Shown here one piece after another: positions 1 to 64,000 of a stretch of DNA of 64,000 nucleotides (positions are counted from its first letter, which is position 1; each line of letters opens with the position of its first letter). A program made the position numbers and the translations under genes. Origin of the DNA: a bacterium (lineage in GTDB: Bacteria; Patescibacteriota; Minisyncoccia; Moranbacterales; GWC2-37-73); contig JBAXDL010000002.1 of the NCBI GenBank assembly GCA_037140955.1, forward strand, positions 105,846-169,845, in the 5' to 3' direction. The notes below the pieces were generated by a model that did no database searches, had not been told where the DNA came from, and saw nothing but the letters and a program-made list of their open reading frames with translations.

Positions 1-552
1 CCATTTCACAAATTACTTGCAGAAAAAAATGATAGCGTTAAAAAGGAAGATTTACTAGAAAAACTTGATCGACCATGTCCAACTTGTGGTGCTGATTTGA
101 TCATGAAATTTGGACGTTTTGGAAAATTCATTGCTTGTGCAAACTATCCAACCTGCAAATATACTGAAAAAACAGATTCTGAAAAGAAAGAAGATGAGGA
201 AAATTCAGGAATAGTTTGTGACAAATGTGGAAAACCAATGCAAGTTAAGCGTGGACGCTTTGGAGCATTTCTTGGTTGCAGTGGATATCCAGAATGCAAA
301 AACATCATGAAAATCGAGCAAAAAACCGGAATCAAATGTCCGAAATGCCTAGAGGGAGATGTTATTGCTAGAAAATCAAAGAAAGGCAAAATGTTTTATG
401 GTTGCAACAAATATCCTGATTGCGATTTTGTGATGTGGAACAAACCAACTGGAGAAATGTGCCCAATGTGCAAGCAACCACTTGCCTTTGCTGCCAAAGG
501 AAAAATCAAATGTCCAAACAAGGATTGTGGCTTTGAAAAAGATGGAGAATAA
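1..552 (+). CDS. topA: DNA topoisomerase I, C-terminal zinc-ribbon region (gene starts upstream of window)
   Basis: Frame open from base 1. Tandem C-x2-C...C-x2-C zinc-ribbon modules (GRFGKFIACANYPTCKY, GRFGAFLGCSGYPECKN, GKMFYGCNKYPDCDF) are typical of the TopA C-terminus. Confidence 0.8.
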   Translation, partial: PFHKLLAEKNDSVKKEDLLEKLDRPCPTCGADLIMKFGRFGKFIACANYPTCKYTEKTDSEKKEDEENSGIVCDKCGKPMQVKRGRFGAFLGCSGYPECKNIMKIEQKTGIKCPKCLEGDVIARKSKKGKMFYGCNKYPDCDFVMWNKPTGEMCPMCKQPLAFAAKGKIKCPNKDCGFEKDGE

Positions 553-611
553 ATAAAACATTAATCCATGAGCATTTTTTAAGACGTTAACCGTGAATAC
601 AAGCTCGTAAT

Positions 612-676
612 AATATTGTTTTTTGCGACTTCCGTTTGAACAAAGTGAACGAAAGGCAAGCAAAGAAATAATATTA
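612..676 (+). repeat. 65-nt palindromic intergenic repeat, copy 1 (AATATT-T7-GCGRCTTCCGTKTGAACRAAGTGAACGAAAGGCAAGC-A6/7-TAATATT)
   Basis: Near-identical to the copies at 9398-9462 and 12050-12113. The outer arms AATATTRTTTTTTTGC / GCAAAAAAATAATATT are reverse complements. The core carries a direct GTGAAC repeat. This copy lies between convergent topA and the giant surface gene. Confidence 0.8.
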
Positions 677-843
677 TCACGAAGCTTTGCAATCAAGGAG
701 ATAATTAATTTCTTTTCGCCTATTTTATTTTTAGGCACGTCATTGGTCGAAATCTATGACCAATGACTCTTGATTACTGTCGTAGCTAGCGGCCTAAAAA
801 CAAAATAGGCTCACGAAATTAATATACATTGAATTATTTCTAT

Positions 844-880
844 AAAAAAATCAAAGCAATTGCTTTGATTTTTTGTTTTA
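844..880. terminator. bidirectional intrinsic terminator between convergent genes
   Basis: Perfect palindrome AAATCAAAGCAA/TTGCTTTGATTT flanked by an A-run and a T-run (TTTTTG), immediately downstream of the 889..9090 gene end. Confidence 0.5.
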
Positions 881-888
881 TTTTTTCA

Positions 889-3800
889 CTAGAATTTTGC
901 CCAACCAAAGATGTCTGTGAAGTTTCCAATGATGATTTGAATAATATTTTCTTTGCGCCGCGGTGTGAGCAGTGCAAAATCATTTGAAATTCCTTCATTT
1001 CCAGAGACGTCAACTGATTTAACCCTGAAATTATACACCGTGCCAGCTTTGAAAATTGTTACCACTCCCACGTGATTAGTAGTCAAGTTATCAGAGATTT
1101 TCATTTCTTTTTCTTCGCCATTTCTACCTTCTTTGTAAAGAATACTACTTGTTGATTGCTCATCTGTTTTCCAGGAAATGATCGATTGAACCTTGTCTGC
1201 TTGTGTGAGCGCATTGTCTGTTTTGATGTTGTCAATTCTTGGTGGATTCTCATCTTTTCCAGTGGTCAAGTCTTGCGCCTTGATTGTTGCCTCTGTTCCC
1301 TGTTCATCTTTAGCAGAAATTGAGATTGAAAAAGTTGTACCCTGATTCAAATTGATCAATTCAATCTTGTGCTCAGTGGCAAGATTACGAGACCCTTGCG
1401 ATCCAGTTGTTGCACTATCACGCACATCAGTATAAGTTACATTAGCATCCGTTGGAACGTCTGTCCTAAATGAAACAATTGCACCATGCTCACTGATATC
1501 ATTAATTGAAATATTAGTAATTTTTGCCGGCGATTTTGGTTCAAAAGTTTGATCAGATGAAGAAAAATATTTGCCATCAACATCCTTCCCCTTAACTCTG
1601 TAATGATAAGTTATTCCTTGATTTAGTGATGATAGTTCAATTTGATGATCAGTTGTTTGCGATTTGTTTTCCTTGATTTCGCCATAGCTAGTAGTTAGTC
1701 CATATTCAACTATTGAACTTGTTTCGGTGCTAGTTTGCCAGGTTATGATTGCTTGACCAAGAGCAGTTGATTGAGCCTTGATTGATGAAAGTGATGATGG
1801 AGCATCGGTTTGAAAAGATGATTGCGATGATTGTGAAATATTTCCAACTGCATCAGTAGAAGAAGCCACAAAAATATATTTTGTAGCAGGAATAAGACCA
1901 CTGACCAGCACACTGTGTTTTGTGGAATAATTTGCAACATCCTTGTTGACAGTTCTATCGGAAGCACCGTTTTCATCAGTATTAATGATGCCATAGCCAA
2001 CATTTGAACTTGCCTTTTCATCACTGTCCCAACTTATTGTTGCACTTTCTCCAGTAATACTGCCAACTGAAATATTGGAAAGAACTGGCGCAGTCTTATC
2101 CCCAAGTGCACCTGCACCAGCTGCGGTATACAATTGTTCTTTGGTGGTAAAATCTTTTTCGCCAGAAAAAATCGTTGTATCAAGATTGTCCTTACAAGTA
2201 ACTTTGTAGAAATATTTCGTATTAAACAAGAGTCCATTAAGCTGAATTCCATGCACCACATTAAAAACATCTTCAGATTTTGGAACAGCATCATAAATTC
2301 CAGCCGAGCTTCCATATTCCACAAAACACTTTGCGGCTTGATCTGATGAGAAAGCAATCACTGCGGCAACATCAGTCAATATTGATGGATTTGGATCAGC
2401 AAAAACAATTGAAGAAAGTGGACTATGTGCAAATTCAGCATCCTTTAGTGTTTTAAATGTTTGTTCTGCGCTAGTGTCAACATTGCCATTAATGTCAGTC
2501 ACCTGGATGTCATAGATATAATCTTTGTCGGGAGTCAGACCTGATAGAAAAATTCCATGCGAACGATCAAAGGTCGTGATATTTTGCACAATATTTTTTG
2601 AAGTTTTTCCATAACTAATTTTTACTTTAGCTGACTCATCAGTAGTAAAAGTGATGACAGCCGCATCTTTGCTAACATAAGCAGTTGTTAGATTTGAAAT
2701 CACTGGAGCAGTTGAATCTTGAGTAGTTGTTAGTTCAAAAAAGTTTCCTCCATTTTTATCAATAGTTTCATTGTTGCTTGAATCTTTCGAGGCAACTTCG
2801 AAATAATATTTGGTGTTTTCCAAAAGTCCAAACAAAGTTATTTGATGATTTTTTCCAGAAGCATTGTCAGCCAAACTTTGAGGATTAATCAAAACTCCAC
2901 CGGAAATAGTTTCAGAATAATTAATTTTTGCATCAGCATTAATATCTGTCTTCCAAGAAATGGTGGCGTCATTGTTGTTGACCTGTGTGATGATCACATT
3001 TGAAATTTTTGGACCAGCAAGAGTGGTGAAGGAAAAGTCTCCAATTGCATTTGAACCAGGATTTAAGCCTTCAACTTGACCAAGGTTATTCATTGGATCT
3101 CTTGATTTTACCTTAATGTTGTAACTTGTTTCTGGTGTTAGATTTGAAAGTATCACGGAGTGAGTCATTACCATCGAACCAATTCCATATTCTGGCAAAA
3201 ATGAGGTGTCGGGAGAATATCCCACGATAGAATCAGAAAGTTCATCAGTTGTCCAAGTAATTTCCGCCGTGGTTGGGGTGATGTTCGAAATCGAAACATT
3301 GGTGATTGTTGGCGGCGTGGTGTCTGTGCCACCTTGTCCATTTGGAATGTCAGAAACCGTGTCTGAAAATGCTGATTTGTTGCCAGCCAAATCTTTAGTA
3401 AGCGCGCGATATGAATACAGGATTGAAGTATTAAGATTGTTATCCATATAGAAATTGGCAAGACGATCTGTTTGTTGTCCAACATTTGCAAAACTGCCAG
3501 TATCCTCTTTTCTCTCAATTTGATAGGAATCAAAACCTGTGCCAACTTCAGCTGGAGAAATCACGCTCCAAGCAATAAACTCTCTAAAATCAGCAGCAGC
3601 AGAATTTGAAACATCAAAATATACCATGTTTTTTGGTTTTTGAGGTGTTGTGGAACTCGTTGTTGCAAAATTCCCTTTAGCATCAATGACTTTCAAATAT
3701 ACCGTGGATGGATCAGAGGTCATGGTTGGCCAATTTTTGCTGGCAGCAAAAGATTCAGCAGTGGCATCATGAAAATCTGCAAAATTGGAAACCAGCATTT

Positions 3801-6800
3801 GATAGGTTGAATCATCAGCAGGTACAGCAATGGACAATCTCTTAGTGGATCCATCAACCGTCAAAGAAACGTTGGCTGGATTCTTGGTATCAAGAATAAA
3901 GATTGGAGAAATTCCATAGGCCAAGTTGTTGGCAGCCTCATTGTCATCAACCTTGATTCTAATTTTCATGTTGGCATTATATACGCCATTGTAATCTGTT
4001 TTTGCATTCCAAGTGGCAGTATAAGTTGAAAAACTTCCCTCTTGTACCGCCACAGATCCAAGACTGCCACTTGTTGCAACGGCATTTGTCCATGTCTCAC
4101 TTCCATTTGATGAGCAATTTGCTGTGCAATATTGCAAAGTTGAATTTACAAAACCATTTAGATTTCCCGTGGTAGTGTCTTGGTCTCTGACATCATATGA
4201 AATTGAAACTATGCCATCAGTATTTTGCACGCCAGTCACATTTTGAAGTTCAGGTGGAGCGTTGACAACATAGGTTGCCTGCACATCAGAAAGAGTTGGA
4301 GTGGCTGTTCCATCTGAATGCAGGATTGCTTTGTATTGAATAAACTTGTCATTTGACCCATCAGAAATTGCAGTTGGCATTATGGTTGCTCCAGTTGGAT
4401 CAGAAAATTCAGTGCCGCTTGTGCCATCTGGCCCCATCCAAGAAGTCCAAGTGTTTCCATCTGCTGAAGTCCTGGCTTGCATCGTCACTGCAGTGTTGGC
4501 ATCAACTATTTGGTTCCAAGCAAGTTTGGCAAAAATATTAGCATTGTCAGTTGTGTTGTATGAAGATGAAATCAATGAGGCAGCTGCTGGATATGAAGTG
4601 TAGCCAAGAGTGATGTCATTCAAGCTTGGGGTGTTGGTTGAGTCTGAAGTGAAAGATGTTTTGTATTTAACATAGCGATTAGCACCAAGTGAACTTGGAG
4701 CACCTTCTTCGTCGGCACCAATGTCCCAAGTGTCGTTGCGGTATTGCCCATCAATGTCAGCTGAAAAAGGAAAATTCACATCAGCGGAGAGATTTGTTCC
4801 GGCGTTTTTGGCGGCAGTGTCAGAAGGAGAAAGGTGGAAATCAAAATTAGCAGCATCGATGAATTGTACGGTTTTATTTCTCAATGCGATGTTTGGTGAA
4901 GTTGCATCTTGTGAAATATTATTAACCGATGCAACATTAAACGATCCAGAATAATCAGCAACATTACCATTTGCAATATTATTTTTAAGAACTGCCCCAT
5001 TACTAGCAAAGCCAGTAGTACTACCATAAACACTATTATTGAAAATATAATTAGAAGAACCAGAATTATTAAATATACCAAATGAACCAGTACCAATAAA
5101 ATTATATATTATATTATTATAAATTTTTACATTCATTTGCCCATATCCACCAGCACTTAAATTTATACCAGTACTGTTTGACTGATTAACCAATGTTCTG
5201 ATTATATTATCAGAAACGTTAACATTTTGAACAAGTGATGAAGCAGAGTCCACCAAAATACCTCCGCGATAAGCCTGATTAAATCCATATTCCAGCATTA
5301 AACCGTCAATTACTACATTACTTATATTGATCACCATTGGAAACACAGCAGCGAATGATATTCTGATTGAATATTTCAAATTATCCCACTTCCCCGCATG
5401 CCGTTGACTCTGATTAGCCTCACTAGAAACATTGTTTGGAGTATAAATTTTAATAAAATTATTAACCCCAGTAGTATAGCCAGAAACAGCAACTGCGGTG
5501 GTGTCCGCGCCAGTGTCATAATAGCAAGGAAGATTGAGTTGATAATTATTAGTCACCAAATCAGTTGTGTTCAAAAAGTTTGCACCCGATGCTCCAGTGA
5601 CAGCAGCACTCAATGACGAAAAAGCATGGGCAATAGAATTTACAGTTTGACTTGTCACATCAGCTGGCACAGCGCCAAGCTTGGTGACAACTTTCCATTG
5701 GGTTGTGGAAATTTTTCCAGCAATATAGACCACGCTAGAAGCGTTGTATGTGATTTTGTCCCCCACTCCCATATTGGTGGCAGTTTGCGCTACCGAAAAA
5801 GTTGCAACTCCACTTGTAATGCTGATTGTTGGAGAGCCAGTTTTATGGTCGAGTGTGTTTTGACCAACTGAATAATAAATCGGAATTCCACTTTGATTCT
5901 GACCAATGTCAACATAGTTCCAAGTTGCATTGTCATTATTGACAGCAATTTGAGTTTTGATGTTTGTGCCAGCAGTGGTGTTAGCATTCAGAGTTATTGA
6001 AGAAATGTCAGCCTTCACTCCAAGATCAACTGAGTTCGATTCAAAAATTCCACTTGTTTTGAAAATTGGTGAACTGGCTTGCCATTCATCAGCTCCAATG
6101 TCCCAACTGTTGGCGCCAGTTAGACGATGGTTTCCATCAATGTCAGTTTTGAAAGTGGCTGACAAATCTGCACCAGCATTTTTTGCAACAGATCCCGGCA
6201 TCAAATGCAGATCAATGAGCGATGAATCAGTAGAGACAAACTTAATATCAGCAAGTGTTTGATTGGTTTTTGAATTGGTGCCAGGCGCGGTGGCGTCGGA
6301 GGAGATATTGTTATTTTCATATGCATCACCCCTTGTTCCACCCAAAAATGTAAAGCAAGTGCCCGTCGTGCAATTAGCCGTTATGTTATTTTTTTCATAA
6401 ACAATCTCATTACCACCAGATAAACGAATAGAATAGTTAAAATTTGAATTCCCTAAAATATTATAAACGGTATTATTATAAATATTATCATACCGACCAG
6501 AGTTAATACCCCAGCCAATATTTGAATTGGTAAAATTATAAATAATATTATTATAAACTACTGGATTCTCAGTTGAATTATCAGCTGGCATACCAATTCC
6601 GTATACTCTAGTAGATACGCCCTGTCTAGGATTATATATTAGATTATTTGCAACAATTCCTCTAAAGCCTATATTAATCGCATATCGTGGTTGATTATCA
6701 TCTGTACCCCAATTCGTAATTTCGAATCCGTCAATTATGGTATATTGATTACTAACAGAAATAATATTTGAAGCCACCGCACCTGGTGAGATAATAACAC

Positions 6801-9090
6801 CTGTCCCAGCCACCCCCCAATGCCGGCTCCTTGGCTCCACAGTAAGCCACATGTAATGATTAGCATCAACAGTTGAGCCAGCAATATTAACCCCATCGGT
6901 AAACACTGAACATTTATATGCCTCACCCTTTTCAACTATCCCAGTCGTAGTAATTACAGATAAAACAGTAGCCTGTGCGCCTGATGTTTGCCCAACTACA
7001 ACCTCACCTTGTTGAAAATAACCGGTAGTAGGATTTTCAGTTAAATATTTTTCATTTGCAGTTGCTGTGTTGTGCTCTTTTGTATAAGTTCCCTGATTTC
7101 CTGATGTTTGCCCTATTATAACTTCATCGGCAGTAAAAATACCTATTTGCCCACTAATCTTATACACACCTCGATTTGTCAAATTTCCACTTCTCCACCC
7201 CACCCAATTCTGCAATGTCGCAAAATCCATACCCACACCAGATCCAATTGATGAAACATGTACATAAACAGCACCCACATCATCAGCTCCAATATCCCAA
7301 GTTCCAGCTCTTATATCACCATCAATATCTGTCGATATTGGCAAATTTGCATCAGCCGATAAATCCACTCCAGCATTCTTGGCGACAGTGTCATTAAATT
7401 CCAAATGGAAGTCTTTATTTGCCGCATCGACAAATGCGACTGCTTTATTCCTAAGCGCAACATTTGGCGAGGTTGCATCGTCAGAAATATTGCCAGCAGA
7501 GGCAGCCGAAAATGTTCCAACATATTCAATGCCAGTTGTTCCATTGACAATATTATTCTTTAAAACTGGAGTAGAATTTGCAACAAAAAATCCACCACCC
7601 ACATTATACAAGGTGTTGTTGTAGATATATGCATTATTACTCGCATAAATACCATAATTACTTACAGTTGTAGTTTTCCAGTCGTATATTATGTTATTAG
7701 AAATTTTTACATTAATTCCAATCGGCGCCCTAGCATCAATACCAGCATTGTATTGACTACCACCAGCACAATTACTTGTTATGAGATTTGAATCAATTAT
7801 GATATCACCATTACTACCGGTTATAGCTTTTGCATTAATACCGTTTAAATAATCACGGTTGTTTCCTATTCTTTTTATCTGCAAACCAATGATTTTCACA
7901 TAATTTGTCGAGATATCAATAGTTCCTATGCCACCAGTATTAGAGGTATATTGAATACTATACTTCCCATCATCCCACTTTCCCCGATGCCTTTCTCCAA
8001 GTGGCACATTAATTTCCACATAATGCGTAGCATCAGTTGTCCAGCCAGCAATTGCAAGTGGTGTAGTGTCTGGTCCAACGTCATAATATGGCAAAGCCCT
8101 TTCCACAGCATTGCGCGCCACCAAATCTCCTTGCCTGCCAGCTTCCCAAGCAGCAAGGTCAGAGTACCATCTTCCTACTGAACCAACACCAGAAGCTGGC
8201 GAGCCACCATTGCCCTCTGAATCAATAACTAAAAGTCTAGGCGTTGTGTTTGAAGGATTGAGTGACAATACTTTCCAAGGTTTTCCAGTTGAATCAACAA
8301 ATTTATCATTCTTAAAAATTCTAGAAAGATTTGGTGTGCCAGAAAGAACCAATAGCCATGGTCCAGCTTGATTGACAGCTGTCACAGTCAGTGAAACATT
8401 AGCCAAATGACCAACGGTATATTCATTAACCGAAAGATCTTTGACAATTGAAAGAGAAGCTGAATTTCCCGTACCAAGTGTTTCTGTGTTAGTTTTTGTG
8501 CCAGCATTGAAATCAGCTTCAGTTGTTTGGGTCACTGCTTGTGTGATTTGTTGCAATTGCAAATCATTGCCACCATTTGCCAAGGCAATTCCGGCATCCT
8601 TGCTTTGAAATTCACTCCAAAGCGTTTGATTGGAATTGTGCACAGCAACATTAGCACTTTGTGTTGCCCAAGAAGTTTGTGCGAAATGAAAAGTTGCACT
8701 GTGAGTGATTCCTCCTGGAAAAAAAACTTGAATGGCAATTATTGCCAGGAAAATTGAAAAAGCAGTGGAAGAAAAACTGTAGGTGAAAAGTTTTACTTTT
8801 TTTTGATAATTCTTAAGATGAGAATATGAGTTAAAATTAAGATTAGACTGTGAATTTAGATTTTTTTCTGCTTTTATTTTCGCAATTCGAAGATGATTCT
8901 CTGCAGCTGATTTTGAAAGCAAGTGCCAATGATCTTGCAAAAAAACTGCAATTTTTTGAACTGAAAATGTTTTCTTGAAATTAAATCTATCCCAAAATTT
9001 TCTTTCAACATTAAGATCTTTTAATCTTGTTTTCACAGCCTCTTTTGCTGGTTCAATTTTTGGGTTTTTTTTAATTCTTTCCATGACCAA
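889..9090 (-). CDS. giant (2733 aa) cell-surface protein with N-terminal TM anchor, right-handed parallel beta-helix (pectin-lyase-like) repeats and multiple fibronectin-III/Ig-like domains
   Basis: Single 8.2 kb ORF. Hydrophobic segment near the N-terminus. Recurrent NNIIYN / NNxxYN beta-helix rungs and repeated WDIGADE-type motifs. Several FN3-like blocks (e.g. ITNVSISNITPTTAEITWTTDE...YNIKVKSRD). SD GAGAGGA 5 nt upstream of the ATG. Confidence 0.85.
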   Translation of the reverse strand: MVMERIKKNPKIEPAKEAVKTRLKDLNVERKFWDRFNFKKTFSVQKIAVFLQDHWHLLSKSAAENHLRIAKIKAEKNLNSQSNLNFNSYSHLKNYQKKVKLFTYSFSSTAFSIFLAIIAIQVFFPGGITHSATFHFAQTSWATQSANVAVHNSNQTLWSEFQSKDAGIALANGGNDLQLQQITQAVTQTTEADFNAGTKTNTETLGTGNSASLSIVKDLSVNEYTVGHLANVSLTVTAVNQAGPWLLVLSGTPNLSRIFKNDKFVDSTGKPWKVLSLNPSNTTPRLLVIDSEGNGGSPASGVGSVGRWYSDLAAWEAGRQGDLVARNAVERALPYYDVGPDTTPLAIAGWTTDATHYVEINVPLGERHRGKWDDGKYSIQYTSNTGGIGTIDISTNYVKIIGLQIKRIGNNRDYLNGINAKAITGSNGDIIIDSNLITSNCAGGSQYNAGIDARAPIGINVKISNNIIYDWKTTTVSNYGIYASNNAYIYNNTLYNVGGGFFVANSTPVLKNNIVNGTTGIEYVGTFSAASAGNISDDATSPNVALRNKAVAFVDAANKDFHLEFNDTVAKNAGVDLSADANLPISTDIDGDIRAGTWDIGADDVGAVYVHVSSIGSGVGMDFATLQNWVGWRSGNLTNRGVYKISGQIGIFTADEVIIGQTSGNQGTYTKEHNTATANEKYLTENPTTGYFQQGEVVVGQTSGAQATVLSVITTTGIVEKGEAYKCSVFTDGVNIAGSTVDANHYMWLTVEPRSRHWGVAGTGVIISPGAVASNIISVSNQYTIIDGFEITNWGTDDNQPRYAINIGFRGIVANNLIYNPRQGVSTRVYGIGMPADNSTENPVVYNNIIYNFTNSNIGWGINSGRYDNIYNNTVYNILGNSNFNYSIRLSGGNEIVYEKNNITANCTTGTCFTFLGGTRGDAYENNNISSDATAPGTNSKTNQTLADIKFVSTDSSLIDLHLMPGSVAKNAGADLSATFKTDIDGNHRLTGANSWDIGADEWQASSPIFKTSGIFESNSVDLGVKADISSITLNANTTAGTNIKTQIAVNNDNATWNYVDIGQNQSGIPIYYSVGQNTLDHKTGSPTISITSGVATFSVAQTATNMGVGDKITYNASSVVYIAGKISTTQWKVVTKLGAVPADVTSQTVNSIAHAFSSLSAAVTGASGANFLNTTDLVTNNYQLNLPCYYDTGADTTAVAVSGYTTGVNNFIKIYTPNNVSSEANQSQRHAGKWDNLKYSIRISFAAVFPMVINISNVVIDGLMLEYGFNQAYRGGILVDSASSLVQNVNVSDNIIRTLVNQSNSTGINLSAGGYGQMNVKIYNNIIYNFIGTGSFGIFNNSGSSNYIFNNSVYGSTTGFASNGAVLKNNIANGNVADYSGSFNVASVNNISQDATSPNIALRNKTVQFIDAANFDFHLSPSDTAAKNAGTNLSADVNFPFSADIDGQYRNDTWDIGADEEGAPSSLGANRYVKYKTSFTSDSTNTPSLNDITLGYTSYPAAASLISSSYNTTDNANIFAKLAWNQIVDANTAVTMQARTSADGNTWTSWMGPDGTSGTEFSDPTGATIMPTAISDGSNDKFIQYKAILHSDGTATPTLSDVQATYVVNAPPELQNVTGVQNTDGIVSISYDVRDQDTTTGNLNGFVNSTLQYCTANCSSNGSETWTNAVATSGSLGSVAVQEGSFSTYTATWNAKTDYNGVYNANMKIRIKVDDNEAANNLAYGISPIFILDTKNPANVSLTVDGSTKRLSIAVPADDSTYQMLVSNFADFHDATAESFAASKNWPTMTSDPSTVYLKVIDAKGNFATTSSTTPQKPKNMVYFDVSNSAAADFREFIAWSVISPAEVGTGFDSYQIERKEDTGSFANVGQQTDRLANFYMDNNLNTSILYSYRALTKDLAGNKSAFSDTVSDIPNGQGGTDTTPPTITNVSISNITPTTAEITWTTDELSDSIVGYSPDTSFLPEYGIGSMVMTHSVILSNLTPETSYNIKVKSRDPMNNLGQVEGLNPGSNAIGDFSFTTLAGPKISNVIITQVNNNDATISWKTDINADAKINYSETISGGVLINPQSLADNASGKNHQITLFGLLENTKYYFEVASKDSSNNETIDKNGGNFFELTTTQDSTAPVISNLTTAYVSKDAAVITFTTDESAKVKISYGKTSKNIVQNITTFDRSHGIFLSGLTPDKDYIYDIQVTDINGNVDTSAEQTFKTLKDAEFAHSPLSSIVFADPNPSILTDVAAVIAFSSDQAAKCFVEYGSSAGIYDAVPKSEDVFNVVHGIQLNGLLFNTKYFYKVTCKDNLDTTIFSGEKDFTTKEQLYTAAGAGALGDKTAPVLSNISVGSITGESATISWDSDEKASSNVGYGIINTDENGASDRTVNKDVANYSTKHSVLVSGLIPATKYIFVASSTDAVGNISQSSQSSFQTDAPSSLSSIKAQSTALGQAIITWQTSTETSSIVEYGLTTSYGEIKENKSQTTDHQIELSSLNQGITYHYRVKGKDVDGKYFSSSDQTFEPKSPAKITNISINDISEHGAIVSFRTDVPTDANVTYTDVRDSATTGSQGSRNLATEHKIELINLNQGTTFSISISAKDEQGTEATIKAQDLTTGKDENPPRIDNIKTDNALTQADKVQSIISWKTDEQSTSSILYKEGRNGEEKEMKISDNLTTNHVGVVTIFKAGTVYNFRVKSVDVSGNEGISNDFALLTPRRKENIIQIIIGNFTDIFGWAKF

Positions 9091-9311
9091 ATCCTCTCAC
9101 CTGGAAAGTTTGTTTTTTGATTGTTATTTGTTTTTTTCCTCGAAAAAAGGTTCACTTTTTTGTTTTCAAAATATATTCATCCAGCAGTAGAAATTGCACA
9201 CTTCTATCGAATCTTTATGGGGTTATTATATCATATCTTGAGGGAGGAGTACAGGATGGAAAAGTGGACAACTTTTTCTTTTTTTTAAGCTATTTTTTTG
9301 ACTTCTCCTGC

Positions 9312-9340
9312 TTGCAAAATAGTGCTTATTTTCCTATACT
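9312..9340 (+). promoter_or_regulatory. sigma-70-like promoter (TTGCAA-N17-TATACT) for rel
   Basis: -35 TTGCAA at 9312-9317, 17-nt spacer, -10 TATACT at 9335-9340. The transcript would include the palindromic repeat at 9398-9462 in its leader. Confidence 0.4.
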
Positions 9341-9397
9341 AAAAACATACAAATAACATTGAAGATGGTAGCCGTTCTTTCACCACAAGCTCATACG

Positions 9398-9462
9398 AAT
9401 ATTATTTTTTTGCGGCTTCCGTGTGAACAAAGTGAACGAAAGGCAAGCAAAAAAATAATATT
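9398..9462 (+). repeat. 65-nt palindromic intergenic repeat, copy 2
   Basis: Same element as 612-676 and 12050-12113. Located in the predicted 5' leader of rel. Confidence 0.8.
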
Positions 9463-9508
9463 CATATGAAGCTCCAAAAAAAGACATAAACAAATAATTT
9501 TAACAAGC

Positions 9509-10987
9509 ATGAATGAATTAGGATTAAACGACATTCTCAAGGCGCTTCGAACCAAGCCTTCTGACCAAAGAATAAAAGTCATCACTTTGGCTTATGAATT
9601 TGCCATGGAGGCACACAAGGGGCAATTGCGTCGTTCTGGAGAAGACTATTTCCAACATCCTATTTCTGTTGCAATAATCTTGGCACAACTTGGCATGGGC
9701 GGAAAAACAATTACAGCTGGCCTTTTGCATGATGTGCCCGAGGACACCAGTGCAACACTTGCTGATGTTGAGAAAAAATTTGGCAGCGAAATTGCTGCCA
9801 TGGTTGATGGTGTGACCAAATTGGGAAAAATAAAACTGCGCGGCTCACATGAAGAATATTTTTTGGAAAATTTGCGCAAGATGATTCTTGCTATGGCTTC
9901 TGACATTCGAGTTGTCATCATCAAACTTGCTGATCGTTTGCACAACATGCGCACACTCGAATTCAATCCACCAGACAAACAGCAACGCATTGCCAGGGAA
10001 ACAATGAAGGTTTTTGCCTCCATTGCCAACAGACTTGGAATGGGAGAAATAAAATCACAATTGCAAGATCTGTCTTTTCAATATTTGGACCCAGAAAATT
10101 ACAAACTAACAGCACAGTTGGAAGAAACTCACTACAAAGAAAAAGAAAAATACGTCTTGCAAGCAATCAAGGAAATTGAGATTGAAATGAAAAAAGAAGG
10201 AGTTGCTATCATTGAAACAAGCGGGAGAGCCAAGAGTCTGTTCAGTCTTTTTCAAAAATTGCAAAAACATGACATGGACATCACCCAAATTTATGACTTG
10301 GCTGCAGTGCGCATCATTGTGCAAGAAGTGACTGATTGTTATGAAACACTAGGAATCGTGCATAAAAAATATCGCCCCATGATCGGGAGAATCAAGGATT
10401 ACATTTCACTTCCAAAACCAAATGGATATCAATCAATCCACACTACGGTTTTTGGGCCAGATGGAAAAATCATTGAAATTCAAATAAGAACACAAAAAAT
10501 GCATTCTGAAGCTGAATTTGGAATCGCTTCTCATTGGCTTTACAGTGAAAGCAAGAAGAAAAATTGGAAAGATTATATTTTCAAAAAGAAAAAAAGTTTG
10601 CCCGAAAAAGAAATTGAATGGGTCAAGCAACTTCGCGAATGGCAAAATGAAATCGGTAGAGACGATGAAGAATTCATGCAAAGTTTGCAAATTGATTTTT
10701 TCAAAAATCACATTTTTGCCTTCACGCCTATGGGCGACATCATTGACTTACCAGAAGAAGCAACTCCGATTGATTTTGCCTATGCAATTCACGGTGAAAT
10801 AGGAAATCATGCCACTGGCGCAAAAATAAACAACAAAATGGTGCCACTCGATCAACACATCAAAAACGGAGAAGTGGTTGAAATCCTAACCTCCAAAGAT
10901 CGCAAAACACCAAATGCTGATTGGTTGAAATTTGTGAAAACATCAGTTGCAAAATCACACATCAAAAGAGAATTAAGAAAAGAATAA
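9509..10987 (+). CDS. rel: short RelA/SpoT-homolog (p)ppGpp synthetase/hydrolase (HD + synthetase + TGS domains only)
   Basis: HD hydrolase motif (GLLHDVPEDT). Synthetase core (IHTTVFGPDGKIIEIQIRTQKMH, ASHWLY). C-terminal TGS-like segment. At 492 aa it lacks the usual C-terminal ACT/RRM regulatory half. Confidence 0.85.
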   Translation: MNELGLNDILKALRTKPSDQRIKVITLAYEFAMEAHKGQLRRSGEDYFQHPISVAIILAQLGMGGKTITAGLLHDVPEDTSATLADVEKKFGSEIAAMVDGVTKLGKIKLRGSHEEYFLENLRKMILAMASDIRVVIIKLADRLHNMRTLEFNPPDKQQRIARETMKVFASIANRLGMGEIKSQLQDLSFQYLDPENYKLTAQLEETHYKEKEKYVLQAIKEIEIEMKKEGVAIIETSGRAKSLFSLFQKLQKHDMDITQIYDLAAVRIIVQEVTDCYETLGIVHKKYRPMIGRIKDYISLPKPNGYQSIHTTVFGPDGKIIEIQIRTQKMHSEAEFGIASHWLYSESKKKNWKDYIFKKKKSLPEKEIEWVKQLREWQNEIGRDDEEFMQSLQIDFFKNHIFAFTPMGDIIDLPEEATPIDFAYAIHGEIGNHATGAKINNKMVPLDQHIKNGEVVEILTSKDRKTPNADWLKFVKTSVAKSHIKRELRKE

Positions 10988-11009
10988 AAAGTATTTTGAT
11001 GCTCATAAA

Positions 11010-11046
11010 ATAAAAAATCTTTCAAGTGAAAGATTTTTTATTTGTT
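11010..11046. terminator. bidirectional intrinsic terminator between rel and parB
   Basis: Hairpin AAAATCTTTCAAGTGAAAGATTTT followed by a T-run, with an A-run on the other side. Confidence 0.5.
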
Positions 11047-11056
11047 TTGATTTTAT

Positions 11057-11974
11057 CTATTGAACGATTTTTCCCAACAGAGAACTAAGATCTTCTTGTG
11101 AGTAATATTCAATCACAATCTTTCCCCCATCGCCAGCTTTGGAAATTTTCACCTTTGTTCCTAGCTTTTCAATCAGATTATTTTCCATTTCTTTTGTTTG
11201 CGGATCAATATTTTTGTGTCTTTCGTATGATTTTACTGAAACTTCTTTGGCTTTTTCTTCAACCTGTCTTACAGTCAAATTGCTTTTCAAAATCAATTCA
11301 TACATCGCTCTTTGTTTTTCTGGATTTGAAAGTGACAAAATTGCCTTGGCATGACCTTCGGTGATTTTTTGTTCAATCAAACCTTTTTGAACTTCAATTG
11401 GCAATCCCAAAAGACGCATTTTGTTTGCCACCAAGCTTCTTGATTTACCCATTTTTGTTGCAATTTCTTCTTGACTCATCTCCCAATCGGCTGCCAGTTT
11501 TTGATATGACATCGCCTCTTCAATTGCGTTCAAATCATGCCTTTGAATGTTTTCAATGATCGCCAGTTCCAATTTTTGCAAATCAGTTGCTTCGCGGATG
11601 ATCACCGGCACTTTTTTGAGGCCAATTAATTTTGAAGCCTGAAAACGTCTTTCTCCAGCAATAAGTTCATACAAATTTCCTTTTTTAGTAACAATAAGAG
11701 GCTGAATGATGCCGTGAATCTTGATTGATTGAGCCAAATTTTGCAATTTTTCCTCGTCAAATTGAACCCTTGGTTGAGATGGATTTGCCACAATTTGATT
11801 CACATCAACTTCAATGACATATTTGTCACCACGAATTGATTCGTCGCTAATGTTTCTGGATTGAGTAGCAATAGCTACTTGCTCTTCAATTACTTGTGCT
11901 TGATTATCCTCATCAGGTTGTTTGTTTGGAATAAGAGATGAAAGACCTCTTCCAAGTCCGAATTGTTGACTCAT
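11057..11974 (-). CDS. parB: chromosome partitioning protein ParB (Spo0J)
   Basis: MSQQFGLGRGLSSLIP N-terminus, ParB box (LIAGERRFQASK) and an HTH region. The ORF-track start at 12022 is a TTG extension with no support. An ATG at 11974 gives the canonical N-terminus. Confidence 0.9.
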   Translation of the reverse strand: MSQQFGLGRGLSSLIPNKQPDEDNQAQVIEEQVAIATQSRNISDESIRGDKYVIEVDVNQIVANPSQPRVQFDEEKLQNLAQSIKIHGIIQPLIVTKKGNLYELIAGERRFQASKLIGLKKVPVIIREATDLQKLELAIIENIQRHDLNAIEEAMSYQKLAADWEMSQEEIATKMGKSRSLVANKMRLLGLPIEVQKGLIEQKITEGHAKAILSLSNPEKQRAMYELILKSNLTVRQVEEKAKEVSVKSYERHKNIDPQTKEMENNLIEKLGTKVKISKAGDGGKIVIEYYSQEDLSSLLGKIVQ

Positions 11975-12049
11975 AATACAATCAATCTTAAATTTTAATT
12001 TATATATTGAATTTACAAACAATTAAATATTTGCAACATCTGCAGGTGG

Positions 12050-12113
12050 ATATTGTTTTTTTGCGGCTTCCGTGTGAACGAAGTGAACGAAAGGCAAGCA
12101 AAAAAATAATATT
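12050..12113 (+). repeat. 65-nt palindromic intergenic repeat, copy 3 (between parA and parB)
   Basis: Same element as 612-676 and 9398-9462. Sits inside the parA-parB intercistronic gap, antisense relative to the operon transcript. Confidence 0.8.
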
Positions 12114-12148
12114 CACGTGCAGATAATAAAACAAATACCAAAGCATCA

Positions 12149-12937
12149 TCACATCTGATTTCTAATTCTTTCAGCTTCATCGCGAGCAATGATTTCCTTG
12201 ACCAAATTTTTGTATGATCGGGCTCCCTTTGAGAGACTGTCAAAACTCAGAATTGATTTTCCATAACTGGGCGCTTCAGCCAAACGAACTGAGCGAGGAA
12301 TCACACTTTCAAAAACATGACCTGGAAAATGATTGCGCATTTCCTTGACAACTTGCCTAGAAAGACGGTTGCGACGATCATACATGGTCAAAACAGCCCC
12401 CATAATCTTCAATTTTGGCTGCAAATGCTTTTGGACCAATTCAATTGTTGAAAGAAGTTGGCTCAATCCCTCCAGGGCATAATATTCAGTTTGCACTGGA
12501 ATCAAAACCTCATCACTGGCCACAAGCCCATTAATCGTCAACAAACCGAGGCTAGGAGGACTATCGATAAGAATATAGTCATATTCAGTGCGTATTTGCC
12601 GCAGCACGTCATAGAGCTTAAATTCGCGATTATCAAAATGAACCATTTCGACGCCAGCACCTGCCAACTCTTGCGAAGATGGCATCAGGTCATGACCAGC
12701 AGCTTCAGCCCGAATGATGACATTATGAGGATGATCACCACCAACCAGCGTGTTATACAAACCCTTTTCAAGGTTACGAATATCAATTCCCAAACCAGAA
12801 GAGGCATTGCCTTGCGGGTCAAGATCGACAAGCAAAACAGACTTCCCCATGGAAGAAAGGTAGGTTGCAACATTGGTCGCAGTTGTTGTTTTTCCAACTC
12901 CCCCTTTTTGATTTATAAGTGAAATTATTTTAGCCAT
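12149..12937 (-). CDS. parA: chromosome partitioning ATPase ParA/Soj
   Basis: Deviant Walker A KGGVGKTT. ParA-family similarity throughout. Confidence 0.9.
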   Translation of the reverse strand: MAKIISLINQKGGVGKTTTATNVATYLSSMGKSVLLVDLDPQGNASSGLGIDIRNLEKGLYNTLVGGDHPHNVIIRAEAAGHDLMPSSQELAGAGVEMVHFDNREFKLYDVLRQIRTEYDYILIDSPPSLGLLTINGLVASDEVLIPVQTEYYALEGLSQLLSTIELVQKHLQPKLKIMGAVLTMYDRRNRLSRQVVKEMRNHFPGHVFESVIPRSVRLAEAPSYGKSILSFDSLSKGARSYKNLVKEIIARDEAERIRNQM

Positions 12938-12976
12938 ATTTTTTCGATTTGTCTTTTATCTTTTGTCTATTTGACT

Positions 12977-13005
12977 ATAATAGCACATTGACAATTAGCA
13001 ATCAA
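12977..13005 (-). promoter_or_regulatory. candidate parA promoter (TTGATT-N17-TATTAT on minus strand)
   Basis: Minus-strand -35 at 13005..13000 and -10 at 12982..12977 with a 17-nt spacer. Overlaps the divergent tRNA promoter. Confidence 0.35.
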
Positions 13006-13016
13006 TAACTTATCAT
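12988..13016 (+). promoter_or_regulatory. candidate tRNA-Leu promoter (TTGACA-N17-TATCAT)
   Basis: -35 TTGACA at 12988-12993, 17-nt spacer, -10 TATCAT at 13011-13016, about 45 nt upstream of the tRNA 5' end. Confidence 0.35.
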
Positions 13017-13062
13017 AAAAAAAGCATTGACTCTTGAAATACACACTATTTCAAGGAAAAAT

Positions 13063-13144
13063 GCCCAAGTGGTGGAATTGGTATACACGCACGACTCAAA
13101 ATCGTGTGGCGCAAGTCATAAGAGTTCGAGTCTCTTCTTGGGCA
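13063..13144 (+). tRNA. tRNA-Leu (anticodon CAA), class II with long variable arm
   Basis: Acceptor GCCCAAG/CTTGGGC. D-arm with GAATTGGTAT loop. Anticodon stem CACGA/TCGTG with loop CTCAAAA (anticodon CAA). Long variable arm. T-arm AGAG-TTCGAGT-CTCT. Discriminator A. Confidence 0.8.
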
Positions 13145-13153
13145 CCCAATCTT

Positions 13154-13186
13154 AAAAAATCCACTTCGATGTGGATTTTTTATTTA
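13154..13186 (+). terminator. intrinsic terminator after tRNA-Leu
   Basis: Hairpin AATCCAC-TTCGAT-GTGGATT followed by TTTTTAT. Confidence 0.55.
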
Positions 13187-13187
13187 G

Positions 13188-13228
13188 AAAAGAAAAAGGG
13201 CGCAGTCAATTTTTTGACTGCGCCCTTA
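13188..13228. terminator. bidirectional terminator (serves the minus-strand gamma-CA gene)
   Basis: 13-bp stem AGGGCGCAGTCAA/TTGACTGCGCCCT with a TTTTT loop, flanked by an A-run and a T-run, immediately 3' of the 13242 gene end. Confidence 0.55.
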
Positions 13229-13241
13229 ATGAAATAACAAC

Positions 13242-13847
13242 TCAAATTGTTTCGTGATGCTTACGCCTCTCTTGGTATATCTTAACCAAATGCTTGTTCT
13301 TGTCCACAACTGTTTTGTTGAACCCTTTTTGTTGTTCATTAACCATAGGTAAGCTGTCGGCAATGGATTGACAATCAACTACCATACCTGATCGCACAAA
13401 ACGATTAGAGTCAACTATAACGTTTTCAACAATCGCACCATGTCCAATATAGCAATTTCTGCCAACAATCGAATTATGCACAATCGCATGAAAACCAACA
13501 AATGTCTTTTTACCAATGGCTGTTGGACCATGAATAGTTGCTCGATGAGCAATTGTACAATGAGATCCAATCAACACGGAATACTTGTGACCATGTTCGT
13601 CTTCGACATATTCATTGTGTAGTCCGTGAATAATCACAGAATCCTGAATGTTGGTACCCTTGCAAATCTTAAATGGCGAACCCTCATCAGCCCTAATTGA
13701 AACATGTGGACAGACTATCACGTGATCCTCCAATTCAACCTTGCCGGTTATTCGAGCCGAACGACTAATGTAGCAATTTTCATCGTTATAGCTTGGATTA
13801 CCGAAAAACTCATCATCGTAAAATACTACTCCCTTTTTTGATTGCAT
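13242..13847 (-). CDS. gamma-class carbonic anhydrase (Cam-type left-handed beta-helix) with intact catalytic residues
   Basis: Hexapeptide-repeat protein whose core aligns with M. thermophila Cam. SIRADEG matches Cam R59/D61/E62. NIQDS matches N73/Q75. The three Zn ligands H81 (IIHGLH) and H117/H122 (IAHRATIHGP) are present. SD GGGAGG lies 8 nt upstream. Confidence 0.8.
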   Translation of the reverse strand: MQSKKGVVFYDDEFFGNPSYNDENCYISRSARITGKVELEDHVIVCPHVSIRADEGSPFKICKGTNIQDSVIIHGLHNEYVEDEHGHKYSVLIGSHCTIAHRATIHGPTAIGKKTFVGFHAIVHNSIVGRNCYIGHGAIVENVIVDSNRFVRSGMVVDCQSIADSLPMVNEQQKGFNKTVVDKNKHLVKIYQERRKHHETI

Positions 13848-14037
13848 TTTTACTACCTCCCGGTTTTTGATGAACGTTGGTTTGACTTTCTTTGAAATTT
13901 TTAAGCTACCTTAGTTATTCATGGTTTCATGCACAACTATAAACTTTACTCCTAACATCTATTTTCGTCAATATATTTTCAAGCAACGAAATAAAGGCAT
14001 TATTTTGCCATTTTATAGCCAAAATAAGCCATAATTT

Positions 14038-14078
14038 TACAAAAATAGACCCATCAAAAGATAGGTCTATTTTTCAAA
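14038..14078 (-). terminator. intrinsic terminator after the NuoCD-like gene
   Basis: 9-bp stem AAATAGACC/GGTCTATTT with flanking A- and T-runs, 15 nt downstream of the 14093 stop. Confidence 0.45.
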
Positions 14079-14092
14079 AAGTGCATAACTTA

Positions 14093-15688
14093 CTATAAGT
14101 CAGTTCCCGAATATGAAAGATTTAAGCTTTTGTTGATCAGTGGAAAGTCAGGCACGATGTTTCCTGGTCCCATGATTCCAAACAAAGCCCAATTGCAAAA
14201 TGATGGATCACGCGGAAAGCATCTTTCAATCACACAATTTTTAATTTCCAAAGCACAAAGAACTTCACCTCTCCATGACTCAACTGCGCCAAGAGCAAAA
14301 CCATCTTTGATCTGGAAAGTTGATTTCGTTTCACCCTCTGGAATGTTTTTGACAATTTTTTCAATCAATTCCATTGTTGCATCAAGTTCATTGATGCGCA
14401 TGAGATATCTGGCATGCACATCACCTTTCTGCGCACTAGCAACAACAACTGGAAATTTTTCGTAGCAAGCATAGGCATGATCTCTTCTGGTGTCACGATC
14501 AAGGCCTGAGGCGCGAGCTGCTATTCCAAGTGCGCCCAATGCCTTTGCCGCATCAAGTGGAAGCACACCGGTTGTTTGCAAGCGATCAAGAAAACCATCT
14601 GACTCTAAAGCCAATGTCACTATTTTTTTCATTTCAATCCAAGCCTCATTTCCAATTGTAAAAAGTTTTTCTAACTTCTCAGGTGATAAATCAAATTCAA
14701 CTCCGCCGGGAATTATATATCCCCTCCAAAAACGATTGCCAAAAACTTCATCAGAAACACGCATTAATCTTTCCTTGATGCGAAAACCATTGGCAGCAAT
14801 GAAACTATATCCAGTTCCCATTCCTCCAATGTTGGCCAAGTCATGAATATGCATGGTCAACCTTTCAAGTTCGCAAACAAGCATGCGTAGCATTTGAGCC
14901 CTCTGCGAAACAACTGTTCCAGCAATTTTTTCAGCCGCTTGAACATATGCTAGAGCGTGAGCTGCTGCCATGTCGCCAGAAAGTCTTTCCACAAACGGAA
15001 GAGCATTTTCCACGATCTTCCCTTCAAGTAATTTTTCAACGCCCTTGTGGGTGAAAAATAATTTTCCTTCCAAGGTTAAGATTCTTTCGCCAGCAACATT
15101 GAAACGAAAATGCCCTGGTTCAATTATTCCAGCATGAATAGGGCCCACTGGAATCTCATAGATTCCCTCTCCAGAGACATGATGCATTGGATATTCCACA
15201 TTGGCTTTTTCCATTTTCTTGTTCCAGGCAAAATCTTTTCTGAGTGGAAACTGACCAACTGGCACATTTTCATGTGAAACCAAGCGACGCGGATCAGGAT
15301 GTCCCTCGGCAATGATGCCAAACATATCTTGCATATAGCGCTCATACCAATGTGCGGCCATTATTGTAGCTGTTAGTGCTGGATATTTTGGATTATTTTC
15401 TGGCAAAGCAGCAGAAAGATTCAGCCACTCGCCTGTTTTATCATTTCCAAAAATAACATGCACGCCAAAAGATTCATTTTCTTTTCGATCATCACTGCCG
15501 TACAAAAGCGACAAAAACAAACCATGAGCCTCAACAAGAACAGTTGAAATTCTTGCAAAATCACTGCTTTCAACAGTTGCCACGGTTGTGTCATTTTTAA
15601 TTTCAACAACTTTTATTTCCGGAAAAATTTTAATTATTTCTGATATTTTCATTTGATTATTTTGAGATATAAATAATATTTCTAGCAA
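14093..15688 (-). CDS. NuoC-NuoD fusion-like / group-4 [NiFe]-hydrogenase large-subunit-like protein lacking all Ni-Fe cysteine ligands (Ehr-type large subunit)
   Basis: N-terminal 30 kDa (NuoC/HycE N-term) region. The conserved GPIHAGIIEPGHFRF block. ERLSGDMAAAHALAY sits where hydrogenases have RxCGxCxxxHALA, so both Cys are replaced. The C-terminal DPSFCN does not match DPCxxC. The likely true start is the ATG at 15652 (MKISEII), 4 nt after the upstream stop. Confidence 0.75.
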   Translation of the reverse strand: MLEILFISQNNQMKISEIIKIFPEIKVVEIKNDTTVATVESSDFARISTVLVEAHGLFLSLLYGSDDRKENESFGVHVIFGNDKTGEWLNLSAALPENNPKYPALTATIMAAHWYERYMQDMFGIIAEGHPDPRRLVSHENVPVGQFPLRKDFAWNKKMEKANVEYPMHHVSGEGIYEIPVGPIHAGIIEPGHFRFNVAGERILTLEGKLFFTHKGVEKLLEGKIVENALPFVERLSGDMAAAHALAYVQAAEKIAGTVVSQRAQMLRMLVCELERLTMHIHDLANIGGMGTGYSFIAANGFRIKERLMRVSDEVFGNRFWRGYIIPGGVEFDLSPEKLEKLFTIGNEAWIEMKKIVTLALESDGFLDRLQTTGVLPLDAAKALGALGIAARASGLDRDTRRDHAYACYEKFPVVVASAQKGDVHARYLMRINELDATMELIEKIVKNIPEGETKSTFQIKDGFALGAVESWRGEVLCALEIKNCVIERCFPRDPSFCNWALFGIMGPGNIVPDFPLINKSLNLSYSGTDL

Positions 15689-17132
15689 TCAAATCAATAA
15701 ATTTGACTCCATTTGGAGATGACAAAAAGAAAGTCAAGCAAATGATAATAACCAATTCCAAGGTCATCACTGAATGCGTAATATTCCATTTTTCCCTCTT
15801 TTGGTTTTGCTCATTTTCATTTCCACCAAAAAACATTCCAATGGTTGATCTCAGCATGGCAAAAGAAATCACACTGAGTGCTATCATGATCAAAATAGAA
15901 AGAAATGGATGCAGCAAGAAAGCATTAGCAAAAATCATATATTCACTAACAAACAAAACTGAAGGCGGCAAAGCGATGATAGACAAAATTCCCAGCAAGA
16001 ATAATATTGCAGTAAACGGAGCTCTCTTCAACAATCCTTGAACTTTGGATGTTTGCGTTGTCTGATAGTTTGTCAGAATCTCGCCAGCTCCAAAAAACAA
16101 CATTGATTTTGAAAAAGTGTGTCCAATCATATGCACCACAGCAGCAATAGCACCCACTGGAGAAAGAGCAAGTGCAAAAGTTATAATCCCCATATGCTCA
16201 ACACTAGAATAGGCTAGCATACGCTTGTAGTTGCTCTGCACCAACATCATGAAAGCAGGAATGACAATTGAAATAAAACCAAAAAACAAAAACAAGTGTC
16301 CAGTCCACTCATTGCTGCCAAGAGAAAGATCAGTAATGAACCTGAAACGAATAATTCCATATAGCGCAATGTTCAAAAGAATACCAGAGAAAAGTCCAGA
16401 AATTGGAGATGGTGCATTACTGTGCGCATCAGGAAGCCAAATGTGCATTGGAACCAAACCAAGTTTTGCACCAAAGCCAACAAAAATGAAAACAAAAGCC
16501 CATCTGATGATGTCGATTGAAATCAAATGTGCATTTTGAGCAAGTGCTGTCAGGGTGAAAATGTCACCACCAGTGACACCACCAATTGAGGCGCCATAAC
16601 CAAACAACAAAATTCCCAACAAACCAAGACTGATGCCTGTTGAACAAATAATAATATATTTCCAAGCAGCTTCAGCTGAAGTCTTCTTGCGATACAATCC
16701 AACCAAAAATGTTGATGACAAGGTTGTGCCTTCGAGTGCCATCCAGAGCAAGAGCGAATTGTTTGCAATCACAGTAAGCAGCATACACAAAGCAAAAACA
16801 TGAAACAAAGAAAAATACAATTTCAAGTCTCCAATTGAAATTATTTTTTCCTCATGTTCATGTCCAATATACCTGACACTGACAACAGCAGCACTGATAT
16901 ATAAAAAGGCCACCAATGAAACCATCAGAGCTGAAAAATTGTCCATCAGCCAAACAGAATTTGACCAAGAGCTGCTCATTTGAAAAAGCACAGGGAGCGA
17001 CATGGAAAAAACTGAAAGTCCGCCAACAATAGCAAGGATTGTGGTGCTCAAAAGAATCTGCTTTTTTTTGTTTGAAAAAATTGCAACAGCGGCGGCAGCA
17101 AGAACAGTGATGATTGTGATGATTGGTGTCAT
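15657..17132 (-). CDS. NuoM/NuoN/HyfF/MrpD-family antiporter-like membrane subunit
   Basis: Polytopic membrane protein with the family signature PMHIWLPDAHSNAPSPISGL. Confidence 0.75.
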   Translation of the reverse strand: MTPIITIITVLAAAAVAIFSNKKKQILLSTTILAIVGGLSVFSMSLPVLFQMSSSWSNSVWLMDNFSALMVSLVAFLYISAAVVSVRYIGHEHEEKIISIGDLKLYFSLFHVFALCMLLTVIANNSLLLWMALEGTTLSSTFLVGLYRKKTSAEAAWKYIIICSTGISLGLLGILLFGYGASIGGVTGGDIFTLTALAQNAHLISIDIIRWAFVFIFVGFGAKLGLVPMHIWLPDAHSNAPSPISGLFSGILLNIALYGIIRFRFITDLSLGSNEWTGHLFLFFGFISIVIPAFMMLVQSNYKRMLAYSSVEHMGIITFALALSPVGAIAAVVHMIGHTFSKSMLFFGAGEILTNYQTTQTSKVQGLLKRAPFTAILFLLGILSIIALPPSVLFVSEYMIFANAFLLHPFLSILIMIALSVISFAMLRSTIGMFFGGNENEQNQKREKWNITHSVMTLELVIIICLTFFLSSPNGVKFIDLIARNIIYISK

Positions 17133-17156
17133 AATATTTAAATATTTAAGTTGGTA

Positions 17157-18755
17157 TTATTCAGTTAAATTACGCAAATCCTCAGTGTCAGAGCTTCCAT
17201 AAAATTCTCTAATTCTTGAACCTAAAATGGACAAAATAAACGCACTAGCAACAATAATAACAAAAACTCCAAGTTCAATCAGCAGTGGCAATGACTTGAC
17301 CGTCACCAAAGTGAAAACAGTCAGACCATTTTCCATGATTAGCAATCCAAGGATTTGTGAGAAGATGTTGCGATGCACAATCATCGTTGCAAGTCCAAGT
17401 CCAATCAAAGCAATTGAGGCATATAGCAAAGTGTCAAATTCTACCATACCAAGAATTGGAGTATGCTTCATAATATAGAAAGTTGCACCCAAAATTAGCA
17501 CCACCACGAAATAACTAGTTGCTGGCCTCAAAAATGATGGTGAGCTGATCAATTCCTTATGTTTTCTTTGTGCATATTTGATCACTATTGGCACAAGGAT
17601 TGTCTTGATCAAAATTGTTACCAAGGCAAACAACCACAAATGCTTCATTTCACTTTTTTCCACCACAAAAGAAAGTCCAAAGGCAATACCAGCAATGCAG
17701 AATGAAGAAAATGCATAGTATCGAAGCATGACTTGAGCCCTAGCTCTACCAAAAATTAAAATCACAAAAAACACTGAAAGTGCAGCAAAAATGGTGTGAT
17801 ATTGAATGTCAACTTTCACAAAAGATGCAAAGAGCGCAATCAGCATGCCAAACATGGCAGTGAAAAATGCAATCGACATAAACTCTTGCATGCGATAAAA
17901 TCTCATCTTCACTACTGTTGATTCAAGTAGTGCGAGCAATCCCATACAAACCAAAACCTTTGCAATTGCAAAGAAAATCGCAAGCACAAGTGCACCAATT
18001 CCAAAACTACTTGCAGCAATAACGGTTCCAGGAAAAATAAAATTAGAAAGCAAAATTGCAAAAATAGTCATTTTCAGAGCACTGGCATATTCCAACATTG
18101 CCAAATATGGACCAGAATATTCCAAGATCATGGCTTCATGCACCATCGTCAGCTCAAGATGTGTTGCTGGGTTATCCACTGGATATCTAGCATTTTCTGC
18201 CAATGTCACTAAGAAAAAAGCAAACACCGAAAGCAGTAGATATGGATGAGCGAAAACAAGTGGTTGCCCAACAAGTCCATCAATGGCAAATGTTCCACCA
18301 ACGAAACTCATAGCAGCAAAAACCATGATGATTATTGGTTCAACCAAAGCAGCGATCGTCATTTCGCGACTAGAACCCATCCCACCAAAAGCACTGCCTG
18401 GATCAAGACCACCAAGCACCAAGAAAATAGAGCCTATCATCAAAATTCCAGCCACAACCAAAAAATCACTAGCACTTGCCAACTTCCCTCCAACAAACAT
18501 CAATGGCAAAATAAAAGCCAAGGAAAGTGTTGTTGAAAGAACCACATATGGAACAGCGCGGAAAACCCAAGAAGCACTGCTCGAAATCACCATTTGCTTC
18601 TTGAGCAAAGTCGCAAAAGTGTAATATGGCAAAAAAGGAGAAGCGCCCTGCCGCCCTTGCAAACGCGCTTTGCAAAATCGCACCAAGCCGCTGGCAAAAG
18701 GTGCTATCAATAACACGAAAATTCCTTGTAATAATGTTGCTAGAATTGGATTCAT
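17157..18755 (-). CDS. NuoH/HycD-like membrane subunit fused to a C-terminal NuoK/HyfE/MrpC-like segment
   Basis: N-terminal KARLQGRQG...LLKK matches the NuoH/HycD R-x-Q-x-R-x-GP motif. The C-terminal part has a NuoK-like TM helix with a buried Glu (ILGLLIMENGLTVF). At 532 aa it is much longer than NuoH alone. Confidence 0.65.
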   Translation of the reverse strand: MNPILATLLQGIFVLLIAPFASGLVRFCKARLQGRQGASPFLPYYTFATLLKKQMVISSSASWVFRAVPYVVLSTTLSLAFILPLMFVGGKLASASDFLVVAGILMIGSIFLVLGGLDPGSAFGGMGSSREMTIAALVEPIIIMVFAAMSFVGGTFAIDGLVGQPLVFAHPYLLLSVFAFFLVTLAENARYPVDNPATHLELTMVHEAMILEYSGPYLAMLEYASALKMTIFAILLSNFIFPGTVIAASSFGIGALVLAIFFAIAKVLVCMGLLALLESTVVKMRFYRMQEFMSIAFFTAMFGMLIALFASFVKVDIQYHTIFAALSVFFVILIFGRARAQVMLRYYAFSSFCIAGIAFGLSFVVEKSEMKHLWLFALVTILIKTILVPIVIKYAQRKHKELISSPSFLRPATSYFVVVLILGATFYIMKHTPILGMVEFDTLLYASIALIGLGLATMIVHRNIFSQILGLLIMENGLTVFTLVTVKSLPLLIELGVFVIIVASAFILSILGSRIREFYGSSDTEDLRNLTE

Positions 18756-18811
18756 AAGGCTTATAATTTATGCGCTTAATTTCTTACAGATAAAAATAAA
18801 AGTGAGTGGAG

Positions 18812-18906
18812 CTATTTCACTCTTTGGCCAATAGCCGGCGACAGCGGCTTCTTGAGCTTTTGGATATTGAGCATTTCATCCAAAAGCGTGCCAAAGAGTG
18901 AAATAG
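18812..18906. repeat. nested inverted repeat (17-bp outer arms CTATTTCACTCTTTGGC/GCCAAAGAGTGAAATAG, 10-bp inner stem GCTTTTGGAT/ATCCAAAAGC) in the intercistronic gap
   Basis: Perfect complementarity seen directly. GC-richer than the surroundings. Lies inside the presumptive operon transcript between the NuoL-like and NuoH-like genes. Confidence 0.6.
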
Positions 18907-18946
18907 TGAAACGAACAATTCATTATTGCTAAAGCAAAAAAACAGT

Positions 18947-20950
18947 CTATAAAACAACAAGCAATGTCACTATCAATGTTCCGAGCACAAACAATAGATA
19001 ATATTGAATGCGACCACCTTGAATCATTTTCATCCTTTCGGCAACAAAATTCAATATACCAGCAATTGGTTCATAGATCTTATCCTTCCAAATAGAACTA
19101 AATGACAAAGTTAACACATATTTTCGAACCCAGGGATTTGTCTCAACAACTGGTATTGATGACAAAACCTTGTCACGACCTAGCAATTGCAAAAAGAAAA
19201 AACGAATTGGTCCAGAAAAAGCAGTTCCAGAATATTGCATGGTTGCGTCTATCGCTTGACCACAATCCCAAGTCTTATAAATTCTTTGATCATCTTTTTT
19301 AACAACAAATTTATACAAAGCATAAACGCCAAGCAAAAATACAGCTGGCAATAAAAATACCAAAACAGAAGAAAGGTTGCTATTTACTAGCGAAGATGAA
19401 ACTGAAGGAGCAGTCGCAAAAAGTTCGCTGCGCACGCTGAGCCATTTGATTATTGTTTTGGCAAAAATTCCCAAAACAATCACACCCAATCCAAGTGTCA
19501 TAATTGGCGCACTCAACATGTAGTCTGTTTTCTCAGCTCTTCTTTCAACATGCTTTGACTTTGAAAGACCAAGCATTGAGATACCAAAAATTTTGATCAT
19601 AGCAAACACAGCCAACCCACTAACCAATCCGATCGTTGCAATGCTCAGCACAAGCACGATCATGGTTGTTGAATCCAAAAGAGAATTATGTAAAACATTG
19701 ATCACATTTTGAACCAATCCCCATTCCCCATAAAATGTTCCAAATGGAGGAAGTGGCAATGAAGACAGAATTACAAGCAAAAATGCAAAAGAAAAAATTG
19801 GCATGATGTTGGCCAAACCTCCCATGACCTCAATTCTTTTGGAATGAAAACGATTGATCAGCACACCACTGCTCAAGAACAAGCCAGTCTTGAACAAGGC
19901 ATGATTGATGGCATGAAAAATCGCAAACACCACAAAAGCATTTGAAATCAAGACAACACTGTCCGCGCGACTTTGACTCAAAATATAAATCGCGATTCCA
20001 AGAATAGTAAAAATGATTCCCATGTTTTCAATACTACTATAGGCAAAAGCTCTTTTCACATCTCTTTCAATGACAGCATACAAAACACCCACCACCGCTG
20101 AAAGCAAACCAAGAATGATCACAACCAATCCCGCCCAAGCTGGCAAATTTGTCAAAGAAAAAACTATTTTAATAAAACCAAACACCGCAACTTTTAGCAT
20201 CAGTCCGCTCATCAAAGCTGAAATGTTGCTTGGTGCTTGAGGATGAGCCTCCGGAAGCCAAACATGAAATGGCACAAGTCCAGCCTTTGAACCAAAGCCA
20301 AACAAAAACAACACAAAAACCAAGCCACTTAGCATTGGAGAAAGATTTGAACTAGCCACCGCAATGCCAGAAAAATCAGAAAATATTGACCCCCAACCAA
20401 GAATCAGAAAACCACCCAAGATTGCACTTGCGCCAAGATGGGTCATAATGAAATACAAAAAAGCAGCCCGAATTGATTCTGGCGACTTGTCGATCATAAC
20501 CAAGAAAAAAGAAGCAATCGACATCACCTCCCAAAAAAACAAAAATCCAAAAGCATTATTTGAAAACAAAACTCCTTGCATACCAAGCACAAAAAAAGCG
20601 GTCAGAAATTGCACAACGGAAGGATTGTATGATTCTTCATACAATTCCAAATATCTGGTTGCATAGACACCAACCAAACAGGAAACACCAGCAATAAGCG
20701 TGAAAAATATTCCAGACAAGAGATTGATCGAAGGAGCAAAATTGAAAAGCCAACTCCAAGAACCAAGCAAAATGCTTTTTGTGGAAAAATTAAACAAATA
20801 TAGCATTCCAAAAATAAAACCAACCAAATTTGTGAGCACAAAAAGTTGAGCTGATTTTCTCCATTGACCACCAATAATAGCCAAGCCACCAGCAAAAATA
20901 AGACCCAAGAAATAAATAAAAATACCGTATGCAATAAAATCTATGGTCAT
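18947..20950 (-). CDS. NuoL/HyfB/MrpA-family antiporter-like membrane subunit (667 aa)
   Basis: Polytopic membrane protein. PFHVWLPEAHPQAPSNISALMSG signature. Size matches HyfB/NuoL. Confidence 0.75.
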   Translation of the reverse strand: MTIDFIAYGIFIYFLGLIFAGGLAIIGGQWRKSAQLFVLTNLVGFIFGMLYLFNFSTKSILLGSWSWLFNFAPSINLLSGIFFTLIAGVSCLVGVYATRYLELYEESYNPSVVQFLTAFFVLGMQGVLFSNNAFGFLFFWEVMSIASFFLVMIDKSPESIRAAFLYFIMTHLGASAILGGFLILGWGSIFSDFSGIAVASSNLSPMLSGLVFVLFLFGFGSKAGLVPFHVWLPEAHPQAPSNISALMSGLMLKVAVFGFIKIVFSLTNLPAWAGLVVIILGLLSAVVGVLYAVIERDVKRAFAYSSIENMGIIFTILGIAIYILSQSRADSVVLISNAFVVFAIFHAINHALFKTGLFLSSGVLINRFHSKRIEVMGGLANIMPIFSFAFLLVILSSLPLPPFGTFYGEWGLVQNVINVLHNSLLDSTTMIVLVLSIATIGLVSGLAVFAMIKIFGISMLGLSKSKHVERRAEKTDYMLSAPIMTLGLGVIVLGIFAKTIIKWLSVRSELFATAPSVSSSLVNSNLSSVLVFLLPAVFLLGVYALYKFVVKKDDQRIYKTWDCGQAIDATMQYSGTAFSGPIRFFFLQLLGRDKVLSSIPVVETNPWVRKYVLTLSFSSIWKDKIYEPIAGILNFVAERMKMIQGGRIQYYLLFVLGTLIVTLLVVL

Positions 20951-20959
20951 AGGATTATA

Positions 20960-21499
20960 TTAAGAATTTTTCTGATTAATAGCATTTAAAACACCTTTTA
21001 ATATTGCAGTTGGAGAAGGTGGATCGCCAGCAATGCAAATATCAACAGGAATGACTTTGTCCAAACCACCAACCACAGCATAGGAATCCTTCCAAATGCC
21101 GCCATCAATAGCACCATCGCCAAGAGCGACCACGATACAGGGACTTGGAGCGGCTTCATAGGTTGTTTTCACGGCGTTTTCCAGGTTTCTGGTTATTGGT
21201 CCTGACACAAACAGCATGTCAGCATGCCTCGGAGACGCCACAAAAGAAAGACCAAAACGGTCAATGTCATAATATGCGTTGTTCAGAGCTGTAAATTCAA
21301 TTTCTTCTCCGTTAGTAGATCCTCCATCCACAGCCCGGATGCGCAAAGATCTGCCTCCATAGAGCCTTTTTATGTTTTCTTTAAGTTCTTTGCCAACAGC
21401 TTCAAATTCAGCATCAGTGGCATCAGGGCGTAAAGTTTTTTCATCAATTGTAACCTTTGGACCAAATAATAAGACCTTGAGTAATTGGAAAAATTTCAT
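20960..21499 (-). CDS. NuoB/HycG-like small subunit lacking all four [4Fe-4S] cysteine ligands (Ehr-type small subunit)
   Basis: Aligns with NuoB (DRFGLSFVASPRHADMLFVSGPIT; VIPVDICIAGDPPSP). CCxxE is replaced by GG/ST. GSCAxxGG is replaced by GDGAIDGG. GCPP is replaced by GDPP. Confidence 0.75.
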   Translation of the reverse strand: MKFFQLLKVLLFGPKVTIDEKTLRPDATDAEFEAVGKELKENIKRLYGGRSLRIRAVDGGSTNGEEIEFTALNNAYYDIDRFGLSFVASPRHADMLFVSGPITRNLENAVKTTYEAAPSPCIVVALGDGAIDGGIWKDSYAVVGGLDKVIPVDICIAGDPPSPTAILKGVLNAINQKNS

Positions 21500-21577
21500 A
21501 AGAATATGTCAGATTTTCATTTTTACTAGTAATAATATCAATTTTGCGCCACATTTTTCTTTTTGGCAAGTGTTTGC

Positions 21578-22018
21578 CTAATCGATCGTCACACCATGTC
21601 TGCTGTGGTGCTTTTTGGCAACACGAATACGCGCTGTTTCTTTTTCAATTGCAGCGGCAACTTTTGCATATTCCAGCTCATTCATTGAGATTTTTTGCTT
21701 GCTAATTTCTTGAGCGCGGTCCCTTGCCTGCTGGGCACGCTTCACATCAATTTCAACTGCAGCTTCAGCTGTGTCAGCAAGTACAACCAAAACATTGTCA
21801 TTAAACTCAATAAAACCACCAGAAACGACCAATAATTTTTCCTTGCCACCAACTTTAAACATAATCTCACCAGCCTTGAGGCCAGCAATATATGAACAAT
21901 GATCGGGCATGATGGTCACTTCCCCATCAGCAACAGGCAAAGTTATTTGCTCTACCTCCTTTTCAAGCACGGTGCGTTCAGGAGTAACAATCTTAAAATT
22001 AATTTTACTTGTAGACAT
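21578..22018 (-). CDS. atpC: F1 ATP synthase epsilon subunit
   Basis: MSTSKINFKIVTPERTVLEKEV... is a typical epsilon N-terminal beta-sandwich plus C-terminal helices. The ATG is at 22018. The upstream ORF-track extension is unsupported. Confidence 0.85.
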   Translation of the reverse strand: MSTSKINFKIVTPERTVLEKEVEQITLPVADGEVTIMPDHCSYIAGLKAGEIMFKVGGKEKLLVVSGGFIEFNDNVLVVLADTAEAAVEIDVKRAQQARDRAQEISKQKISMNELEYAKVAAAIEKETARIRVAKKHHSRHGVTID

Positions 22019-22184
22019 AATATTAATTTCAAATCCAAATATCAAAATCTCAATTTCAAATAAATGACTCAAATCCAAATATCAAAATTTAGATTTTAAA
22101 ATTTTGGATTTTATTTGAAATTTTGATTTTAGATTTTAGATTTAAAAACAAATTTAAACAATAAATACTTTTAGGAATGTTAAT

Positions 22185-23567
<1,383 letters not shown>

Positions 23568-23608
23568 TTAATTAGAATAATTATACCTATTTAAAAGATT
23601 CTTATAAT

Positions 23609-23722
23609 TTCGAATTTCCAATTTCTAATTTTGAATCAATACTTAATTTCCAAATTTCTAATGTTTCAAACATTCACTCATTCGGACTTGATTCAAAATT
23701 CAAAATTCGAAATTCAAAATTG
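23609..23722. repeat. AT-rich atp-spacer repeat family, copy 1 (TCGAATTTCCAATTTCTAATTTTGAATCAAT...AATTTCTAATG...TTCAAAATTCGAAATTCAAAATT)
   Basis: Shares long near-identical stretches with 27838-27976 and 29971-30084. Confidence 0.6.
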
Positions 23723-23786
23723 TCTTCAAACTTCCCATCTGTCTACACCTTTCTTGAACCATAAACAGAATCAGAACTTCAAACTA

Positions 23787-23815
23787 TTGACAAAATGATG
23801 ATTTAGGTGTATTAT
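23787..23815 (+). promoter_or_regulatory. near-consensus sigma-70 promoter TTGACA-N17-TATTAT
   Basis: -35 at 23787-23792, -10 at 23810-23815. Drives the small plus-strand ORF at 23875. Confidence 0.5.
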
Positions 23816-23874
23816 ATATGGTTGATGATTCATTGAATCATTACAACAAAATTCTAACACAAAAGGAGTTAGAC

Positions 23875-24045
23875 ATGGAAAAGTTGAAAATTTTTGAAGG
23901 AAAGATCTCCAACCTAGAAACAGATGTCAACACCTGGTTATCTGAAAATCCAGATATCAAGATAATTGAAAGGAAATTTTCCACAGAAGTTGATCAGTCA
24001 TTCACAAGCAGGTTTGTATATGTAGCAATATTTTATACAAACTAA
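23875..24045 (+). CDS. small hypothetical protein (56 aa), antisense-oriented inside the atp operon
   Basis: ATG at 23875 preceded by AAGGAG at 6-nt spacing. The ORF-track start at 23818 overlaps the promoter -10 and is less likely. No recognisable family. Confidence 0.5.
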   Translation: MEKLKIFEGKISNLETDVNTWLSENPDIKIIERKFSTEVDQSFTSRFVYVAIFYTN

Positions 24046-24061
24046 TCAAAGAGTTATCCAG

Positions 24062-24102
24062 CCACCCTTTCGCAAGATTCTTTGCGATGGGTGGTTTTTT
24101 TT
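24062..24102 (+). terminator. intrinsic terminator
   Basis: Stem CCACCC..TTTCGCAA / TTGCGA..GGGTGG followed by T8. Confidence 0.6.
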
Positions 24103-24133
24103 ATGCGCCTATTTTTTCAAAGATACTATCAGA

Positions 24134-24173
24134 GTTCAATCCTGGATTCCTGATCAAGTCAGGAATGACAAGG
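24134..24173 (+). repeat. hairpin repeat family copy A (GTTCAATCCTGGATTCC-[CTGATCAAGTCAG]-GGAATGACAAGG)
   Basis: Conserved flanks shared with 27387-27425 and, in reverse complement, 27305-27340. The inner stem differs but stays self-complementary. Confidence 0.7.
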
Positions 24174-24195
24174 TTTTGAATTCTGAATTATATTT

Positions 24196-24224
24196 TTGAC
24201 TTTATTATTGTTCACTGATATATT
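24196..24224 (+). promoter_or_regulatory. sigma-70-like promoter TTGACT-N17-TATATT
   Basis: -35 at 24196-24201, -10 at 24219-24224. About 155-nt leader before the ORF at 24386. Confidence 0.45.
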
Positions 24225-24385
24225 TCATTTACGATTTTAAATTCGATAAGGAGGTTTTTTGTTTGAAACATTTTTGTTCTTTTTTTTGAAACACTGTCCA
24301 CCATTTTGCAACCTCATCACAATCGATTGAATTTGTATGACATTGTTCATGCAAAATAAAATCAAAAGACAAAGGAGAAACAAAA

Positions 24386-24559
24386 ATGAGAAAACTGTTT
24401 TTTGCAATCATTGCCATCATCATTTCAATCACCCCAGCCATTGCACATGAAATTGGCATGCAGCACGACCATCATGACAATTGGGAAACAGTCTCTGTTT
24501 TTGCCATTATTGCCTTGATAATTCTCGGCAGAGTAATTTACAAAAAAATGGAAAAATAA
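24386..24559 (+). CDS. small His-rich membrane/secreted protein (57 aa), not in the ORF track
   Basis: ATG at 24386 with AAGGAG 8 nt upstream. Sequence MRKLFFAIIAIIISITPAIA-HEIGMQHDHHDNWE-TVSVFAIIALIILGRVIYKKMEK (signal/TM, His-rich stretch, C-terminal TM). Followed by a strong terminator. Confidence 0.5.
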   Translation: MRKLFFAIIAIIISITPAIAHEIGMQHDHHDNWETVSVFAIIALIILGRVIYKKMEK

Positions 24560-24586
24560 AATACAATTCCAAACATCTCTACTATT

Positions 24587-24622
24587 GCGCCCACACAAAT
24601 CATTGTGTTGGGCGCGTTTTTT
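24587..24622 (+). terminator. intrinsic terminator
   Basis: GC-rich stem GCGCCCACACAA/TTGTGTTGGGCGC followed by GTTTTTT. Confidence 0.65.
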
Positions 24623-24659
24623 AATTTTCAAAAGTACTTATTTTCTACGAATTACAAAT

Positions 24660-25619
24660 TTATTCCAATGCTGCTCGTCCTGCAGAAATCTCAGCAATTT
24701 CCTGGGTAATCTTTCCTTGTCTGATCTGATTGTATGCCAAGGTCAAATCGTCGCTCATTTCTTTTGCCGCATCAGTTGCATTTCTCATGGCCATCATGCG
24801 AGCTGATTGCTCAGATGCTTGCGATTCAAGCACGCCATGGAAAAGCTGCATCTCAATCAAACGTGGAATAATAAATTCCAAAACCTCACTTGCACTTGGC
24901 TCAATCTTGTATTCAACTACTGGCTCCTCTAATCCATATTCTTTGGCAATAACATCCATTTCAGCAATTTGTTTTTCAATATCAATCTTGGAAATTGGCA
25001 ACACTTGGCGAATGCGAGTTTGCTGATTTACTGCTGAAATATAATCAGTATAAATCATCACAACTTTGTCATATTTTTTTGCCAAATAATCATCCATCAC
25101 AATTTTCGAAAGAGGTTTGATGTCGACAACTGTTGCAAACTTTCCACCATCTGGAAAAGCAGCAATAATTTCTTTTTGCATTTTCCTGACAATATTTCCA
25201 CCCTTTTTTCCAACCACAATAAAATCAACTTTCAAGTCTTCATTCTTAATCTTAGACTCAATTTTCTTTTTTCCAATTCTGTTTATTTTCAATTTTTCAG
25301 GATGCAAGATTTCTTCCTTTATTTTCTTGGCAACTTGCGTATTGAATGATCCACAAAGACCACGATTGGAAGTTATTGCAATCATCAAAACACTTTTCAC
25401 TTCACGCACCTCCAAAAATCCATAATTTTCTGATGACTCAAATGCCCTAGCAAGATTGGTTAGCACACTCCAAGCAGCATGAGCATAGGCCCTAATCCCA
25501 AGCACGCTTGCAACAGCTCTGCGCATTTTGGCAGCAGAAACCATCTCCATTGCTTTGGTGATTTTTCTTGTGCTATTTATCGACCGAATGCGTCGTTTTA
25601 TATCTAGTGAACTGGCCAT
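24660..25619 (-). CDS. atpG: F1 ATP synthase gamma subunit
   Basis: Full-length gamma similarity (MASSLDIKRRIRSINSTRKITKAMEMVSAAKMRRA...). Confidence 0.9.
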   Translation of the reverse strand: MASSLDIKRRIRSINSTRKITKAMEMVSAAKMRRAVASVLGIRAYAHAAWSVLTNLARAFESSENYGFLEVREVKSVLMIAITSNRGLCGSFNTQVAKKIKEEILHPEKLKINRIGKKKIESKIKNEDLKVDFIVVGKKGGNIVRKMQKEIIAAFPDGGKFATVVDIKPLSKIVMDDYLAKKYDKVVMIYTDYISAVNQQTRIRQVLPISKIDIEKQIAEMDVIAKEYGLEEPVVEYKIEPSASEVLEFIIPRLIEMQLFHGVLESQASEQSARMMAMRNATDAAKEMSDDLTLAYNQIRQGKITQEIAEISAGRAALE

Positions 25620-25656
25620 AGTATTTAATATTTTCTGAATTTATCCAGATTCCAAT

Positions 25657-25691
25657 TTTAAATTTTAAGTTTTAAATTTTAAATTAATTTT
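25657..25691. repeat. 36-nt AT-rich spacer repeat (TTTTAAATTTTAAGTTTTAAATTTTAAATTAATTTT), copy 1
   Basis: Exact repeat of 28485-28520. Both lie in atp intercistronic spacers. Confidence 0.7.
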
Positions 25692-25748
25692 CAAATATTT
25701 AAATATTTTTTATATTCTATTTAAAATTTTTAATTTAAAATTCTGCGT

Positions 25749-27257
25749 TTACGCGGTCTGATATATTTCTTTAAATTCCTTTATTGCCTTTTCCAATGCT
25801 GCCACAACCTCATCTGACAATTCTTTCTTTTCACCAATAAGTGTGATCAAATCTTTTGCATTTGAATCTAGATATTTGTGAAAATCAGCTTCCCAACTTC
25901 TGATGTTTTCAACTTCCACATCATCAACAAAACCATTGGTAAGAGCATACAAAATTGCAACTTGATGCTCAACAATCATTGGCTCATATTGCCCTTGCTT
26001 CAAAATCTCAACTGACCTTCTTCCTCTTTCGATTTGATTTCTGGTTTTTTCATCAAGATCAGATCCAAATTGCGCAAAAGCTTCCAATTCGCGAAATTGT
26101 GCCAATTCAAGTCTCATTTTTCCAGCCACTTTTTTCATGGCCTTGATTTGAGCAGATCCACCCACACGAGAAACAGAGAGACCAACATTCACAGCAGGAC
26201 GAATACCCTTGTAAAACAAATCTGATTCCAAGAAAATTTGACCATCAGTAATAGAAATAACATTGGTTGGGATGTAAGCTGAAACATCACCCGCCTGTGT
26301 TTCAATAATTGGAAGTGCTGTCATTGAGCCGCCCCCAAAATCAGCGTTTAATTTTGCACTTCTTTCCAAAAGACGAGAATGCAAATAAAAAACATCTCCA
26401 GGATATGCTTCGCGTCCTGGTGGTCGCTTCAAGATCAAGGAAATTTGACGATATGCCCAAGCGTGACGAGAAAGATCATCAAAAACAATTAGCACATCCT
26501 CTCCCTTGTCCATGAAATATTCTCCCAGCGCGCAACCTGAATATGGAGAAATATAGGAAAGAGCTGAAGATTCTGAAGCACCTGCAACCACAATGGTGGT
26601 ATATTCCATGGCTCCACGCTTTTCAAGCTCACCCAAAATTCTGGCAATCTTTGATTCTTTTTGTCCAATTGCAACATAAATGCATTTCATGTTTTGGCCT
26701 TTTTGATTGATGATAGTGTCAATTGCAATCGCTGTTTTTCCAGTTTGACGATCACCAATAATAAGCTCGCGTTGTCCTCGTCCAATTGGAATCATCGCAT
26801 CAATTGCTTTTATGCCAGTTTGCACAGGCTGATGAACTGACTTACGAGTAATCACGCCCGGTGCAATTTTTTCCACTGGATAAAATTTGTCAGCCACAAT
26901 ATCACCCTTTCCATCAACTGGAATTCCCAAAGGGTTGATCACGCGTCCAATCATAGCATCAGAAACTGGAATAGAGAGAACATTGCCGGTTGCCTTCACA
27001 ACATCTCCTTCTTTGATTCCAATATAATTTCCAAGCACAATGACACCAACTCGATCCTCTTCAAGATTAAGTGCTACACCGATTTCTCCATTAGGAAATT
27101 CAACCATTTCTGATGCCATCAAATCTGAAAGTCCTGAAACGCGAGCAACTCCATCGCCAATTTCAATAACGCTGCCAACCTTTTCAGTAGTGGTTTCGGT
27201 TCTGAATCCTTCAATCTGCTTTTTGAGTTGTTCTATTATGTAGTCCTTGTTAGCCAT
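25749..27257 (-). CDS. atpA: F1 ATP synthase alpha subunit
   Basis: Walker A GDRQTGKT. Full-length alpha similarity. Confidence 0.95.
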
Positions 27258-27304
27258 ATTATTGATTCTACTAATTACAAATTATTACAAATTTACAAAT
27301 GTTT

Positions 27305-27340
27305 CGTGTCATTCCGGGCTCGACCCGGAATCCAGGATTA
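27305..27340 (-). repeat. hairpin repeat family copy C (reverse orientation; inner stem GGGCTCGACCC)
   Basis: Reverse complement reads AATCCTGGATTCC-GGGTCGAGCCC-GGAATGACACG. Forms an inverted pair with copy B 36 nt away. Confidence 0.7.
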
Positions 27341-27386
27341 GCACATCTCACCTTTTATTAAAAAAATCTTTATTTTATAGCCTAAG

Positions 27387-27425
27387 TTCAAATCCTGGAT
27401 TCCCGCCTCCGCGGGAATGACAAGG
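27387..27425 (+). repeat. hairpin repeat family copy B (inner stem CGCCTCCGCG)
   Basis: GTTCAAATCCTGGATTCC-CGCCTCCGCG-GGAATGACAAGG. Abuts the atpH stop codon at 27426. Confidence 0.7.
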
Positions 27426-27827
27426 TTATTTTTCTAAAACTTTTTTTAATTTCCTGAGCTGCCCTGCCACACTTCCATCGATCACTTCGTCGCCTACTCT
27501 TATTATTATTCCGCCATGAATTCTTTCATTTATGATACTTGTAATTTTAACTTTTTCAGCCTTATACTTTAATTTGATAAAATTTTCAATTTCTTTGTAT
27601 TTTGCATCTTGTATTTTGTATTTTGTGACTACTTCAGCCAAAACAATTCCATGTGCTGCATTATATAGTTCTGCAAATTTTTCCATAACCCTCTCTGCAT
27701 TCTTGAGTTGCCCATCATTTTTGAGCTGCTCGGCGAATTTCTTCACAATCACCAAAACTTCCTGCTCAGATTTTCCATCTGTCAGATCAAAAAGTGTTTG
27801 AGAATATTGTTTGATACTAACTTTCAT
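27426..27827 (-). CDS. atpH: F1 ATP synthase delta subunit (short form)
   Basis: Position between atpF and atpA. C-terminal IDGSVAGQLRKL is typical of delta/OSCP. Confidence 0.75.
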   Translation of the reverse strand: MKVSIKQYSQTLFDLTDGKSEQEVLVIVKKFAEQLKNDGQLKNAERVMEKFAELYNAAHGIVLAEVVTKYKIQDAKYKEIENFIKLKYKAEKVKITSIINERIHGGIIIRVGDEVIDGSVAGQLRKLKKVLEK

Positions 27828-27837
27828 AAGTTTAATT

Positions 27838-27976
27838 TTGAATTTCCAATTTCGAATTTTGAATCAATCATTAATTAATGAATTTCTAATGCTTTAAACG
27901 TTCTGTCATTCTGATTTCATTTGAAATTTTTGCTCCAAGCTTATCCTTTGGGGACAAAATTCAGACTTCGAAATTC
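27838..27976. repeat. AT-rich atp-spacer repeat family, copy 2
   Basis: TTGAATTTCCAATTTCGAATTTTGAATCAATCATTAATTAATGAATTTCTAATGCTTTAAACGTT ... TTCAGACTTCGAAATT. Shares long blocks with 23609-23722 and 29971-30084. Confidence 0.6.
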
Positions 27977-28468
27977 CTATTCATTTATCACTTTTTCTAT
28001 AACACTCTTATCTTTTTCTAAATCTAATTTTGTATCAATAATCTTACTCGTTGCAGCAATGACTAGTTCGGCGATTTGCCCTTTCACTTCCTGCATCATC
28101 TGATTCTTTTCAAGTTCAATTTTCTTGGCAGAATCTGACAGAATTTTTTCAGCTTGATTCTTCGCTTCTCCAATAATTTCTTCTTTATTCTTCACTGCCA
28201 CTGCTTCAGCATTAGCCACAATTTCTTGGGCTGCCTTTCGGGCCTCAATCAAAACAGTCTTTTCCTTTTCTTCAATTTCCAAAAGCTTCTTGCCAGCATT
28301 TTGGGCATTCTCAATGCCCTTTTCAATCTTCTCACTTCTCTCAGTCATCAATTTTAGCATTGGACCATAGGCAAATTTCTTGAGTACAAAAAAAACAATT
28401 GCAAAGTTTACCAATTGCGCAAGAATAAGTTTGATGTCGATGTGAAATGTTTTGATAAGTTCTTCCAT
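27977..28468 (-). CDS. atpF: Fo ATP synthase subunit b
   Basis: Single N-terminal TM helix followed by a long charged helix. Position in the operon. Confidence 0.85.
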   Translation of the reverse strand: MEELIKTFHIDIKLILAQLVNFAIVFFVLKKFAYGPMLKLMTERSEKIEKGIENAQNAGKKLLEIEEKEKTVLIEARKAAQEIVANAEAVAVKNKEEIIGEAKNQAEKILSDSAKKIELEKNQMMQEVKGQIAELVIAATSKIIDTKLDLEKDKSVIEKVINE

Positions 28469-28484
28469 AATTTTAATGCTCCAG

Positions 28485-28520
28485 TTTTAAATTTTAAGTT
28501 TTAAATTTTAAATTAATTTT
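28485..28520. repeat. 36-nt AT-rich spacer repeat, copy 2
   Basis: Identical to 25657-25691. Confidence 0.7.
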
Positions 28521-28641
28521 AAATTATCAAATGTTTAAAATTTAAGCATTTTGATTTGATTTAAAACTTATAATTTAAAATTTAAAATTATTTTTCAAAT
28601 AATCTCATTTTGCCTCACTCCGAAGAATGAGACATTTGAAA

Positions 28642-28902
<261 letters not shown>

Positions 28903-29093
28903 TTAGGGAGAATGGATATTGTCAACAAATTATTAATTAATTTTTAATTCACAATTTTTAATTTTTAAATAATTTCTCAATTCATAAATGATTTCCCTCA
29001 AAGGATAAACTTGAAGCAAAAAACATTTGAAAATTTTGATTTATTTGTAAAAATTAAAAATTTAAAATTAAAAATTCCAATACTTTGCATTGT

Positions 29094-29933
29094 CTAGTGT
29101 TCCTCATTGGTCGTGGCAATTGACATAAATGCCAGCGTCAAAATTGCAAAAACCAAAGCTTGCACAATTCCCACAATCAATTCCAAAAACATAAACGGCA
29201 ATGGCAAAATAAAAGCGGAAATCGCCATCATCGACGCCAGCAAAACCTCTCCAGCAAAAATGTTTCCAAAAAGTCGCAGCGACAGTGATGCAATTTTTGC
29301 AATCTCTCCCACAATCTCAATAAGTCCCACAAAGATCTTAATTGGATTTACCATCAAAATAGTTGGGTCTTTTTTTATTTTCTTGGGAATTGCCAAAATA
29401 GCTTTCAGATTAACAAACTTGTTGAAATGATTCCAGCCGCCAATCATAATGACTCCAAAAATATGCGAAATGACAACTGAAAAAAGTGCAATCGCAAGAG
29501 TGGTGTTAAGATCTGCTGTGGCACCGCGAAGCAGTGGCACAAAAACTTTTCCGTGCTCACCTGTTTCCACAAAACCTATTGTTCCAACTCCAGGAAGAAG
29601 CCCCATCCAATTACTAACCAAAATAAAAAGGAAAAGCGCCAAAACAATTGGCAAAAATTTCAAGGTTTTTTTGCGACCACCGGTAACACTGTCAGCCATC
29701 ACAAGTGCTTGCTCAAGAATTATTTCAAAAATATTTTGCAAAGCTGACATCTTTTTTGTTTTCTTTGCAGCCTTTTTTCCAACCATCACAAAAAAAGTCA
29801 CCAAAATAATCACCGTGATCCAACTCATGATCAAGGAATTGGTGATAGTAAAAGTTCCTAGATGCAAAATAGGCTCAGCGAAAAGAGTGCTTTCATGTTG
29901 TATTTCTGAATTGTTTGTATTTTCAGTAGACAT
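29094..29933 (-). CDS. atpB: Fo ATP synthase subunit a
   Basis: LSLRLFGNIFAGE motif with the essential Arg. Polytopic. Confidence 0.9.
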   Translation of the reverse strand: MSTENTNNSEIQHESTLFAEPILHLGTFTITNSLIMSWITVIILVTFFVMVGKKAAKKTKKMSALQNIFEIILEQALVMADSVTGGRKKTLKFLPIVLALFLFILVSNWMGLLPGVGTIGFVETGEHGKVFVPLLRGATADLNTTLAIALFSVVISHIFGVIMIGGWNHFNKFVNLKAILAIPKKIKKDPTILMVNPIKIFVGLIEIVGEIAKIASLSLRLFGNIFAGEVLLASMMAISAFILPLPFMFLELIVGIVQALVFAILTLAFMSIATTNEEH

Positions 29934-29970
29934 CTTTGTAAATTAAAATCTGTAAAATGTTCACTACTCA

Positions 29971-30084
29971 AATTTCGAATTTCCAATTTTGAATTTTGAA
30001 TGAATTTCCAATGATTGAATTTTGAATGTTTCAAGCATTGCATCATTAAGATTTTATTCGAAATTCAAAATTCAGACTTCGAAA
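29971..30084. repeat. AT-rich atp-spacer repeat family, copy 3
   Basis: AATTTCGAATTTCCAATTTTGAATTTTGAATGAATTTCCAATG...TTCGAAATTCAAAATTCAGACTTCGAAATT. Confidence 0.6.
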
Positions 30085-30327
30085 TTATTTACTATTACCA
30101 TTATCCATTTCTCTCAGCCCAATTCTTATTATCATTACTATGGAGACAGCAAAGGCCGCTGCCACGCTAAACAAAAATGCCCAGGGAGTTGTTTGAAATG
30201 TTTTGTCTAGATATTTTCCAATCAAGACAGCAATCAAGACCGGTCCGACAATCCAAGAGCTTAGCCTCAAAAAAAGGATTGCTCCGGGTTGCCACCAACT
30301 CACGTTTTTATTTTGCTTATCCTCCAT
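30085..30327 (-). CDS. atpZ: AtpZ/AtpI-family small membrane protein preceding atpB
   Basis: 80 aa, two TM helices. Pattern WWQPGAILFLRLSSWIVGPVLIAVLIGKYLDKTFQTTPW resembles the ATPase_gene1 family. First gene of the operon. Confidence 0.55.
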   Translation of the reverse strand: MEDKQNKNVSWWQPGAILFLRLSSWIVGPVLIAVLIGKYLDKTFQTTPWAFLFSVAAAFAVSIVMIIRIGLREMDNGNSK

Positions 30328-30359
30328 ACAAATCCAATATTTTAAGCAGTACGTATTTA

Positions 30360-30388
30360 ATTATCTCGCAAAACTTGGCTTGCGTCAA
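30360..30388 (-). promoter_or_regulatory. candidate atp operon promoter (TTGACG-N17-GATAAT, minus strand)
   Basis: Minus-strand -35 at 30388..30383 and -10 at 30365..30360, about 35 nt upstream of the atpZ ATG. Confidence 0.35.
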
Positions 30389-30446
30389 GCAAAATACGCC
30401 AAATATTGACATATTTAACAAAAAATAGTGTAATATCAAACCTAAA

Positions 30447-30495
30447 CGAAAAAAGAAAAAGCCACCTAATGAAATTTATTCACTAAGTGGCTTTT
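30447..30495 (-). terminator. intrinsic terminator after the sigma factor gene
   Basis: Hairpin GCCACCTAATGAAATTTATTCACTAAGTGGC. On the minus strand it is followed by TTTTTCTTTTTT. Confidence 0.55.
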
Positions 30496-30499
30496 GGCC

Positions 30500-31447
30500 C
30501 TACTGACGAAAAAGTCTTTTTATTTTGTGCATAACAAGACCTCTAACTTCCCTTTCAAGCCTTATTATTTGCCAAGCCGGTATGCCAAATCTGCTTGAAA
30601 TCTTATCAACTGGAATCTTTTCGACCAAGCGATATCGTATTATTACTTGTTGATATAAACCAAATTCTTCAACCATAGCGCGCATCTTTTCATCATCCTT
30701 GTTAAATTCAAAATTGACACTTTTCTCATCACCAATGAAATCACCAAATTCCGTTCCATCATCACCAACATTGTTATTTAGTGAATTATTCTGCGTCAAA
30801 CTAATGTCCAACATTATTTCACGCAAATCGTCATGACTTAGTGACATTTTGTCACAAACAATTTCATCACTTGGAGTTTCGCCATGTTCTTGAACATAAA
30901 GATGCATTGCTTTGCGATATGCATTCAATTGTAACATGCGATGAACGGGCAGTCTTATGGTGTTTGACTTGTCATGAATTGCCCTTATTATTGATTGCTT
31001 TATCTGCCAAACAGCATAAGTTGAAAACATGAATCCACGTTTCCAATCAAAAAGCTCTACTGCCTTCAAAAGACCAATATTTCCCTCTTGAATAAGCTCC
31101 GAAAAATCCAGTCCGCGACCAATAAACCGCCGAGCAAATTTCACCACCAACAAAAGATTGCAGCAGGTCAGCATGTTTCTGGCTTCCATATCTCCATCAT
31201 CCTTGCGTTTTGCCAGTTCAACCACATCATCCCTGCTGAGCTTGGGATATCGCTTAATTTCCCTAATATACTTTAGGTGTATATCATCAGAAGCAAAATC
31301 AACATCTTCCTGTGCTACTTTTTCAGCAATCTCTTCTTTCCTGATTTCAAATTCCAACAATTCAAGTTCATGAATTGAGGGCTCAAGAACATCATTTGAC
31401 AAAAGATCTTCACCACCAGAAACATCCAACTCAGCCATGTCATGCAT
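30500..31447 (-). CDS. rpoD: RNA polymerase sigma-70 family factor (compact RpoD-like, regions 1.2-4)
   Basis: Region 2 LIQEGNIGLLKAVELFD...FSTYAVWQIKQSIIRAI. IRLPVH motif. Region 4.2 HTH (ISSRFGIPAWQIIRLEREVRGL). Confidence 0.85.
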   Translation of the reverse strand: MHDMAELDVSGGEDLLSNDVLEPSIHELELLEFEIRKEEIAEKVAQEDVDFASDDIHLKYIREIKRYPKLSRDDVVELAKRKDDGDMEARNMLTCCNLLLVVKFARRFIGRGLDFSELIQEGNIGLLKAVELFDWKRGFMFSTYAVWQIKQSIIRAIHDKSNTIRLPVHRMLQLNAYRKAMHLYVQEHGETPSDEIVCDKMSLSHDDLREIMLDISLTQNNSLNNNVGDDGTEFGDFIGDEKSVNFEFNKDDEKMRAMVEEFGLYQQVIIRYRLVEKIPVDKISSRFGIPAWQIIRLEREVRGLVMHKIKRLFRQ

Positions 31448-31620
31448 AGCACACCTCCCAATGTGATTTTATGTTAATTTAATATGTTAACGAGCGAAAT
31501 TGAATTCTGCCACAAAAAACAAAATATTGCAAACCAATCAAATTGACTTTTGTCTTGATATTTGAAATAATACTACTTCAGCCAAGCTGAAATATTCTTT
31601 AACAACAAGGAGGTTATACA

Positions 31621-31947
31621 ATGAAGAGCACCAAGGAAATGGAAAATTTGGTGGCACTTGTTTATTCACCAAAGCACAGCTCATATCCAGAGGTAATGGC
31701 AGCATCAGACATTCCAGAGCTAGAAATAGACCTCGAGAAAGGAACATGGGCGCATGTAACAACATGGTCAAGCTCACAAGAAAAGCAGCCCAAAAAGATT
31801 GGTGAATACAACTATTTCATGAAGGACAGGAGCAGCGGTGTTATTGGGGTTTATGATCAAACAAATAGCAAGCACCTAACCTCCATGGTTCGAGATTGGC
31901 ATGATACGCTAGAAGCAAAAAATACAAATTGGAATTTCGTAGATTAA
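31621..31947 (+). CDS. hypothetical protein (108 aa)
   Basis: Strong SD AAGGAGG 8 nt upstream of the ATG. Divergent from the sigma factor gene. No recognisable family. Confidence 0.6.
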   Translation: MKSTKEMENLVALVYSPKHSSYPEVMAASDIPELEIDLEKGTWAHVTTWSSSQEKQPKKIGEYNYFMKDRSSGVIGVYDQTNSKHLTSMVRDWHDTLEAKNTNWNFVD

Positions 31948-31976
31948 AAACAAAAAAGAAGGAGTGGGGGTGCGCT

Positions 31977-32186
31977 ATGGTCGTAAAAACTATCCTATCA
32001 GGAGAAGAAAGGCTGACGCAGTCAAATTATCAAATTCAATTACTTGAAAAAGCCATTGAGAATCTGCGTGACTTCAACATTGGTGCAACACTAGTGCTTG
32101 ATTCTGGTCAAAGAATAACCATCAGCAAGGTCTTGGAAGGTAGCGATTATTCGACCAGACTACTCTCCGTAACAATCCAAAATTAA
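31977..32186 (+). CDS. hypothetical small protein (69 aa)
   Basis: ATG at 31977 preceded by GGAGTGGGGGTG. The ORF-track start at 31929 overlaps the upstream gene. Followed by a terminator. Confidence 0.45.
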   Translation: MVVKTILSGEERLTQSNYQIQLLEKAIENLRDFNIGATLVLDSGQRITISKVLEGSDYSTRLLSVTIQN

Positions 32187-32232
32187 ACAAAAAAGCCGCT
32201 AGCGAAAAAATTCGCAGCGGCTTTTGTTTTTG
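32186..32232. terminator. bidirectional intrinsic terminator
   Basis: Stem AGCCGCTAGCGAA/TTCGCAGCGGCT flanked by an A-run and TTTTGTTTTT. Between convergent genes. Confidence 0.55.
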
Positions 32233-32246
32233 CCAGAAGGTGGCAA

Positions 32247-33014
32247 TTATTTTTTTGATGAATCATCATTAATCATTTTGAAAGCTTCTTGCACTGTGCC
32301 CATGAATTGTGCCGGGAAAATGATGGTAGAATTCTTTTCTACTGAAATTTCTGCCATTGTTTGTAAAGTTCGAAGTTGAAGTGCAACTGGATGAGATGAA
32401 ATGATGTCAGCAGCTTCTCCCAATTTGATTGCCGCTTGAAATTCTCCATCAGCCGCAATAATCTTGGCACGCTTTTCTCTTTCTGCCTCAGCCTCCTTGG
32501 CCATTGCGCGCTGCATGTTGTCTGGAAGTGCAATGTCTTTGATTTCAACTGCTGTCACCTCAGCTCCCCATGGCTCAGTGTGCTGATCAATCACGCTTTT
32601 TATTTGAGCATTAATGTCTACTGTTTGTGAAAGAAGCTGATCAAGATTAAATTGTCCAACCACATTTCGCACTGTTGTTTGAGAAATTTGATTCACCGCC
32701 TTATACACATCCTCAATTGCAACCACAGATTTCATCGGATCCATCACGTGATAATATGCTACAGCAGCAATATCAATGGAAACATTGTCTTTGGTGATTA
32801 TTCTTTGAGATGGAATGTCCATGGTCACAGTTCGAAGAACAACTTTGGTCATTTTTTCTAGAATTGGAATCAAGATGATCAGACCTGGTCCACGCACGCC
32901 AGTCGCTTTTCCAAGGAAAAAAATAACACCTCTTTCATATTCCTTCAAAACTCGCAGCGAAGTTGCTAGAAAAAAGATCAAGATAATAATAAGCGGCATG
33001 ATTAGTGCTTCCAT
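32247..33014 (-). CDS. SPFH/Band-7 (stomatin-like) membrane protein
   Basis: N-terminal TM then [15 protein letters not shown]... SPFH core and a C-terminal coiled-coil ([12 protein letters not shown]). Confidence 0.85.
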
Positions 33015-33104
33015 ATTTTTTTAGTTTTTTAATTTAATTAACTCTAATATAATACTACTCTTATTTGGGAGATATTTCAAATAATAACAACGACAATATT
33101 GTGA

Positions 33105-33196
33105 GCATGCTTTTTATTTTTTCACTAGAAATAAGTCACATTGGAGTCAAATAAAGAAGTTGCAATTATTTCTCCGTGAAAAAATAAAAAGCATGC
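33105..33196. repeat. perfect 21-bp inverted repeat (GCATGCTTTTTATTTTTTCAC ... GTGAAAAAATAAAAAGCATGC) with a nested 8-bp inverted repeat in the 50-nt loop
   Basis: The arms at 33105-33125 and 33176-33196 are exact reverse complements. Located between the SPFH gene start and the tatD end. Confidence 0.7.
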
Positions 33197-33214
33197 GAAC
33201 ATTCATCTGATAGA

Positions 33215-34051
33215 TCAAATTTGAAGAATTTTTTTTGCATTTTGAAAAGTTTTTTCAGCCACTTCTTCCAAGGTCACACCTTTCACGTCTGCAATTTTTT
33301 GTGCAACTTCTTTGACAAAAAGCGGTTCATTACGCGGGCCTTTTTCAAGTGGACGTGGAGTCAAATATGGACAATCAGTTTCAATCACAAAATTTTCCAA
33401 ATCAATTTCACGAATCAAGCGATCATAACCATCACCATAAGTAATAATCCCATTAAGTCCCAACTTATATCCAAGAGCAATAAACTTGTTGGCAGTTTTG
33501 TATGATCCAATAAAACTATGCAAAATGCCTTTTTTGCTGACCGGGTTTTTTTCTAAAATTTCCAACAAGTCGTCATAGCCATCCCAACAGTGCAACATCA
33601 CAGGCTTTTGTACTTCATTTGCCAATGCAATGAACTTTGACAATGTTTCTTTTTGCAAATTTTTCAAAAATTCAACATCATCACCTTCTTCAAAATGATG
33701 ATAATCCAAACCGATCTCACCAATTGCCAAAACTTTTTCATCACGTGCCAATTCAAGATATTTTTCATGTTCAAAAACCTCTCCCACCGTTGGAATTTCC
33801 TCCTTGGTCAATTCTTCTGGATCAACATGTGTGAAACTTCCCTTTTTCAAATGTACAGGATGAATTCCAACTGCCGCCCAAATTCCAGTTTCGAATTTGC
33901 TGGCATATTCAACGGCGCGCTTGCTGGTGGAATATTGCGAACCAACATTAACGACATTCATGCCAGCCTCAAGACAGCGACGAAGAACATCCCCGCCATC
34001 TTCTTTGTATGCATTAAAATTTACATGCGCATGGGTATCGAATAATTGCAT
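33215..34051 (-). CDS. tatD: TatD-family metal-dependent deoxyribonuclease/hydrolase
   Basis: MQLFDTHAHVNF N-terminus and conserved His/Asp/Glu metal ligands. Classic position immediately after metG. Confidence 0.9.
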   Translation of the reverse strand: MQLFDTHAHVNFNAYKEDGGDVLRRCLEAGMNVVNVGSQYSTSKRAVEYASKFETGIWAAVGIHPVHLKKGSFTHVDPEELTKEEIPTVGEVFEHEKYLELARDEKVLAIGEIGLDYHHFEEGDDVEFLKNLQKETLSKFIALANEVQKPVMLHCWDGYDDLLEILEKNPVSKKGILHSFIGSYKTANKFIALGYKLGLNGIITYGDGYDRLIREIDLENFVIETDCPYLTPRPLEKGPRNEPLFVKEVAQKIADVKGVTLEEVAEKTFQNAKKILQI

Positions 34052-34140
34052 AGTCGGTCAAAAGCTAAAAGTCAAAAGTCTATCAAGCAAATGCATCAAG
34101 CTTTTGACTTTATGGACTTTATAGACTTTATGACGTTTTA

Positions 34141-35577
34141 TTATTTTATTCTTTGAAAAAGTGGCTGCACAATTCTTGTTTCAAGTGCAAGTTTTATTTT
34201 CTCGGAAGTTTCTGGCATAAAAGGAAGCAAGAGAGTTGCAATAATCTCCAAATCTAAAAGCAATTTCTGCATCACTTCTTTGAATTTTTCTTCATCATTT
34301 TTTGCCAACTCCCAAGGTTTATTATCCTCAATAAACTTGTTTGATTCCTTGACCAGTCCATTGATATATTCCAATGCACCATCGAAGTTGAATTCATTTA
34401 TGAAATTTAAAATTTTATCATTGGAAATTGATTGGGAATTGGAAATTGGAAATTGGAAATTATCTTGTGAAGCGAGTTTGATAACTCGCGAAACAAGATT
34501 CCCCAAACCATTTGCCAAATCAGCGTTGAATTTTTCGCTCATGCGTTCCATTGTCAAATCCAAATCATCTCCAAATGTTCCACCAGAGAGCAAAAGATAG
34601 CGCGTGCCATCCACTCCGAATTTTTCAAGCATTTGGTCGATGCCAATCACGTTGCCAAGAGTTTTGCTCATTTTTTTGCCACCAGAAAGAATGTGCCCAT
34701 GAATAAAAAAACTTTTAGGAAGATCGATTTCCAAATTCAAAAGAGTGGCAGCCCAAATTGTGCCATGCACACGTAAAATGTCCTTACCGAGCATTTGAAC
34801 ATCAGCGGGCCAAAACTTCAGCTTTTTGCTTTTAGCTTTTAGCTTTTCAGTTTCTCCATCCCAAACAAGACCGGTTATATAATTCAAAAATGCATCAATC
34901 CAAACATAGGTCGTGTGCTGCGAGTCAAAAGGAAGTGGAATTCCCCATTTCAAATTTTTGCGTGAAATTGAGACGTCTTCCAATTTTTCATTTTCCAAAA
35001 ATGACAAAATTTCTTTTTTGTATCGCTCTGGTTGAATTTTAAATTCATCTGATTTTATTCTGGAAATCAAAGTTTCCTGCCATTTGTTCATCTTCATCAA
35101 ATAACACTCTTCTTCCATCTCTTCTGGGGCAGCATTATGATCAGGACATTTTCCATCTACCAATTCATTTTCACTTTTGAATTGTTCACATCCAACGCAA
35201 TAAAGTCCCTTGTATGATCCCTTATAAATCGAACCATTGTCATGCAAAGTTTGCAAAACTTTTTGTACAGCCAACTTGTGAGCAGGCATTGTGGTGCGAA
35301 TGAAGCCATCATTGCTGATATTCAATGCTCGCCAAAGATCTTGAAAAATTTGTGCAAACCCATCCACGAATTTTTGAGGCTCAATCCCATCTTCCTTTGC
35401 CTTCTTTTCAATCTTGGCACCATGCTCATCAGTTCCAGTTAGAAAAAAGGTTTCCTTGCCCTGCAAACGATTGGCGCGCGCCAAAACATCACAAGCAATG
35501 GTGGTGTAGGCGTGGCCTATGTGCGGCTTGGCATTGGTATAATATATCGGCGTTGTAATGTAAAATTTATCTTTCAT
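34141..35577 (-). CDS. metG: methionyl-tRNA synthetase (core enzyme, no C-terminal appended domain)
   Basis: HIGH motif (PHIGHAY), KMSKS motif (KMSKT), a CxxC...CxxH zinc knuckle and an anticodon-binding helical domain. Confidence 0.9.
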   Translation of the reverse strand: MKDKFYITTPIYYTNAKPHIGHAYTTIACDVLARANRLQGKETFFLTGTDEHGAKIEKKAKEDGIEPQKFVDGFAQIFQDLWRALNISNDGFIRTTMPAHKLAVQKVLQTLHDNGSIYKGSYKGLYCVGCEQFKSENELVDGKCPDHNAAPEEMEEECYLMKMNKWQETLISRIKSDEFKIQPERYKKEILSFLENEKLEDVSISRKNLKWGIPLPFDSQHTTYVWIDAFLNYITGLVWDGETEKLKAKSKKLKFWPADVQMLGKDILRVHGTIWAATLLNLEIDLPKSFFIHGHILSGGKKMSKTLGNVIGIDQMLEKFGVDGTRYLLLSGGTFGDDLDLTMERMSEKFNADLANGLGNLVSRVIKLASQDNFQFPISNSQSISNDKILNFINEFNFDGALEYINGLVKESNKFIEDNKPWELAKNDEEKFKEVMQKLLLDLEIIATLLLPFMPETSEKIKLALETRIVQPLFQRIK

Positions 35578-35580
35578 GTT

Positions 35581-36903
35581 TTATAGTAAGCTCTTGTAAT
35601 TATCAGCCCAATAGAGAATTCCATTGATATATGGAGCATAGCATGTTCCAAGATATGAGCAAGCGGCAGATTTCATGGCTGAGGTTTTGCCAGCAGTCAC
35701 GCCCGGCACGCGTCCAAGCTTGAGTGCCATAGCCATCACACCATCTCCCAAATCCCAAGGGCTGGCAGGATGATTGCCAGTGATTGAGGAAACTTGAGAT
35801 TTGTATGCATTCCAAGTGTCAGGCATGAACTGCGCCACACCCATAGCACCACCAGTTCCAGTATACCCCTTTGGATTGCAAGAAACTTTTTGTTTTTGAT
35901 AGTCCAAGCCAAGTTCTTTTGTGATGCCTTTAAATGTTTCACGTCTGCCAAGAAAAGTGTTCCAGGCTGTTTTTCCAAGCTTACCTGATTTATAGGAAGC
36001 CTCTGCACCACTTTCTACTTGACCATAGGTACAACCTCCCACATTGGCACCAAGATTTGTTTCCATCTTGAGAACTCCAATCAAGAATCCTTTTGGCACA
36101 TCTGTTTTGCTACTTGCAAAATCAACAGCATCCATGATGTTTTTGGCACTATATGATTTTCCAAGCAAAGTGTTCAAATCTCCTTGCAATTGAGAGAGTT
36201 CCTTTTTGAGCTTATCAATTGTTTTTTGATTGTCAGCCAATGTTTTTTGTGTGTCAATTTGATCAGCCACCAAGCCCTGCTTTTGATCGACTTTGGTGTC
36301 CAAAATTTCCTCATGCTGTTGTTTCACTTCAGCAAGCTGAATCTTGTCTTGCTCGACTTGAGATTTTGTCTCAACAATTTGCTGCGAAACATTTTTGATT
36401 TTGTCTTCAATCGTCAAAAGATGATCAGTATCGGAAAAAATCTCTGTCAAGCTACTGCTAGTCAGCACAACATTTAAAATTGGTTGCCCCTGATTATAAT
36501 ACATCTGCTGCAAAAGTCCACGCAGCATGCTTTTTTGCAATTGAATTTTGTTGTTCAAATTAATGACTTCTGCTTCTTTGCGTGAAATATCTTCAACAGT
36601 ATTTTTAATTACAGTCTGAGTTTTGCTAATATCTTTTTGCACCACTGAAACTGACTGCTTGATTTGACCAAGGTTTTTGTTGAGTGTTGCATCAAGTTTG
36701 AGTTTTTTCTCAAGCTGCTTTTGCACATCTGAGATATTTCCTTGTGTGTCTTTAATAGCACCTTGATCAGGACCCTGAGAAACAACATCAGCAGCCTTTA
36801 CGCTCAGATTAAAATCCTGCCAAAAAGAAACTTGCCCTGCAACAAAAACAGGCACAACCAAAGCGAAAACTAAAATTAATTTGAAATTTTTATATTTATT
36901 CAT
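35581..36903 (-). CDS. secreted coiled-coil protein with C-terminal lytic transglycosylase (MltB/SLT-like) domain
   Basis: Signal/TM, then about 250 aa of Q/K-rich coiled coil. C-terminal GVAQFMPDTW matches the SLT-2/MltB active-site neighbourhood. Confidence 0.65.
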   Translation of the reverse strand: MNKYKNFKLILVFALVVPVFVAGQVSFWQDFNLSVKAADVVSQGPDQGAIKDTQGNISDVQKQLEKKLKLDATLNKNLGQIKQSVSVVQKDISKTQTVIKNTVEDISRKEAEVINLNNKIQLQKSMLRGLLQQMYYNQGQPILNVVLTSSSLTEIFSDTDHLLTIEDKIKNVSQQIVETKSQVEQDKIQLAEVKQQHEEILDTKVDQKQGLVADQIDTQKTLADNQKTIDKLKKELSQLQGDLNTLLGKSYSAKNIMDAVDFASSKTDVPKGFLIGVLKMETNLGANVGGCTYGQVESGAEASYKSGKLGKTAWNTFLGRRETFKGITKELGLDYQKQKVSCNPKGYTGTGGAMGVAQFMPDTWNAYKSQVSSITGNHPASPWDLGDGVMAMALKLGRVPGVTAGKTSAMKSAACSYLGTCYAPYINGILYWADNYKSLL

Positions 36904-36967
36904 GGTCTTATTATAACATCAAAACAGCAACAGGCAAGGAGTTGAAGATGCATACTCATGCAAATCT

Positions 36968-37006
36968 TAAAAACAAAAAAGTGGAGACAAATTCTCCACT
37001 TTTTCA
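36968..37006. terminator. bidirectional intrinsic terminator after rplY
   Basis: Stem AGTGGAGA/TCTCCACT with an A-run upstream and TTTT downstream. Confidence 0.5.
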
Positions 37007-37030
37007 AAAACTATTTGTAAAACAATTTTA

Positions 37031-37687
37031 TTATTTTTTTGCATCAGCAGCAGGAGCTTCTTTCACCACTCCAGCAACTTTGGAAACATCTTCTTCAACC
37101 TTACTATTAAGATCAGCCAATGATTCCTCTGAGCGTGGTGCGCTTACCAAAGCAATAACAGTTTCTCCGTCTAGCAAAATTTCAATCTTGTCAGAAATTT
37201 TCAAATCTTTCACAGCAATAACATCATCAAAGGTTGCAAGAGTTGAAATGTCAATCACATATTTTTCTGGGAGATCAGCAGGCAAACACTTCACAGAGAT
37301 TTCATCAATGCTTTTGATCAAAACACCACCAAGAGCTTTCACAGCAGGAGCTTCACCAACAAATTCCAATGGAATTTCAGTTTCAACTTCTTCTTTCATG
37401 TTTACTTGGAAAAAATCAATATGCGTCACCTTTCCACTCATTGGAGCCAATTGAATGTCGTGGATCAAAACATTAAGCTTCTTTCCTTCCACTTCAAGAA
37501 CAACCAAAGCGCTTTCACCAGCCTTAGAGTATACCTTTTTGAATTCATTATAAGCAACAGCAATGTTTTGCGCTGCAATTTTGTTTCCATACATTACTGC
37601 AGGAATCAAATCTTGTTTGCGAAGATTTTTAGCTTTTTTTCCAATTTCTGTTCTTATTGTTGCTTTAAGTGCGATAACATTACTCAT
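37031..37687 (-). CDS. rplY: 50S ribosomal protein L25 / general stress protein Ctc
   Basis: MSNVIALKATIRTEIGKKAKNLRKQDLIPAVMYG is the L25 N-terminal beta-barrel. The two-domain Ctc-type length and the acidic C-terminus fit. ATG at 37687. The upstream ORF-track extension is unsupported. Confidence 0.85.
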   Translation of the reverse strand: MSNVIALKATIRTEIGKKAKNLRKQDLIPAVMYGNKIAAQNIAVAYNEFKKVYSKAGESALVVLEVEGKKLNVLIHDIQLAPMSGKVTHIDFFQVNMKEEVETEIPLEFVGEAPAVKALGGVLIKSIDEISVKCLPADLPEKYVIDISTLATFDDVIAVKDLKISDKIEILLDGETVIALVSAPRSEESLADLNSKVEEDVSKVAGVVKEAPAADAKK

Positions 37688-37872
37688 TTGATTGTTGAAC
37701 GATAAGCATGTAACAGGATCATCGGGGCAGCCAGCAGTAAATGGCGCTGCTAAGCTTCCTACTCTCTCCATTTCACATTATCCGTCCTTTATTTAGGCCC
37801 TTATTAACTCCAAATAGAATAGCAAGAATAAGGGTTTTTGTCAATAATTTAACCTTTTTAATGATTCCTCGA

Positions 37873-38988
37873 TCAATACCCATAATCATGCGAAAGGGTG
37901 GTTTCTCTTCTGGAATTAATGCTGCTCAAAATTCCAATACTGGCCATCACTACAATCAAAGAACTTCCGCCATATGAAAGAAGTGGGAGTGGAATTCCAG
38001 TGACCGGCATGATGCCAATGTTCATGCCGATGTTTTCCCAAACTTGCACAAAAAACATCAAAGCAATTCCAACCGCCACCAAAAAACCAAAGTTGTCAGG
38101 CGCGCTCAAAGCAATGATCCGAATTCGATAAAAAATAATCCCATAAAGAGTAATAACAAACAGCGAACCAATCAAGCCAAGTTCTTCTGCAATGGAGGCA
38201 AAAATAAAATCAGTGTGTTTTTCGGGCAAAAAATTGAGCTGCGATTGTGAACCATGCCCAATTCCCTTGCCCATGATTCCACCAGAACCAACCGCAATCA
38301 TAGACTGAATAACATTATATCCACTTCCGCGAGGATCAATCACACCAGGTTTTACCAAACTCAAAACTCTGTCTTTTTGATATGGCTGCAAGCGAAACCA
38401 ACCAGCAAAAGAAATCACAAGACCAGCCACCACAATCAAGATTATTTTCTTGGCACTGATGCCAGAAACCAATGTCATGCCAATCCATATTCCAACCAAG
38501 ACCATGGCACTTCCAAAATCAGGCTGCTTTATGACCAACAAAATCATGATGCCACAAAGAATCAACGAGGCAATCAAGCGCCCTGTTTCACCCAATTCCA
38601 TTTTTTTTTGAGAAATAAAACTGGCCAAAAAAATAATCAAAGAAAGTTTTGCTATTTCCACTGGTTGAATATGAAAAGAACCAATGCCAATCCAACCAGC
38701 TGTTCCACGAATATTTTTGCCAAAAATCAAAACCAAAAACAAAATAAGCAGCGTCAAAAAATATATTGGTGTGCTTTGTGATTTGAAATTTTGATAGTTG
38801 TTGGTGGCAAAAAAAATCATCGCAACAAACCCGATGCCAGCAAAAATCATTTGTCGCCAAAAAATAGACAAACTGTTTCCACCAGCAGATGCCATTGAAA
38901 TGCTATATAAAACTGCCAAACCAACTCCGAGCAGCAGCATTGCACAAAGCAGCAAAATCCAGTCTATTTTGAAAATCTTACGAATCAT
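37873..38988 (-). CDS. SEDS-family peptidoglycan glycosyltransferase (FtsW/RodA)
   Basis: Ten-TM protein with PDFGSAMV, GSGYNVIQSMIAVGSGG and the GIPLPLLSYGGSS motif. Confidence 0.9.
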   Translation of the reverse strand: MIRKIFKIDWILLLCAMLLLGVGLAVLYSISMASAGGNSLSIFWRQMIFAGIGFVAMIFFATNNYQNFKSQSTPIYFLTLLILFLVLIFGKNIRGTAGWIGIGSFHIQPVEIAKLSLIIFLASFISQKKMELGETGRLIASLILCGIMILLVIKQPDFGSAMVLVGIWIGMTLVSGISAKKIILIVVAGLVISFAGWFRLQPYQKDRVLSLVKPGVIDPRGSGYNVIQSMIAVGSGGIMGKGIGHGSQSQLNFLPEKHTDFIFASIAEELGLIGSLFVITLYGIIFYRIRIIALSAPDNFGFLVAVGIALMFFVQVWENIGMNIGIMPVTGIPLPLLSYGGSSLIVVMASIGILSSINSRRETTLSHDYGY

Positions 38989-39060
38989 TTTTTGTTTATT
39001 TAGAACCTATACGATTAACACAATATCTGCATGAAATTTAGCAAGCAAAATACCAGTTTT

Positions 39061-39858
39061 TTACATAGAAGAAAGATTTTCAACATCAAACACATTTGAT
39101 TGTGGATCTATTTCAATGTTTGCAACTGGCGCTGACAAGGCATAGGGCCAAACAAGATTAAAATCGCGTTGCTCCTTTTGACGAACTGAATTTATTTCTG
39201 TCTTATTTATTCCAATAATTGCGTTTTCCTTGCTGCGCAAAACAACAGTCACATATATTTTTTTCAAATACAGTCCACTTTCATTGCGAATCACCGCATC
39301 AGCTTGAGTTGAAGCAACATTAACCTCTTTCACGTTTTTGTTATATACTCCCAATTGAGGCTTCCCCATTTCGGTTAATTTTTCCCAAGAAATATCATCC
39401 AAAACAAAATCAACACTAGAGGGCACAACGTCATTTTCTGTTTTGAGTCCAAGCTCTGGGATATAGCGTGTGTCCGAAGGAAGAATAAAGGTTTTTCCCT
39501 GCTTGGTTGCTAGCACTTTTCCTTCAGCATCTTTCAACGTGAAAGTATATCCGAATTCTTTGCTACCCATGACTTCATTTGGATTTGATATTTTGGCGAT
39601 AACGTCATATGTTTGATTGCCGCCAATTGCAACTGCAACCTCTTTTATTTCAAGGTCCTTTGTTTGCACAATTTCTTTGCAAGGAGCGCAAACACCACCA
39701 CAATCAACACCCTTTTCTGATTGATTTTGCTTTCCATCGCTGCAAGTTGCAGATGGGGCTATCAAATAATTCAAAAAATATCCCGTAGCTGCAAAAATAA
39801 GTAAAAATATTATAAGGATTATGATTCTTTTTCTGGTTCTTAATTTTGGATCTTCCAT
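39061..39858 (-). CDS. hypothetical membrane-anchored protein with an extracytoplasmic Cys-rich knot (CSDGKQNQSEKGVDCGGVCAPC)
   Basis: N-terminal TM helix. No recognisable family. Immediately upstream of the SEDS gene on the same strand. Confidence 0.55.
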   Translation of the reverse strand: MEDPKLRTRKRIIILIIFLLIFAATGYFLNYLIAPSATCSDGKQNQSEKGVDCGGVCAPCKEIVQTKDLEIKEVAVAIGGNQTYDVIAKISNPNEVMGSKEFGYTFTLKDAEGKVLATKQGKTFILPSDTRYIPELGLKTENDVVPSSVDFVLDDISWEKLTEMGKPQLGVYNKNVKEVNVASTQADAVIRNESGLYLKKIYVTVVLRSKENAIIGINKTEINSVRQKEQRDFNLVWPYALSAPVANIEIDPQSNVFDVENLSSM

Positions 39859-40159
39859 TTTTATTTATTGTCACACAAAGAGCGCTGGCAATTGCTCACC
39901 TGGCTCAAAATGACATTTAAGTTATATTTTCCTTGCTTAATAATACATTTTTTCCAACAAAAAAACAAGTCCAGCACTGAACTTTTTATCATTTTCTCAT
40001 TAAAAAATTCTTCCCATGAAGCAGCAATAATCGAATCAAAAAATAATGTCAGTTTGATAATATAAAAAGTTAGTGCAAGGATAAACTTATTAAATTTCCA
40101 TTTCTGCAAAACAAAAAACAAGCCTTTTTCAGGTTTGTATTGTTAAAGTTTTTTGAGAA

Positions 40160-40280
40160 CAGGATTCTGGCGACGACCTACTCTCCCTCATGGAGGTACC
40201 ATCGGCGCTGACTGTCTTAACGGCTCTGTTCGGGATGGGAAGAGGTGTAACCCAGTCGCACGAGTCACCAGAATTCTGGT
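40160..40280 (-). rRNA. rrf: 5S ribosomal RNA
   Basis: The reverse complement has helix I CCAGAATTCTGGTGAC/GTCGCCAGAATCCTG and the conserved CCGAAC and GATGGTA...GAGAGTAGG loops. Confidence 0.85.
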
Positions 40281-40379
40281 CTCAAAAAATTGCCATTGGT
40301 CTTTTCGTCTAATTTTGTAGAGTTGTTCAAATTTGCTATGTGGCAATTAAGTAACTCTTAACTGCTAACCATAAAAATT

Positions 40380-43440
<3,061 letters not shown>

Positions 43441-44079
43441 TTTCTTTATTTAACGGTTAGCAGTTAACAATCACTTATATAGGACCACTCCTATAATATT
43501 TAATCTTGCGATTAAAAAATTATTAACGCTTATTGAACAAACATTTCAAACTCTATGAAATCGTTTTTGATGTGATATGGCACAGCATGCACCATATGCA
43601 CGACCTACTTATTTTTGACTAATTGTGATGGCTGCGCCCAACATGTCTTTCCGCTAAATCAAAACATGTTACACGTATTCACAATAGACCATAATTGTTA
43701 AGCTACTAATAATGCGGAAAATTCTCACTAGGTTTTAACTATTAGCTTCTAGCTTTTAGCAAAATCCAATATTTGTTTTCAGCACTAATTTTTAAACAAA
43801 ATAAAATTCACTTGGTAGTGAATTTTCGAGGCATCGCAAAAGAGGTCCCGAACTCACCCATTAAATTTTTGTCTGACATTTCTCAAATGTTTGTGAAATA
43901 TTTTTTAGACGTAAATTCATAATAGCAGAATCAAAAGATGTGTCAAGCTTTTTAGTATGACTTATTTTTTATTTTTTTATTTATCTTGTTTTGTGCCTTA
44001 TTTAAAGCAAAAAAATAATCAATTAATACGAAAAAATACTGAACATTTTTCAGTCTAAATAGCAATTATTTAATGCATA

Positions 44080-44667
44080 TTACAATACGCTCAAATTCAT
44101 TGGAGCAGAAGGCGCAACAGAAATGCAATTAATGTCATTATTCAAATAAATGGTCAGATTTTCTAGTGGTGGAGAAAAAACAATTTTAGAACCAGTGGAT
44201 GTTATCATGTCCACAATATTCACCTGCAAGGCTGTTCTACACTGAATTGCAGCGATTCCAGTAAATTTTATATTTGCCAAAACAAGCGAGCCCATAATAC
44301 CAGTATTTGATGTGACAGCAGCAATGCGTGAAATCTGCCTGCTTTCAATTGGAAAAGGATCTGTATAATTATTATTGGAAGCAAAGAGCGCATTTGGAAA
44401 ATTGCCTGCTGTAATGTCTGATTGATTAACAATGGAAACAAGCAGCGGATTATTTATTATATCAATTGCATATCCAGCTATTTCCGAGCCGCTTATAGTG
44501 AAATTCAATTTCGTGTTTATCTGTTGTCCGGCTGTTATTGAAGCAGGAAGAGGGCTACCATCAGAAAGAGTCATGGAAAAAGAGCCAAGAGCATCAGCCT
44601 GACAAAAATTTCCAAATGAAAATATTCCAAAGATTAGAAGTGCACCTAGCTTCAATTTCATTTTCAA
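44080..44667 (-). CDS. secreted hypothetical protein with a cohesin-like beta-sandwich signature
   Basis: Signal peptide. The YAIDIINNPLLVSIV motif resembles the F-L-YD...L-V-V core of cohesin domains. Confidence 0.5.
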   Translation of the reverse strand: MKMKLKLGALLIFGIFSFGNFCQADALGSFSMTLSDGSPLPASITAGQQINTKLNFTISGSEIAGYAIDIINNPLLVSIVNQSDITAGNFPNALFASNNNYTDPFPIESRQISRIAAVTSNTGIMGSLVLANIKFTGIAAIQCRTALQVNIVDMITSTGSKIVFSPPLENLTIYLNNDINCISVAPSAPMNLSVL

Positions 44668-44689
44668 TAAAATATAGAATTATAATTTC

Positions 44690-45379
44690 TTATTTTTTTT
44701 CAATCATATTTTCTCTAATTTTTTTCAAAATCAAAGCTGCTTCATCGCGCCCACCAAGGCCAAAAGCCAATCCCATCGCCAAAGACAAAGCTGAAATAAG
44801 ACCAATGAAAATAGTGTTGACAAGTGATGTTGCAATTCCAAGTTGAATCAAAGCTGCCAACATTCCAAACACGACAATTGCCCAACGAATGATTGTCGCC
44901 AAAAGACCGGCGCTCATCACTCCCGCCGCTTTGGTGCTGCCACGCACAATGGTATATGCAATTCCAGCCAGCAAAAATGCTATTGTCAGGATTATTGTTG
45001 CCACAACCACGTTTGGCAAATACATCAGAATGCTATTTAAAAAAGTTGTCACTTGTTCCAAACCGAGAATGTCAGTTGCTGCCATCAGAAAAACCAACAC
45101 CAAAAACCATTGCACAAGACCACCCAAAAATTCAGAAAAGGAAACTTCAATGCCGTGCTCTTTCAGTTTTTCCCCAATACTAATTCTTTCAATAGCCTGA
45201 TCAATTCTTATAGCACGAACGATTCTTTCCACCACTTTTCCCAAAACTGAAGCCAAAATAAGACCAAGCAAAAAAACCAACAACGAACCAATCAAAGTTG
45301 GAACAAAACCAATAAATCTTACCCACAACTCAAGCAAAGAACTTGTGATTGCTTGTCCCCAGGTTTGCACTGAATTCAT
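44690..45379 (-). CDS. membrane protein with repeated conserved-TM-helix units (MscS-associated TM_helix family)
   Basis: Four repeats of about 25-aa hydrophobic units, each followed by a charged linker (LIGSLLVFLLGLILASVLGKVVERIVRAIRID...). Confidence 0.5.
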   Translation of the reverse strand: MNSVQTWGQAITSSLLELWVRFIGFVPTLIGSLLVFLLGLILASVLGKVVERIVRAIRIDQAIERISIGEKLKEHGIEVSFSEFLGGLVQWFLVLVFLMAATDILGLEQVTTFLNSILMYLPNVVVATIILTIAFLLAGIAYTIVRGSTKAAGVMSAGLLATIIRWAIVVFGMLAALIQLGIATSLVNTIFIGLISALSLAMGLAFGLGGRDEAALILKKIRENMIEKK

Positions 45380-45506
45380 AAGTTTGTAGAAAATATCCTA
45401 TCTTTCTTTCGAAATATTAAAATATTTTCTGCTAAAAATTAAATAAAAAAAATAATTATTCATACTATCGATTCAAAAAGTGCAAGATGTTTTGTTTGTT
45501 TGCAAA

Positions 45507-46721
45507 CTATTTTATTATCAAATCACTTCCACGCAAAAGCTCTGAGATTTTGTTTCCATCACTAAGGTCTATTTTTTTCAAAATATTTGTAACATCCACA
45601 TTTTGATTTTCCTCATCTGCTGGATTTTCAGTCACGGTCTCCTGCGAATCAGTAAAGACAATGAATTTTTGATCGCCAGAAAGAAGCATGCCACTGCCAT
45701 CAAAGGAATATTCACCATCAGCATCTATTGGAGCAGAATATATCAAATTCAATTTTCCAGTTGCAAAATCAAGCATAAAAATTTGACTGTCAGTGGCAAT
45801 AGCTATTTTTTTCTCGTCTTTACTCCATGAAACACTCTGCACGCTGTCATATTCAACCTTTTCATTCCTATTAATTGCAAGAGAAATATCATATTTCAAG
45901 GCTGGCTTACTCAAATCTGAAACGTTGTAGAGCAACAACTCCCAGCTTTTTCCTGTTTTTTCATTCATTGCATCATTTTGATTGACTAGTACAAATTTTT
46001 CGCCAGACGTTGCAAGCAAGCCTTCTGGAGCATTGGCCTTGATGTCACCCTTTTTCAAAGCGTCATAGCCTTCTGTTTTGTTGCAAAATTTGCTTTGTAT
46101 GTTGCAAACATATACCGGAGAAGAATTTCCCGTACCTTCTCCTGCCAAATGACCAATCAAAACATTTTTTTGAGAGTCCCAAGAAATCCACCAAATTGGA
46201 CCATATTGTGTTTGGATTTTTGGATCCAAGCCTTCATATTTTCCAAAAAGCAAATTCGAAGGGTCACATTTTTTTTCCGCAATGTCACAAACAAATTCAC
46301 TCGTTTGCACAAGTGGTTGCGAGCCATCAAAGGCGCTTTGCGCTCCAGCAAGATCATACTTAGCCACACTCAAAATAGCTTTAGTCTTGTCCTGCGAAAC
46401 AATTGAAAATGATTGCTCAGTGTCAATTTGACTATCAACTCCAAATTTTGGAAGTCCAGCAAAACCAGTGAAATCATCTTTTTCAATAGCACTTGCTGGG
46501 CTTGTTTTTCCAGTTTCAATTTCTAATCTGGAAATTTCTCCCTCTTCAGATTGAACAAGAATTTTGTTGCCAAGTGGTTCAAATACAACAACATCATCTT
46601 TTTTGGTTTTGATTTCTGACTTGGTTTGAATATTTTTGTCTTTTTTGCTTGCAACAAAATATCCAACCACAACAATCAGCAACACAACAAAAACTATAAT
46701 GATTTTTTTACTATTTTTCAT
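45507..46721 (-). CDS. hypothetical membrane-anchored extracytoplasmic protein
   Basis: N-terminal TM anchor. About 380-aa beta-rich domain. No recognisable motif. Confidence 0.55.
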   Translation of the reverse strand: MKNSKKIIIVFVVLLIVVVGYFVASKKDKNIQTKSEIKTKKDDVVVFEPLGNKILVQSEEGEISRLEIETGKTSPASAIEKDDFTGFAGLPKFGVDSQIDTEQSFSIVSQDKTKAILSVAKYDLAGAQSAFDGSQPLVQTSEFVCDIAEKKCDPSNLLFGKYEGLDPKIQTQYGPIWWISWDSQKNVLIGHLAGEGTGNSSPVYVCNIQSKFCNKTEGYDALKKGDIKANAPEGLLATSGEKFVLVNQNDAMNEKTGKSWELLLYNVSDLSKPALKYDISLAINRNEKVEYDSVQSVSWSKDEKKIAIATDSQIFMLDFATGKLNLIYSAPIDADGEYSFDGSGMLLSGDQKFIVFTDSQETVTENPADEENQNVDVTNILKKIDLSDGNKISELLRGSDLIIK

Positions 46722-46730
46722 TTCAGAAAT

Positions 46731-48761
46731 CTACTTTACGGTATAATATATTGTTTTACTTTTTTTGTTCTTTGCAGTGTCAAAAACATACCAGCCATAT
46801 TTTCCTTTTGGCTTATTAACTTTATAAGTTACAGTGAATCCTCCAGAGGCAGATGTTTTTACTTTCTGTGGAGCATAAAAACCTCCACCTGGTTTTCCAA
46901 AATATAACATCACGAAAGAATTTTTGGAAAATTTCTTTCCTCTTTGGGTCAAGATTTGACCATTAGTAACAGTCTTTTTTGAGTTTGTGATGCTTCTGGC
47001 CGGAGTTTCCTTTTTCTTGTCTGAATGACCTGAATCATCACTAACAACAACAGGAACGGGATTTGCCACCGAAAAGGAAATCAATTGATCTGCTGAATTT
47101 TTCATGCCAGCATCATCTTGGCAGCGCACAAAATATGAATAATTCGTATTATTAGTAAGTCCAGTGACAACAAAAGAATGTGAAGTTGAACTCACAGTGT
47201 CAATCACATTTGTCATAGAATCAAAAGCTGTTGCAAGTACTGAAGCTGATGTTGAATATTTGCAAATTGCACTTTCATTGGTGTTGAAAGTAACCATTGT
47301 CTGCGTTGTACCAGCAGCCAATGATCCAGTTGGTGAAACGGCTAAAATAACAGGCGCTGGATTAACATTTAATTGCCCAACAAGTTGATAGGAAATATTA
47401 CCTCCAAGATCAACCGCCTTCAGGCAAAGATAGTCCGTGTGTGCTGTGTTTATCGCAAAATCAACGCCACTAGCAAAGGCAGTTGCAATGGTGTCTGATG
47501 CATTGCAAGTGGCATCAGAACTAAATCCATAAAATTGAGTTGTTGCTCCTGCCAAGTCTGACACAGTGTAATTTATGATGTCACTCTCTACCATTGAAGA
47601 TGATGCACCGTCAACAGCTGTTATAATAGGAAATCCTGCATCAACAGTGAAATTACTAATTGCAACAGTTTTGTTCCCTGCCGCATCAGTGGCCTCAACT
47701 CTAACACCATGCACACCATCCGTCATAACAGGAAGAGTGTCGCCAGAAACCTTGGCTATGATACTTCCTATATTTCCAGTATCCGTGTTGACAATAATGC
47801 CATCAGATTGCCTAACAACAACAGTTCCATCGGAAACGGTATATGTCAAAACTGGATTAGTAATTGTAGTAATCAAGCCATTAACAGGAGCTGTTATTGA
47901 GACAGCTGGAGGCGTCATGTCAATGCTCACTGCAGTGCTTGTGCTAGGGGCGGAAACATTTCCAGCAGCATCTTTGACATAGGCCCAAAAATATCTATTC
48001 CCAGCCGTGGTGGCAACAACATTTCCAACTATAGAGGCTGAGGTTGTTCCTGTTATGCCAGAAACCAGCCAGCCAGCATCTCCAGCAATTGGAGCGGTTG
48101 GCGCAGAATTTGTTGCTGTTTCCTTGATCATCCAAGCGGACACACCAGCAGAATCATCAGTTGCAGTTAATGATGAAACAGGGATTGTCAAAGAATTAAC
48201 AAGCACTGGCAAAGTAAAAGCTGTTACGACTGGATTTGTTGTATCTGGCCCAACCACTGTTATAGTTGCATCATTTCTTGTAGCAAGAACAGATGCGTAG
48301 GTGTTATTTTCAACAACATCACAAGTGTTATCAAAAGCAATTTGAGAATTGGTCCCAGTGCCAATTGAAGAAAAAATCAATGTTGCCAAATCTGAAGTAG
48401 CTGTCACACTCCCACCCGCAATATAAAGTGAAACAGAAATTTTTCCAGTGGAATTTGCAGTTGCAATATTTTGCGGAGTCATAATCGAAAAAGTACCAGC
48501 GGGAGCAACACTAACAAGATTTAGCACTAAGCGATCAAAAGTGATGTCCATTTGCACAGCGTTTACACCATTAACCGTGTTTGTTCCAGGATTAACAGTT
48601 GCAGTGTATGTAATATTTGATCCACCAACTGAAGTTGTAGTAATAGATGGAGACAATGACAATGATGCATCCACAGCTGTTGCTTTTGAATTAGAAACGT
48701 TTAGCAAAAAAAGTATTGCTACCAAAATACCGAACCTAAAAAAATGCAGTGTTTTTTTCAT
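46731..48761 (-). CDS. secreted multi-domain protein with N-terminal cohesin-like domain and tandem Ig-like/cadherin-like repeats
   Basis: Signal peptide. NAVQMDITFDRLVLNLVSV resembles the cohesin core. Repeated T/S-rich beta-sandwich modules. Basic C-terminal tail. Confidence 0.6.
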   Translation of the reverse strand: MKKTLHFFRFGILVAILFLLNVSNSKATAVDASLSLSPSITTTSVGGSNITYTATVNPGTNTVNGVNAVQMDITFDRLVLNLVSVAPAGTFSIMTPQNIATANSTGKISVSLYIAGGSVTATSDLATLIFSSIGTGTNSQIAFDNTCDVVENNTYASVLATRNDATITVVGPDTTNPVVTAFTLPVLVNSLTIPVSSLTATDDSAGVSAWMIKETATNSAPTAPIAGDAGWLVSGITGTTSASIVGNVVATTAGNRYFWAYVKDAAGNVSAPSTSTAVSIDMTPPAVSITAPVNGLITTITNPVLTYTVSDGTVVVRQSDGIIVNTDTGNIGSIIAKVSGDTLPVMTDGVHGVRVEATDAAGNKTVAISNFTVDAGFPIITAVDGASSSMVESDIINYTVSDLAGATTQFYGFSSDATCNASDTIATAFASGVDFAINTAHTDYLCLKAVDLGGNISYQLVGQLNVNPAPVILAVSPTGSLAAGTTQTMVTFNTNESAICKYSTSASVLATAFDSMTNVIDTVSSTSHSFVVTGLTNNTNYSYFVRCQDDAGMKNSADQLISFSVANPVPVVVSDDSGHSDKKKETPARSITNSKKTVTNGQILTQRGKKFSKNSFVMLYFGKPGGGFYAPQKVKTSASGGFTVTYKVNKPKGKYGWYVFDTAKNKKSKTIYYTVK

Positions 48762-48794
48762 ATTTATTTTTGAATTACTTAATGAGATGTTTGA

Positions 48795-49466
48795 TTAATT
48801 AGCAAGGCCAAATTCACTAGCTAAAATACTAAGATCTGAAATATTAACTCTGCAATCACCATTCAAATCTTCAGGATGTCCAGCGATTCTGCACCAAGGA
48901 GTGCCAGCCAATGCACCATAGCCTTTGCCGAAATTATTAGCCAACATACTCAGATCAATAATGTTCACCACGCCACTACCAAGTCCACTATTTTTGATGT
49001 TTCCACTGCGAAAAATTGTTTTGCTCGCAGTCTTGTTTGCGCCAGCGTCATTGATGCATTTGCTATAATTTCCACTAGTGTCATAGGCAACTACTGTGAA
49101 ATTATAAGTAAGCCCTGGAGTCAGAAGTGCACCGGTAGTGAACGAATATCCCCTTTTAGTTGTAGCAGCTGAATCTCGAAGTGTTGCAGCCTCTGTCACA
49201 TCCACATGAGCAACTGATGCCAAAGGTGTGGTCAGTCGAGCAGCTGCATCTGCAGCAGCATCCCATGCTGTACAGTCAAGTGCTGCAGTATCATAAAAAA
49301 TTCGATACCCAGCCAGATCAGTGAGGGTGGTAGTATCCTCATTGGTAGTTGGCGCAGTCCAAGAGATGGTTGCATTTCCATTTGCCAAAGCATTGCTTGC
49401 AAAAAATCCTGCAAAAAGCAATGCTGCTACAGCAGAAAGTATAATTTTTGATTTTTGTTTTTTCAT
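48795..49466 (-). CDS. secreted FN3-domain protein with C-terminal dockerin-like module
   Basis: Signal peptide. FN3 signature (LAGYRIFY...YNFTVVAYDTSGNYS). The C-terminus DLNGDCRVNISDLSILASEFG fits the dockerin Ca-binding repeat D-x-N-x-DG-x-VN-x2-D-x3-L, preceded by a degenerate first repeat. Confidence 0.6.
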   Translation of the reverse strand: MKKQKSKIILSAVAALLFAGFFASNALANGNATISWTAPTTNEDTTTLTDLAGYRIFYDTAALDCTAWDAAADAAARLTTPLASVAHVDVTEAATLRDSAATTKRGYSFTTGALLTPGLTYNFTVVAYDTSGNYSKCINDAGANKTASKTIFRSGNIKNSGLGSGVVNIIDLSMLANNFGKGYGALAGTPWCRIAGHPEDLNGDCRVNISDLSILASEFGLAN

Positions 49467-49499
49467 ATTTTTGTTTTTACTTATGTGAAAAATTTTAAT

Positions 49500-49889
49500 T
49501 TATTTTTTAAAAAATGTCTTTATTTTGTCAAAAATTGAAAGCTTCACTTTTTTACTCATCTCCTGCGAGAAGCAACTTTCCTTGCCACCTGAATTATATG
49601 ATGTCACTGAAAAATAATAAATCGAACTGTCATTGAGATTTTCCAATTGATATGCACTCACATTTCCAACATCAACTTTTTGCTTATATCCGCCATCTTT
49701 TGGACAATCACCTTTTCTTTTTTGTGTTCCATAATAAATCCTATATCCCACCACATCCTCTTCTGCTGCCTTGTTCCAGGAGAGATTTGCCTTTCCAAAA
49801 AGTTCCATGTCACGCAAAAACAGTTGCCAAAAAATTATTGCAATCAAAAATATTATACCAGAAATTAGAAAGATTTTTTTTCTTTTCAT
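49500..49889 (-). CDS. small membrane-anchored FN3-domain protein
   Basis: N-terminal TM. VVGYRIYYGT...YYFSVTSYNSGGKES FN3 signature. Confidence 0.6.
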   Translation of the reverse strand: MKRKKIFLISGIIFLIAIIFWQLFLRDMELFGKANLSWNKAAEEDVVGYRIYYGTQKRKGDCPKDGGYKQKVDVGNVSAYQLENLNDSSIYYFSVTSYNSGGKESCFSQEMSKKVKLSIFDKIKTFFKK

Positions 49890-49957
49890 TAATCAAATTA
49901 TATCACAAAATATCTTTTTTTGCACTAAGTATAACATTATCCACCATCGCCATTTTT

Positions 49958-50518
49958 TCATTTTGAAATTTTCACTGTTGTTTTTCCACGCACACCTAAA
50001 ACCATACTACCGCTTCCATCATTGGCAGCAGCCTGAGCTGTTTGAGAAAAAGCTATTACTGTCTCATCACTTGCTAACTTTGCACGAAAAGACAATTTGG
50101 CAACATCGGAAACATTTTTCAATTGCGACCCACCAATAAAAAATGTCATTGAAACAATGCCTCTTTGATTGTCAACAACTGATGACCCCATCTGTGCAAA
50201 AGGCTCCATTGCAGTGGCCCCAAAAAATTCCAATTTACTACCATCAAAATCAAAATCAAGCTGAACAGCATTAATCCCCTTTTCAACATTAGAACCAGGA
50301 TCAATCTTAGCAACCAAATTAAAATCCTTTCCGACAAAGGTCTCGATGGACTCATTATCAAAAAACAAAGCAGCATCAACCACAAAAGATGGTGGTGCTT
50401 GATAATTATGATCAGTATAAAATTTGTCTATAGGTGGAATTGTTAATTTTTCACCATCATCTTTTCTGCGTTTACTGAAAAAGAAAGTACCAATTAGCAA
50501 AAACAATATCATCACCAA
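49958..50518 (-). CDS. membrane-anchored protein with cohesin-like domain
   Basis: N-terminal TM. GINAVQLDFDFDGSKLEFFGA parallels the cohesin F-L-YD-S-LE core and the paralogous motif in the 46731..48761 gene. Confidence 0.5.
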   Translation of the reverse strand: MVMILFLLIGTFFFSKRRKDDGEKLTIPPIDKFYTDHNYQAPPSFVVDAALFFDNESIETFVGKDFNLVAKIDPGSNVEKGINAVQLDFDFDGSKLEFFGATAMEPFAQMGSSVVDNQRGIVSMTFFIGGSQLKNVSDVAKLSFRAKLASDETVIAFSQTAQAAANDGSGSMVLGVRGKTTVKISK

Positions 50519-50623
50519 AATGATTATTTTTTTCTATTCATATTTTTAAAATTTACCAAAAAAACTCAATATTTATTATCTGTATCACATTTAAGCATAT
50601 TATAGCATGAAAATAATATTAAA

Positions 50624-50660
50624 TGTAAAAACAAAAACCCGCCTTGTATGCGGGTTTTCA
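50624..50660 (-). terminator. intrinsic terminator
   Basis: Stem AACCCGCC-TTGTAT-GCGGGTT. On the minus strand it is followed by TTTTTGTTTTT. Confidence 0.6.
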
Positions 50661-50680
50661 AGAATAAAAATGAAAGTATT

Positions 50681-53290
50681 TTACTGACCAATCGGAGCGC
50701 TTTGTCCATTGACTGGTTGCGTGGTTGTTTCCGGAGCTGGAGATTCTTGGGCTGCAGCAGGTGCTGGAGTTGGAGCAACTTCAGTGACCAGGTTTTCAGG
50801 CTTGTTTTCAATGCCAGCGGCAATATTGCTAATCATTTTCTGAATCTTTGTTCTCACGTCAGCATTATCTTTTGGCAAAAGTTCCAAAACTTTCTTGTAT
50901 TGAGCTGAGGCTTCGCTTGTTCGTTTTGTTTTTTCATACAAAAGTCCCAATGAGAAAAGCGTGTTAACCTCTTTTTCATTTTTGCTCAAAATATTTTTGT
51001 AAATTGCTTCTGCAATTTTGTTGTCTTCATCATTTCCACGAGCTTGATGCATGCGAGCAGTGTTGTACACATAATTCAAATTGTTTTGCTCAGAAATAGC
51101 AGCGGTTTCAATTGATTTAATTGCGCTGTCCATTTCCCCAAGAGCTTCCTGGGCAAGTGCCAACTGATAATATGCTATTGCAAAATTTCCTTTTTCATCA
51201 ATAGCTTTTTGGAAAAAATCCTTAGCTTCTCGCACAACAGCCTTGGCTTCATCTGGAGTTTTTTTGGCCGAAGCTTGCGCCAACTTGATTTGTCCCAATT
51301 TCACTTGATAATTTGGATTGTGCGGTTCAAGATCAAGAGCTTTTTTGTAGTTTGTTTCGGCAAATGAAAATGAATCAGCCACATACAATCCTGAATTTTC
51401 ATAGATCTGAGCAAGTGCTTCAATGGCGGTCACATCGTTTGGTGAAAGCGCTGAAGCAATGTTCACTTCAGTGATTGAATCGTTGATATATTTTTGAATA
51501 AGCTCAAGATTGCGATCCTTTTCACCTTTGAGTGTTTGCTCATTGGCAAGACTCATCAATTCTTGTCCGATCAAGGTGTAGTAATGACTTTCGCGTCCAT
51601 TCCAATTTATTGCTACTGCCAACTTTTTCACACTTCCTTCTTGGGTGATTTTCTTTTCGCGCATTGCATCCCCCGCACTCAAATCAGCCAAATATATCTT
51701 GCCAATGAAAATAAACAAGAACACCACACCGGCACTCACCACCATGAACACAAAAGCCAAAGCCAAAGCAAATTTTGGAGAAGCTTTCAAGGACAAAAGC
51801 AAGAAGTTGTCTTCAGAGTCGCTTTCTGACATGAGCATCGAAACAGCCATAGCACCAAGCAGCGCGCCCAAGAGCAAAATCGAACCTTCAATTTTCCCAG
51901 TGAATGATCCCACCAAAAAAACCAAAGCAGCAGAAAAAACACCTAGAGAATAAATCTTGTTTTTTGCTTTGTTGATGCTCAAAAGATACACTCCGATGCT
52001 GACAAAAGTCAGTGCCAACAAAACAACCGTGATGGTGCCGGCAATACCAAGAGTTGAAAGAGATTCGAAAAATACCCCAGAACCCTGAAAGAAACGCAGG
52101 TCATAATATTGATTGATGTTGAAAGTCTGTGGTTTGTTCAAAGAAAAATTATAACCATAGGTGGCTGGACCGCTTCCGATCAACAATTTTTGCTTCAATG
52201 ATTCTTTGGCGATGTCCCATGACAATTGATATGACGGACTGGCTTCAATTGGAAGTTGAATTCTGGCTATTGAATTGACTCCAATCATCAAAATTGTCAA
52301 AATAGCCACAAAAACAAACATTGGAATCCAAGCTTGATTACCTCTTGGACGCACAATCTGAGCCAGGATATAAATCAAAAAGAAACTGCTACCCAAAAGC
52401 ACCGAAAGCCATGGCACAAAAGTGTACAAAACCAACAAAACAAACAAATTCAAAGCAATTGTGACAAAAATAAAAGTCTTTTCAATCAAAAACAACTTAC
52501 TTTTTTTCTTGCCCTCCTCAGCAGTTGAACCGAAAATCAAAGAAATCAAAAGTGGCAACATCGCACCAAAAAAGATTGACATGCCGGTCAACGATCCAAT
52601 TGGGCTGAGTGGCACAAAAGGAGCAAGTTGCGCTGGCACAATTTGCAAACCAAGAAAATTGAGTGTGGCCCACAGTGCCAACAGAAAATTAGCAGCCACC
52701 AAAACCATTCCCATGAGCGCAAATCTTTTTTTGTCAAAATTGCTAACAATCAGATAATATGCAATGATCAGCGATGTCAAAAACATGAAACCTCGCGATG
52801 GATCTCCAAAAAATCCCCAAAAACTATGCCATTTGTCAACCGAAAAAGCCATCGAAATTCCATAAAAAATCCAAAGCAAAACAATTGGAACATCCAAAGG
52901 AGTTTTTTTGATTTTCATCTCACCAGTGATCACACCCTTGGAAACCCAAGCAACCAAAGCTAGCAAAAGCCAGAAATAAAAATAGATTTGTTTTTCAAAA
53001 GAAATTCCCTGCAAAGTGAGGCCTGTGAAAAAAATCGGAACTCCAAAAAAAATCGCCCCCAAGCAAAACACAATGAACTTGTCCAAAAGTCCCACAATCT
53101 TTTTTGGCTCAGTGGCAAATTCTTCCTCTTTTTTGTGATGCTCGGCAGCGCCACTGGAAAAGCGCGCGCCGCTGGAAGAAAAATGATGCATTGCTTGAAA
53201 AGTTTTTTCGCGCGCAGTCTCAGGCTTGGCATCATTTTGTGTTCCAATTTTGACAGAAGTTCCTCGGGAGTTTTGATTTTGAAATTCCAT
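50681..53290 (-). CDS. O-antigen-ligase-like (Wzy_C) polytopic membrane protein with C-terminal TPR repeats and a Pro/Ala-rich tail
   Basis: About 12 TM helices with a large extracytoplasmic loop. The C-terminal about 330 aa contain multiple TPR-like helical pairs. Terminal APTPAPAAAQESPAPETTTQP. Confidence 0.65.
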   Translation of the reverse strand: MEFQNQNSRGTSVKIGTQNDAKPETAREKTFQAMHHFSSSGARFSSGAAEHHKKEEEFATEPKKIVGLLDKFIVFCLGAIFFGVPIFFTGLTLQGISFEKQIYFYFWLLLALVAWVSKGVITGEMKIKKTPLDVPIVLLWIFYGISMAFSVDKWHSFWGFFGDPSRGFMFLTSLIIAYYLIVSNFDKKRFALMGMVLVAANFLLALWATLNFLGLQIVPAQLAPFVPLSPIGSLTGMSIFFGAMLPLLISLIFGSTAEEGKKKSKLFLIEKTFIFVTIALNLFVLLVLYTFVPWLSVLLGSSFFLIYILAQIVRPRGNQAWIPMFVFVAILTILMIGVNSIARIQLPIEASPSYQLSWDIAKESLKQKLLIGSGPATYGYNFSLNKPQTFNINQYYDLRFFQGSGVFFESLSTLGIAGTITVVLLALTFVSIGVYLLSINKAKNKIYSLGVFSAALVFLVGSFTGKIEGSILLLGALLGAMAVSMLMSESDSEDNFLLLSLKASPKFALALAFVFMVVSAGVVFLFIFIGKIYLADLSAGDAMREKKITQEGSVKKLAVAINWNGRESHYYTLIGQELMSLANEQTLKGEKDRNLELIQKYINDSITEVNIASALSPNDVTAIEALAQIYENSGLYVADSFSFAETNYKKALDLEPHNPNYQVKLGQIKLAQASAKKTPDEAKAVVREAKDFFQKAIDEKGNFAIAYYQLALAQEALGEMDSAIKSIETAAISEQNNLNYVYNTARMHQARGNDEDNKIAEAIYKNILSKNEKEVNTLFSLGLLYEKTKRTSEASAQYKKVLELLPKDNADVRTKIQKMISNIAAGIENKPENLVTEVAPTPAPAAAQESPAPETTTQPVNGQSAPIGQ

Positions 53291-53383
53291 ATTTTAATTT
53301 TATTTTTGAAAGTTATAATATTTTAATTTTAATCTTTTTTTGGAAATAACGCAACCGCATTAGAAAAATAAATCACAAAAAAT

Positions 53384-56300
53384 TTAGCGGAAGCGACCAG
53401 CACCGCGAACCCTGGCAGCGCCACGCAAGATGCCTTCTGGTTTCAAATTTTTAGTGATAAAATAATAAACCGATTCGCTGCCGTATGCGCCAACTGCAAA
53501 ATCATCCGCACCATCACCATTAAAATCACTCATCACCGCAGCTGTGCCAAAAGCACTGCCATTAATTGCGTCACCTGAAAATTTCATGTCAGCATATGTC
53601 TGAGCACCTACAGTCGGCAAAGAGCCATCATTAAAATAAACCCATAAATCATTTCTAAGCTGGCTTCTCTCTGAACCAACCAATAAATCTTTTTTTCCAT
53701 CCAGATTAAAATCGCCAGCTAATAAAGTACCACCGAAAGCAAAATTACTACTCGCTGTAAGTAGCCAACTTGCACTAGCAGCCAAGGCTGGATAAGTACC
53801 ATTATAGAAAATATAAACCCTGCCATTGCCATTATAATTATTATACCTATAAGCACCAACAACCAAATCATCTCTGCTGTCATTGTTAAAATCACCAACT
53901 GTAAAGGCTGCGCCAAAAAAATTGTTAGTTGCCTCACCAGTGATGTTTGCATCAGCATTAGAAATCGTTGTCAAGGGAAGCAAAAGTTGTGAGCCACTTG
54001 TCAAATGCGTGCTGCTGTAAAAAAGATAAGTTCGGCCAGTGTTAGTTGAAAATCCATAGGCACCCACTGCCAAATCTGTTTTGGTGTCAAAATCAAAATC
54101 ACCCACACCAAAAGCTGAACCAAGATAGTTACTAGTTGTCTCGCCAGTAATGATAATGTCAGCATTGGAAAGATTTGAAAGTGACAAAAGAACTTGCGAG
54201 CCACTGGTCAGGCGCGCGCTTTTGAAAACATAAGCTCGGCCAGTGTTGGTTGAAAATCCATAGGCACCGACTGCCAAATCTGTTTTAGTGTCCCCATTAA
54301 AATCTCCCACTGCCAAGGTGTTGCCAAAATAATTGTTAGCAGCTTCGCCAGTGATAATAGAATCAGCATTGGCAGCCAAAGCTGGAAGATTATTATCATT
54401 ATTAAAAACATACGCTCTGCCAGTGTTTGTCGAAAATCCATAGGCACCCACCGACAAATCTGTTTTGGTGTCAGCATTGAAATCCCCCGTCATCAAAGCG
54501 CCGCCAAAAAAGTCACCAACATTTTCCCCCGTAATGTTTGTGTCAGCATTGGTAGAGGTTGGGGCCTTGCCGGAGTTGTAGAAAAAATAAACTCTTCCGG
54601 TGCTGCCAGCATATCCAGGAGAGCCCACCACCAAATCAACTCTGCTATCACCATTAAAATCTCCAGCCGCCAAAGCATATCCAAATTTGTCATAATTGAC
54701 CGTGTTTGAAATTGAAAAATCAGCACCAGCAGAAGTAGCAGGATAAGATCCTTTACTATTAAAAATATAAACGCGACCAATAGGATAAGAATATCCATAA
54801 CCACCAACAACAAGATCGTTTTTTCCATCAGCATTAAAATCACCAGCAGCAAAAGAACCTCCAAAATAACCATTGGCTATAGTTCCATCAATAATAACAT
54901 CCCCATTATTAGCACTACACGAAGAGGGAGTTCCCGAACAAACAGCTGTGCCAAAATTATTTGTTCCATCTGCGTAGAAAAGATACACCCTTCCTACATT
55001 AGAATTGTAACCATAATAACCAACTGCCAAATCTGTTTTTCCATCAGCATTAAAATCTCCAGCAAAAACATTACTATAACTAATAAAAAAATTATAAATA
55101 TAAGCATTAGCTCCTGCCGTAGTAGCAGGATAAGCACCACTATTATTATAAAAAAGATAAAGATAATTCGTACCAGAATCACCAACAGCCAAATCTGTTT
55201 TTCCATCAGCATTAAAATCTCCAGCTGTAATTCTGGCACCAAATGTATTGAAAGAATTAGCTCCTTGAATAATAGCACTTGCAGTGTCAGCATTCCTTGT
55301 TGTGACATTTCCATTATGAAATATATATACGCGACCATGATTTGTGCCATTATTATAATAATCAGCACCAACAGCCAAATCTGTTTTTGTGTCACCATTA
55401 AAATCTCCAGCAGCGAGAGAGTATCCAAACCTTCCCGCATTAATAACTTCACCTGTCAAAATAGCATCAGCATTGGCAGCCAATGTTTGATAAGGTGCAT
55501 TATAAAAAACATATACTCGTCCAGCATCTGCCATGGATCCTGGATTATAACCATAAGCACCAACAGCCAAATCAGTTTTTATGTCACCATTAAAATCACC
55601 GATCGCAAAAGAAGCTCCAAAATAATTATTAGTTGCTTCGCCAGCAATGATCAAATCAGCTGCGCTATTAAAAGTTGGATATGATCCATCATTATAAAAA
55701 ATATATACTCGACCAGTGGACGATGAATAATATTGATCAGTAACCAACAAATCCATATTGCCATCAGAATTAAAATCTCCTGCACCAATAGAAGCTCCAA
55801 AATTAAAACTAGCATAAACATCTGAAATCATCACGTCCGCTCCACCACTCACATTAGACATTGATCCATCATTATAAAAAATATACACCCGACCGGAAGT
55901 TCCAGCGCCATTCAATGTCATACCAACTGCCAAATCTGTTTTTCCATCAGCATTGAAATCTCCCGCAGCCAAAGACCTCCCAAAATAACCATCGGTTGCA
56001 AAGTCATTGACATATGAATTTTTTATAACCTTTCCACTCTCTTTGAAGCCATTATTGGAATAAAAAGCATATACAAAGCCAGTTGATGGCCACTGCGTTG
56101 AGCAAAGCAAGTCCACGCGCCCATCATTATTAATATCCATAACTGCCATATTTAAACCAAAATATCCAAAATCACCAGGAGCGGCTGAGATCATAACATC
56201 GGCATAATCACCATTATTTGGCATGGAACCATCATTATAAAAAATCTTAACATTACTACCGCCACTCCACTTGTATTGATATGTAGCAAGATCTTTTTTT

Positions 56301-58387
56301 CCATCGCCATCAAAGTCGCCCGCCACAATCTTAACAGCAAAATCCTTATCAGTAACAGCAGCATCAGTGATCACAAAATCAGCAGCACTGGACAATGCTG
56401 GATACACTCCATCGTTATAAAAAATATAAATTTTCCCAGTGCCACTAACGCTTCCGCCAGACGCAATCAGATCTAATTTTCCATCATTATTTAAATCGCT
56501 AAAAAGTATAGACTCTCCAAATTCATATATTCCAGATTCACCAGCAATCACAAAATCAGCGCCAGTTGCATTTTTTGTTACAATAGCACCATTATAGAAA
56601 ACATAAACATATCCATAATTTGGGTTTGATTGTGGAGAACTAGAAATCAAGTCCGTTTTTCCATCAGCATTAAGATCTCCAGCTGCCAAACCAGAGCCAA
56701 ATGAATCATTATTAGCATTACCAGTAAGTACCACATCAGCATTTGAAACACTGGAAGCAAGCGACAAAAGAATTTGGGAAGCTCCCGTTAACCTTGAACT
56801 ATAAAAAACATAAACCCTTCCTGTGTTTCCGGAAAATCTATAAGCTCCGATTGCCAAATCAGTCTTAGTGTCACCATTAAAGTCACCCACTGCAAAAGAA
56901 GAACCAAAATAGTTACTTGTAGCTTCACCGGAAATAATAACATTAGCATTGGCACTATTACAAACAAGTGGTGAGCTGCCAGTGCAAGCCACGGTGCCAA
57001 AATTTCCAGCCCCATTTCCATTCAATATATAAACACGACCAGAATATGTAGAATACTGAGAATAACCAATCACCAGATCATTTTTTCCGTCAGCATTGAA
57101 ATCACCAACACCAACCGAGTCACCAAAAAAAGCAGAACCAGCCACTCCATTAATAATAACATCGGCTCCGGCAGCAGTAGTTGGAACTGAATTATCACCA
57201 TAAAAAACATACACCCTACCAAGAGAAGAGTTATATCCATATGCTCCAACCACTAAATCATCTTTTCCATCACCATTAAAATCAGCAACCGCAATAGCAG
57301 AATAATTTCTACCATAAAAATCGTTAGACGATCCAAAATAACTACTCGCCTCCCCCGTGATCGTCATCCCCTCACTGGAAATCCCCGGAGCTACAAAAGA
57401 AATGGTCGGATCCAGCGCCAAAGGATATTGACTTTTTTGCACTGAAAAATTGAGAGAAATTTTGGAATTTTCGCTGTCCAACTCCCAATCAAGATTGGTT
57501 TTGTTTTTTTGTGCATCAACAAAATATGGGCGTGGAATGATGAAGTCTGGTTGCTTGTTTCCTTTTTCAATGTCAGCGCCCTCATCTTTTTGGAGGGCAA
57601 TTTTGGCTCGCTCGAAAAGATTGCTGTCCACTTGAGCTTTGACTTCTTCGTTTTTGACATCCTGCTGGCCAAAATAGAATCCTTCAATGTCACCATTGGA
57701 GTTTTTTTTGAGTTTCACGTTTTCAAAAGAGTATTGTTCTTTTTCTGTTCCATTTCCATTGTTGTATACAATCCAGTTTTTGACTTTTCTTTGTTGCTTT
57801 TGAGTGTCTCGTTGATAAGTATAATAGATTGATTTTCTTTTTTGTTGATCTTGATACTGTAAAATGTCTTGCCTTTTGGGATTTTCTTTTTGAAGCAGTG
57901 GATCGCTTTGGCTGATGGGGTTTTCTGTCTTGATGTCTTGCTTGGTGGAAAAAAGATTCAAATTGAAACCATCACCATTAGAGTCAGTCATGGAGAAGGA
58001 TCTTTGTTCGTCCAACTTGATTTGGATTTTTTTGGAATATTCTTTTGGAAAATCAACCACAAAGTTGTCCTCTGGGGCTGGGGTGATTTTTTCTTCTCCT
58101 TCTTTTTTTACTTGAATGGTTGGACCATTGGCTTTGGAGTCTGTGATCTCATAGTTTTCTCCTTGATCAGTCAGATTGCTTGTTGGCAAAGCTTGAATGT
58201 CATTTTGCACTTCTGCTCCTGCAGCCTTGGCTTTGGATGTTTCTGTTGCAAAGGTTGGGATAGTGTTAAGGGTTTTATATCCTAGGATTACGAGGTATGT
58301 TGAAAAAGAGGCTAAGATAATTCCTATTGAAGCGATGAGGATGGTTTTTTTATTTTTATGAAACATTAAGTTAATTGTAACATGCAT
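53384..58387 (-). CDS. giant FG-GAP (integrin-alpha beta-propeller) repeat surface protein, 1667 aa
   Basis: N-terminal TM anchor. More than 20 repeats of FGxSxAxGDFNGDGKxDLAVGAYGY...GRVYVFY. Confidence 0.85.
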   Translation of the reverse strand: MHVTINLMFHKNKKTILIASIGIILASFSTYLVILGYKTLNTIPTFATETSKAKAAGAEVQNDIQALPTSNLTDQGENYEITDSKANGPTIQVKKEGEEKITPAPEDNFVVDFPKEYSKKIQIKLDEQRSFSMTDSNGDGFNLNLFSTKQDIKTENPISQSDPLLQKENPKRQDILQYQDQQKRKSIYYTYQRDTQKQQRKVKNWIVYNNGNGTEKEQYSFENVKLKKNSNGDIEGFYFGQQDVKNEEVKAQVDSNLFERAKIALQKDEGADIEKGNKQPDFIIPRPYFVDAQKNKTNLDWELDSENSKISLNFSVQKSQYPLALDPTISFVAPGISSEGMTITGEASSYFGSSNDFYGRNYSAIAVADFNGDGKDDLVVGAYGYNSSLGRVYVFYGDNSVPTTAAGADVIINGVAGSAFFGDSVGVGDFNADGKNDLVIGYSQYSTYSGRVYILNGNGAGNFGTVACTGSSPLVCNSANANVIISGEATSNYFGSSFAVGDFNGDTKTDLAIGAYRFSGNTGRVYVFYSSRLTGASQILLSLASSVSNADVVLTGNANNDSFGSGLAAGDLNADGKTDLISSSPQSNPNYGYVYVFYNGAIVTKNATGADFVIAGESGIYEFGESILFSDLNNDGKLDLIASGGSVSGTGKIYIFYNDGVYPALSSAADFVITDAAVTDKDFAVKIVAGDFDGDGKKDLATYQYKWSGGSNVKIFYNDGSMPNNGDYADVMISAAPGDFGYFGLNMAVMDINNDGRVDLLCSTQWPSTGFVYAFYSNNGFKESGKVIKNSYVNDFATDGYFGRSLAAGDFNADGKTDLAVGMTLNGAGTSGRVYIFYNDGSMSNVSGGADVMISDVYASFNFGASIGAGDFNSDGNMDLLVTDQYYSSSTGRVYIFYNDGSYPTFNSAADLIIAGEATNNYFGASFAIGDFNGDIKTDLAVGAYGYNPGSMADAGRVYVFYNAPYQTLAANADAILTGEVINAGRFGYSLAAGDFNGDTKTDLAVGADYYNNGTNHGRVYIFHNGNVTTRNADTASAIIQGANSFNTFGARITAGDFNADGKTDLAVGDSGTNYLYLFYNNSGAYPATTAGANAYIYNFFISYSNVFAGDFNADGKTDLAVGYYGYNSNVGRVYLFYADGTNNFGTAVCSGTPSSCSANNGDVIIDGTIANGYFGGSFAAGDFNADGKNDLVVGGYGYSYPIGRVYIFNSKGSYPATSAGADFSISNTVNYDKFGYALAAGDFNGDSRVDLVVGSPGYAGSTGRVYFFYNSGKAPTSTNADTNITGENVGDFFGGALMTGDFNADTKTDLSVGAYGFSTNTGRAYVFNNDNNLPALAANADSIITGEAANNYFGNTLAVGDFNGDTKTDLAVGAYGFSTNTGRAYVFKSARLTSGSQVLLSLSNLSNADIIITGETTSNYLGSAFGVGDFDFDTKTDLAVGAYGFSTNTGRTYLFYSSTHLTSGSQLLLPLTTISNADANITGEATNNFFGAAFTVGDFNNDSRDDLVVGAYRYNNYNGNGRVYIFYNGTYPALAASASWLLTASSNFAFGGTLLAGDFNLDGKKDLLVGSERSQLRNDLWVYFNDGSLPTVGAQTYADMKFSGDAINGSAFGTAAVMSDFNGDGADDFAVGAYGSESVYYFITKNLKPEGILRGAARVRGAGRFR

Positions 58388-58551
58388 TAAATAATTTCAA
58401 AATCCAAAAATCAAATACCAAATCAAATCCAAGTCTCAAGATAAAAAAATTTAAAAATATTATGCCCTATTTTTTAATTTGAAATTTGGATTTTGAAATT
58501 TGAAATTAATTTATCATTTGGATTTTGAAATTTGGATTTACCTATATGTTC

Positions 58552-61500
58552 TTACCGAAACTTCACCTTGCCATGAATTTTGAAAGCACCTTTGGCCTTT
58601 ATAAGTCCTTGAAAATTTGGACCAGCTTCGAAGGGATAGACAAAAAATGTTCCGGCACTTGATGATGCTGTTGGAGCACCGACAATCAAGTCTGGATTTC
58701 CGTCGCCAGAAAGATCGGCCACAGCCAAAGATGAACCAAAACTTGCAGCTGTCAGTGGAGAGCCAATAGCGATGCCAGTGATTGATCCAGCCACACCAGA
58801 AGTGATACCTTTGTTGTCATAAAACAAATATGTTCGTCCAGCAGAGGATGAATATCCATAAGATCCAACGGCAAGATCAGTTTTTCCATCAGAATTGAAA
58901 TCACCAGCAACCATGGAACTGCCAAAGTAGTTCGAACTTGCCTCTCCAGTGATAAGAGCATCAGCAGAGGTTGCATTTTTTGTTGTAATATTTCCACCAT
59001 AAAAAACATAGACGCGACCAGCATTAGTTGCATATGCATTTCCACTTATTGCCAAATCCATCTTGCCATCAGCATTAAAATCTCCAGCAATCAAAGATGA
59101 TCCAAGCGCACTATTTGCTTCTCCGGATATAATAACATCAGCATTTGTAGCCAAACATGATGATTGCGCGCCAGCACAAACAGCGGTGCCAAAATTATTT
59201 GTCCCATCAGCATAAAAAACATAGGCGCGACCATTGGTTGATGTGTATGTGTTTGCACCAACTGCCAAATCTGTTTTACCATCAGAATTGAAATCGCCAG
59301 AAGCCAAAGACAAACCAAAGTTATTGCTAGTTGTCTCACCTGTGATTAAAACATTAGCAGCACCAACAGCCACAGGAGAAACGAAACTGCCACCATAAAA
59401 AATATAAACGCGGCCAGTATAGGTACTATAATTAAAAGAACCAATGGCCAAATCTGTTTTACCGTCAACATTGAAATCACCAGCCGCAAAAGACCAACCA
59501 AAAAAATCAGCCGTGGTGCCACCAGTCAAAACAACATTTGCAGAAATAGCAGTTATGGCCGCAGCCAAACCACTACCACCATAAAAAATGTATGCCCTGC
59601 CAGTGCTAACATTAAAACCATATGCACCAACAACAAAATCCACCACGCCATCAGCATTAAAATCTCCAGCAGTCAACGACGAGCCAAAATAATTTCCAGC
59701 AGCCTCGCCAGTAATCACTACATCGGCTGTAGCGGCAGTGGTTGGAATTGCGCCATCGTTATAAAAAATATATGTTCTTCCGGTGCTGGCAGCAGCTCCA
59801 GGATTGAAACCAGTGGCGCCAACCGCCAAATCGATTTTTCCGTCGCCATTAAAATCTCCAGTAGTCATGGATGTTGCAAATTGACTTGCTGTTTCACCAA
59901 CTGATTTTGTTTCGTTGGAGGTGTAAATATAGACTTTGCCAGCACTAAGGTAATTATTAATAATATAATCACAAGCTCCCACAATCAAATCTGTTTTGCC
60001 GTCATTGTTGAGATCACCAGCAACCACAATAAAGCCAAATTTGTCATTAACCTTTTCACCAAAAACTTTTACATCCGCTGCTCCAGCAGTGGTTGGAATT
60101 GAACCATCATTATTGAAAACATAGACAGCACCTTTATTGATCTGATATGTGAATGTTCCAACAGCCAAGTCAGTTCTTCCATCAGCGTTGAAATCACCCG
60201 AAGCCAAGGTGTTGCCAAACCAGCTTCCACTTTCTCCAGCAATTGAAACATCGGCAGTTGCTGAAGTTGCTGGATATGGCAAACCATCATTGTTGAAAAT
60301 AAAAACAGCGCCAGAGCCAGCAGAATATCCAAATGCGGCAACAGCAAGATCAATTCTGCCATCCGAATTGAAATCTCCAGCAGCAAGAGCTGAGCCGAAG
60401 TTATTGTTAACTGCTCCACCTGTGATCACGACATCCGCAGTTGCCACAGTGGTCTGGGATATTCCATTATTATTATAGAAAATATATACTCTTCCTGTGG
60501 AGCCTGAATAATTAACTGAACCAAATGCCAAATCTGTTTTTCCATCAGCATTGAAATCGCCAGTGGTCATGGAATAAATACTGTCAGTTGATGAAATTTC
60601 CAAGTCTGCAGTGGCTGAAGTTGTCGGATATGCCAAGCCATCATTATTGAAAATAAAAACAGAAAGACTGCTTGCAACTGCAAGGTCAACTCTGCCATCA
60701 GCGTTGAAGTCGCCAGCAACAATATTTCGACCAAATTGACCAAGTGCTGTTGATCCAGTGATGACGACATCAGCATTAGCAGCAAGAGAAGGAAAAGAAC
60801 CATCGTTATAGAAAATATAGACGCGACCAAGATTAACACTGTTTGCATTGTCTCCGACTGCCAAATCGGTTTTTCCATCAGAGTTGAAATCGCCAGCAAC
60901 TATACCCGCTATACCAAAGTTACTGCTAGAATTTTCACCAGTAATAATAGCATCGGCACCGGATGCAAGATTTGTTATTGTGCCGTCATTATAATATATA
61001 TATATATATCTAGAACCGCCACCCACCGCCAAATCCATTTTTCCATCCGCATTAAAATCCCCTGTTGCCATTGAAGCACCAAACCTATACTGGCCACTAT
61101 CATATTTCCCAGTAATCGTCAGCTCCTGCCCCATCGCGCCTGAAATTCGGTTGGCAGTTTGAGTTTTTTGAATCTGCCAAGCATACGCATCGCGCGTTTC
61201 ATAGAAATAGACAGTGCCGGTGTTTGCATTTGTGCCGTATGCACCAACAACCAAGTCAGTTTTCCCATCAGAGTTGAAATCACCGGAAGTGATTGACGAG
61301 CAAAAATTATCATTGATTGCCCCGCCAGTCAAAACAACATCAGCATTGACTGCAGTTGTTGGAATTGAGCCGTCGTTATAGAAAATATACACCTTTCCAA
61401 TACTGGAAGAAACCCAAGCATCACCCAAGGCAAGATCTGTTTTTCCATCAGTATTGAAGTCGCCAACAGTCATGTATATTCCAAAAGTTGCACTTTCACC

Positions 61501-64000
61501 TGTGATCGTAACATTAGCTGAAGCTTCAGCAATGGAAGCAGAAAAACTTCCACCATAGAAAATACGAGTTACGCCATTATTGTTAGAATTTACAACAAGA
61601 TCTGTTTTTCCATCAGAGTTGAGGTCGCCAGAAGCAAGAGTTTGACCAAACATCTGCGAACCAGTGAAAGTGACGTCAGCGGAAGTTGCAACAAGGGTGG
61701 CTGGCAAGTTTCCGCCATAGAAAAGATAGACTTTACTGGTCCATTGGGAACAACCAACCGCCAAATCAGTTTTGCCATCGGCGTTGAAATCGCCAGCAGT
61801 CATGGAAGCTCCGAAATAATTGCTTGCAGCACCTGTGATGATGACATTGGCAGAGCTGGCAGAAATGGTTGTGGGCAAATTGGAACTGCCATAAAAAATG
61901 TATACTTGTCCAGTAGCTGCACCATACATCCAATCAGCAACACCCAAATCAGTTTTTCCATCAGCATTGAAATCGCCAACAGCCAAGGTAACACTAGTAG
62001 AAGTAGATCTTGCTCCCGAAATAACCACATCAGCTCCAGAGGAAGTTGCAGGTATTGTGCCATCACCAAAAAAAATACATACATTATTACCGCAACCAAC
62101 TGCCAAATCAATTTTACCATCCGCATTGAAATCACCAGCAGTCATGGAAGTTCCAAAATAATTATTCGTAGCACTTCCCACAATTTTCTTGTTCGTATTC
62201 ACCTGCCCATTTTGGGAATAGAAGATATAGGCACGACCAGTACTAGCGGAAAATCCATAAGCTCCTACAGACAAATCAGCTTTTCCATCTCCATTAAAGT
62301 CTCCAGCAACCAAGGATCCACCAAAATAATCACTAGCGTTCTCACCAGCGATTGTCACGCTCGCGCTTACCGCAGTAATTGTTGCAGCAAGCGAGCCGCC
62401 ATAAAAAATATATACCTTGCCATTGTCAAAAGCAGAATAATGATCAGCAGATACAGCCAAGTCAGTTTTTCCATCAGCATTGAAATCACCAGCAACCAAG
62501 GAAATACCAAAATGATCATTACTAGCCTCGCCAGAAATTATAACATTAGCACCAGTACTTGCTAAAATAGTACCTGCCAAGCTTCCACCGTAAAAAATAT
62601 ATGCTCGCCCAGCACCTGTGCCATAACCATAAGCGCCGACAGCCAAGTCGGTTTTTCCATCAGCATTAAAATCACCTGCGGATATGACATACCCAAAATA
62701 GTTACTTGTTGCCTCACCAGAAATTACAACGCTAGCATTTGAAAGTGTTGTCAATGGAAGTGAAAATGGGGCACCACCAGTAAGATTGTCACTATAAAAA
62801 ACATACGCCCTGCCAGTGCTACCATTATAAGACCTAATCCCAACGGCCAAGTCAGTTTTTCCATCAGCGTTAAAATCACCAGCAACCATACTTGTTGCAA
62901 AAAAAGTTGCCCCTCCACTTTCAGGCGTGATAATGACATCAGCACTAGCAGAACTTGCGGGATATGAACCACCTTTATTGTAAAATATATCAACTTCCGA
63001 ACCGCTTCGCCCAATAGCAAGATCAGTCTTTCCATCAGCATTGAAGTCACCAATAGAGATTCCAACTGCTGATAAGCATGAAATTTTTACATCTGCAGAT
63101 GCAGCCAATGACGGGTAGGAACCATCATTATAAAAAATATAAGTTTTTCCTGCAACAGAAGCATTGGCGACAAGATCAGTTTTTCCATCAGCATTAAGAT
63201 CCCCAGCTGCAATTTGAATTCCAAAATATCCAAATTCACCATCAATAATAACGTCAGCAAGCTTGGAAAGAGAAGAAAAATTACCATCATTATAAAAAAT
63301 ATAAACACGTCCAGTATTTGTATTATAATATGGCGCATTTATTGCCAAATCCATCCGTCCATCAGCATTGAAATCTCCATTTGCCATAGAAATAGCAAAT
63401 TTATCACTAGCATTCTCTCCTGTGATCACACTTGCCGTGTTGCTCTGCCCAGGGGCGACAAAAGAAAGTGTTGGGTCAAGGGCAATGGGATATTGCTCAT
63501 TTTTGACTTCAAAATCAACAGAAATTGTTTTTCCATCTTCGGAAAGTGTCCAAGCAAGTTCCACCAACTGACCTTGCGAGTCAACAAAATATGGCCTCGG
63601 AACCGTGAAGTCTGGCATGGCATTGGAATCTTTGGACATGATGTCAGTGCCGGCATCGGCCATGATGGCCTTTTGAGCTCGAGCAAGCAGACTTTGATCA
63701 ACTTCAGCCATGGCCTGTTGGTTTTGGGCATCTTTTCCATTATCAAAAAAAACTTTAGCATTGCCATCTTGATCAATTGCAATTTTGGCATTGGAAAATT
63801 CATAGGCTTCACTTTCTTTGCCATTGCCAGAAGCAAAAAGTGTCCAACTTTTGAGTTTGCGCTCGCCCGTGGTTGCTTCTTTTTGATAGGCAAAATATGA
63901 GCTTTTTCGCTTGTCTTGACTTTGATATTCCACAAAGTTTTTGAGTTGCTCAGGCAAAGTGGCATTTTTGTTTTCTGGCAAAAGGGTTGTTGGATCAATT
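58552..64000 (-). CDS. second giant FG-GAP repeat surface protein (partial; 5' end beyond window)
   Basis: The same repeat architecture and a homologous N-terminal region (PDFTVPRPYFVDSQ...LALDPTLSFVAPG). The reading frame stays open to base 64000, and the 63981 start in the ORF track is a TTG inside the gene. Confidence 0.85.
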   Translation of the reverse strand, partial: IDPTTLLPENKNATLPEQLKNFVEYQSQDKRKSSYFAYQKEATTGERKLKSWTLFASGNGKESEAYEFSNAKIAIDQDGNAKVFFDNGKDAQNQQAMAEVDQSLLARAQKAIMADAGTDIMSKDSNAMPDFTVPRPYFVDSQGQLVELAWTLSEDGKTISVDFEVKNEQYPIALDPTLSFVAPGQSNTASVITGENASDKFAISMANGDFNADGRMDLAINAPYYNTNTGRVYIFYNDGNFSSLSKLADVIIDGEFGYFGIQIAAGDLNADGKTDLVANASVAGKTYIFYNDGSYPSLAASADVKISCLSAVGISIGDFNADGKTDLAIGRSGSEVDIFYNKGGSYPASSASADVIITPESGGATFFATSMVAGDFNADGKTDLAVGIRSYNGSTGRAYVFYSDNLTGGAPFSLPLTTLSNASVVISGEATSNYFGYVISAGDFNADGKTDLAVGAYGYGTGAGRAYIFYGGSLAGTILASTGANVIISGEASNDHFGISLVAGDFNADGKTDLAVSADHYSAFDNGKVYIFYGGSLAATITAVSASVTIAGENASDYFGGSLVAGDFNGDGKADLSVGAYGFSASTGRAYIFYSQNGQVNTNKKIVGSATNNYFGTSMTAGDFNADGKIDLAVGCGNNVCIFFGDGTIPATSSGADVVISGARSTSTSVTLAVGDFNADGKTDLGVADWMYGAATGQVYIFYGSSNLPTTISASSANVIITGAASNYFGASMTAGDFNADGKTDLAVGCSQWTSKVYLFYGGNLPATLVATSADVTFTGSQMFGQTLASGDLNSDGKTDLVVNSNNNGVTRIFYGGSFSASIAEASANVTITGESATFGIYMTVGDFNTDGKTDLALGDAWVSSSIGKVYIFYNDGSIPTTAVNADVVLTGGAINDNFCSSITSGDFNSDGKTDLVVGAYGTNANTGTVYFYETRDAYAWQIQKTQTANRISGAMGQELTITGKYDSGQYRFGASMATGDFNADGKMDLAVGGGSRYIYIYYNDGTITNLASGADAIITGENSSSNFGIAGIVAGDFNSDGKTDLAVGDNANSVNLGRVYIFYNDGSFPSLAANADVVITGSTALGQFGRNIVAGDFNADGRVDLAVASSLSVFIFNNDGLAYPTTSATADLEISSTDSIYSMTTGDFNADGKTDLAFGSVNYSGSTGRVYIFYNNNGISQTTVATADVVITGGAVNNNFGSALAAGDFNSDGRIDLAVAAFGYSAGSGAVFIFNNDGLPYPATSATADVSIAGESGSWFGNTLASGDFNADGRTDLAVGTFTYQINKGAVYVFNNDGSIPTTAGAADVKVFGEKVNDKFGFIVVAGDLNNDGKTDLIVGACDYIINNYLSAGKVYIYTSNETKSVGETASQFATSMTTGDFNGDGKIDLAVGATGFNPGAAASTGRTYIFYNDGAIPTTAATADVVITGEAAGNYFGSSLTAGDFNADGVVDFVVGAYGFNVSTGRAYIFYGGSGLAAAITAISANVVLTGGTTADFFGWSFAAGDFNVDGKTDLAIGSFNYSTYTGRVYIFYGGSFVSPVAVGAANVLITGETTSNNFGLSLASGDFNSDGKTDLAVGANTYTSTNGRAYVFYADGTNNFGTAVCAGAQSSCLATNADVIISGEANSALGSSLIAGDFNADGKMDLAISGNAYATNAGRVYVFYGGNITTKNATSADALITGEASSNYFGSSMVAGDFNSDGKTDLAVGSYGYSSSAGRTYLFYDNKGITSGVAGSITGIAIGSPLTAASFGSSLAVADLSGDGNPDLIVGAPTASSSAGTFFVYPFEAGPNFQGLIKAKGAFKIHGKVKFR

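Follow-up and report, generated by a model that had tools for sequence, protein, structure and literature searches.

Dispersed palindromic repeats have long been known in other bacteria, and the element described here, found between genes in a 64-kb stretch of DNA (the window, meaning the whole stretch analysed) from an uncultured member of the Moranbacteria (CPR), looks like a repeat of that kind. The closest described systems are the Correia elements (nemis/CREE) of Neisseria and the ERIC/IRU sequences of enterobacteria, which like the present element are short, non-coding, AT-rich and nearly perfect palindromes in intergenic or intercistronic spacers, form long hairpins, are co-transcribed with their neighbours (for the present element this is implied by its position) and vary in presence between lineages. 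The Correia and ERIC hairpins are substrates of RNase III or RNase E, which changes mRNA stability. In contrast to both, which show no sequence similarity to it, measure 100-155 nt and occur in hundreds of copies, the present element measures 65-90 nt, was seen only three times in the 64-kb window, carries no TA target duplication, recognisable IHF site or supported outward promoter, and is flanked by locus-specific inverted repeats.

REP sequences and BIMEs, which are mobilised by RAYT (TnpA-REP) and act as mRNA stabilisers, are also extragenic imperfect palindromes in 3' UTRs and between cistrons, with an asymmetry (a bulge) that defines their orientation, and several of their families may coexist in one genome. 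However, REPs are 20-40 nt long with a conserved GTAG-like 5' tetranucleotide and accompany a RAYT gene, whereas the present unit of 65-90 nt begins with AATATT and has no RAYT gene within the 64-kb window. Classical MITEs, the non-autonomous derivatives of insertion sequences, resemble it in their small size and high AT content, in having terminal inverted repeats that are conserved between genomes around an interior that varies, and in being absent from the orthologous sites of relatives; they differ in that the present element lacks an unambiguous direct target-site duplication, has no parent IS with matching ends in the window, and extends its complementarity into the locus-specific flanks. 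For the nesting, IS1397 and ISKpn1 offer an analogy, since they are mobile sequences placed exactly at the apex of a pre-existing palindrome, but they are full IS3-family insertion sequences with transposase genes, whereas here a 65-nt palindrome is concerned and its mechanism is one that we infer. Integron attC sites, which are recognised as folded single strands, are likewise imperfect palindromes (57-141 nt) in which the ends are conserved, the centre varies and some bases are extrahelical; unlike them, the present element has no RYYYAAC/GTTRRRY core sites (its ends are AATATT), no cassette array and no integrase in the window.

Three copies of the repeat

The core repeat was found at three sites in one orientation, as the initial annotation had proposed:

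612..675, + strand: copy 1, 64 nt, TTGAAC replacing the first GTGAAC
9398..9462, + strand: copy 2, 65 nt, perfect 16-nt arms
12049..12113, + strand: copy 3, 65 nt, G as first base

The 42-nt degenerate core gave three matches without mismatches in the 64-kb window, against 0.00 expected from 100 shuffles, confirming a true dispersed palindromic repeat whose near-identical copies go far beyond chance. An independent ENA assembly contig (L082) equals the window over 20,987 nt, all three copies included. All three fall within a stretch of 11.5 kb that has parAB at its centre, and the remaining 52 kb are free of copies; neither the clustering (p about 0.09) nor the shared orientation (p 0.25) is significant.

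Several details of the first description had to be adjusted. The length of 65 nt holds for copy 2; copy 1 has one T fewer, and copy 3 reaches 65 nt only when position 12049, with G for the first A, is counted. The 16-nt arms, described as exact reverse complements, are so in copy 2 and near-perfect in the others, with a mismatch plus an indel or bulge in copy 1 and two G-for-A changes in the 5' arm of copy 3. The proposed inner stem GGCTTCCGT/ACGAAAGGC is complementary at only 7 of 9 positions, and fold programs use 6-7 interrupted pairs. The peptide LLAFRSLCS[N/H]GSRKK was indeed found in both artefactual ORFs, but its use as confirmation at the protein level is circular, because it translates the same DNA in the same reading frame and adds no independent evidence. 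ORFs crossing the copies had no Pfam match; they are artefacts, and no other ORFs exist there.

One divergent member was detected in the hisS-HIT spacer of another Moranbacteria/Parcubacteria genome (L019:1676-1740). It retains both arms (16 of 16 nt of one and about 24 of 26 nt of the other, GAAAGACAAGC included) together with the asymmetric GAAAGRCAAGC block, while the centre is unrelated and the flanks form an inverted repeat of their own (TTTCCGG/CCGGAAA). Since the centre is unrelated while the arms stay, the GTGAAC direct repeat is not the conserved part, and the emphasis placed on it was not borne out: it is imperfect in copy 1, which reads TTGAAC...GTGAAC, and absent from L019, the sole relative outside this genome. 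No occurrence of the motif was found in the window beyond the three copies. The copies differ at six positions, two of which fall in the central stretch, about as its length predicts, indicating no extra constraint on the motif. The unit of about 65 nt consists of two conserved AT-rich terminal arms (AATATTGTTTTTTTGCG and its complement), starting with AATATT, a replaceable centre of about 22 nt, and the GAAAGRCAAGC block, whose conserved asymmetry leaves an AA bulge.

Hairpin structure and outer arms

Around each copy, and exactly centred on it, stands a second inverted repeat whose sequence is specific to the locus. Pairing runs 7-11 nt beyond the 65-mer on either side, in a sequence that differs by locus, giving a hairpin of about 90 nt with the following outer arms:

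601..611, + strand: copy 1 left outer arm AAGCTCGTAAT, pairs with 676-687
676..687, + strand: copy 1 right outer arm ATCACGAAGCTT, pairs with 601-611
9387..9397, + strand: copy 2 left outer arm AAGCTCATACG, pairs with 9463-9473
9463..9473, + strand: copy 2 right outer arm CATATGAAGCT, pairs with 9387-9397
12038..12048, + strand: copy 3 left outer arm ATCTGCAGGTG, 10 of 11 bases complementary to 12114-12124
12114..12124, + strand: copy 3 right outer arm CACGTGCAGAT, complements 12038-12048

Two compensatory double changes distinguish the outer arms of copy 2 from those of copy 1. AAGCT stands on both sides of these two copies at a symmetric distance of 6 nt, and AGCT is itself palindromic; the flanks of copy 3 (ATCTG/CAGAT) and of the L019 member are inverted, not direct, and the target-duplication model fails for both.

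Relative to shuffled sequence, RNA folding was far more stable on both strands (z -5.2 to -8.4), and DNA folding gave z values of -3.2, -6.4 and -6.8. The better-folding strand varies, being the - strand for copy 2 and the + strand for copy 3, for which the fold antisense to parAB reaches -40.9 kcal/mol against -29.2 on the sense strand. Such an inconsistent preference fits a palindrome at the DNA level and not an RNA selected in one orientation.

Genomic context of the copies

The three contexts given previously (the convergent ends of topA and a giant gene, the rel 5' leader and the parA-parB gap) were confirmed. Copy 1 belongs to the topA 3' untranslated region and precedes the terminators 739-767 and 842-877. 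Copy 2 is part of the rel 5' leader, with the conserved rel promoter (9312-9340) before it and the rel ATG (9509) after it. Copy 3 occupies the 174-nt gap from the parA stop (12149) to the parB start (11974), antisense to both genes. With copy 2 downstream of a conserved promoter and copy 1 upstream of the topA terminator, co-transcription with the neighbours is implied. The surrounding features are:

9312..9340, + strand: rel promoter-like site TTGCAA-17-TATACT, orthologous to the conserved CTTGCC...TATACTAAAAG motif of relatives
705..822, no strand assigned: neighbouring palindrome of the same architecture and other sequence, weakly matched by the repeat's covariance model; outer arms TTAATTTC/GAAATTAA
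718..736: T-rich arm of this palindrome, GCCTATTTTATTTTTAGGC
792..810: A-rich arm of this palindrome, GCCTAAAAACAAAATAGGC
739..767: own hairpin of its 55-nt centre
842..877, no strand assigned: true terminator for both directions, built of A-run, stem and T-run, in the spacer of topA and the giant gene

The palindrome at 705..822 is only 30 nt from copy 1. A long hairpin also occurs in each sizeable spacer of the ATP synthase operon in the window. No transposase, integrase or RAYT (Y1 HUH transposase) is encoded within the 64 kb.

Copies 1 and 2 flank the inserted giant gene, which is absent from that spacer in all relatives, as in an attC-bounded cassette, but the orthologous rel promoter separates this gene from copy 2 and argues against a cassette; in addition, one relative (L089) has a homologous giant gene between rel and parB without the repeat, and the cassette was rejected. 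A replication origin or terminus signal was considered as well, the GC skew of the window seeming to flip near 6 kb, and was rejected because in 12 relatives the skew stays negative to the left and right of the locus, with neutral values only for the head-on topA and rel genes.

Distribution in related genomes

No exact match to the core was found in the GTDB species representatives, and nothing in the phage or plasmid collections searched; the exact-core scans gave one chance match in the JGI metagenomes, in a eukaryote-like coding region, and one in viral contigs. A full-text literature search found no description of such repeats in CPR/Patescibacteria.

Among 5.8 billion proteins, the closest Rel has 87% identity; all relatives compared have a Rel identity of 87% or less, and their orthologous sites are not alignable base by base. 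Fuzzy arm search and covariance model detected no copy in the syntenic topA-rel-parB-parA region of 33 related lineages, and three nearer ones lack the element too, which makes about 36 Moranbacteria lineages in total. The nearest relative (L088, Rel 87%) has an "empty" layout of topA stop, terminator, rel promoter and 40-nt leader, with neither a leader hairpin nor a topA 3' hairpin. As judged from this comparison of genomes, the element is shown to have reached its three sites after the split from relatives with 85-87% identical Rel.

Other palindromes occupy the spacers of these relatives. Those between parA and parB are wholly different from the present element (TACAAAT, TAAAGTT, AAATTTTAAAT and others), with ParB about 75% identical, and their families recur across species in several non-orthologous, unrelated spacers, for example in the ATP synthase operon and upstream of topA.

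Mobile palindromic repeat as the favoured reading

On balance, and with modest confidence, the element is read as a dispersed palindromic repeat of the MITE/REP/Correia type that codes for no protein, is specific to this lineage and is nested in locus-specific palindromes. Within this reading, the best explanation is that it represents one of several long-palindrome families in the intergenic and intercistronic spacers of Moranbacteria. Three roles had been offered in the initial annotation, and the MITE/REP-like one is the best supported, owing to the absence from orthologous sites of relatives, the conserved ends and different centre of L019, and the several families of spacer palindromes. 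Conserved ends with a variable interior are the usual MITE pattern, and the palindrome of the same architecture beside copy 1 also counts for a mobile repeat.

Several observations weigh against mobility. No direct target-site duplication can be demonstrated; no gene for a mobilising enzyme lies in the window; all three visible copies share one orientation within 11.5 kb, which leaves room for a local function; the compensatory changes in the outer arms could reflect selection for pairing; and the recurrence of unrelated palindromes at the same two spacers could mean that a hairpin is needed there.

The nested arrangement could arise in two ways: the element may insert into the apex of pre-existing palindromes, or a palindrome may grow outward, with strand switching between the arms correcting it. 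Since the arms are nearly symmetric, either strand, when transcribed, would yield an interrupted RNA hairpin with a stem of about 25-28 bp and a weakly paired tip, situated in the topA 3' UTR, the rel 5' leader and the parA-parB spacer. Long RNA hairpins of this kind probably form on transcription. Double-strand-specific RNases could plausibly act on the putative hairpin, and exonucleases could plausibly be blocked by it, so that mRNA processing or stability is probably altered; termination of transcription is not among its effects.

Alternative explanations

The most serious alternative, which we regard as unlikely, is a selected cis-acting RNA hairpin, whose stem would be kept to control the processing, stability and relative expression of flanking cistrons, here the rel leader, the topA 3' end and the parA:parB ratio. 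RNase III sites between the early genes of phage T7 and REP stabilisers in E. coli operons are the known comparators. In its favour, 15 of 19 relatives carry a hairpin with a 25-55-bp stem in the parA-parB spacer although the sequences belong to unrelated families, the rel leaders of L089 and L008 hold a different large palindrome, every sizeable spacer of the ATP synthase operon in the window has its long hairpin, and the outer arms of copies 1 and 2 differ by compensatory double changes. However, two relatives have no parA-parB hairpin (spacers of 32 and 46 nt), L088 shows that the hairpins of the leader and the topA 3' end are dispensable, and template switching can produce compensatory changes inside a DNA palindrome without selection. 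For 11 of 15 parA-parB spacers of relatives, the sense strand gives a better fold than the antisense strand, but this is not significant (sign test p about 0.12), and the window copies have no consistent strand preference, copy 3 folding far better antisense to parAB. Selection for any hairpin would also leave the near-identical copies at three loci unexplained.

A DNA-binding-site module, in which TGAAC-N4-TGAAC at the palindrome tip is bound by a chromosome-organising or regulatory protein, is improbable; the candidate would be a non-canonical centromere, substituting for parS, of the adjacent ParAB system. This would suit the position of the three copies around parAB, the (T)ATGAAC arrays of the same 9-nt period in the parA-parB spacer of L002 and L013, and the absence of canonical parS (2 mismatches or fewer) from the window and from 1.38 Mb of loci around rel, a set that includes about 33 Moranbacteria loci, about 20 of them with parAB. 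Within the window, the 16-bp parS palindrome TGTTNCACGTGAAACA is matched at best with 3 mismatches, as often as chance predicts and always outside the element. Against such a module, copy 1 has TTGAAC, the L019 member lacks the motif while its arms are conserved, the motif occurs nowhere else in the window, and the clustering is not significant. Moreover, the spacer palindromes of relatives differ completely at about 75% ParB identity, the same families stand in unrelated spacers, and parAB regions share no conserved palindromic 12- or 14-mer. A LexA-like GAAC/GTTC direct-repeat box was rejected as the identity of the GAAC repeat, as the spacing is N5 instead of N7 and neither the genes nor the conservation agree with such a box.

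A small RNA gene or known structured RNA, such as a riboswitch or ribozyme, is very improbable in spite of the stable and conserved secondary structure. No Rfam family reaches its threshold at the element; the matches in the window are 23S rRNA, 5S rRNA and tRNA-Leu only, and a relaxed scan matched the element to generic microRNA-precursor models only, on both strands, with 13-28 bits against thresholds of 56-249. The apical part differs between genomes, no consistent promoter precedes the hairpin, and no terminator follows it, which makes a discrete sRNA, the role offered earlier, unlikely. An outward promoter on the - strand of copy 2 (TTCACA-17-TAATAT) found no support: promoter-like sites are not in excess (50 versus 42.5 in shuffles), the site in copy 3 falls below the scan threshold, copy 1 has TTCAAA, and L019 has nothing comparable. 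TIGR/CRISPR-like arrays were likewise rejected, as the copies are single and 2.6-8.7 kb apart.

An intrinsic (bidirectional) terminator family deserves almost no credence, and the initial annotation was right that a plain terminator is no explanation: the hairpin is strong and copy 1 lies between convergent genes, but on both strands the U-run precedes the stem and the A-run follows it, opposite to the layout of the genome's real terminators (842-877 and 11005-11046, the latter a terminator-like site seen in the hairpin census only and not called by the terminator scan), the extended stem is not followed by a T-rich tract either, the scan skips the element yet calls the true terminators 842-877 and 13196-13227, and copy 2 belongs to a 5' leader and copy 3 to the interior of an operon. 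The element looks like neither a terminator, nor a known RNA gene, nor a demonstrated protein-binding site.

Implications

What is unusual about the repeat is confined to two points: its outer stems are specific to each locus, and unrelated palindromes occupy the same spacers again and again. Both point to hairpin-directed insertion or to self-correction of palindromes. A speculative extension, to which we give only limited credence, is that Moranbacteria spacers are shaped by palindromic elements whose insertion is aimed specifically at the apex of hairpins already present, through recognition of single-stranded DNA hairpins, with nesting and serial replacement of families as the outcome. The conserved AA bulge and the GAAAGRCAAGC block could then serve as a recognition handle, nested palindromes would arise without ordinary target duplications, families would be serially replaced at parA-parB, the rel leader, upstream of topA and in the atp operon, and the 65-mer would be the youngest layer in this lineage.

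The genomes of CPR/Patescibacteria are small, and the usual view is that they contain little mobile DNA and little regulation. If the mobile repeat reading is true, short palindromic repeats lie inside the leader of the stringent-response gene rel, the parAB operon and the topA 3' end, where they would give organisms with few regulators a cheap and rapidly evolving means of modifying mRNA processing, and the repeat would also be useful as a strain marker.

The three copies of the repeat

A 42-nt degenerate core of the repeat (TTGCGRCTTCCGTKTGAACRAAGTGAACGAAAGGCAAGCAAA) was matched at positions 623, 9410 and 12061, all on the + strand and with 0 mismatches, against no match in 100 dinucleotide shuffles of the window, confirming the three near-identical copies described in the initial annotation. 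An independent assembly, ERZ27300110 from ENA, has a contig (k141_511937, 147 kb) that agrees with the window base for base along 20,987 nt, all three copies included. The ends of the 65-mer are AATATTGTTTTTTTGCG. The length of 65 nt holds for copies 2 and 3, copy 1 being shorter by one T, and the 16-nt arms, which had been described as exact reverse complements, are so in copy 2 but not in copies 1 and 3. The GTGAAC direct repeat is present in copies 2 and 3, and in copy 1 the first GTGAAC is replaced by TTGAAC. The central 17 nt holds 2 of the 6 variable positions among the window copies, about the expectation from length alone, and TGAAC-N4-TGAAC has zero occurrences in the 64-kb window outside the three copies. 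The direct-repeat scan was dominated by two giant genes (53384-58387 and 58552-63981, 1,667 and about 1,809 aa) which consist of FG-GAP-type repeats, dozens of them, recurring about every 180 nt. The two artefactual ORFs across the repeat, which had been read as confirmation at the protein level, share a peptide only as the same DNA in the same reading frame, and neither had a Pfam match.

Gene setting

The source was placed in Candidatus Moranbacteria/Moraniibacteriota (CPR/Patescibacteria) by the relatives of its Rel protein. The genes and copies are located as follows.

Genes around the three copies of the repeat
to 552, + strand, 3' end of topA
612-675, copy 1
889-9084, - strand, fn3-containing gene of 2,731 aa
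9398-9462, copy 2
9509-10987, + strand, rel
11057-11974, - strand, parB
12049-12113, copy 3
12149-12937, - strand, parA

Copy 1 is located downstream of the topA stop and upstream of a hairpin (739-767) and a bidirectional terminator (842-877), and thus within the topA 3' UTR on the + strand. Copy 2 has a promoter-like site (9312-9340, TTGCAA-17-TATACT) upstream of it and the rel ATG downstream. The relatives have a clear orthologue of this site ahead of rel, the CTTGCC...TATACTAAAAG motif, and the rel leader of the window is ~120 nt longer than the relatives' leaders (roughly 40 nt). Copy 3 is inside the 174-nt parA-parB gap, antisense to both genes. The gene map therefore agrees with the three different contexts noted at first (convergent gene ends, rel leader and parA-parB gap).

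The topA-rel spacer is a variable hot spot, ranging from 62 nt to 3.4 kb in relatives, and the giant fn3-containing gene (889-9084) is inserted there. A homologue with 62% identity over the C-terminal half was found in the related loci L089/L090 between rel and parB. Copies 1 and 2 were rejected as the two ends of a cassette, since such a cassette would contain the rel promoter and since L089 has its homologous giant gene at another place, without such repeats. An origin or terminus signal was dropped because relatives show no change of skew across the locus, as was an outward promoter from the repeat, which was no better than chance and not conserved.

Hairpin anatomy

Every copy forms a long hairpin on both strands, whether RNA or DNA parameters are used, and its stability far exceeds that of shuffled sequence, with z-scores of -5.2 to -8.4 for RNA folding and of -3.2, -6.4 and -6.8 for DNA folding. 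The strand preference was inconsistent, the - strand folding better for copy 2 and the + strand for copy 3. In all three copies the complementarity reaches beyond the 65-mer into the flanks.

Outer arms of the three copies
Copy 1: left AAGCTCGTAAT, right ATCACGAAGCTT
Copy 2: left AAGCTCATACG, right CATATGAAGCT
Copy 3: left ATCTGCAGGTG, right CACGTGCAGAT, 10/11 complementary

The outer AAGCT is common to copies 1 and 2, and among the six core-adjacent bases of these copies three positions differ, two of which are compensatory double changes. Copies 1 and 2 could also be described by a 5-bp target duplication, AAGCT. However, AGCT is itself palindromic, and neither copy 3 nor the L019 relative fits such a duplication, so inverted flanks are the general description.

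On both strands the repeat has a T-run in the 5' arm and an A-run in the 3' arm, with no T-tract after the extended stem on either strand. This layout is the reverse of an intrinsic terminator and opposite to the A-run/stem/T-run order of the terminators of the window (842-877, 11005-11046, 13196-13227 and 14035-14080), bearing out the initial view that a plain terminator is not an explanation; on this anatomy both the terminator reading and the structured sRNA offered as a role were rejected. At gathering thresholds, Rfam detected only 23S rRNA, 5S rRNA and tRNA-Leu in the window, and a relaxed scan of copy 2 matched nothing but microRNA-precursor models, on either strand and with scores well under threshold, as expected of any long hairpin. 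The 23S and 5S rRNA genes are at 40165-43445, where the ENA assembly breaks, with no 16S gene within 64 kb; the 23S gene (3,067 nt) exceeds the 2,925-nt model by about 140 nt.

Distribution among genomes

No match to the core (21 specified bases) was found in 185,579 GTDB species representatives. One match in JGI metagenomes (a eukaryote-like coding region, without arms) and one match of the arm pattern in viral contigs were judged to be chance, and BLASTN of the repeat against phage and plasmid collections gave nothing. Rel neighbourhoods were fetched from 80 genomes, in which the synteny hisS...dprA-topA-rel-parB-parA was kept in 33 Moranbacteria-like loci. A fuzzy two-arm search of these loci, and a covariance model derived from the known copies, gave the repeat family only in the window and once in L019. 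The closest Rel proteins among 5.8 billion sequences are only 85-87% identical; the element is absent from their contigs (L087-L094), and L088, the closest and from the same sample, has the plain layout of topA stop, terminator, rel promoter and 40-nt leader. These comparisons, in which the closest relatives have Rel 85-87% identical, indicate that the three copies were gained in this lineage. No transposase, integrase or RAYT genes are encoded within the 64-kb window.

L019 is Parcubacteria group bacterium GW2011_GWC1_45_14 (Rel 72% identical), where hisS and a HIT-family gene flank the element (1676-1740). Its AATATTGTTTTTTGCG is identical to the copy 1 arm and its GAAAGACAAGCAAAAAAATATATATT matches the other arm plus its asymmetric block, but its centre (CACTGCCGGCCGATCCAGGAGA) is completely different from the window copies; it also has its own flanking inverted repeat, TTTCCGG/CCGGAAA. 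On this comparison, the family conserves the asymmetric GAAAGRCAAGC/AA-bulge together with its ends. Conservation does not extend to the direct repeat, with TTGAAC in copy 1 and no GTGAAC in the L019 centre, so the emphasis first placed on GTGAAC was not upheld.

Other palindromes in these genomes

A second palindrome (705-822), unique in 1.4 Mb of related loci, is located 30 nt from copy 1 and has the same design with unrelated sequence: outer stem (TTAATTTC/GAAATTAA), T-rich arm (718-736), GC clamp, unrelated centre, GC clamp and A-rich arm (792-810), the inner hairpin being at 739-767. In 15 of the 19 Moranbacteria relatives, the parA-parB spacer contains an imperfect palindrome of 70-100 nt, often with 3-4 heptamer repeats per arm at a 9-11-nt period, belonging to several unrelated families (TACAAAT; TAAAGTT/TATGAAC; AAATTTTAAAT; TACGAA; others).

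Examples of parA-parB palindromes in related loci
L002:12490-12584
L004:2660-2796
L007:15501-15682
L012:9802-9990
L013:9272-9363
L016:12478-12612
L020:12875-13021
L029:12431-12571

Members of these families turn up again in other spacers and other species: one family is also found upstream of topA in L002, L013 and L021, and another, present in spacers of the window's ATP synthase operon, also fills the parA-parB spacer of L005 and L021. Every sizeable atp operon spacer of the window has a long hairpin, mostly AT-rich, imperfect and made of short tandem units (TTTTAAATTTTAAG and similar).

Palindromes of the atp type in the window
22044-22132, 23620-23707, 25668-25742, 27325-27405 and 28499-28594, atp operon spacers
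22115, 27831, 28937, 29968 and 58473, further positions

Beside this operon, a cluster of Complex-I/Mrp-like membrane subunit genes (14093-21499; Complex1_49kDa/30kDa fusion, two Proton_antipo_M, NADHdh and Oxidored_q6) resembles a group-4 hydrogenase or energy-converting module, unusual in a CPR genome.

In L089 (9700-10000, bounded by CCAAGCAGTGAAAATTCGAA/TTCGAATTTCTACTGCTTGG) and in L008 (5000-5255, similar bounds), the rel leader contains a palindromic insertion of another kind, roughly 230-270 nt long. Long palindromes of several dispersed families are thus a general feature of spacers in these genomes, and the parA-parB gap and rel leader are recurrent palindrome sites.

Interpretation of the repeat

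A small non-autonomous dispersed palindromic repeat of the MITE/REP/Correia-like kind, the MITE/REP-like role having been among those offered initially, is the best fit and on balance the probable reading, because the copies are near-identical and recently gained, the ends are conserved across genomes around a replaceable centre, other dispersed palindrome families coexist, and there is neither an RNA family match nor a folding strand preference.

It is unlikely that the repeat is a selected RNA hairpin. Palindromes do recur at the same positions, and the sense strand folds better in 11 of the 15 parA-parB spacers of relatives (not significant); however, the closest relatives can do without these hairpins, and copy 3 folds far better on the strand antisense to parAB.

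A candidate protein-binding module, e.g., a non-canonical centromere, is less likely still. The copies cluster around parAB, TGAAC arrays with a 9-nt period are present in L002 and L013, and no canonical parS (TGTTNCACGTGAAACA, <=2 mismatches) was found near parAB in positions 1-25000 of the window and in about 33 related loci. However, neither the clustering (p about 0.09) nor the shared orientation (p 0.25) is significant, the motif is not conserved within the repeat family, the spacer palindromes of relatives are mutually unrelated although their ParB proteins are conserved, and the same palindrome families are found in unrelated operons. No conserved palindromic 12- or 14-mer was common to these parAB regions.

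For the dispersed-repeat reading, two traits of the window element are atypical of MITE/REP/Correia-like repeats: its outer stems differ from locus to locus, and it lacks a clear direct duplication. One possible cause is insertion of the element at the apex of palindromes already in place; this would at the same time account for the way different families come to occupy the same spacers repeatedly. The other possible cause is outward growth of the palindrome itself, with correction by strand switching between its arms, and in that case the compensatory changes would require no selection.

The positions relative to the rel promoter and topA terminator imply that copies 2 and 1 are transcribed, in which case the element would form an interrupted hairpin, its weakly paired tip topping a stem of about 25-28 bp. 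RNase processing and mRNA stability are affected by Correia, ERIC and REP elements, and by analogy probably by this hairpin as well. The palindromic repeat is thus real and specific to this lineage; its kind is well known, its nested-palindrome setting is unusual, and the phylum that carries it (CPR/Patescibacteria) is under-studied.

Follow-up and report, generated by a model that had tools for sequence, protein, structure and literature searches.

The window analyzed here, a stretch of 64,000 nucleotides (64 kb) from an uncultivated "Moranbacteria" (CPR) bacterium, carries at 13242..13847 on its minus strand an ATG-started open reading frame of 201 amino acids whose translation is a γ-carbonic anhydrase (gCA) of the Cam/CcmM class. 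A Shine-Dalgarno sequence can be read 8 nt 5' of the ATG (GGGAGG, 13856..13861, minus strand), and alignment shows that GGAGG or GGGAGG is kept before the start in relatives, the nearest of which is 88% identical in gCA. The GenBank name of the protein (MEI7890674.1) is merely 'transferase' and near relatives are annotated 'Carboxysome protein CcmM'; the assignment presented below corrects both. Neither a signal peptide nor a TM segment is found in gCA, from which we infer a cytoplasmic location. With a GC content of 39.3%, compared with 39.1% for the Ehr module and 38.4% for the window, the gene is not anomalous in composition and therefore bears no signature of horizontal transfer, a possibility that was considered and rejected. 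The neighbors of gCA are the Ehr module, a tRNA-Leu gene and ParAB.

The Ehr module lies upstream of gCA and consists of five genes, all on the minus strand. Closest to gCA is the gene for the large subunit (14093..15652), a NuoC-NuoD/HycE-like fusion of 519 aa, identical to P0060, that matches Pfam Complex1_30kDa and Complex1_49kDa. Next to it are a HyfF/MbhH/NuoM-like antiporter subunit (15657..17132), which aligns to MbhH (6cfw_H, E=1.7e-37) and keeps the conserved charged residues (LEG, GAKLGLVPMHIWLPDAH, FSKS), and three genes assigned with Pfam/NCBIfam: a 532-aa fusion of NuoH-like and HyfE/NuoK(4L)-like parts (17157..18755) that are separate genes in loci L170 and L174, a HyfB/NuoL-like antiporter subunit of 667 aa (18947..20950), and a NuoB/HycG-like small subunit (20960..21499). 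In an alignment in which 20 true hydrogenases read CCCC at the Ni-Fe ligand columns, the large subunit instead has S237, M240, S525 and G528 (531-aa ORF numbering), and the four [4Fe-4S] cysteines of the small subunit are replaced by T62, E65, G129 and D159. The module is an Ehr complex without any of the NiFe and Fe-S cysteines, and the term 'redox-dead' that an earlier note on this DNA had applied to it is apt.

Ehr complexes occur widely, with a function acknowledged to be unknown (PMC6349859, PMC7304191), and a monophyletic CPR Ehr clade without the cysteines has already been reported by Jaffe et al. 2020 (PMC7304191). The window module shares with known Ehr a group-4-hydrogenase-like large subunit without metal-binding cysteines together with Mrp-like subunits, and differs from published Ehr in that its small subunit lacks an Fe-S cluster as well. 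Redox partners such as formate dehydrogenase are proposed for Ehr in both papers; carbonic anhydrase is mentioned in neither (PMC7304191, PMC6349859), and ATP synthase is not mentioned in PMC7304191. In the window, 78 bp separate the Ehr module from the end of the F1Fo ATP synthase operon (21578..29933, minus strand), which comprises atpB (29094-29933), atpE (28642-28863), atpF (27977-28468), atpH (27426-27827), atpA (25749-27257), atpG (24660-25619), atpD (22185-23558) and atpC (21578-22078).

The spacer between the Ehr large-subunit gene and gCA measures 245 bp. Within it a consensus scan locates a promoter-like site upstream of gCA, TTGACG-17-TAAAGT at 13943..13971 (minus strand), promoters of CPR bacteria being uncharacterized. 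The block TATTGAC[AG]-N17-TAAAGTTT[AG]TAGTTGTG is kept in the window, L001, L005 and L009 and partly in L176, and it stays while the remaining spacer differs among relatives; judged by its letters, this box may act as a promoter for gCA. The hairpin that the earlier note had placed at 14038-14078 is real: a terminator-like, A/U-flanked stem of 15 bp occupies 14041..14074 (minus strand), just 3' of the Ehr large-subunit stop, with a predicted RNA folding energy of -28.8 kcal/mol for a 76-nt stretch (z = -8.3). This hairpin is not conserved in relatives: folding reveals no significant structure for L001 or L170, and in L005 the element is a different one, rich in GC. A strong intrinsic-terminator-like hairpin (13196..13227, minus strand; 14 bp, 8 GC, U-tract; z = -6.5) lies 3' of the gCA stop and is faced by the convergent tRNA-Leu(CAA) gene at 13062-13148; L174, too, has a U-tract hairpin 3' of gCA. 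An Rfam search of the Ehr-gCA spacer, in the window and in L005, yields neither a riboswitch nor another known RNA element, only chance matches under the threshold. The promoter-like element and the bracketing hairpins point to separate transcription of gCA in the window; read-through from Ehr into gCA may also occur, hairpin and promoter box both being consensus predictions.

Active site and fold of gCA

Searched with HMMER against PDB sequences, gCA matches the CcmM N-domain (3kwc, E=9e-37) and Cam (1qrg, E=3.5e-31), far beyond chance. The NCBIfam carb_anhyd and CcmM-domain models also match, both under their cut-offs, and Pfam returns generic hexapeptide/LbH families only; transferase families reach E ~1e-7 or weaker, far under their own cut-offs. 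The HMMER alignment to the Cam chain (3ow5/1qrg) allows for a residue-by-residue map of the active site. In the motif SIRADEG, R52, D54 and E55 correspond to Cam Arg59, Asp61 and Glu62, and in NIQDS, N66, Q68 and D69 correspond to Asn73, Gln75 and Asp76. The three Zn ligands His81, His117 and His122 are represented by H74 in IIHGLH and by H101 and H106 in IAHRATIHGP, and N184 is the equivalent of Asn202. Over 57 gCA homologs, R52, D54, Q68, D69, H101 and N184 are invariant, while E55, N66, H74 and H106 are conserved in at least 90%. The sole change among the mapped residues concerns the Cam proton shuttle Glu84, which is His77 in gCA, a position at which relatives vary (H/Y/L/E/I/S/R/A/K) and which the earlier note had passed over; relative to Cam, the acidic loop lacks 11 residues, giving it the length seen in CcmM. 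This loss lowers the expected turnover of gCA but does not exclude activity, since CcmM209 likewise lacks the glutamate of Cam.

The AF2 model of gCA (pLDDT 83.4) is a left-handed parallel β-helix followed by a C-terminal α-helix (171-200). Foldseek superposes it on Cam (1qrl) and CcmM (3kwc) with TM 0.81-0.83 and rmsd 1.3-1.6 Å, and the predicted monomer is compact and Cam/CcmM-like, with only the usual C-terminal helix and no extra helix for membrane docking. By class, active-site residues and fold, the protein is a γ-carbonic anhydrase of the Cam/CcmM subclass. The Cam-type assignment made previously, with Arg59, Asp61, Glu62, Asn73, Gln75 and the three Zn histidines retained, is upheld by the alignment, by the conservation of these residues and by the structural superposition. 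The enzyme is predicted to be of the homotrimeric, Zn-dependent type and is very probably catalytically competent.

Gene neighborhoods across sampled loci

How general is the position of gCA beside Ehr? About 180 loci, labeled with L-numbers, were sampled, 80 of which are Ehr/Hyf loci. Ehr-gCA adjacency is found in three gene orders, namely in the clade of the window together with L170, in a UGA-recoded lineage, and in a non-CPR Ehr (L122), which adjoins gCA. In L170/171, Ehr is followed by gCA, with a large subunit only 39% identical to that of the window and no atp operon nearby. In the UGA-recoded L174/175, gCA opens the gene order, ahead of NuoB, and atp, Ehr and CA genes occur together, rearranged and divergently transcribed. 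At the place that gCA takes in other loci, the L088 Ehr has a tandem Pro_CA_2 protein and the L093/L095 Ehr has a SulP (BicA-family) transporter plus a CsoSCA-like protein, and the carbonic anhydrases beside Ehr belong to three unrelated classes (gamma, Pro_CA_2 and CsoSCA-like).

Among the sampled loci, gCA is most often found next to the F-ATP synthase operon, not Ehr. In six lineages (L179, L168, L012, L013, L167, L010/L177), gCA comes after atpC with 0-3 intervening genes, as a rule one of them β-CA-like, and Ehr is absent within 10 kb of gCA. The atpC-gCA gap is 6 nt in L179 and 83 nt in L168/L169; the order is atpC, Pro_CA_2, gCA in L012 and L013, with an ATGA overlap in L013, atpC, CsoSCA-like, gCA in L167, and atpC, β-CA-like protein, gCA paralog, GGDEF, gCA in L010/L177. 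The β-CA motif C.D.R...H..C[GAS] occurs in 12 of the 8113 ORFs of all loci, and 10 of these are the CA-like neighbors described here. Ehr itself adjoins atp, with or without a CA gene, in the window clade, L087, L088, L100, L109 and L174; atp-Ehr and atp-CA adjacency are both conserved. Most of the 80 Ehr/Hyf loci lack gCA, as do the closely related Ehr modules L087 and L088 (65% identical), and Ehr modules without any CA gene include the close L087 and also L100. The Ehr-linked and atp-linked genes are interleaved in the gCA tree. For these reasons the pairing of Ehr with gCA asserted in the earlier note stands in part: it recurs in L170/171, L174/175 and L122, but atp is the commoner partner and many Ehr modules have no gCA.

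The wider surroundings vary. Flanking genes change (ParAB, GroESL, LeuRS, CitMHS) while the adjacency persists at 47-56% gCA identity, and close relatives share the gene order of the window from atp through ParAB, RelA and TopA, so that within the clade the adjacency counts for little as evidence of a link. Neither atp nor Ehr lies near gCA in the L172/L180 lineage; the protein upstream of it, which has 519 aa and carries a β-CA-like C.D.R...H..C motif, was rejected as an Ehr large subunit, the equal length being a coincidence (blastp of the window queries against L172 returns gCA only). On the L007 contig, with 88%-identical P0001, a pilin gene rather than Ehr lies upstream of gCA. A DUF4349 gene, often the downstream partner of gCA, is lost in the window with no effect on gCA, and tblastn finds no homologs of Pro_CA_2, CsoSCA-like or DUF4349 proteins elsewhere in the 64-kb window. 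Scans of viral contigs gave one irrelevant match and none for Ehr.

Proposed role of gCA beside ATP synthase and Ehr

CPR bacteria have no respiratory chain, which raises the question of what use they make of an ATP synthase and a cofactor-less Ehr. We hypothesize, and would put the chance of being right at about even, that cytoplasmic gCA serves the proton- and ion-cycling machinery, meaning the ATP synthase with or without Ehr, in a functional rather than a structural role. The gene lies just beyond the 3' end of the F1Fo operon, in a place whose content varies among Parcubacteria-type CPR bacteria: depending on the lineage, it holds a cofactor-less Ehr, one or two CA-type genes (gamma, Pro_CA_2 or CsoSCA-like), or both. 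At the cytoplasmic face, gCA would rapidly interconvert CO2 and HCO3- + H+ and would supply or buffer protons and bicarbonate for the F-ATPase, and for Ehr where present, in a fermentative cell without a respiratory chain. The physiological coupling of gCA to the ATPase and Ehr is putative; some of the atp-gCA adjacency may be synteny inherited within one CPR class rather than the outcome of selection.

An alternative hypothesis, a strong version of the idea in the earlier note that we regard as unlikely, is that the gCA trimer docks on Ehr to form an energy-coupled 'vectorial' carbonic anhydrase in which ion flow through the antiporter-like subunits HyfB and HyfF would drive one-way CO2 hydration, or in which the opposite reaction would drive ion flow, as modeled on DabAB and on CupA/B of cyanobacterial NDH-1. 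The rationale for this proposal is that Ehr adjoins CA genes in three gene orders, that these genes come from three unrelated CA classes and are joined once by a SulP transporter, that charged residues are retained in the antiporter-like subunits, and that an Ehr without redox cofactors, as in the window, needs a partner reaction of a non-redox kind. That the function of Ehr is an acknowledged unknown (PMC6349859, PMC7304191) also counts in favor, as do precedents for CA-like proteins coupled to NuoL/M-like subunits (10.1101/476713; 10.64898/2026.03.13.711513). However, the six gCA lineages without Ehr within 10 kb and the many Ehr modules without a CA gene, close L087 and L100 among them, argue against it. 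Moreover, the terminator-like hairpin and promoter-like site stand between Ehr and gCA in the window, L174 has its hairpin 3' of gCA, and the model of gCA predicts no additional helix with which the protein might dock on a membrane. The docking of gCA on Ehr is putative.

Could gCA simply be an ordinary housekeeping enzyme, providing bicarbonate or CO2 for carboxylation or serving to buffer pH in general, with its position by atp and Ehr a matter of historical synteny that means nothing functionally? This reading is also given a low probability. It accords with the apparent transcription unit of its own in the window, with the collinearity of atp, ParAB, RelA and TopA in close relatives, with the unrelated contexts in L172/L180 and L007, and with the indifference of gCA to the loss of DUF4349. 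Against it, the adjacency outlasts changed flanks at 47-56% gCA identity, gCA in some loci is only a few nt from the upstream gene or overlaps it, the place of gCA is taken or shared by CA-like genes not homologous to it, and the trio of atp, Ehr and CA reappears rearranged in the UGA-recoded lineage. A supply of protons and bicarbonate and a generic housekeeping role are hard to tell apart by bioinformatics, and if the link is synteny only, gCA is a new member of the Cam/CcmM subclass from an unusual phylum. That the protein is no active carbonic anhydrase at all, but a silent left-handed β-helix scaffold or an acyl/acetyltransferase-like protein, is highly improbable: the GenBank name, the generic Pfam families, the replaced Glu84 and the inactivity of several γ-class proteins (YrdA, some CcmM domains and the Polytomella complex-I gCA; PDB titles; PMC8290278) are outweighed by Zn ligands and active-site equivalents conserved family-wide and by best matches to active Cam and oxidized CcmM209, with transferase families far behind.

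Among the readings above, service by gCA to the ATP synthase and Ehr is the one preferred here. The recurrence of CA genes beside Ehr and the atp operon, in three unrelated classes and once with SulP, suggests a testable CO2/bicarbonate/proton role for Ehr and makes the link to inorganic carbon and protons a concrete and cheap hypothesis. The earlier idea of a CO2/bicarbonate-linked ion translocation retains the recurring adjacency and the cofactor-less module, but has to accommodate atp as the commonest partner and loses its plant analogy, as described below. The most far-reaching reading, which we consider quite improbable, is that the cofactor-less Ehr would be a non-redox complex and the ion-translocating half of a CO2/bicarbonate machine, with a carbonic anhydrase, bound to it or working closely with it and of a class that differs from lineage to lineage (gamma, Pro_CA_2 or CsoSCA-like), replacing the lost hydrogenase chemistry. 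If this were true, CO2 hydration or dehydration would be coupled to H+/Na+ movement and, via the adjacent F1Fo, to ATP; in CPR bacteria, atp, Ehr and CA together would make up a minimal bioenergetic unit that needs no respiration, and Ehr would have its first assigned function.

Comparison with known systems

Cam of Methanosarcina thermophila is secreted. Its genomic context is acetate metabolism, whereas that of gCA is bioenergetic. Between Cam (PDB 1QRG/1QRL/1THJ) and gCA, TM is 0.80-0.82, rmsd 1.5-1.6 Å and identity 35-36%; the Zn ligands and the mapped residues from Arg59 to Asn202 are common to both, and gCA is unlike Cam in its shorter acidic loop, in His77 for Glu84 and in having no signal peptide.

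The CcmM N-domain of Thermosynechococcus (3KWC) is the best match of gCA in both sequence (~40% identity, gapless over 168 residues) and structure (TM 0.83, rmsd 1.3 Å). Unlike CcmM, gCA ends at residue 201 with no RbcS-like (SSUL) repeats, and with the NCBIfam CcmM model NF053794, whose cut-off is 550 bits, it reaches 168.8 bits over profile positions 23-195 of 320. Neither ccmK/L/N nor RuBisCO is found among the annotated genes, a set spanning about two-thirds of the 64-kb window but not several ORFs at 39-64 kb, two giants included. A disulfide switch controls CcmM activity, and since the C-terminal tail of gCA (KIYQERRKHHETI) is cysteine-free, gCA has no switch of the CcmM type. In T. elongatus the oxidized full-length form of the CcmM domain is active and the C-terminally truncated form inactive (PDB titles 3kwc/3kwd). 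The missing SSUL repeats, the sub-cut-off score, the lack of ccm and RuBisCO genes among those annotated and the tail without cysteine together indicate that gCA is not a carboxysome scaffold, and a true CcmM/carboxysome locus was rejected.

The γ-CA/CAL proteins of plant and protist mitochondrial complex I resemble the window in combining a γ-class fold with a complex-I-type membrane arm, an analogy that the earlier note had drawn and that fails on subclass and anchoring. Complex-I chains 6x89/7ar7/7a23 match gCA at E = 1.4e-8 to 2.5e-4, compared with 1e-31 to 1e-37 for Cam/CcmM, and the gCA model reaches TM 0.54-0.59 with complex-I γ-CA as against 0.81-0.83 with Cam/CcmM. The plant proteins are of the CamH-like subclass, to which gCA does not belong, and N-terminal amphipathic coiled-coil helices fix them to the membrane arm (PMC8290278); the gCA model has an N-terminus of ~24 residues, no helix before residue 160 and no amphipathic anchor helix. 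Sequence, fold and the missing anchor helices rule out a plant complex-I type. In Arabidopsis, one site of the complex-I γ-CA is able to bind Zn; the plant CA site lies away from any proton path, and complex I has not been shown to have CA activity (PMC8290278).

With CupA/CupB (ChpY/ChpX) on the cyanobacterial NDH-1MS/MS', CO2 hydration is coupled to NuoL/M-like subunits in a complex-I relative, but the CupA fold is unrelated to gCA and NDH-1 is redox-driven, whereas the window module is cofactor-less. At 26 cyanobacterial ccmM loci among those fetched, NdhF/NdhD-like genes lie 2-5 kb away, which we take to be the known ndhF3-ndhD3-cupA/ccm supercluster. In SulP-CA pairs or fusions and in the 'transport metabolons' of animal carbonic anhydrase and proton ATPase, a carbonic anhydrase beside an ion transporter feeds or drains H+/HCO3-. 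The L093/L095 loci, with Ehr followed by SulP and a CsoSCA-like CA, resemble the former, and no SulP gene is among the annotated genes of the window; unlike the ATPase of the animal metabolons, that of the window is a bacterial F-type, and no physical interaction is known.

The DAB/MpsAB systems follow the same concept, in which the gene for a CA-type Zn enzyme lies beside complex-I/Mrp-type antiporter-like subunits in non-photosynthetic bacteria, and for DAB pumps energy-coupled CO2 hydration has been proposed and shown (10.1101/476713; 10.64898/2026.03.13.711513). The DabA (DUF2309) domain is absent from the seven window proteins scanned. DAB pairs a β-CA-like DabA with a single NuoL-like DabB, whereas the window pairs a γ-class enzyme with a five-gene Ehr that contains two antiporter-like subunits plus NuoH/K/B/CD-like ones, in an adjacency that is facultative.

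Class of the carbonic anhydrase

The gamma-carbonic anhydrase gene (gCA) lies at 13242..13847 on the minus strand and encodes 201 aa from an ATG start, with a ribosome-binding site (GGGAGG, read from the sequence) 8 nt before it. Among solved structures the sequence best matches CcmM of Thermosynechococcus, in its N-terminal gamma-CA domain (3kwc, E=9e-37, ungapped across 168 residues), and next Cam of Methanosarcina (1qrg and others, E=3.5e-31); in the same search weaker scores (1e-8 to 1e-13) go to YrdA/PaaY-type proteins and to the gamma-CAs of plant complex I. All catalytic residues and Zn histidines quoted in the earlier note are present on a HMMER alignment to the Cam chain, such that R52, D54 and E55 correspond to Arg59, Asp61 and Glu62, N66, Q68, D69 and N184 to Asn73, Gln75, Asp76 and Asn202, and the Zn ligands H74, H101 and H106 to His81, His117 and His122. 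The sole catalytic departure is the proton shuttle, where Glu84 of Cam is replaced by His77 at a position that varies among relatives, and the acidic loop lacks 11 residues relative to that of Cam, as in CcmM. Across 57 aligned homologues R52, D54, Q68, D69, H101 and N184 are invariant, and E55, N66, H74 and H106 are kept in at least 90%.

The AlphaFold2 model (pLDDT 83.4, pTM 0.83) consists of a beta-helix and a C-terminal helix (171-200). It superposes on Cam, a comparison that the earlier note had proposed, with TM 0.81 and rmsd 1.5 A, and on active oxidised CcmM with TM 0.83 and rmsd 1.3 A. The suggested likeness to plant complex I did not hold: with sequence scores as weak as 1e-8 and TM of 0.54-0.59 at most to those chains, gCA is of another type than the plant subunits, whose anchors are amphipathic helices at the N-terminus and whose active site is not near a proton path (PMC8290278). 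The sequence contains neither a signal peptide nor a TM segment, so gCA is presumably cytoplasmic. The GenBank name of the product is 'transferase', and relatives at 88% identity are entered as 'Carboxysome protein CcmM'; both names are wrong. The CcmM profile gives 168.8 bits (cut-off 550), and gCA has no SSUL repeats. It adds a new member to the Cam/CcmM gamma-CA subclass, and is neither CcmM nor a plant-type complex-I gamma-CA.

The upstream Ehr module and transcription of gCA

The host is, by best matches, a Candidatus Moranbacteria member within CPR/Patescibacteria. Upstream of gCA and also on the minus strand are the F1Fo ATP-synthase operon (atp; atpB to atpC, 29933 to 21578) and, after a gap of 78 bp, a five-gene complex-I/group-4-hydrogenase-like (Ehr) module made up of a NuoB-like subunit (20960-21499), a HyfB/NuoL-like subunit (18947-20950), a 532-aa fusion of NuoH to a HyfE/NuoK-like subunit (17157-18755), a HyfF/MbhH-like subunit (15657-17132) and a NuoC-NuoD/HycE-like large subunit (14093-15652). 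The fusion is also seen in the window clade and in L087/L088 (L numbers denote sampled loci from other genomes or metagenomes), and its parts are separate genes in L170, L174 and L100. The ATP-synthase c-subunit (..AFAEAVAIY..) is presumably H+-type, judged by the Na+ motif, and the antiporter-like subunit retains conserved charged residues (alignment to MbhH 6cfw_H).

The description of this module as redox-dead in the earlier note is borne out by aligning, across all fetched loci, 93 large subunits and the small subunits that go with them. Where 20 genuine group-4 hydrogenases carry four cysteines, the large subunit of the window reads S237/M240/S525/G528, and in the small subunit the four Fe-S cysteines are replaced by T62/E65/G129/D159. 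Since the cysteines are replaced in both subunits, the module is, on its sequence, an Ehr complex without any redox cofactor, in agreement with the CPR Ehr clade already described by Jaffe et al. (PMC7304191).

The spacer from the large subunit to gCA is 245 bp long. Directly past the large-subunit stop it carries the terminator-like hairpin noticed earlier (14041-14074, minus strand, 15-bp, z = -8.3), for which no conservation was found among relatives, and then a promoter-like consensus match, TTGACG-17-TAAAGT (13971-13943, minus strand), that is kept in the window, L001, L005, L009 and partly L176 within spacers that are otherwise divergent (115-368 bp). The spacer has no Rfam element. Downstream of gCA a strong terminator-like hairpin (13196-13227, minus strand) faces a convergent tRNA-Leu(CAA) (13062-13148, plus strand). 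The hairpin and the clade-conserved promoter-like block, both consensus predictions of signals uncharacterised in the host phylum, make it likely that gCA is transcribed independently of Ehr in the window.

Elsewhere in the window, three giant ORFs of 2733, 1667 and 1809 aa lie on the minus strand (889-9090, 53384-58387 and 58552-63981); the first contains many repeated stretches of NxxxN/beta-helix-like and fibronectin-like sequence and is thus presumably a surface protein.

Gene neighbourhoods of gCA and Ehr

Neighbourhoods were compared within the sampled loci, on metagenomic contigs. The order atp, Ehr, gCA, (DUF4349), ParAB, RelA, TopA is kept in L001-L006, L008, L009 and L176 (72-88% identity to gCA), and because the whole region is collinear in these close relatives, adjacency there says little. 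In most relatives, including those without atp or Ehr, gCA is followed by a DUF4349-like gene whose product is membrane-anchored (L001:10770-11699, L005:10729-11715, L167:10730-11686, L170:10739-11713); this gene is missing in the window, where the tRNA-Leu(CAA) stands instead. One relative alone has a LAGLIDADG homing-endonuclease-like gene between DUF4349 and ParA (L005/L006:12505-13128). L007 encodes the same gCA as L005 (P0001, 88% identical to that of the window) with a pilin gene in place of Ehr. Upstream genes are Ehr in L005 and pilin/NusA in L007, and the synteny of the two loci ends exactly at the 5' edge of a GC-rich, highly structured element just upstream of gCA (L005:9674-9790, L007:4572-4690; three hairpins, z = -5.1, AT-rich genome, no Rfam match). 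Either a rearrangement or a chimeric assembly could account for the break, and the element could be a mobile/repeat element or the chimera point.

In more distant CPR relatives gCA is 6 nt after atpC (L179, 52%), between atpC and GroESL (L168/L169, 54%), or separated from atpC by a Pro_CA_2 gene (L012, 54%; L013, 50%, with an ATGA overlap at the junction into gCA). The order is atpC, a 341-aa CsoSCA-like protein, gCA, DUF4349, ParAB in L167 (63%), and atpC, a 318-aa CADGR...HDDCG protein, a second Cam-type gCA, GGDEF, gCA, GroESL in L010/L177 (63-65%). None of these loci has an Ehr gene within 10 kb. L170/L171 (56%) have Ehr, gCA, DUF4349 and no atp operon, and their Ehr large subunit is just 39% identical to that of the window. 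L174/L175 (47%) have atp on one strand and, diverging from it, gCA, NuoB, HyfB, NuoH, HyfE, HyfF and the large subunit (30% identical); their genes are broken under code 11 and whole under code 25, with UGA read as sense, which indicates a recoded, Gracilibacteria/Absconditabacteria-like lineage. L172/L180 (44-49%) have neither atp nor Ehr, and gCA comes after the gene for a 519-aa protein that bears the motif CVDGR...H..CA. On a rough, quick NJ tree, Ehr-linked gCAs occupy three separate places within the CPR gCA clade, with atp-linked ones in between.

Seen from Ehr, 80 metagenome loci encoding large-subunit relatives include only one with a Cam/CcmM-type gCA, L122, where it directly follows NuoB; this Ehr lacks the NiFe cysteines and keeps the Fe-S cluster, and its gCA falls outside the CPR clade. 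Conservation of the adjacency, which the earlier note proposed to check, is partial, recurring in L170/L171, L174/L175 and L122, with no Ehr in several gCA lineages and no CA beside many Ehr modules. The two closest CPR modules, L087 (atp, Ehr, LeuRS) and L088 (atp, Ehr, 326-aa tandem Pro_CA_2 protein, ParAB, RelA), lack gCA; in L088 the position between Ehr and ParAB places a different putative CA exactly where the window has gCA. In L093 and L095 (non-CPR) Ehr is followed by a SulP-family transporter and a 391-aa CsoSCA-like protein. The cofactor-less Ehr has atpC upstream in the window clade, L087, L088 and L100, is divergent from atp in L174, and has no atp in the available flank in L170, L101 and L104. 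In L109 (6819-12801) it directly precedes the atp operon (atpB 9173-9988, alpha-like 11236-12801), the reverse of the window order.

The Pro_CA_2 (PF20393) proteins of L012/L013 (L012:9470-9928, L013:9483-9929, in the atpC-gCA gap) have 148-152 aa and the beta-CA motifs SCIDFR...H[EA]DCG. In the tandem protein (L088:11655-12632, after Ehr) the N-terminal copy is degenerate and the C-terminal copy carries CxDxR and HxxCG; no solved structure matched these Pro_CA_2 proteins better than E=0.37 (1g5c). The CsoSCA-like protein of L167 (8824-9849; CPR) scores 27.6 bits for Pfam CsoSCA_cat (cut-off 21.5) and E=5e-4 for PDB 2fgy, and is strongly related (E=1e-104) to those of L093 (14590-15762) and L095 (14323-15459). 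This CsoSCA-like family, named for the carboxysome shell CA catalytic domain, is found here outside carboxysomes. Two more families, of about 300 aa (L010:7307-8263, L177:4645-5517) and 519 aa (L172:8354-9913, L180:6341-7900), have no Pfam match; their genes directly precede a Cam-type gCA or lie near one, and they carry C[AV]DGR...H..C[GA], as is usual at the Zn sites of beta-CAs. Of 8113 ORFs from all loci only 12 contain the beta-CA signature C.D.R(35-95)H..C[GAS], and ten of the 12 are these gCA/Ehr/atp neighbours. The second gCA paralogue (L010:8273-8971, L177:5527-6225) is separated from the first by the GGDEF diguanylate-cyclase gene, and both have full Zn and catalytic motifs.

A proposed facultative link and related known systems

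F-ATP synthase, cofactor-less Ehr and CA-type genes pair repeatedly, in several gene orders and with other flanking genes that differ by lineage. This recurrent pairing of atp and Ehr with three unrelated CA classes points to a functional link and away from chance, most of all where one CA is replaced by another that is not homologous to it. The tie between gCA and Ehr drawn in the earlier note is to that extent upheld, and it is facultative: gCA stands more often without Ehr than beside it, a CA is missing from many Ehr modules, and in the window gCA is probably transcribed from a promoter of its own. A link both recurrent and facultative favours the reading, to which we give an even chance, that gCA may be an active cytoplasmic enzyme that serves proton and ion cycling by F-ATPase, alone or together with Ehr. 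Its part would be to provide fast CO2/HCO3-/H+ interconversion for F-ATPase, and for Ehr where present.

The stronger claim that gCA docks on Ehr, forming a DAB/Cup-like vectorial CO2 hydratase, would suit the loci in which the two are adjacent and sits poorly with the many in which either stands alone; it is a live rival, if an unlikely one. Just as doubtful is a housekeeping CA whose neighbourhood is inherited synteny, which the collinear close relatives would allow and the varied orders and CA classes of distant lineages speak against. An inactive protein, or a transferase as annotated, is very improbable for a protein that retains the catalytic set with one substitution.

Systems in which a CA-type protein is coupled to NuoL/M-like subunits are known, one being cyanobacterial NDH-1 with CupA. 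In 26 of the cyanobacterial ccmM loci (L027-L086) there are NdhF/NdhD-like genes at a distance of 2-5 kb, on the strand opposite to ccmM, which we take to be the known ndhF3-ndhD3-cupA/ccm cluster; these loci set a precedent for NuoL/M-like genes in the vicinity of one that encodes a Cam-type gCA domain. Within searchable papers, no mention of a carbonic anhydrase was found in the literature on CPR and other Ehr complexes, nor any paper combining CcmM with CPR. The DAB system likewise couples a CA-type protein to NuoL/M-like subunits (10.1101/476713; 10.64898/2026.03.13.711513). Compared with both DAB and NDH-1/CupA, the arrangement described here differs in the class of the CA, in its partner, a five-gene cofactor-less Ehr, and in its tie to the atp operon.

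Follow-up and report, generated by a model that had tools for sequence, protein, structure and literature searches.

A predicted Ehr-type complex without redox-cofactor ligands, encoded beside a carbonic anhydrase gene in a CPR bacterium

What may a hydrogenase-like membrane complex be doing in a bacterium when the ligands of its redox cofactors have been replaced? The question is raised by five consecutive minus-strand genes at positions 14093–21499 of the window, by which we mean the whole 64-kb stretch of DNA analysed here (Table 1). A preliminary description had considered them as a complex-I/group-4-hydrogenase-like module, and Pfam matches to all the claimed families, well above chance, bear this out. 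The products are HycG/NuoB-, HyfB-, fused HyfC+HyfE-, HyfF- and HycE/NuoCD-like, the top NCBIfam models being HyfB, HyfE, HyfF and NuoB/NuoD. By its sequence, the module is a member of the Ehr family.

Table 1. Features of the module and of its neighbours (positions in the window).
Feature	Position	Strand	Basis or remark
Intrinsic-terminator-like hairpin, strong (14-bp stem, 8 GC, T-run)	13196..13227	-	closes the gene string after the gamma-CA
Cam/CcmM-type gamma-carbonic anhydrase (gamma-CA), 201 aa	13242..13847	-	NF053794 CcmM-N E=2e-49, NF040597 E=9e-39
Large subunit, HycE/HyfG-type NuoC+NuoD fusion	14093..15688 as ORF	-	PF00329 E=1e-20, PF00346 E=2e-37
HyfF/NuoM/N-like antiporter-like subunit, 491 aa	15657..17132	-	PF00361 E=4e-55
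HyfC/HycD/NuoH-like + HyfE-like fusion	17157..18755	-	PF00146 E=3e-27, PF00420 E=1e-6
HyfB/HycC/NuoL-like antiporter-like subunit, 667 aa	18947..20950	-	PF00361 E=3e-46
Small subunit, HycG/MbhJ/NuoB-like, 179 aa	20960..21499	-	PF01058 E=4e-24
F1Fo ATP synthase operon	21578..29933	-	translations; Pfam on locus L081
atpF, atpH, atpA, atpG, atpD, atpC	within 21578..29933	-	ATP synthase operon
atpE	28642-28863	-	ATP synthase operon
atpB	29094-29933	-	ATP synthase operon

The large subunit likely starts at M13, which gives a protein of 519 aa (14093-15652) identical to database protein P0001. Its NuoC-NuoD fusion had been called unusual, but it is the normal HycE/HyfG architecture: residues 33-530 align with residues 31-548 of HycE (7z0s_E, E=2e-68), and there is also a weak PF00374 match. 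The reported NuoH-NuoK fusion is real as a fusion, formed by a HyfC/HycD/NuoH-like part (residues ~1-310; HycD 7z0s_D, E=1e-30) and a HyfE-like part (~320-532); the latter, however, is a full HyfE (NF008556) that is NuoK-like only C-terminally. Comparison of loci finds this fusion only in a Moranbacteria-like clade, whereas Uhrbacteria and others have separate genes. As for the three antiporter-like channels first described, PF00361 subunits are only two, the HyfB-like (NF005086 HyfB, 466 bits; HycC 7z0s_C, E=4e-45) and the HyfF-like one (HyfF models up to 357 bits), and the third ion path would be the NuoH/HyfE-type channel. Both antiporter-like subunits keep the TM5 Glu, the TM7 Lys/His and the TM12 His/Lys, the conserved residues being E141, K222, H229, K253, H350 and K354 in the HyfB-like subunit and E134, K223, H230, H338 and K342 in the HyfF-like one, in which the TM8 position is N254. 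Moreover, the glutamates of the NuoH part are conserved, as are the NuoK-like E475/E494 (62-63 of 63 sequences). From this conserved path we infer that the complex translocates ions.

The ATP synthase operon precedes the small subunit gene and ends 78 bp before it. Co-occurrence with the atp operon, which the preliminary description had proposed to look for, extends to most CPR loci, in which the module comes after atpA-G-D-C. Such a position could suit a Mrp-like secondary Na+(K+)/H+ antiporter for pH and ion homeostasis, acting downstream of the H+-ATPase, with the NuoB/NuoCD remnants as a structural cap or regulator and the carbonic anhydrase (CA) merely buffering or supplying H+/HCO3- in a "transport metabolon", so that the module would have no function directed to inorganic carbon (Ci). 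The HyfB-like subunit has MrpA, MrpD and subunit H of Mbh among its best structural matches (for Mrp, 7qru and 6z16). In addition, the module is absent from a very close relative, locus L087 (atpD 98% identical), and its slot, with the atp operon on one side and the same gamma-CA gene on the other, is filled by a NhaP-type Na+/H+ exchanger (PF00999). However, the exchanger comes along with a SulP anion/bicarbonate-type transporter (PF00916), the ATPase c subunit has no Na+-binding signature, and Mrp needs no NuoB, NuoD or NuoH, which are here under strong purifying selection, including their remodelled polar site. A homologous module in Sulfuricella sp. T08, with the same RxSGD and NLSYxGxDL motifs, also speaks against a plain antiporter: it sits between a SulP gene and a gene for a CsoSCA-like CA, beside the RuBisCO operon cbbLSQO. 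It is the single example seen outside CPR of the module with SulP, CA and cbb genes. The same CsoSCA-like family and SulP genes flank DAB clusters (DabA + PF00361), and this CA family flanks SulP clusters as well, in other Proteobacteria; the window itself holds no RuBisCO, SulP or DabA (PF10070) homologue. The slot swap in L087 and the SulP/CA/RuBisCO setting in Sulfuricella are new findings. We think that the Mrp-like reading is a serious one, although unlikely.

The large subunit gene is followed, after 245 bp, by the gamma-CA gene. Its product matches known structures (3kwc, E=9e-37; Cam 1thj, E=4e-31), keeps in alignments the three Zn histidines and the R/D/E/Q catalytic residues, and shows no evident signal peptide when its N-terminal sequence is read by eye. 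Orthologues occupy the same position in loci L006, L007, L010, L080, L083-86 and L088. Since a weak hairpin and a promoter-like site lie between both genes, co-transcription with the module is only putative. Co-occurrence with gamma-CA was another point raised in the preliminary description, and it became our main lead: a CA gene abuts the module in 36 of the 50 CPR loci whose flanks each cover 1.5 kb or more, although these loci are phylogenetically related and the independent events are far below 36 (about eight distinct configurations of CA family and position, by our reading of the locus tables). Across 724 kb of CPR flanks there are 45 CA-like ORFs, each at 52-872 bp from one end of the module and 42 of them on the same strand, and none lies elsewhere. 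They belong to four families, found on either side of the module and always contiguous to it: Cam-type gamma-CA; PF20393 (Pro_CA_2); a CsoSCA-type beta-CA with invariant C-D-R...H...C (profile match to 8thm, E=2e-14); and a small family with C.D...H.PCG motifs, for whose model the top PDB fold-search matches are beta-CAs only. This adjacency in CPR loci is a new finding, and the replacement of one CA by a non-orthologous one at a constant position speaks for a functional link with the complex. The interchange of structural classes argues against a fixed docking interface; it fits substrate-level better than structural coupling, as a Mrp-like antiporter would also have it.

The adjacency could instead be incidental or reflect other shared regulation, with ion flow coupled, at the remodelled site, to a different non-redox reaction or transport of unspecified substrate. 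The CA is missing from 14 of the 50 well-flanked CPR loci and from all 10-11 Acidobacteriota loci, the gamma-CA gene may be transcribed from a promoter of its own, and the conserved D/E/H/S cluster would be compatible with many ligands. Nevertheless, we regard this explanation as rather improbable: besides the contiguity of four CA families, the CA follows the module and not the atp operon where the two are separated (L017, L020, L039 and L051 among others), and the arrangements parallel those of DAB and SulP.

Alignment with MbhJ (6cfw_J) and HycG (7z0s_G) confirms that the small subunit lacks every [4Fe-4S] cysteine, Cys1-4 being replaced by T62, E65, G129 (which follows an invariant D128) and D159. 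In the large subunit, DRVCGICGFAH of HycE becomes ERLSGDMAAAH, so the hydrogenase L1 motif RxCGxC does read RLSGDM, as had been noticed, with H244 at its end. The C-terminal cysteines are lost too, but they had been sought at the wrong place. DPSFCN (residues 493-499), taken before as the homologue of DPCxxC, aligns to AATYANW of HycE; the true motif is at the extreme C-terminus, where DPCYSCTD becomes NLSYSGTD (NLSYSGTDL). Nor do the 70-81 orthologues compared have Cys in any column of the four [4Fe-4S] and four [NiFe] ligands. These replacements support a module devoid of any means of electron transfer.

A redox enzyme, hydrogenase-like and linked to formate dehydrogenase or ferredoxin, would have to work through shifted ligands, a cofactor not ligated by Cys or partners encoded elsewhere. 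It may be said in its favour that formate dehydrogenase has been put forward as a partner of other Ehr complexes (PMC6349859), that the four small-subunit cysteines are kept in the Sulfuricella homologue, and that orthologues of the large subunit share C498. We find it very improbable, because the only two cysteines of the small subunit are both off the ligand positions, the quinone-Tyr position of NuoD is Gly, and a small subunit without a cluster leaves no wire from any external donor. As first described, there is no ferredoxin-like partner: the window contains no NuoI/HycF/ferredoxin gene, no CxxCxxCxxxC[PAGS] motif in any frame and no formate dehydrogenase, and no such partner or other extra gene is inserted in the module in 80 related loci.

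The replacement residues are themselves conserved in CPR and Acidobacteriota (70-81 orthologues). Across 70 small subunits they are T/S/N, E (70/70), D-G (70/70) and D, and in the large subunit they are the S, G, D239 and H244 of L1 and the C-terminal N-L-S-x-x-G-T-D. The AF2 model of the small subunit (pLDDT 91) retains the fold of MbhJ (TM 0.88, rmsd 2.0). Conserved replacements on a retained fold point to selection, not decay, and, as judged from these alignments, the former [4Fe-4S] and [NiFe] pockets are rebuilt as a conserved polar/acidic site. Its conservation together with that of the proton-path residues is a new finding. The loss of all catalytic ligands and the patchy distribution (with absence from L087) might evoke a hydrogenase operon in decay, a remnant without function. 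This is hardly credible: all five ORFs are intact and keep their order in more than 80 loci, which come from Acidobacteriota and several CPR classes; dozens of charged residues, those of the whole proton path among them, are invariant; and the replacements are conserved too.

In our opinion, the module probably encodes, although we lean only modestly to this reading, a non-redox proton- or cation-translocating complex that works with CA in Ci/proton handling, analogous to DAB. The core of the first interpretation, an Ehr-like non-redox ion-translocating machine, is thus retained, given the ligand loss, the absent ferredoxin gene and the conserved proton path. The adjacency of CA genes suggests that Ehr complexes handle CO2/bicarbonate and protons, not electrons. 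An ancestral Hyf/FHL-type group-4 hydrogenase would have given rise to an Ehr-type complex without redox cofactor, whose membrane arm (two antiporter-like subunits and the NuoH/HyfE channel) would conduct protons or cations through the canonical Glu/Lys/His chain. Most likely in concert with a soluble cytoplasmic CA, here the product of the downstream gamma-CA gene, the complex would couple transmembrane H+/cation movement to CO2 + H2O <-> HCO3- + H+. The H+-type F1Fo ATPase, whose operon directly precedes the module, may supply the gradient or use it. The direction could be either PMF-driven CO2 hydration and Ci capture or a proton-sink/pH-stat role, and the module could be either the Ci-converting unit or a cation/H+ antiporter energising Ci transport. 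Against this reading, the partners are ordinary CAs, presumably freely reversible, and not gated, dedicated subunits such as DabA and CupA; moreover, a pump that only accumulates bicarbonate would be short-circuited by a CA free in the cytoplasm. CPR bacteria, besides, are not known as autotrophs.

Among known systems, Ehr complexes are the closest. As described in the literature sections considered here, they share NuoL-, NuoH-, HyfE- and NuoM/N-like subunits with a large and a small subunit, their function is not established, and the large subunit has no NiFe CxxC motifs, as here; a monophyletic CPR subclade with large subunits devoid of NiFe Cys was published in 2020 (PMC7304191; PMC7894505). 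Neither the CA/atp context nor cluster loss in the small subunit is discussed in those sections. Here the small subunit also lacks its [4Fe-4S] cluster, with a conserved T-E-(D)G-D replacement, while CCCC is kept by the Sulfuricella relative and by some two thirds of the 150 closest small-subunit representatives; HyfC and HyfE are fused, and the module comes after the atp operon and is paired with CAs. The best solved homologues of its subunits are HycC, HycD, HycE and HycG of the Hyf/FHL-2 and FHL-1 type (group 4a, E. coli 7Z0S), in which HycE has the same large-subunit fusion; unlike FHL, the module has no NiFe site, no FeS cluster and no counterpart of HycB/HyfA, HycF/HyfH or HyfD. Mrp (Mnh/Sha) is likewise non-redox and combines antiporter-like MrpA/MrpD with a NuoK-like subunit, but it has no NuoH, NuoB or NuoCD homologues, and its MrpB/E/F/G subunits were not detected here.

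Joining a complex-I-type arm to a CO2-hydrating or gamma-CA module is known from NDH-1MS/MS' (CupA/CupB) and from plant and protist mitochondrial complex I, respectively, and the gamma-CA chains of plant complex I are weak matches of the window gamma-CA. Those systems, in contrast, have all their FeS clusters and are driven by electron transfer from ferredoxin or NADH to quinone, and none of the CAs found here is related to CupA. The putative ion-gradient-coupled Ci/proton system would be a functional analogue of the CupA arm of NDH-1MS and of DAB/MpsAB. DAB2, built on a NuoL-like subunit, acts as a vectorial CA driven by the PMF (PMC13144422), and MpsAB, in the part of its report considered here, is a further precedent for such a Ci pump (PMC6689103). 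Both consist of a PF00361 proton-conducting subunit and a CA-type protein, non-redox and PMF-coupled (PMC13144422; 10.1101/476713; PMC6689103). Unlike DAB, the module described here would take ordinary, interchangeable gamma- or beta-CAs in place of DabA, and it keeps the NuoH, NuoB and NuoCD homologues that DAB does without.

The five-gene module lies in a run of minus-strand genes in DNA of about 38% G+C, downstream of an operon for the F1Fo ATPase and upstream of a gene for a gamma-class carbonic anhydrase (CA), and the independent gene calls of the public contig agree with this order. In Pfam and NCBIfam searches, each of the five genes falls into the family that the preliminary description had proposed from the sequence alone (E-values from 1e-20 to 1e-139), and the best PDB matches of the subunits are FHL and Mbh subunits. 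The pattern that we took to be the Na+-binding signature is absent from the c subunit of the ATPase (motif check by eye), suggesting that this enzyme is H+-coupled. The atp operon is interrupted between atpG and atpD by a spacer of about 1.1 kb that holds small ORFs only; in relatives this spacer varies in length, or there is none (locus L011). Elsewhere in the window, 23S and 5S rRNA genes stand without an adjacent 16S, which points to an unlinked rRNA arrangement, and the 23S gene (3067 nt matched against a model of 2925 positions) probably contains insertions. Of the three giant predicted surface proteins, one (2733 aa) carries fn3 and purple-acid-phosphatase-N-like domains, and the other two (1667 and 1809 aa) carry 15-17 FG-GAP repeats each.

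Features of the window and of related contigs (L handles), with positions on the respective sequence
Sequence	Feature	Position	Strand	Remark
Window	atpB-E-F-H-A-G-D-C	29933 to 21578	-	first in transcription order
Window	atpG-atpD spacer	23559-24659
Window	small ORF in spacer (example)	24229-24459	-
Window	small ORF in spacer (example)	23818-24045	+
Window	gap atpC / small subunit			78 bp
Window	small subunit (HycG/NuoB-like)	21499-20960	-
Window	HyfB-like	20950-18947	-
Window	HyfC+HyfE fusion	18755-17157	-
Window	HyfF-like	17132-15657	-
Window	large subunit (HycE/NuoCD-like)	15652-14093	-
Window	gap large subunit / gamma-CA			245 bp
Window	gamma-CA	13847-13242	-
Window	strong terminator	13227-13196	-	after gamma-CA
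Window	tRNA-Leu			beyond terminator, opposite strand
Window	parA, parB			after tRNA-Leu
Window	23S + 5S rRNA genes	40165-43445
Window	giant predicted surface protein	889-9090
Window	giant predicted surface protein	53384-58387
Window	giant predicted surface protein	58552-63981
L087	Na+/H+ exchanger + SulP transporter	6482-9918		between atp operon and gamma-CA
L087	DUF4349 protein	10637-11680		downstream of CA
L036	second c21 paralogue	11120-11740		Uhrbacteria
L040	second c21 paralogue	11634-12230		Uhrbacteria
L090	DAB-type cluster	11216-20698		Nitrosospira sp. NpAV
L092	DAB-type cluster	11060-21053		metagenome

Residue alignments against MbhJ (6CFW) and HycG (7Z0S) place T62, E65, G129 and D159 at the [4Fe-4S] cysteine positions of the small subunit, which bears out the cluster loss read from the sequence alone, and the two cysteines that this protein has in all lie at no ligand position. 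In the large subunit, the L1 motif RVCGICGFAH of HycE is aligned with RLSGDMAAAH and the C-terminal DPCYSCTD with NLSYSGTD, the four NiFe cysteine positions (L1 RxCGxC, L2 DPCxxC) being S237, M240, S525 and G528. The C-terminal cysteines had been correctly recognized as lost, but the motif named for them, DPSFCN, was misplaced: it is found some 30 residues further upstream, opposite AATYANW of HycE in the alignment. The conclusion on the NiFe site is unaffected, since the true C-terminal NLSYSGTD is also free of Cys. The position of the quinone-site Tyr of NuoD is G238, a Gly conserved across the family, the alignment of the small subunit shows no ligands of cluster N2, and no NuoE/F/G/I/A/J genes adjoin the module. 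No CxxCxxCxxxC ferredoxin motif is present in any frame of the 64-kb window, and no 2x[4Fe-4S] ferredoxin-like gene (HycF/HyfH/MbhN/NuoI) was found inside any of the modules of 80 loci. The idea of an ordinary hydrogenase whose ligands have shifted is rejected, since the cysteines are too few and none is conserved at the right places in the alignments. The core of the preliminary description, an Ehr-like, ion-translocating complex without electron transfer, is essentially right in the light of these alignments and of the missing ferredoxin motif.

The replacements are themselves conserved. Among 70 small subunits, the first FeS Cys column now holds T, S or N, the second E in every case, followed by an invariant E, the third G in every case, with an invariant D just before it, and the fourth D in 62. 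The first NiFe Cys column is S in 79 of 81 large subunits, in which the L1 motif reads R-x-S-G-D-x-x-x-x-H and the C-terminus N-L-S-x-x-G-T-D, and no Cys ligand is restored in any sequence of either set. Modelled by AlphaFold (pLDDT 91), the small subunit fits MbhJ with a TM of 0.88 and an rmsd of 2.0 Å, so its fold is predicted to have outlasted the cluster; homology suggests that the pocket once occupied by the cluster is lined by E65, E66, D128 and D159. Proton-path residues are kept in essentially all members: E141, K222, H229, K253, H350 and K354 in the HyfB-like subunit, E134, K223, H230, H338 and K342 in the HyfF-like subunit, a series of conserved glutamates in the NuoH-like part and E475 and E494 in the NuoK-like part. 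A cluster of pseudogenes is rejected on account of the intact and strongly conserved ORFs. As far as sequence can tell, the conserved replacements together with the proton path are the mark of a functioning ion-translocating complex with anciently remodelled redox sites, not of an operon in decay; redox chemistry is excluded for this clade, and the predicted complex works without electrons. Some details of the architecture had to be revised. Two PF00361 subunits were found where three antiporter-like ones had been counted, and the supposedly unusual NuoC-NuoD fusion is the normal HycE/HyfG architecture, aligned over residues 33-530. The HyfC-HyfE (NuoH-NuoK) fusion is genuine but lineage-specific: the two are fused (~530 aa) in Moranbacteria-like loci and separate (HyfC ~310-370 aa, HyfE ~210-225 aa) in Uhrbacteria and other lineages.

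A search over one genome per species gave 80 loci in which the five genes recur in unchanged order, and a protein search with the large subunit gave 7,545 relatives at E<1e-10. The closest relatives of the cluster are found in Moranbacteria/Moraniibacteriota MAGs, followed by Uhrbacteria, Falkowbacteria, Peregrinibacteria and Gracilibacteria, which makes the host of the window a CPR (Patescibacteria) bacterium. The hosts are mostly CPR, and 10-11 loci (L050, L055-L058, L061, L062, L064-L067) lie on megabase-sized high-GC contigs of Acidobacteriota/Vicinamibacterales (up to 5.35 Mb) at ~55% identity, with identical replacements (T-E-DG-D in the small subunit, S-G-D/N-L-S..G-T-D in the large one). 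The same cofactor-less module in both groups implies lateral transfer between them. No CA, SulP, atp gene or redox partner was recognised in the Acidobacteriota flanks with naive ORF calls, which are unreliable in high-GC DNA. A wider survey took the best 150 50%-identity representatives of the small subunit from 1.8 billion proteins. Among these 150, the four Cys are all kept in about two thirds, the (T/S/N)-E-G-(D/N/S) pattern marks about 10 representative clusters, and further Cys-less patterns (DAAD, DADN, DVEA, DVDD, DVDS, DTAD) occur in the database proteins P0244, P0247, P0275, P0313, P0334, P0382 and others. This mixture indicates that FeS loss is clade-specific and happened more than once, and the other Cys-less lineages suggest further independent cofactor-less complexes of the complex-I/hydrogenase type.

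The ATP synthase operon stands immediately before the module in most CPR loci. The ORFs flanking it were clustered and HMMs were built from the recurrent clusters. A CA or CA-like gene, placed next to the small subunit on its upstream side or next to the large one on its downstream side, touches the module in 36 of the 50 CPR loci with at least 1.5 kb on both sides, and the 45 CA-like ORFs in 724 kb of CPR flanks all lie 52-872 bp from the module boundary, 42 of them on the same strand; these counts come from related loci that are not phylogenetically independent, and we read them as about 8 distinct configurations of family and position. Co-occurrence with the atp operon and a gamma-CA had been proposed as a check, and the neighbourhood became the main lead of the analysis. 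Where the atp operon and the module are apart (L017, L020, L039, L051), the CA stays with the module. In the Moranbacteria-like clade the order is module, CA, DUF4349, parAB, the DUF4349 gene encoding a membrane-anchored protein of ~330 aa downstream of the CA (L001-L014, L016, L022, L024, L087) that is kept in the module-less L087; in the window, no such gene was found between the gamma-CA and parA.

Four families of CA occupy this position. The window has the Cam/CcmM-type gamma-CA (3kwc, E=9e-37; Cam, 4e-31). In alignments to both references (motifs iiHGL, iAHra, iHGP and siRaDEG..NiQD) it retains the three Zn His and Arg59/Asp61/Glu62/Gln75 in Cam numbering, and the position of Glu84 is His, which is Gln in CcmM; with these residues it belongs to the Cam/CcmM subclass and is predicted to be an enzyme. 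The second family is PF20393 'Pro_CA_2' (E=5e-13). The third, of ~350 aa with an invariant C-x-D-x-R...H...C, matches CsoSCA (8thm, 2e-14; 2fgy, 2e-13) and other beta-CAs in profile searches and is named 'carboxysome shell carbonic anhydrase' at NCBI. The fourth (flanking cluster c21, ~210 aa) has C-x-D and H-x-P-C-G motifs, no Pfam match and only four homologues in a word-indexed protein search; the top 18 PDB matches of its AF2 model, which is of moderate quality (pLDDT 73), are all beta-CAs at low TM (0.34-0.50), and it is probably beta-CA-like. With shallow alignments, hhalign gave no significant relationship among the clusters c7, c21 and c25, and the common CA nature rests, family by family, on Pfam, PDB-profile and fold-search evidence. 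A second c21 paralogue lies downstream in some Uhrbacteria loci (L036, L040) and has lost both motifs; it may be a degenerate, non-catalytic copy. The exchange of CA class at a fixed position beside the module would be difficult to account for if the two were not functionally linked.

A metagenome search with the window gamma-CA recovered L083-L088. L083-L086 carry module and gamma-CA; in L088, whose gamma-CA follows after 89 bp, the module is far more divergent, its large subunit being 39% identical. L087 (Ga0172380_10000537) is a very close relative of the window (atpD 98% identical) without the module; a PF00999 Na+/H+ exchanger (NhaP) and a PF00916+STAS SulP transporter stand in its place, with the atp operon on one side and the same gamma-CA on the other. 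The absence of the module despite such close kinship indicates an accessory trait, recently gained or lost. SulP is the family of the bicarbonate transporter BicA, and fusions of its members to CAs are known. Searches by tblastn for SulP, NhaP, DabA and RbcL in the window and 88 loci gave only L087's own genes.

The CsoSCA-like family is present in Proteobacteria too. In Sulfuricella sp. T08 it adjoins SulP - HyfB - HyfC - HyfE - HyfF - large - small, an Ehr-type module a few genes from cbbL-cbbS-cbbQ-cbbO and a LysR regulator; its large subunit has RVSGDS and NLSYTGVDL, motifs in common with the window, and its small subunit keeps the four Cys. In Nitrosospira sp. NpAV and a JGI metagenome contig, a short CsoSCA-like CA flanks large DAB-type clusters of DabA (~1095 aa) and four PF00361 subunits, with SulP too in the latter; these are unlike the two-gene DabAB operons of the DAB literature. 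The family also occurs among SulP and DASS transporters in two other contigs, two contexts hold nothing relevant, one is cut by the contig end, and one Paceibacterota copy stands alone. Four arrangements can thus be aligned: [SulP]-[DabA + PF00361 subunits]-[CA], [SulP]-[Ehr module]-[CA], [NhaP + SulP]-[gamma-CA] and, in the window, [Ehr module]-[gamma-CA].

The lack of electron transfer, the retained proton machinery and the repeated neighbours from the DIC toolkit point to a non-redox H+/cation complex working with CA. Most likely, the module would be a translocator of H+ (or another cation) that acts, together with cytoplasmic CA, on the CO2/HCO3-/H+ system, functionally analogous to DAB, to MpsAB and to the CupA arm of NDH-1MS. 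The adjacent F1Fo ATPase would generate or use up the proton gradient in a cell with no respiratory chain. The module might serve as the cation/proton antiporter of the system, with CA and other transporters doing the carbon chemistry. That the CAs are ordinary and interchangeable speaks against a dedicated docking interface, and a pump that only accumulates bicarbonate would be undercut by free CA in the cytoplasm; both points favour this antiporter function or a role as proton sink or pH-stat. Alternatively, the module itself might couple proton flow to CO2 hydration/bicarbonate conversion, the remodelled polar site being the chemical site, as is favoured by the positional equivalence with DAB clusters. 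The broader joint reading, in which the Ehr family couples proton flow to CO2/HCO3- acid-base chemistry, is a third recruitment of the complex-I arm for inorganic carbon (Ci) and forms a circuit with the ATPase in CPR, is in our opinion tentative and rather doubtful.

If it were true, the complex-I membrane arm would have been recruited for Ci a third independent time, after NDH-1MS and DAB, and the CPR/Acidobacteriota clade, having discarded the last FeS cluster, would show that the NuoB/NuoD/NuoH coupling apparatus can be driven without electrons. In CPR, two enzymes, the module and the F1Fo ATPase, would make up a minimal chemiosmotic circuit leading from ATP through PMF to Ci capture; run backwards, it would consume protons in a bicarbonate-dependent way and so sustain PMF and ATP synthesis where there is no respiratory chain. 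A correct reading would bear on complex-I-type coupling, triggered by proton chemistry where the quinone/NiFe site once was, on the management of PMF, pH and inorganic carbon without respiratory chains, and on the annotation of 'hydrogenase' and 'NADH dehydrogenase' genes in metagenomes, where module proteins are now named NADH-quinone oxidoreductase subunit C or Ni,Fe-hydrogenase III large subunit. The electron-free clade and the recurrent CA partnership with NhaP/SulP exchange give two handles on Ehr function, and turn an orphan function into a hypothesis testable with existing assays.

The family itself is already known and is functionally orphan. Ehr complexes have been catalogued for about 20 years in Geobacter, Nitrospira, ammonia-oxidising archaea, Margulisbacteria, CPR and others without an assigned function; papers on other Ehr complexes propose formate dehydrogenase partners (PMC6349859) or call the function unknown. 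In 2020, the hydrogenase section of Jaffe et al. (PMC7304191), which analyses Ehr by large subunit only and without gene context, placed CPR large subunits without Cys ligands in a monophyletic Ehr subclade that 'likely cannot interact with H2'. In some autotrophs, CA and 'formate hydrogenlyase' genes show an unexplained 'recurring juxtaposition' according to a 2024 minireview (PMC10880623); these clusters may be of the type described here. In the limited library that could be searched, where absence is not proof, no Ehr-carbonic anhydrase link and no cluster-less small subunit are described. At the level of this analysis, we consider as new the cofactor-free state with conserved remodelling, the CA partnership, the syntenic exchange with NhaP+SulP and the Sulfuricella parallel.

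Compared with Mrp (seven subunits, MrpA-G, without peripheral-arm homologues), the module has only the MrpA/D-like and NuoK-like parts, no MrpB/E/F/G being among the Pfam matches of its five proteins, and differs by its NuoH-, NuoB- and NuoCD-like subunits. Unlike complex I (Nuo/Nqo), it has no quinone-site Tyr, N2 ligands or electron input through NuoEFG/NuoI, and unlike group 4 [NiFe]-hydrogenases (Hyf/FHL, Mbh, Ech), no NiFe Cys, proximal [4Fe-4S] or ferredoxin-like subunit. Cryo-EM of DAB reveals a vectorial CA, driven by PMF and built on a NuoL-like subunit (PMC13144422), and MpsAB (PMC6689103) is a further analogue; the module differs from DAB/MpsAB in having no beta-CA-like DabA subunit (PF10070), for which tblastn with Nitrosospira DabA gave no match in the window or 88 loci, and its adjacent CA is gamma-class. 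The closest known system is the Ehr complex in the sense of Coppi 2005 and Marreiros 2013, with which the module shares the group-4 large and small subunits and the NuoL/M/N-like and NuoH-like subunits, the large subunit likewise being without the N- and C-terminal CxxC Ni-Fe motifs. By its predicted composition, the module is an Ehr complex in the operational sense, and the RxSGD and NLSYxGxDL motifs common to the window and the Sulfuricella homologue are consistent with the published Ehr-clade placement.

Follow-up and report, generated by a model that had tools for sequence, protein, structure and literature searches.

We describe here a gene neighbourhood of CPR bacteria in which the genes for an F-type ATP synthase lie upstream of, and on the same strand as, those for a membrane complex of the Ehr type that has lost the ligands of its metal cofactors. 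Adjacency that is conserved over several CPR lineages, together with very short atpC-ehrB gaps in six species, makes a functional linkage between the two very likely. In the 64,000-nucleotide stretch of DNA that was analysed (the window), the ATP synthase operon is itself split, and the ehr genes are probably transcribed in two ways, by read-through from atpDC and from a promoter of their own. This regulatory anatomy, taken with the conserved linkage, is in our judgement likely to hold; more tentatively, we put forward a mechanism in which the Ehr module serves a carbonic anhydrase.

Results

Organization of the locus

The host is an ultra-small bacterium of the CPR/Patescibacteria that is close to Moraniibacteriota, as judged by ehrB homologues. 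Homologues of EhrB at 67-84% identity number in the thousands; those of their sources that are named are called Moran-, Uhr- and Falkowbacteria or Parcubacteria. Every relevant gene in the window lies on the minus strand, in the order atpI to atpG, a 1.1 kb interval, atpDC, a 78 nt gap, ehrB-L-HK-M-CD, and a gene for a gamma-carbonic anhydrase. Strong terminators on this strand set off the atp unit at its upstream end, 3' of a sigma-factor gene (30456-30496; -23.1), and close the cluster 3' of the gamma-carbonic anhydrase gene (13195-13228; -25.3 kcal/mol).

The first block (24660-30327) comprises atpI (30085-30327), atpB (29094-29933), atpE, which encodes the c-subunit (28642-28863), atpF (27977-28468), atpH (27426-27827), atpA (25749-27257) and atpG (24660-25619), with AT-rich repeat spacers of 129-230 nt between each pair of genes. 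Beyond the interval lie atpD (22185-23558), for the F1 beta subunit (PF00006), and atpC (21578-22018), for the F1 epsilon subunit (PF02823 and PF00401). Together these form an F1Fo operon, ordered on one strand and interrupted between atpG and atpD.

The interruption (23559-24659) holds two small ORFs on the plus strand. One (23818-24045) has a terminator of -22.2 kcal/mol at 24059-24097, and the other (about 24383-24560), which encodes a short His-rich membrane peptide, has a plus-strand terminator of -19.2 kcal/mol at 24586-24616. The first-pass annotation had predicted a single atpZBEFHAG-DC-ehr transcript, which a 1.1 kb insert with two opposite-strand genes and strong terminators makes unlikely; because the insert splits the operon, atpDC must start separately from atpIBEFHAG. 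The atpG-atpD interval is 650-2300 nt long in 14 Moranii-type loci as well as in the window, and 2-120 nt in 22 other loci, and this confinement of the wide interval indicates that the split is derived in this lineage.

On the other side of the 78 nt gap are ehrB (20960-21499), encoding a NuoB/HycG/MbhJ-like small subunit (PF01058, 4e-24), ehrL (18947-20950), encoding a HyfB/HycC/NuoL-like antiporter-like subunit, ehrHK (17157-18755), in which a NuoH/HyfC-like part is fused to a HyfE/NuoK-like one, ehrM (15657-17132), encoding a HyfF/MbhH/NuoM-like antiporter-like subunit, and ehrCD (14093-15688), encoding a NuoC+NuoD/HycE-like large subunit. An intrinsic terminator stands 3' of ehrCD on the minus strand (14044-14071), with a stem of 12-15 bp followed by UUUUUG (-19.8 kcal/mol, z = -8.4). 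It separates ehrCD from the Cam/CcmM-type gamma-carbonic anhydrase gene (13242-13847), which lies 245 nt past ehrCD, and the two therefore need not be co-transcribed.

The atpC-ehrB intergenic region

The ehrB start is fixed by an in-frame TGA 12 nt 5' of the ATG and by a methionine shared among 22 homologues, and the gap is thus exactly 21500-21577, which agrees with the 78 nt that the first-pass annotation had counted between the two genes on the same strand; the stop of atpC lies at 21578 and the start of ehrB at 21499. Two independent assemblies both have this 78 nt junction. The spacer is unstructured apart from a 5 bp GGCAA/TTGCC stem-loop on the minus strand (21565-21578; -6.1 kcal/mol), in which the GGCAA arm (21578-21574) starts with the final base of the stop codon of atpC, a 4 nt loop follows, and the TTGCC arm (21569-21565) overlaps the -35 hexamer of the promoter candidate discussed below. 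Directly 3' of this stem is the A-rich sequence AAAAAGAAAAA, with no U-tract. The stem falls short of the G+C-rich hairpin, with a stability of at least about -8 kcal/mol, by which we define an intrinsic terminator, and the full gap folds at -6.4 kcal/mol (z = +0.40), no better than shuffled sequence. Neither a consensus scan of the minus strand nor an RNAfold-based scan for a hairpin plus T-tract, even at dG <= -5, found a terminator in the gap, which bears out the earlier description of it as lacking a hairpin with a U-tract and holding just the short stem followed by A-rich sequence.

Our terminator calls come from a strict scan of intergenic regions only, an earlier permissive scan having been uninformative within coding sequence. 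True terminators within the window have energies of -15 to -25 kcal/mol, those at 32190-32229 and 24059-24097 both being of about -22 kcal/mol, and it is the presence of such textbook examples elsewhere that makes their absence from the gap meaningful. The claim that every other operon boundary in the window has an obvious terminator was nonetheless overstated, since several same-strand junctions of 70-200 nt also have none, and taken alone the missing terminator is an ordinary observation on operon structure. The gap is also shorter than all of the spacers inside the atp operon. As nothing in the sequence would stop transcription there, read-through from atpC into ehrB is likely. Among the relatives, a terminator is found 3' of atpC at loci L004, L005, L021, L047 and L075, and is absent at L001, L002, L006, L008, L014, L016, L022, L028, L040, L057 and L068; the real terminators in several of these relatives imply that co-transcription is not a conserved requirement.

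A conserved promoter-like block upstream of ehrB

We retrieved 80 loci with a relative of ehrB, each representing a species, and compared their atpC-ehrB spacers, which are very variable in length and unalignable except for one block directly 5' of ehrB, with the form CTTGCCAAAAA...CA(G/A)AAT. The sequence CTTGCCAA and CA(G/A)AAT, at a fixed spacing of 17 nt, are invariant in nine genomes (the window, L001, L002, L004, L006, L007, L008, L009 and L011), and near variants are present at L027, L035 and L075. In the window, a promoter scan and this conservation together identify a sigma-70-like candidate promoter for ehr on the minus strand (21541-21569), with a -35 hexamer TTGCCA (21569-21564), a 17 nt spacer, within the 16-18 nt expected of such promoters, and a -10 hexamer CAAAAT (21546-21541). 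The hexamers match the consensus at nine of 12 positions and place the predicted ehr start site near 21534. Nine-of-12 matches are frequent in AT-rich DNA (76 were found against 53 expected), and it is thus the conservation of the block, rather than the match, that makes the case for its function. The block is kept at L004 and L075 despite a clear terminator right after atpC (-16.2 and -10.3 kcal/mol, respectively).

The simplest reading of the block is that it is probably a dedicated ehr promoter, and its retention beyond atpC terminators suggests that ehr has its own start site, independent of the atp promoter, although a binding site for a regulator could account for the conserved sequence instead. 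The read-through unit is likely to be atpDC-ehr with an additional internal promoter.

Other kinds of element were considered for the gap and set aside. An RNA element was rejected, as RNAalifold found no pairs and no consensus fold across nine orthologous spacers, no Rfam family matched anywhere in the window at the gathering score, and a search of the gap at E <= 1 returned a 16-bit chance match alone. Nor is the block a dispersed repeat, as CTTGCCAAAAA shows no excess in the window (10 matches, 7.8 expected), and a second promoter-like match in the gap, TTGATA-17-GAAAAT, is not conserved in the relatives. We also note that three loci with gaps of 27-29 nt (L016, L028 and L040) share a different conserved promoter-like pair, TTGACT-16-TATAAC, that overlaps the atpC stop codon and has the ATG 7-8 nt past its -10, as in a leaderless mRNA.

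Conservation of gene order

A synteny survey of the ehrB loci shows that the adjacency recurs. Among species-level loci, 68 have 1.5 kb or more of sequence upstream of ehrB, and at 47 of these atpC stands upstream on the same strand as ehrB; the whole atp operon usually precedes it, and five shorter contigs have the same atpC-ehrB arrangement. Among the lineages concerned are Moranii-, Uhr- and Falkowbacteria, a Peribacteria genome, a Minisyncoccota genome, and unclassified Patescibacteria. The gap is 10-38 nt in six species and 70-450 nt in twenty, and in the rest it is 670-2940 nt and contains an inserted gene on the same strand. The conserved order within CPR is atp, an optional carbonic anhydrase gene, ehrB-L-HK-M-CD, and again an optional carbonic anhydrase gene. 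Three Ehr loci from outside CPR (L078-L080) have a different gene order with neither atp nor carbonic anhydrase neighbours, and the association thus appears to be CPR-specific. The functional coupling of the ATPase with the ion-translocating module that was envisaged in the first-pass annotation is therefore supported as far as linkage is concerned, by the conserved adjacency and the shortest gaps, but not in the form of H+/Na+ interconversion.

The Ehr module and its cofactors

The cluster encodes homologues of both the large and the small subunit of group-4 hydrogenases together with NuoH-like and antiporter-like subunits, the composition by which we recognize an Ehr complex. The best solved homologues are HycE (2e-68), MbhJ (1e-28), HycC (4e-45) and MbhH (2e-37). 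The module is correctly described as cofactor-less, as the cysteine ligands for FeS and NiFe centres are all replaced in the small and large subunits. In EhrB, each of the four [4Fe-4S] cysteines is replaced relative to MbhJ/HycG (CNGC has become TNGE, the cysteine of GAC is lost, and GCPP has become GDPP), and in EhrCD the same is true of the four NiFe cysteines in both CxxC motifs of HycE (RVCGICGFAH has become RLSGDMAAAH, and DPCYSC has become NLSYSG). No NuoI/HyfH-type ferredoxin subunit or oxidoreductase gene is present in the cluster, and with neither metal ligands nor a ferredoxin-like subunit the module cannot perform redox chemistry.

Of the charged residues of the antiporter-like subunits, the Glu of TM5, the Lys of TM7 and the Glu of TM12 are present in both EhrL and EhrM, and the TM8 Lys is kept in EhrL and is Asn in EhrM. 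EhrB is 68-84% identical over 22 diverse aligned homologues and has 82 positions that are invariant in 23 sequences. Retention of the charged residues and the unusual conservation of the peripheral subunits indicate that the complex is functional, and it probably still moves ions.

As to which ion, the Na+ ligand motif of a c-subunit, which we take to be a Gln in helix 1 and Glu-Ser/Thr-Thr in helix 2 as in the c-ring of Ilyobacter tartaricus, is absent from the atpE product, where helix 2 reads AFAEAVAIY and the motif is of the H+ type. Lack of the Na+ ligand set points to protons as the likely shared currency. The cluster also lacks the seven-subunit set of an Mrp antiporter, in that no match to the MrpB, E, F or G families was found among the cluster ORFs scanned against Pfam. 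The proposal of H+/Na+ gradient interconversion accordingly has no specific support, the c-subunit having no Na+ motif and the genes that repeatedly accompany the cluster encoding carbonic anhydrases and not Mrp-specific subunits, although generation of PMF by a reversed ATPase, suggested at the same time, is plausible.

Carbonic anhydrase genes beside ehr

The genes inserted between atpC and ehrB are on the same strand and usually belong to one of two families. The first (~340 residues) is CsoSCA-like and resembles the catalytic domain of the carboxysome shell carbonic anhydrase, with a PF20686 score of 31.6 bits, above the gathering score, and a TIGR02701 match of 7e-10, and alignment to PDB 2FGY shows conservation of the zinc site, Cys-x-Asp-x-Arg (CxDxR) with His...Cys. 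A profile search located this family at 23 loci, where it immediately precedes ehrB or immediately follows ehrCD. A Pro_CA_2 protein (PF20393, 1.2e-16) is encoded downstream of ehrCD at five loci, and a gamma-carbonic anhydrase in the window and at six loci. The gamma-carbonic anhydrase of the window matches the CcmM gamma-carbonic anhydrase domain (1.7e-49), PDB 3KWC (9e-37) and Cam (1QRG; 3.5e-31), and the three histidines that bind Zn are intact in it, as are the SIRADEG and NIQD motifs.

The second inserted family, of Uhrbacteria type, is about 210-260 residues long with C-x-D-x-D and H-x-P-C-G motifs. These motifs raised the suspicion of a beta-carbonic anhydrase, but the family has no match in Pfam or NCBIfam and hhalign gives a probability of 0.3% against the CsoSCA-like family. 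At 56 loci the sequence extends 1.3 kb or more beyond the ehr genes in each direction; of these, a carbonic anhydrase-like gene of one of the three types directly flanks ehr in 27, on the same strand in all but one; the second inserted family is present alone, with no recognised carbonic anhydrase, in 10, and neither is found beside ehr in the remaining 19.

The Pfam and NCBIfam carbonic anhydrase matches are confined to gamma-carbonic anhydrase/CcmM, CsoSCA_cat and Pro_CA_2, with no homologue of DabA (PF10070) or CupA. The locus nevertheless shares features with DAB/Cup-type systems, in that genes for membrane subunits of the PF00361 family stand beside a gene for a carbonic anhydrase-like protein and the Zn ligands of the partner are intact (in the gamma-carbonic anhydrase and the CsoSCA-like family). 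Occupation of the same two positions by three distinct families (gamma-carbonic anhydrase, CsoSCA-like beta-type, and Pro_CA_2) is the pattern expected if the activity itself is needed.

Discussion

Zinc enzymes of the carbonic anhydrase type are associated with proton-translocating membrane subunits in other organisms. In DabAB/MpsAB and in cyanobacterial NDH-1MS (CupA), a NuoL/M-type proton channel is combined with a Zn carbonic anhydrase-like protein, and an ion gradient is proposed to drive CO2 hydration in one direction. The CPR loci share with these systems a gene for a PF00361 proton-translocating subunit beside one for a Zn carbonic anhydrase-like protein, but their carbonic anhydrases (gamma-carbonic anhydrase, a compact CsoSCA-like form, and Pro_CA_2) are not homologues of DabA or CupA. 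They differ further in that the membrane part is a full five-gene complex I-like module rather than a single subunit, and in a new feature, the linkage to an ATP synthase operon. In the mitochondrial complex I of plants, algae and protists, gamma-carbonic anhydrase subunits, often catalytically degenerate, sit on a redox-active complex. There too a protein with the gamma-carbonic anhydrase fold is associated with a complex I-type membrane arm (here by gene neighbourhood), whereas Ehr is redox-dead and the gamma-carbonic anhydrase of the window keeps all of its Zn ligands.

The closest solved relatives of the Ehr module, subunit by subunit, are the formate hydrogenlyase/hydrogenase-4 of E. coli (Hyc/Hyf; PDB 7Z0S) and the Mbh of P. 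furiosus (PDB 6CFW). With Hyc/Hyf it shares the NuoC-NuoD fusion and a Hyf-like gene set. It differs from both in lacking the NiFe site, the proximal FeS cluster, the HyfA/HyfH ferredoxin-like subunits and formate dehydrogenase, and in the window HyfC and HyfE are fused and the small-subunit gene comes first. Its antiporter-like subunits are homologous to MrpA/MrpD of the Mrp antiporters (PDB 7QRU and 6Z16), and a NuoK/MrpC-like part is present, but the cluster has NuoB-, NuoCD- and NuoH-like subunits that set it apart from Mrp, and it has no match to MrpB, E, F or G.

These features suggest a mechanism in which the ATPase is expressed together with the Ehr module and both act on one ion gradient, most likely of protons. 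The F-ATPase would hydrolyse ATP from fermentation and build up a proton gradient, and the metal-free Ehr, on which a carbonic anhydrase would have its proton-translocating scaffold in the manner of DabAB and cyanobacterial NDH-1/CupA, would together with that enzyme spend the gradient on the vectorial conversion of CO2/HCO3-, the product going to the supply or capture of inorganic carbon or to the control of pH. Such coupling to a carbonic anhydrase is possible but remains tentative. A proton-coupled CO2-hydration module like DAB or Cup fits the carbonic anhydrase neighbours better than Na+/H+ exchange does. In its broadest form, the proposal is that Parcubacteria-type CPR bacteria have a conserved supermodule of F1Fo ATPase, metal-free Ehr proton translocator and carbonic anhydrase, in which a redox site would have been swapped for CO2/HCO3- chemistry and the carbonic anhydrase replaced at least three times by analogous types (gamma, CsoSCA-like, Pro_CA_2); we offer this as conjecture, with rather more doubt than confidence.

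There are several other accounts of the locus to consider. One holds that a single long transcript extends from atpI through ehr and that Ehr, as a Na+/H+ antiporter of the Mrp kind, interconverts the gradient that the F-ATPase makes or uses. The gap without a terminator and the conserved atp-ehr adjacency are both consistent with it, as are antiporter-like subunits that are homologous to MrpA/MrpD and MbhH and retain their charged residues. However, two opposite-strand genes with terminators interrupt the atp operon, a conserved promoter lies inside the gap, and the c-subunit has no Na+ motif; moreover, the Pfam-scanned ORFs of the cluster include no match to MrpB, E, F or G and show conserved NuoB-/NuoCD-like peripheral subunits instead, and the accessory genes that recur are those of carbonic anhydrases. 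We consider this account unlikely. It is also conceivable that adjacency has simply been inherited, with atp and ehr being independent units of unrelated function and the loss of the terminator a lineage-specific change of no consequence. The ehr promoter is indeed conserved, several relatives have a terminator after atpC, and about a quarter of the CPR loci have ehr without an upstream atp. Against this, the adjacency survives between lineages in which ehrB is only about 60-70% identical and the other flanking genes differ, the 10-38 nt gaps of six species leave little room for separate control, and the non-CPR Ehr loci (L078-L080) have neither atp nor carbonic anhydrase neighbours, so that we regard an absence of any functional relation as improbable.

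In a further account the module is still an energy-converting pump, in which a partner enzyme docks on the cofactor-less NuoB/NuoCD arm and drives it, and the resulting PMF feeds the adjacent ATP synthase. The subunits of the peripheral arm are highly conserved, oxidoreductases such as formate dehydrogenase have been proposed as partners of other Ehr complexes (PMC6349859), and it is an open question how Patescibacteria that lack a respiratory chain obtain a gradient for their ATP synthase (PMC11665869). But the FeS and NiFe ligands are all gone, and with no NuoI/HyfH-like ferredoxin subunit or oxidoreductase gene in the cluster there is no electron path. Carbonic anhydrases are the sole partners that recur, and their reaction gives no net energy unless there is a sink. 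A partner-driven pump seems to us no more credible than an inherited adjacency of unrelated units. The preferred reading remains the conserved linkage of the ATPase and the Ehr module, with the carbonic anhydrase as its tentative extension.

The Ehr complexes of CPR bacteria have been noted before. Jaffe et al. 2020 (PMC7304191) found that their large subunits are monophyletic, lack the metal-binding cysteines, and are probably unable to interact with H2, and the complex of the window is of the same kind, with homologues of group-4 [NiFe] hydrogenase subunits, NuoH-like and antiporter-like subunits, and the metal-binding cysteines missing. The main text of that paper does not mention an ATP synthase or ATPase, whereas here the atp and carbonic anhydrase neighbourhoods are conserved and a dedicated promoter is predicted. 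Other authors have treated Ehr as a complex of unknown function or, for other phyla, have proposed formate dehydrogenase partners (PMC6349859). In the open-access full texts that were searched we found no description of an association of Ehr with atp or with carbonic anhydrase in CPR, and the conserved atp-Ehr-carbonic anhydrase neighbourhood appears to be previously undescribed.

Although they have no respiratory chain, almost all Patescibacteria have retained an F-type ATP synthase, and the linkage described here bears on the role of that enzyme. A 2024 perspective (PMC11665869) named this role as an open question and suggested that the enzyme, running in reverse, may drive antiporters or pH homeostasis; the atp-ehr neighbourhood turns the question into concrete tests, and would give the CPR Ehr clade its first candidate function. 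If coupling to carbonic anhydrase proves true, it would be a new, independently evolved example of an ion-gradient-coupled carbonic anhydrase beside DAB, Cup, and the gamma-carbonic anhydrase of complex I. If the supermodule is real, the proton gradient of this puzzling ATP synthase would gain a use, or a contribution, in cells that have no electron-transport chain.

Genes flanking the ehr cluster and variation at the atpC-ehrB junction

A carbonic-anhydrase-like gene lies directly beside the CPR ehr cluster, which encodes a cofactor-less complex-I/hydrogenase-like module, in 27 of 56 loci, as seen when the regions on either side of ehrB..ehrCD were compared in the window and in loci L001-L065, drawn from species-representative loci that encode an ehrB relative. 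The flanking genes are of three types, a Cam/CcmM-type gamma-CA, a compact CsoSCA-like protein, and Pro_CA_2, and the zinc ligands are kept in the gamma-CA and CsoSCA-like proteins. In the window the flanking gene is a gamma-CA (13242-13847, minus strand), and the interval between atpC and ehrB is a frequent site for such genes. The same slot is also used by a family of ~205-260 aa proteins, encoded on the same strand between atpC and ehrB in L013, L017, L019, L026, L029, L032, L033, L038, L044, L046, and L060, that carry the motifs C-[AS]-D-[CG]-D-Q and H-x-P-C-G-A-A. This family has no match in Pfam or NCBIfam, and its profile does not resemble that of the CsoSCA-like family. We also note that other small proteins with CxDxR/HxxC-like motifs adjoin ehr in L075 and L070.

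The junction is configured differently in several relatives. In L016, L028, and L040 (about 9940-10003) atpC and ehrB are spaced only 27-29 nt apart, and a conserved promoter-like pair, TTGACT-16-TATAAC, shares bases with the atpC stop codon. The ehrB ATG follows the -10 by just 7-8 nt, a layout typical of leaderless mRNAs. In L048, a Moraniibacteriota genome, atpI-B-E-F immediately precedes ehrB, and atpB-E-F occurs a second time just past ehrCD (7826-9820 and 18758-20356).

Predicted structured elements and repeats within the ehr and atp operons

The 191-nt ehrL-ehrHK spacer contains a nested perfect inverted repeat (18790-18910, minus strand) with 17-bp arms GCCAAAGAGTGAAATAG and a predicted fold of -54.8 kcal/mol (z = -4.7). 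Because ehrL and ehrHK abut in L001, the repeat appears to be a structured element that was inserted into the ehr operon; the window has no second copy of it. Within the same operon, the HyfF/MbhH-like subunit (15657-17132, minus strand) has Asn (SGILLNIALYG) in place of the TM8 lysine that antiporter-like subunits conserve; the lysine is retained in the HyfB-like subunit.

The internal spacers of the atp operon are all unusually long (129-230 nt) and are occupied by periodic, AT-rich repeats that resemble one another (AAATTT/GAAATT type) and occur in both direct and inverted copies (22083-22162, 23606-23722, 25651-25743, 27831-27975, 28480-28602, 28937-29076, and 29968-30087). The window's atpC-ehrB gap has no such repeats, but in relatives they precede the predicted ehr promoter. 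Three copies of a short palindrome, TCCTGGATTCC-(hairpin)-GGAATGACA(A/C)G, lie in atp intergenic DNA (24140-24170, plus; 27307-27337, minus; and 27393-27426, plus), with a chance expectation of 0, and a similar sequence lies upstream of atpD in L054.

A 1.1-kb insert (23559-24659) separates atpG from atpD and contains two small plus-strand ORFs, each followed by a strong terminator: a 75-aa ORF without a Pfam match (23818-24045) and a His-rich membrane peptide of ~59 aa (~24383-24560). The atpG-atpD interval is long in 14 related Moranii-type genomes but compact in 22 others.

Other features of the window

Three very large minus-strand ORFs are present, of 2733 aa (889-9090), 1667 aa (53384-58387), and 1809 aa (58552-63981). 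The 23S and 5S rRNA genes (40165-43445, minus strand) are not accompanied by a 16S gene in the stretch from 43446 as far as the next protein-coding gene. At 3067 nt, the match to 23S is longer than the 2925-nt model, which suggests that the gene contains one or more insertions.
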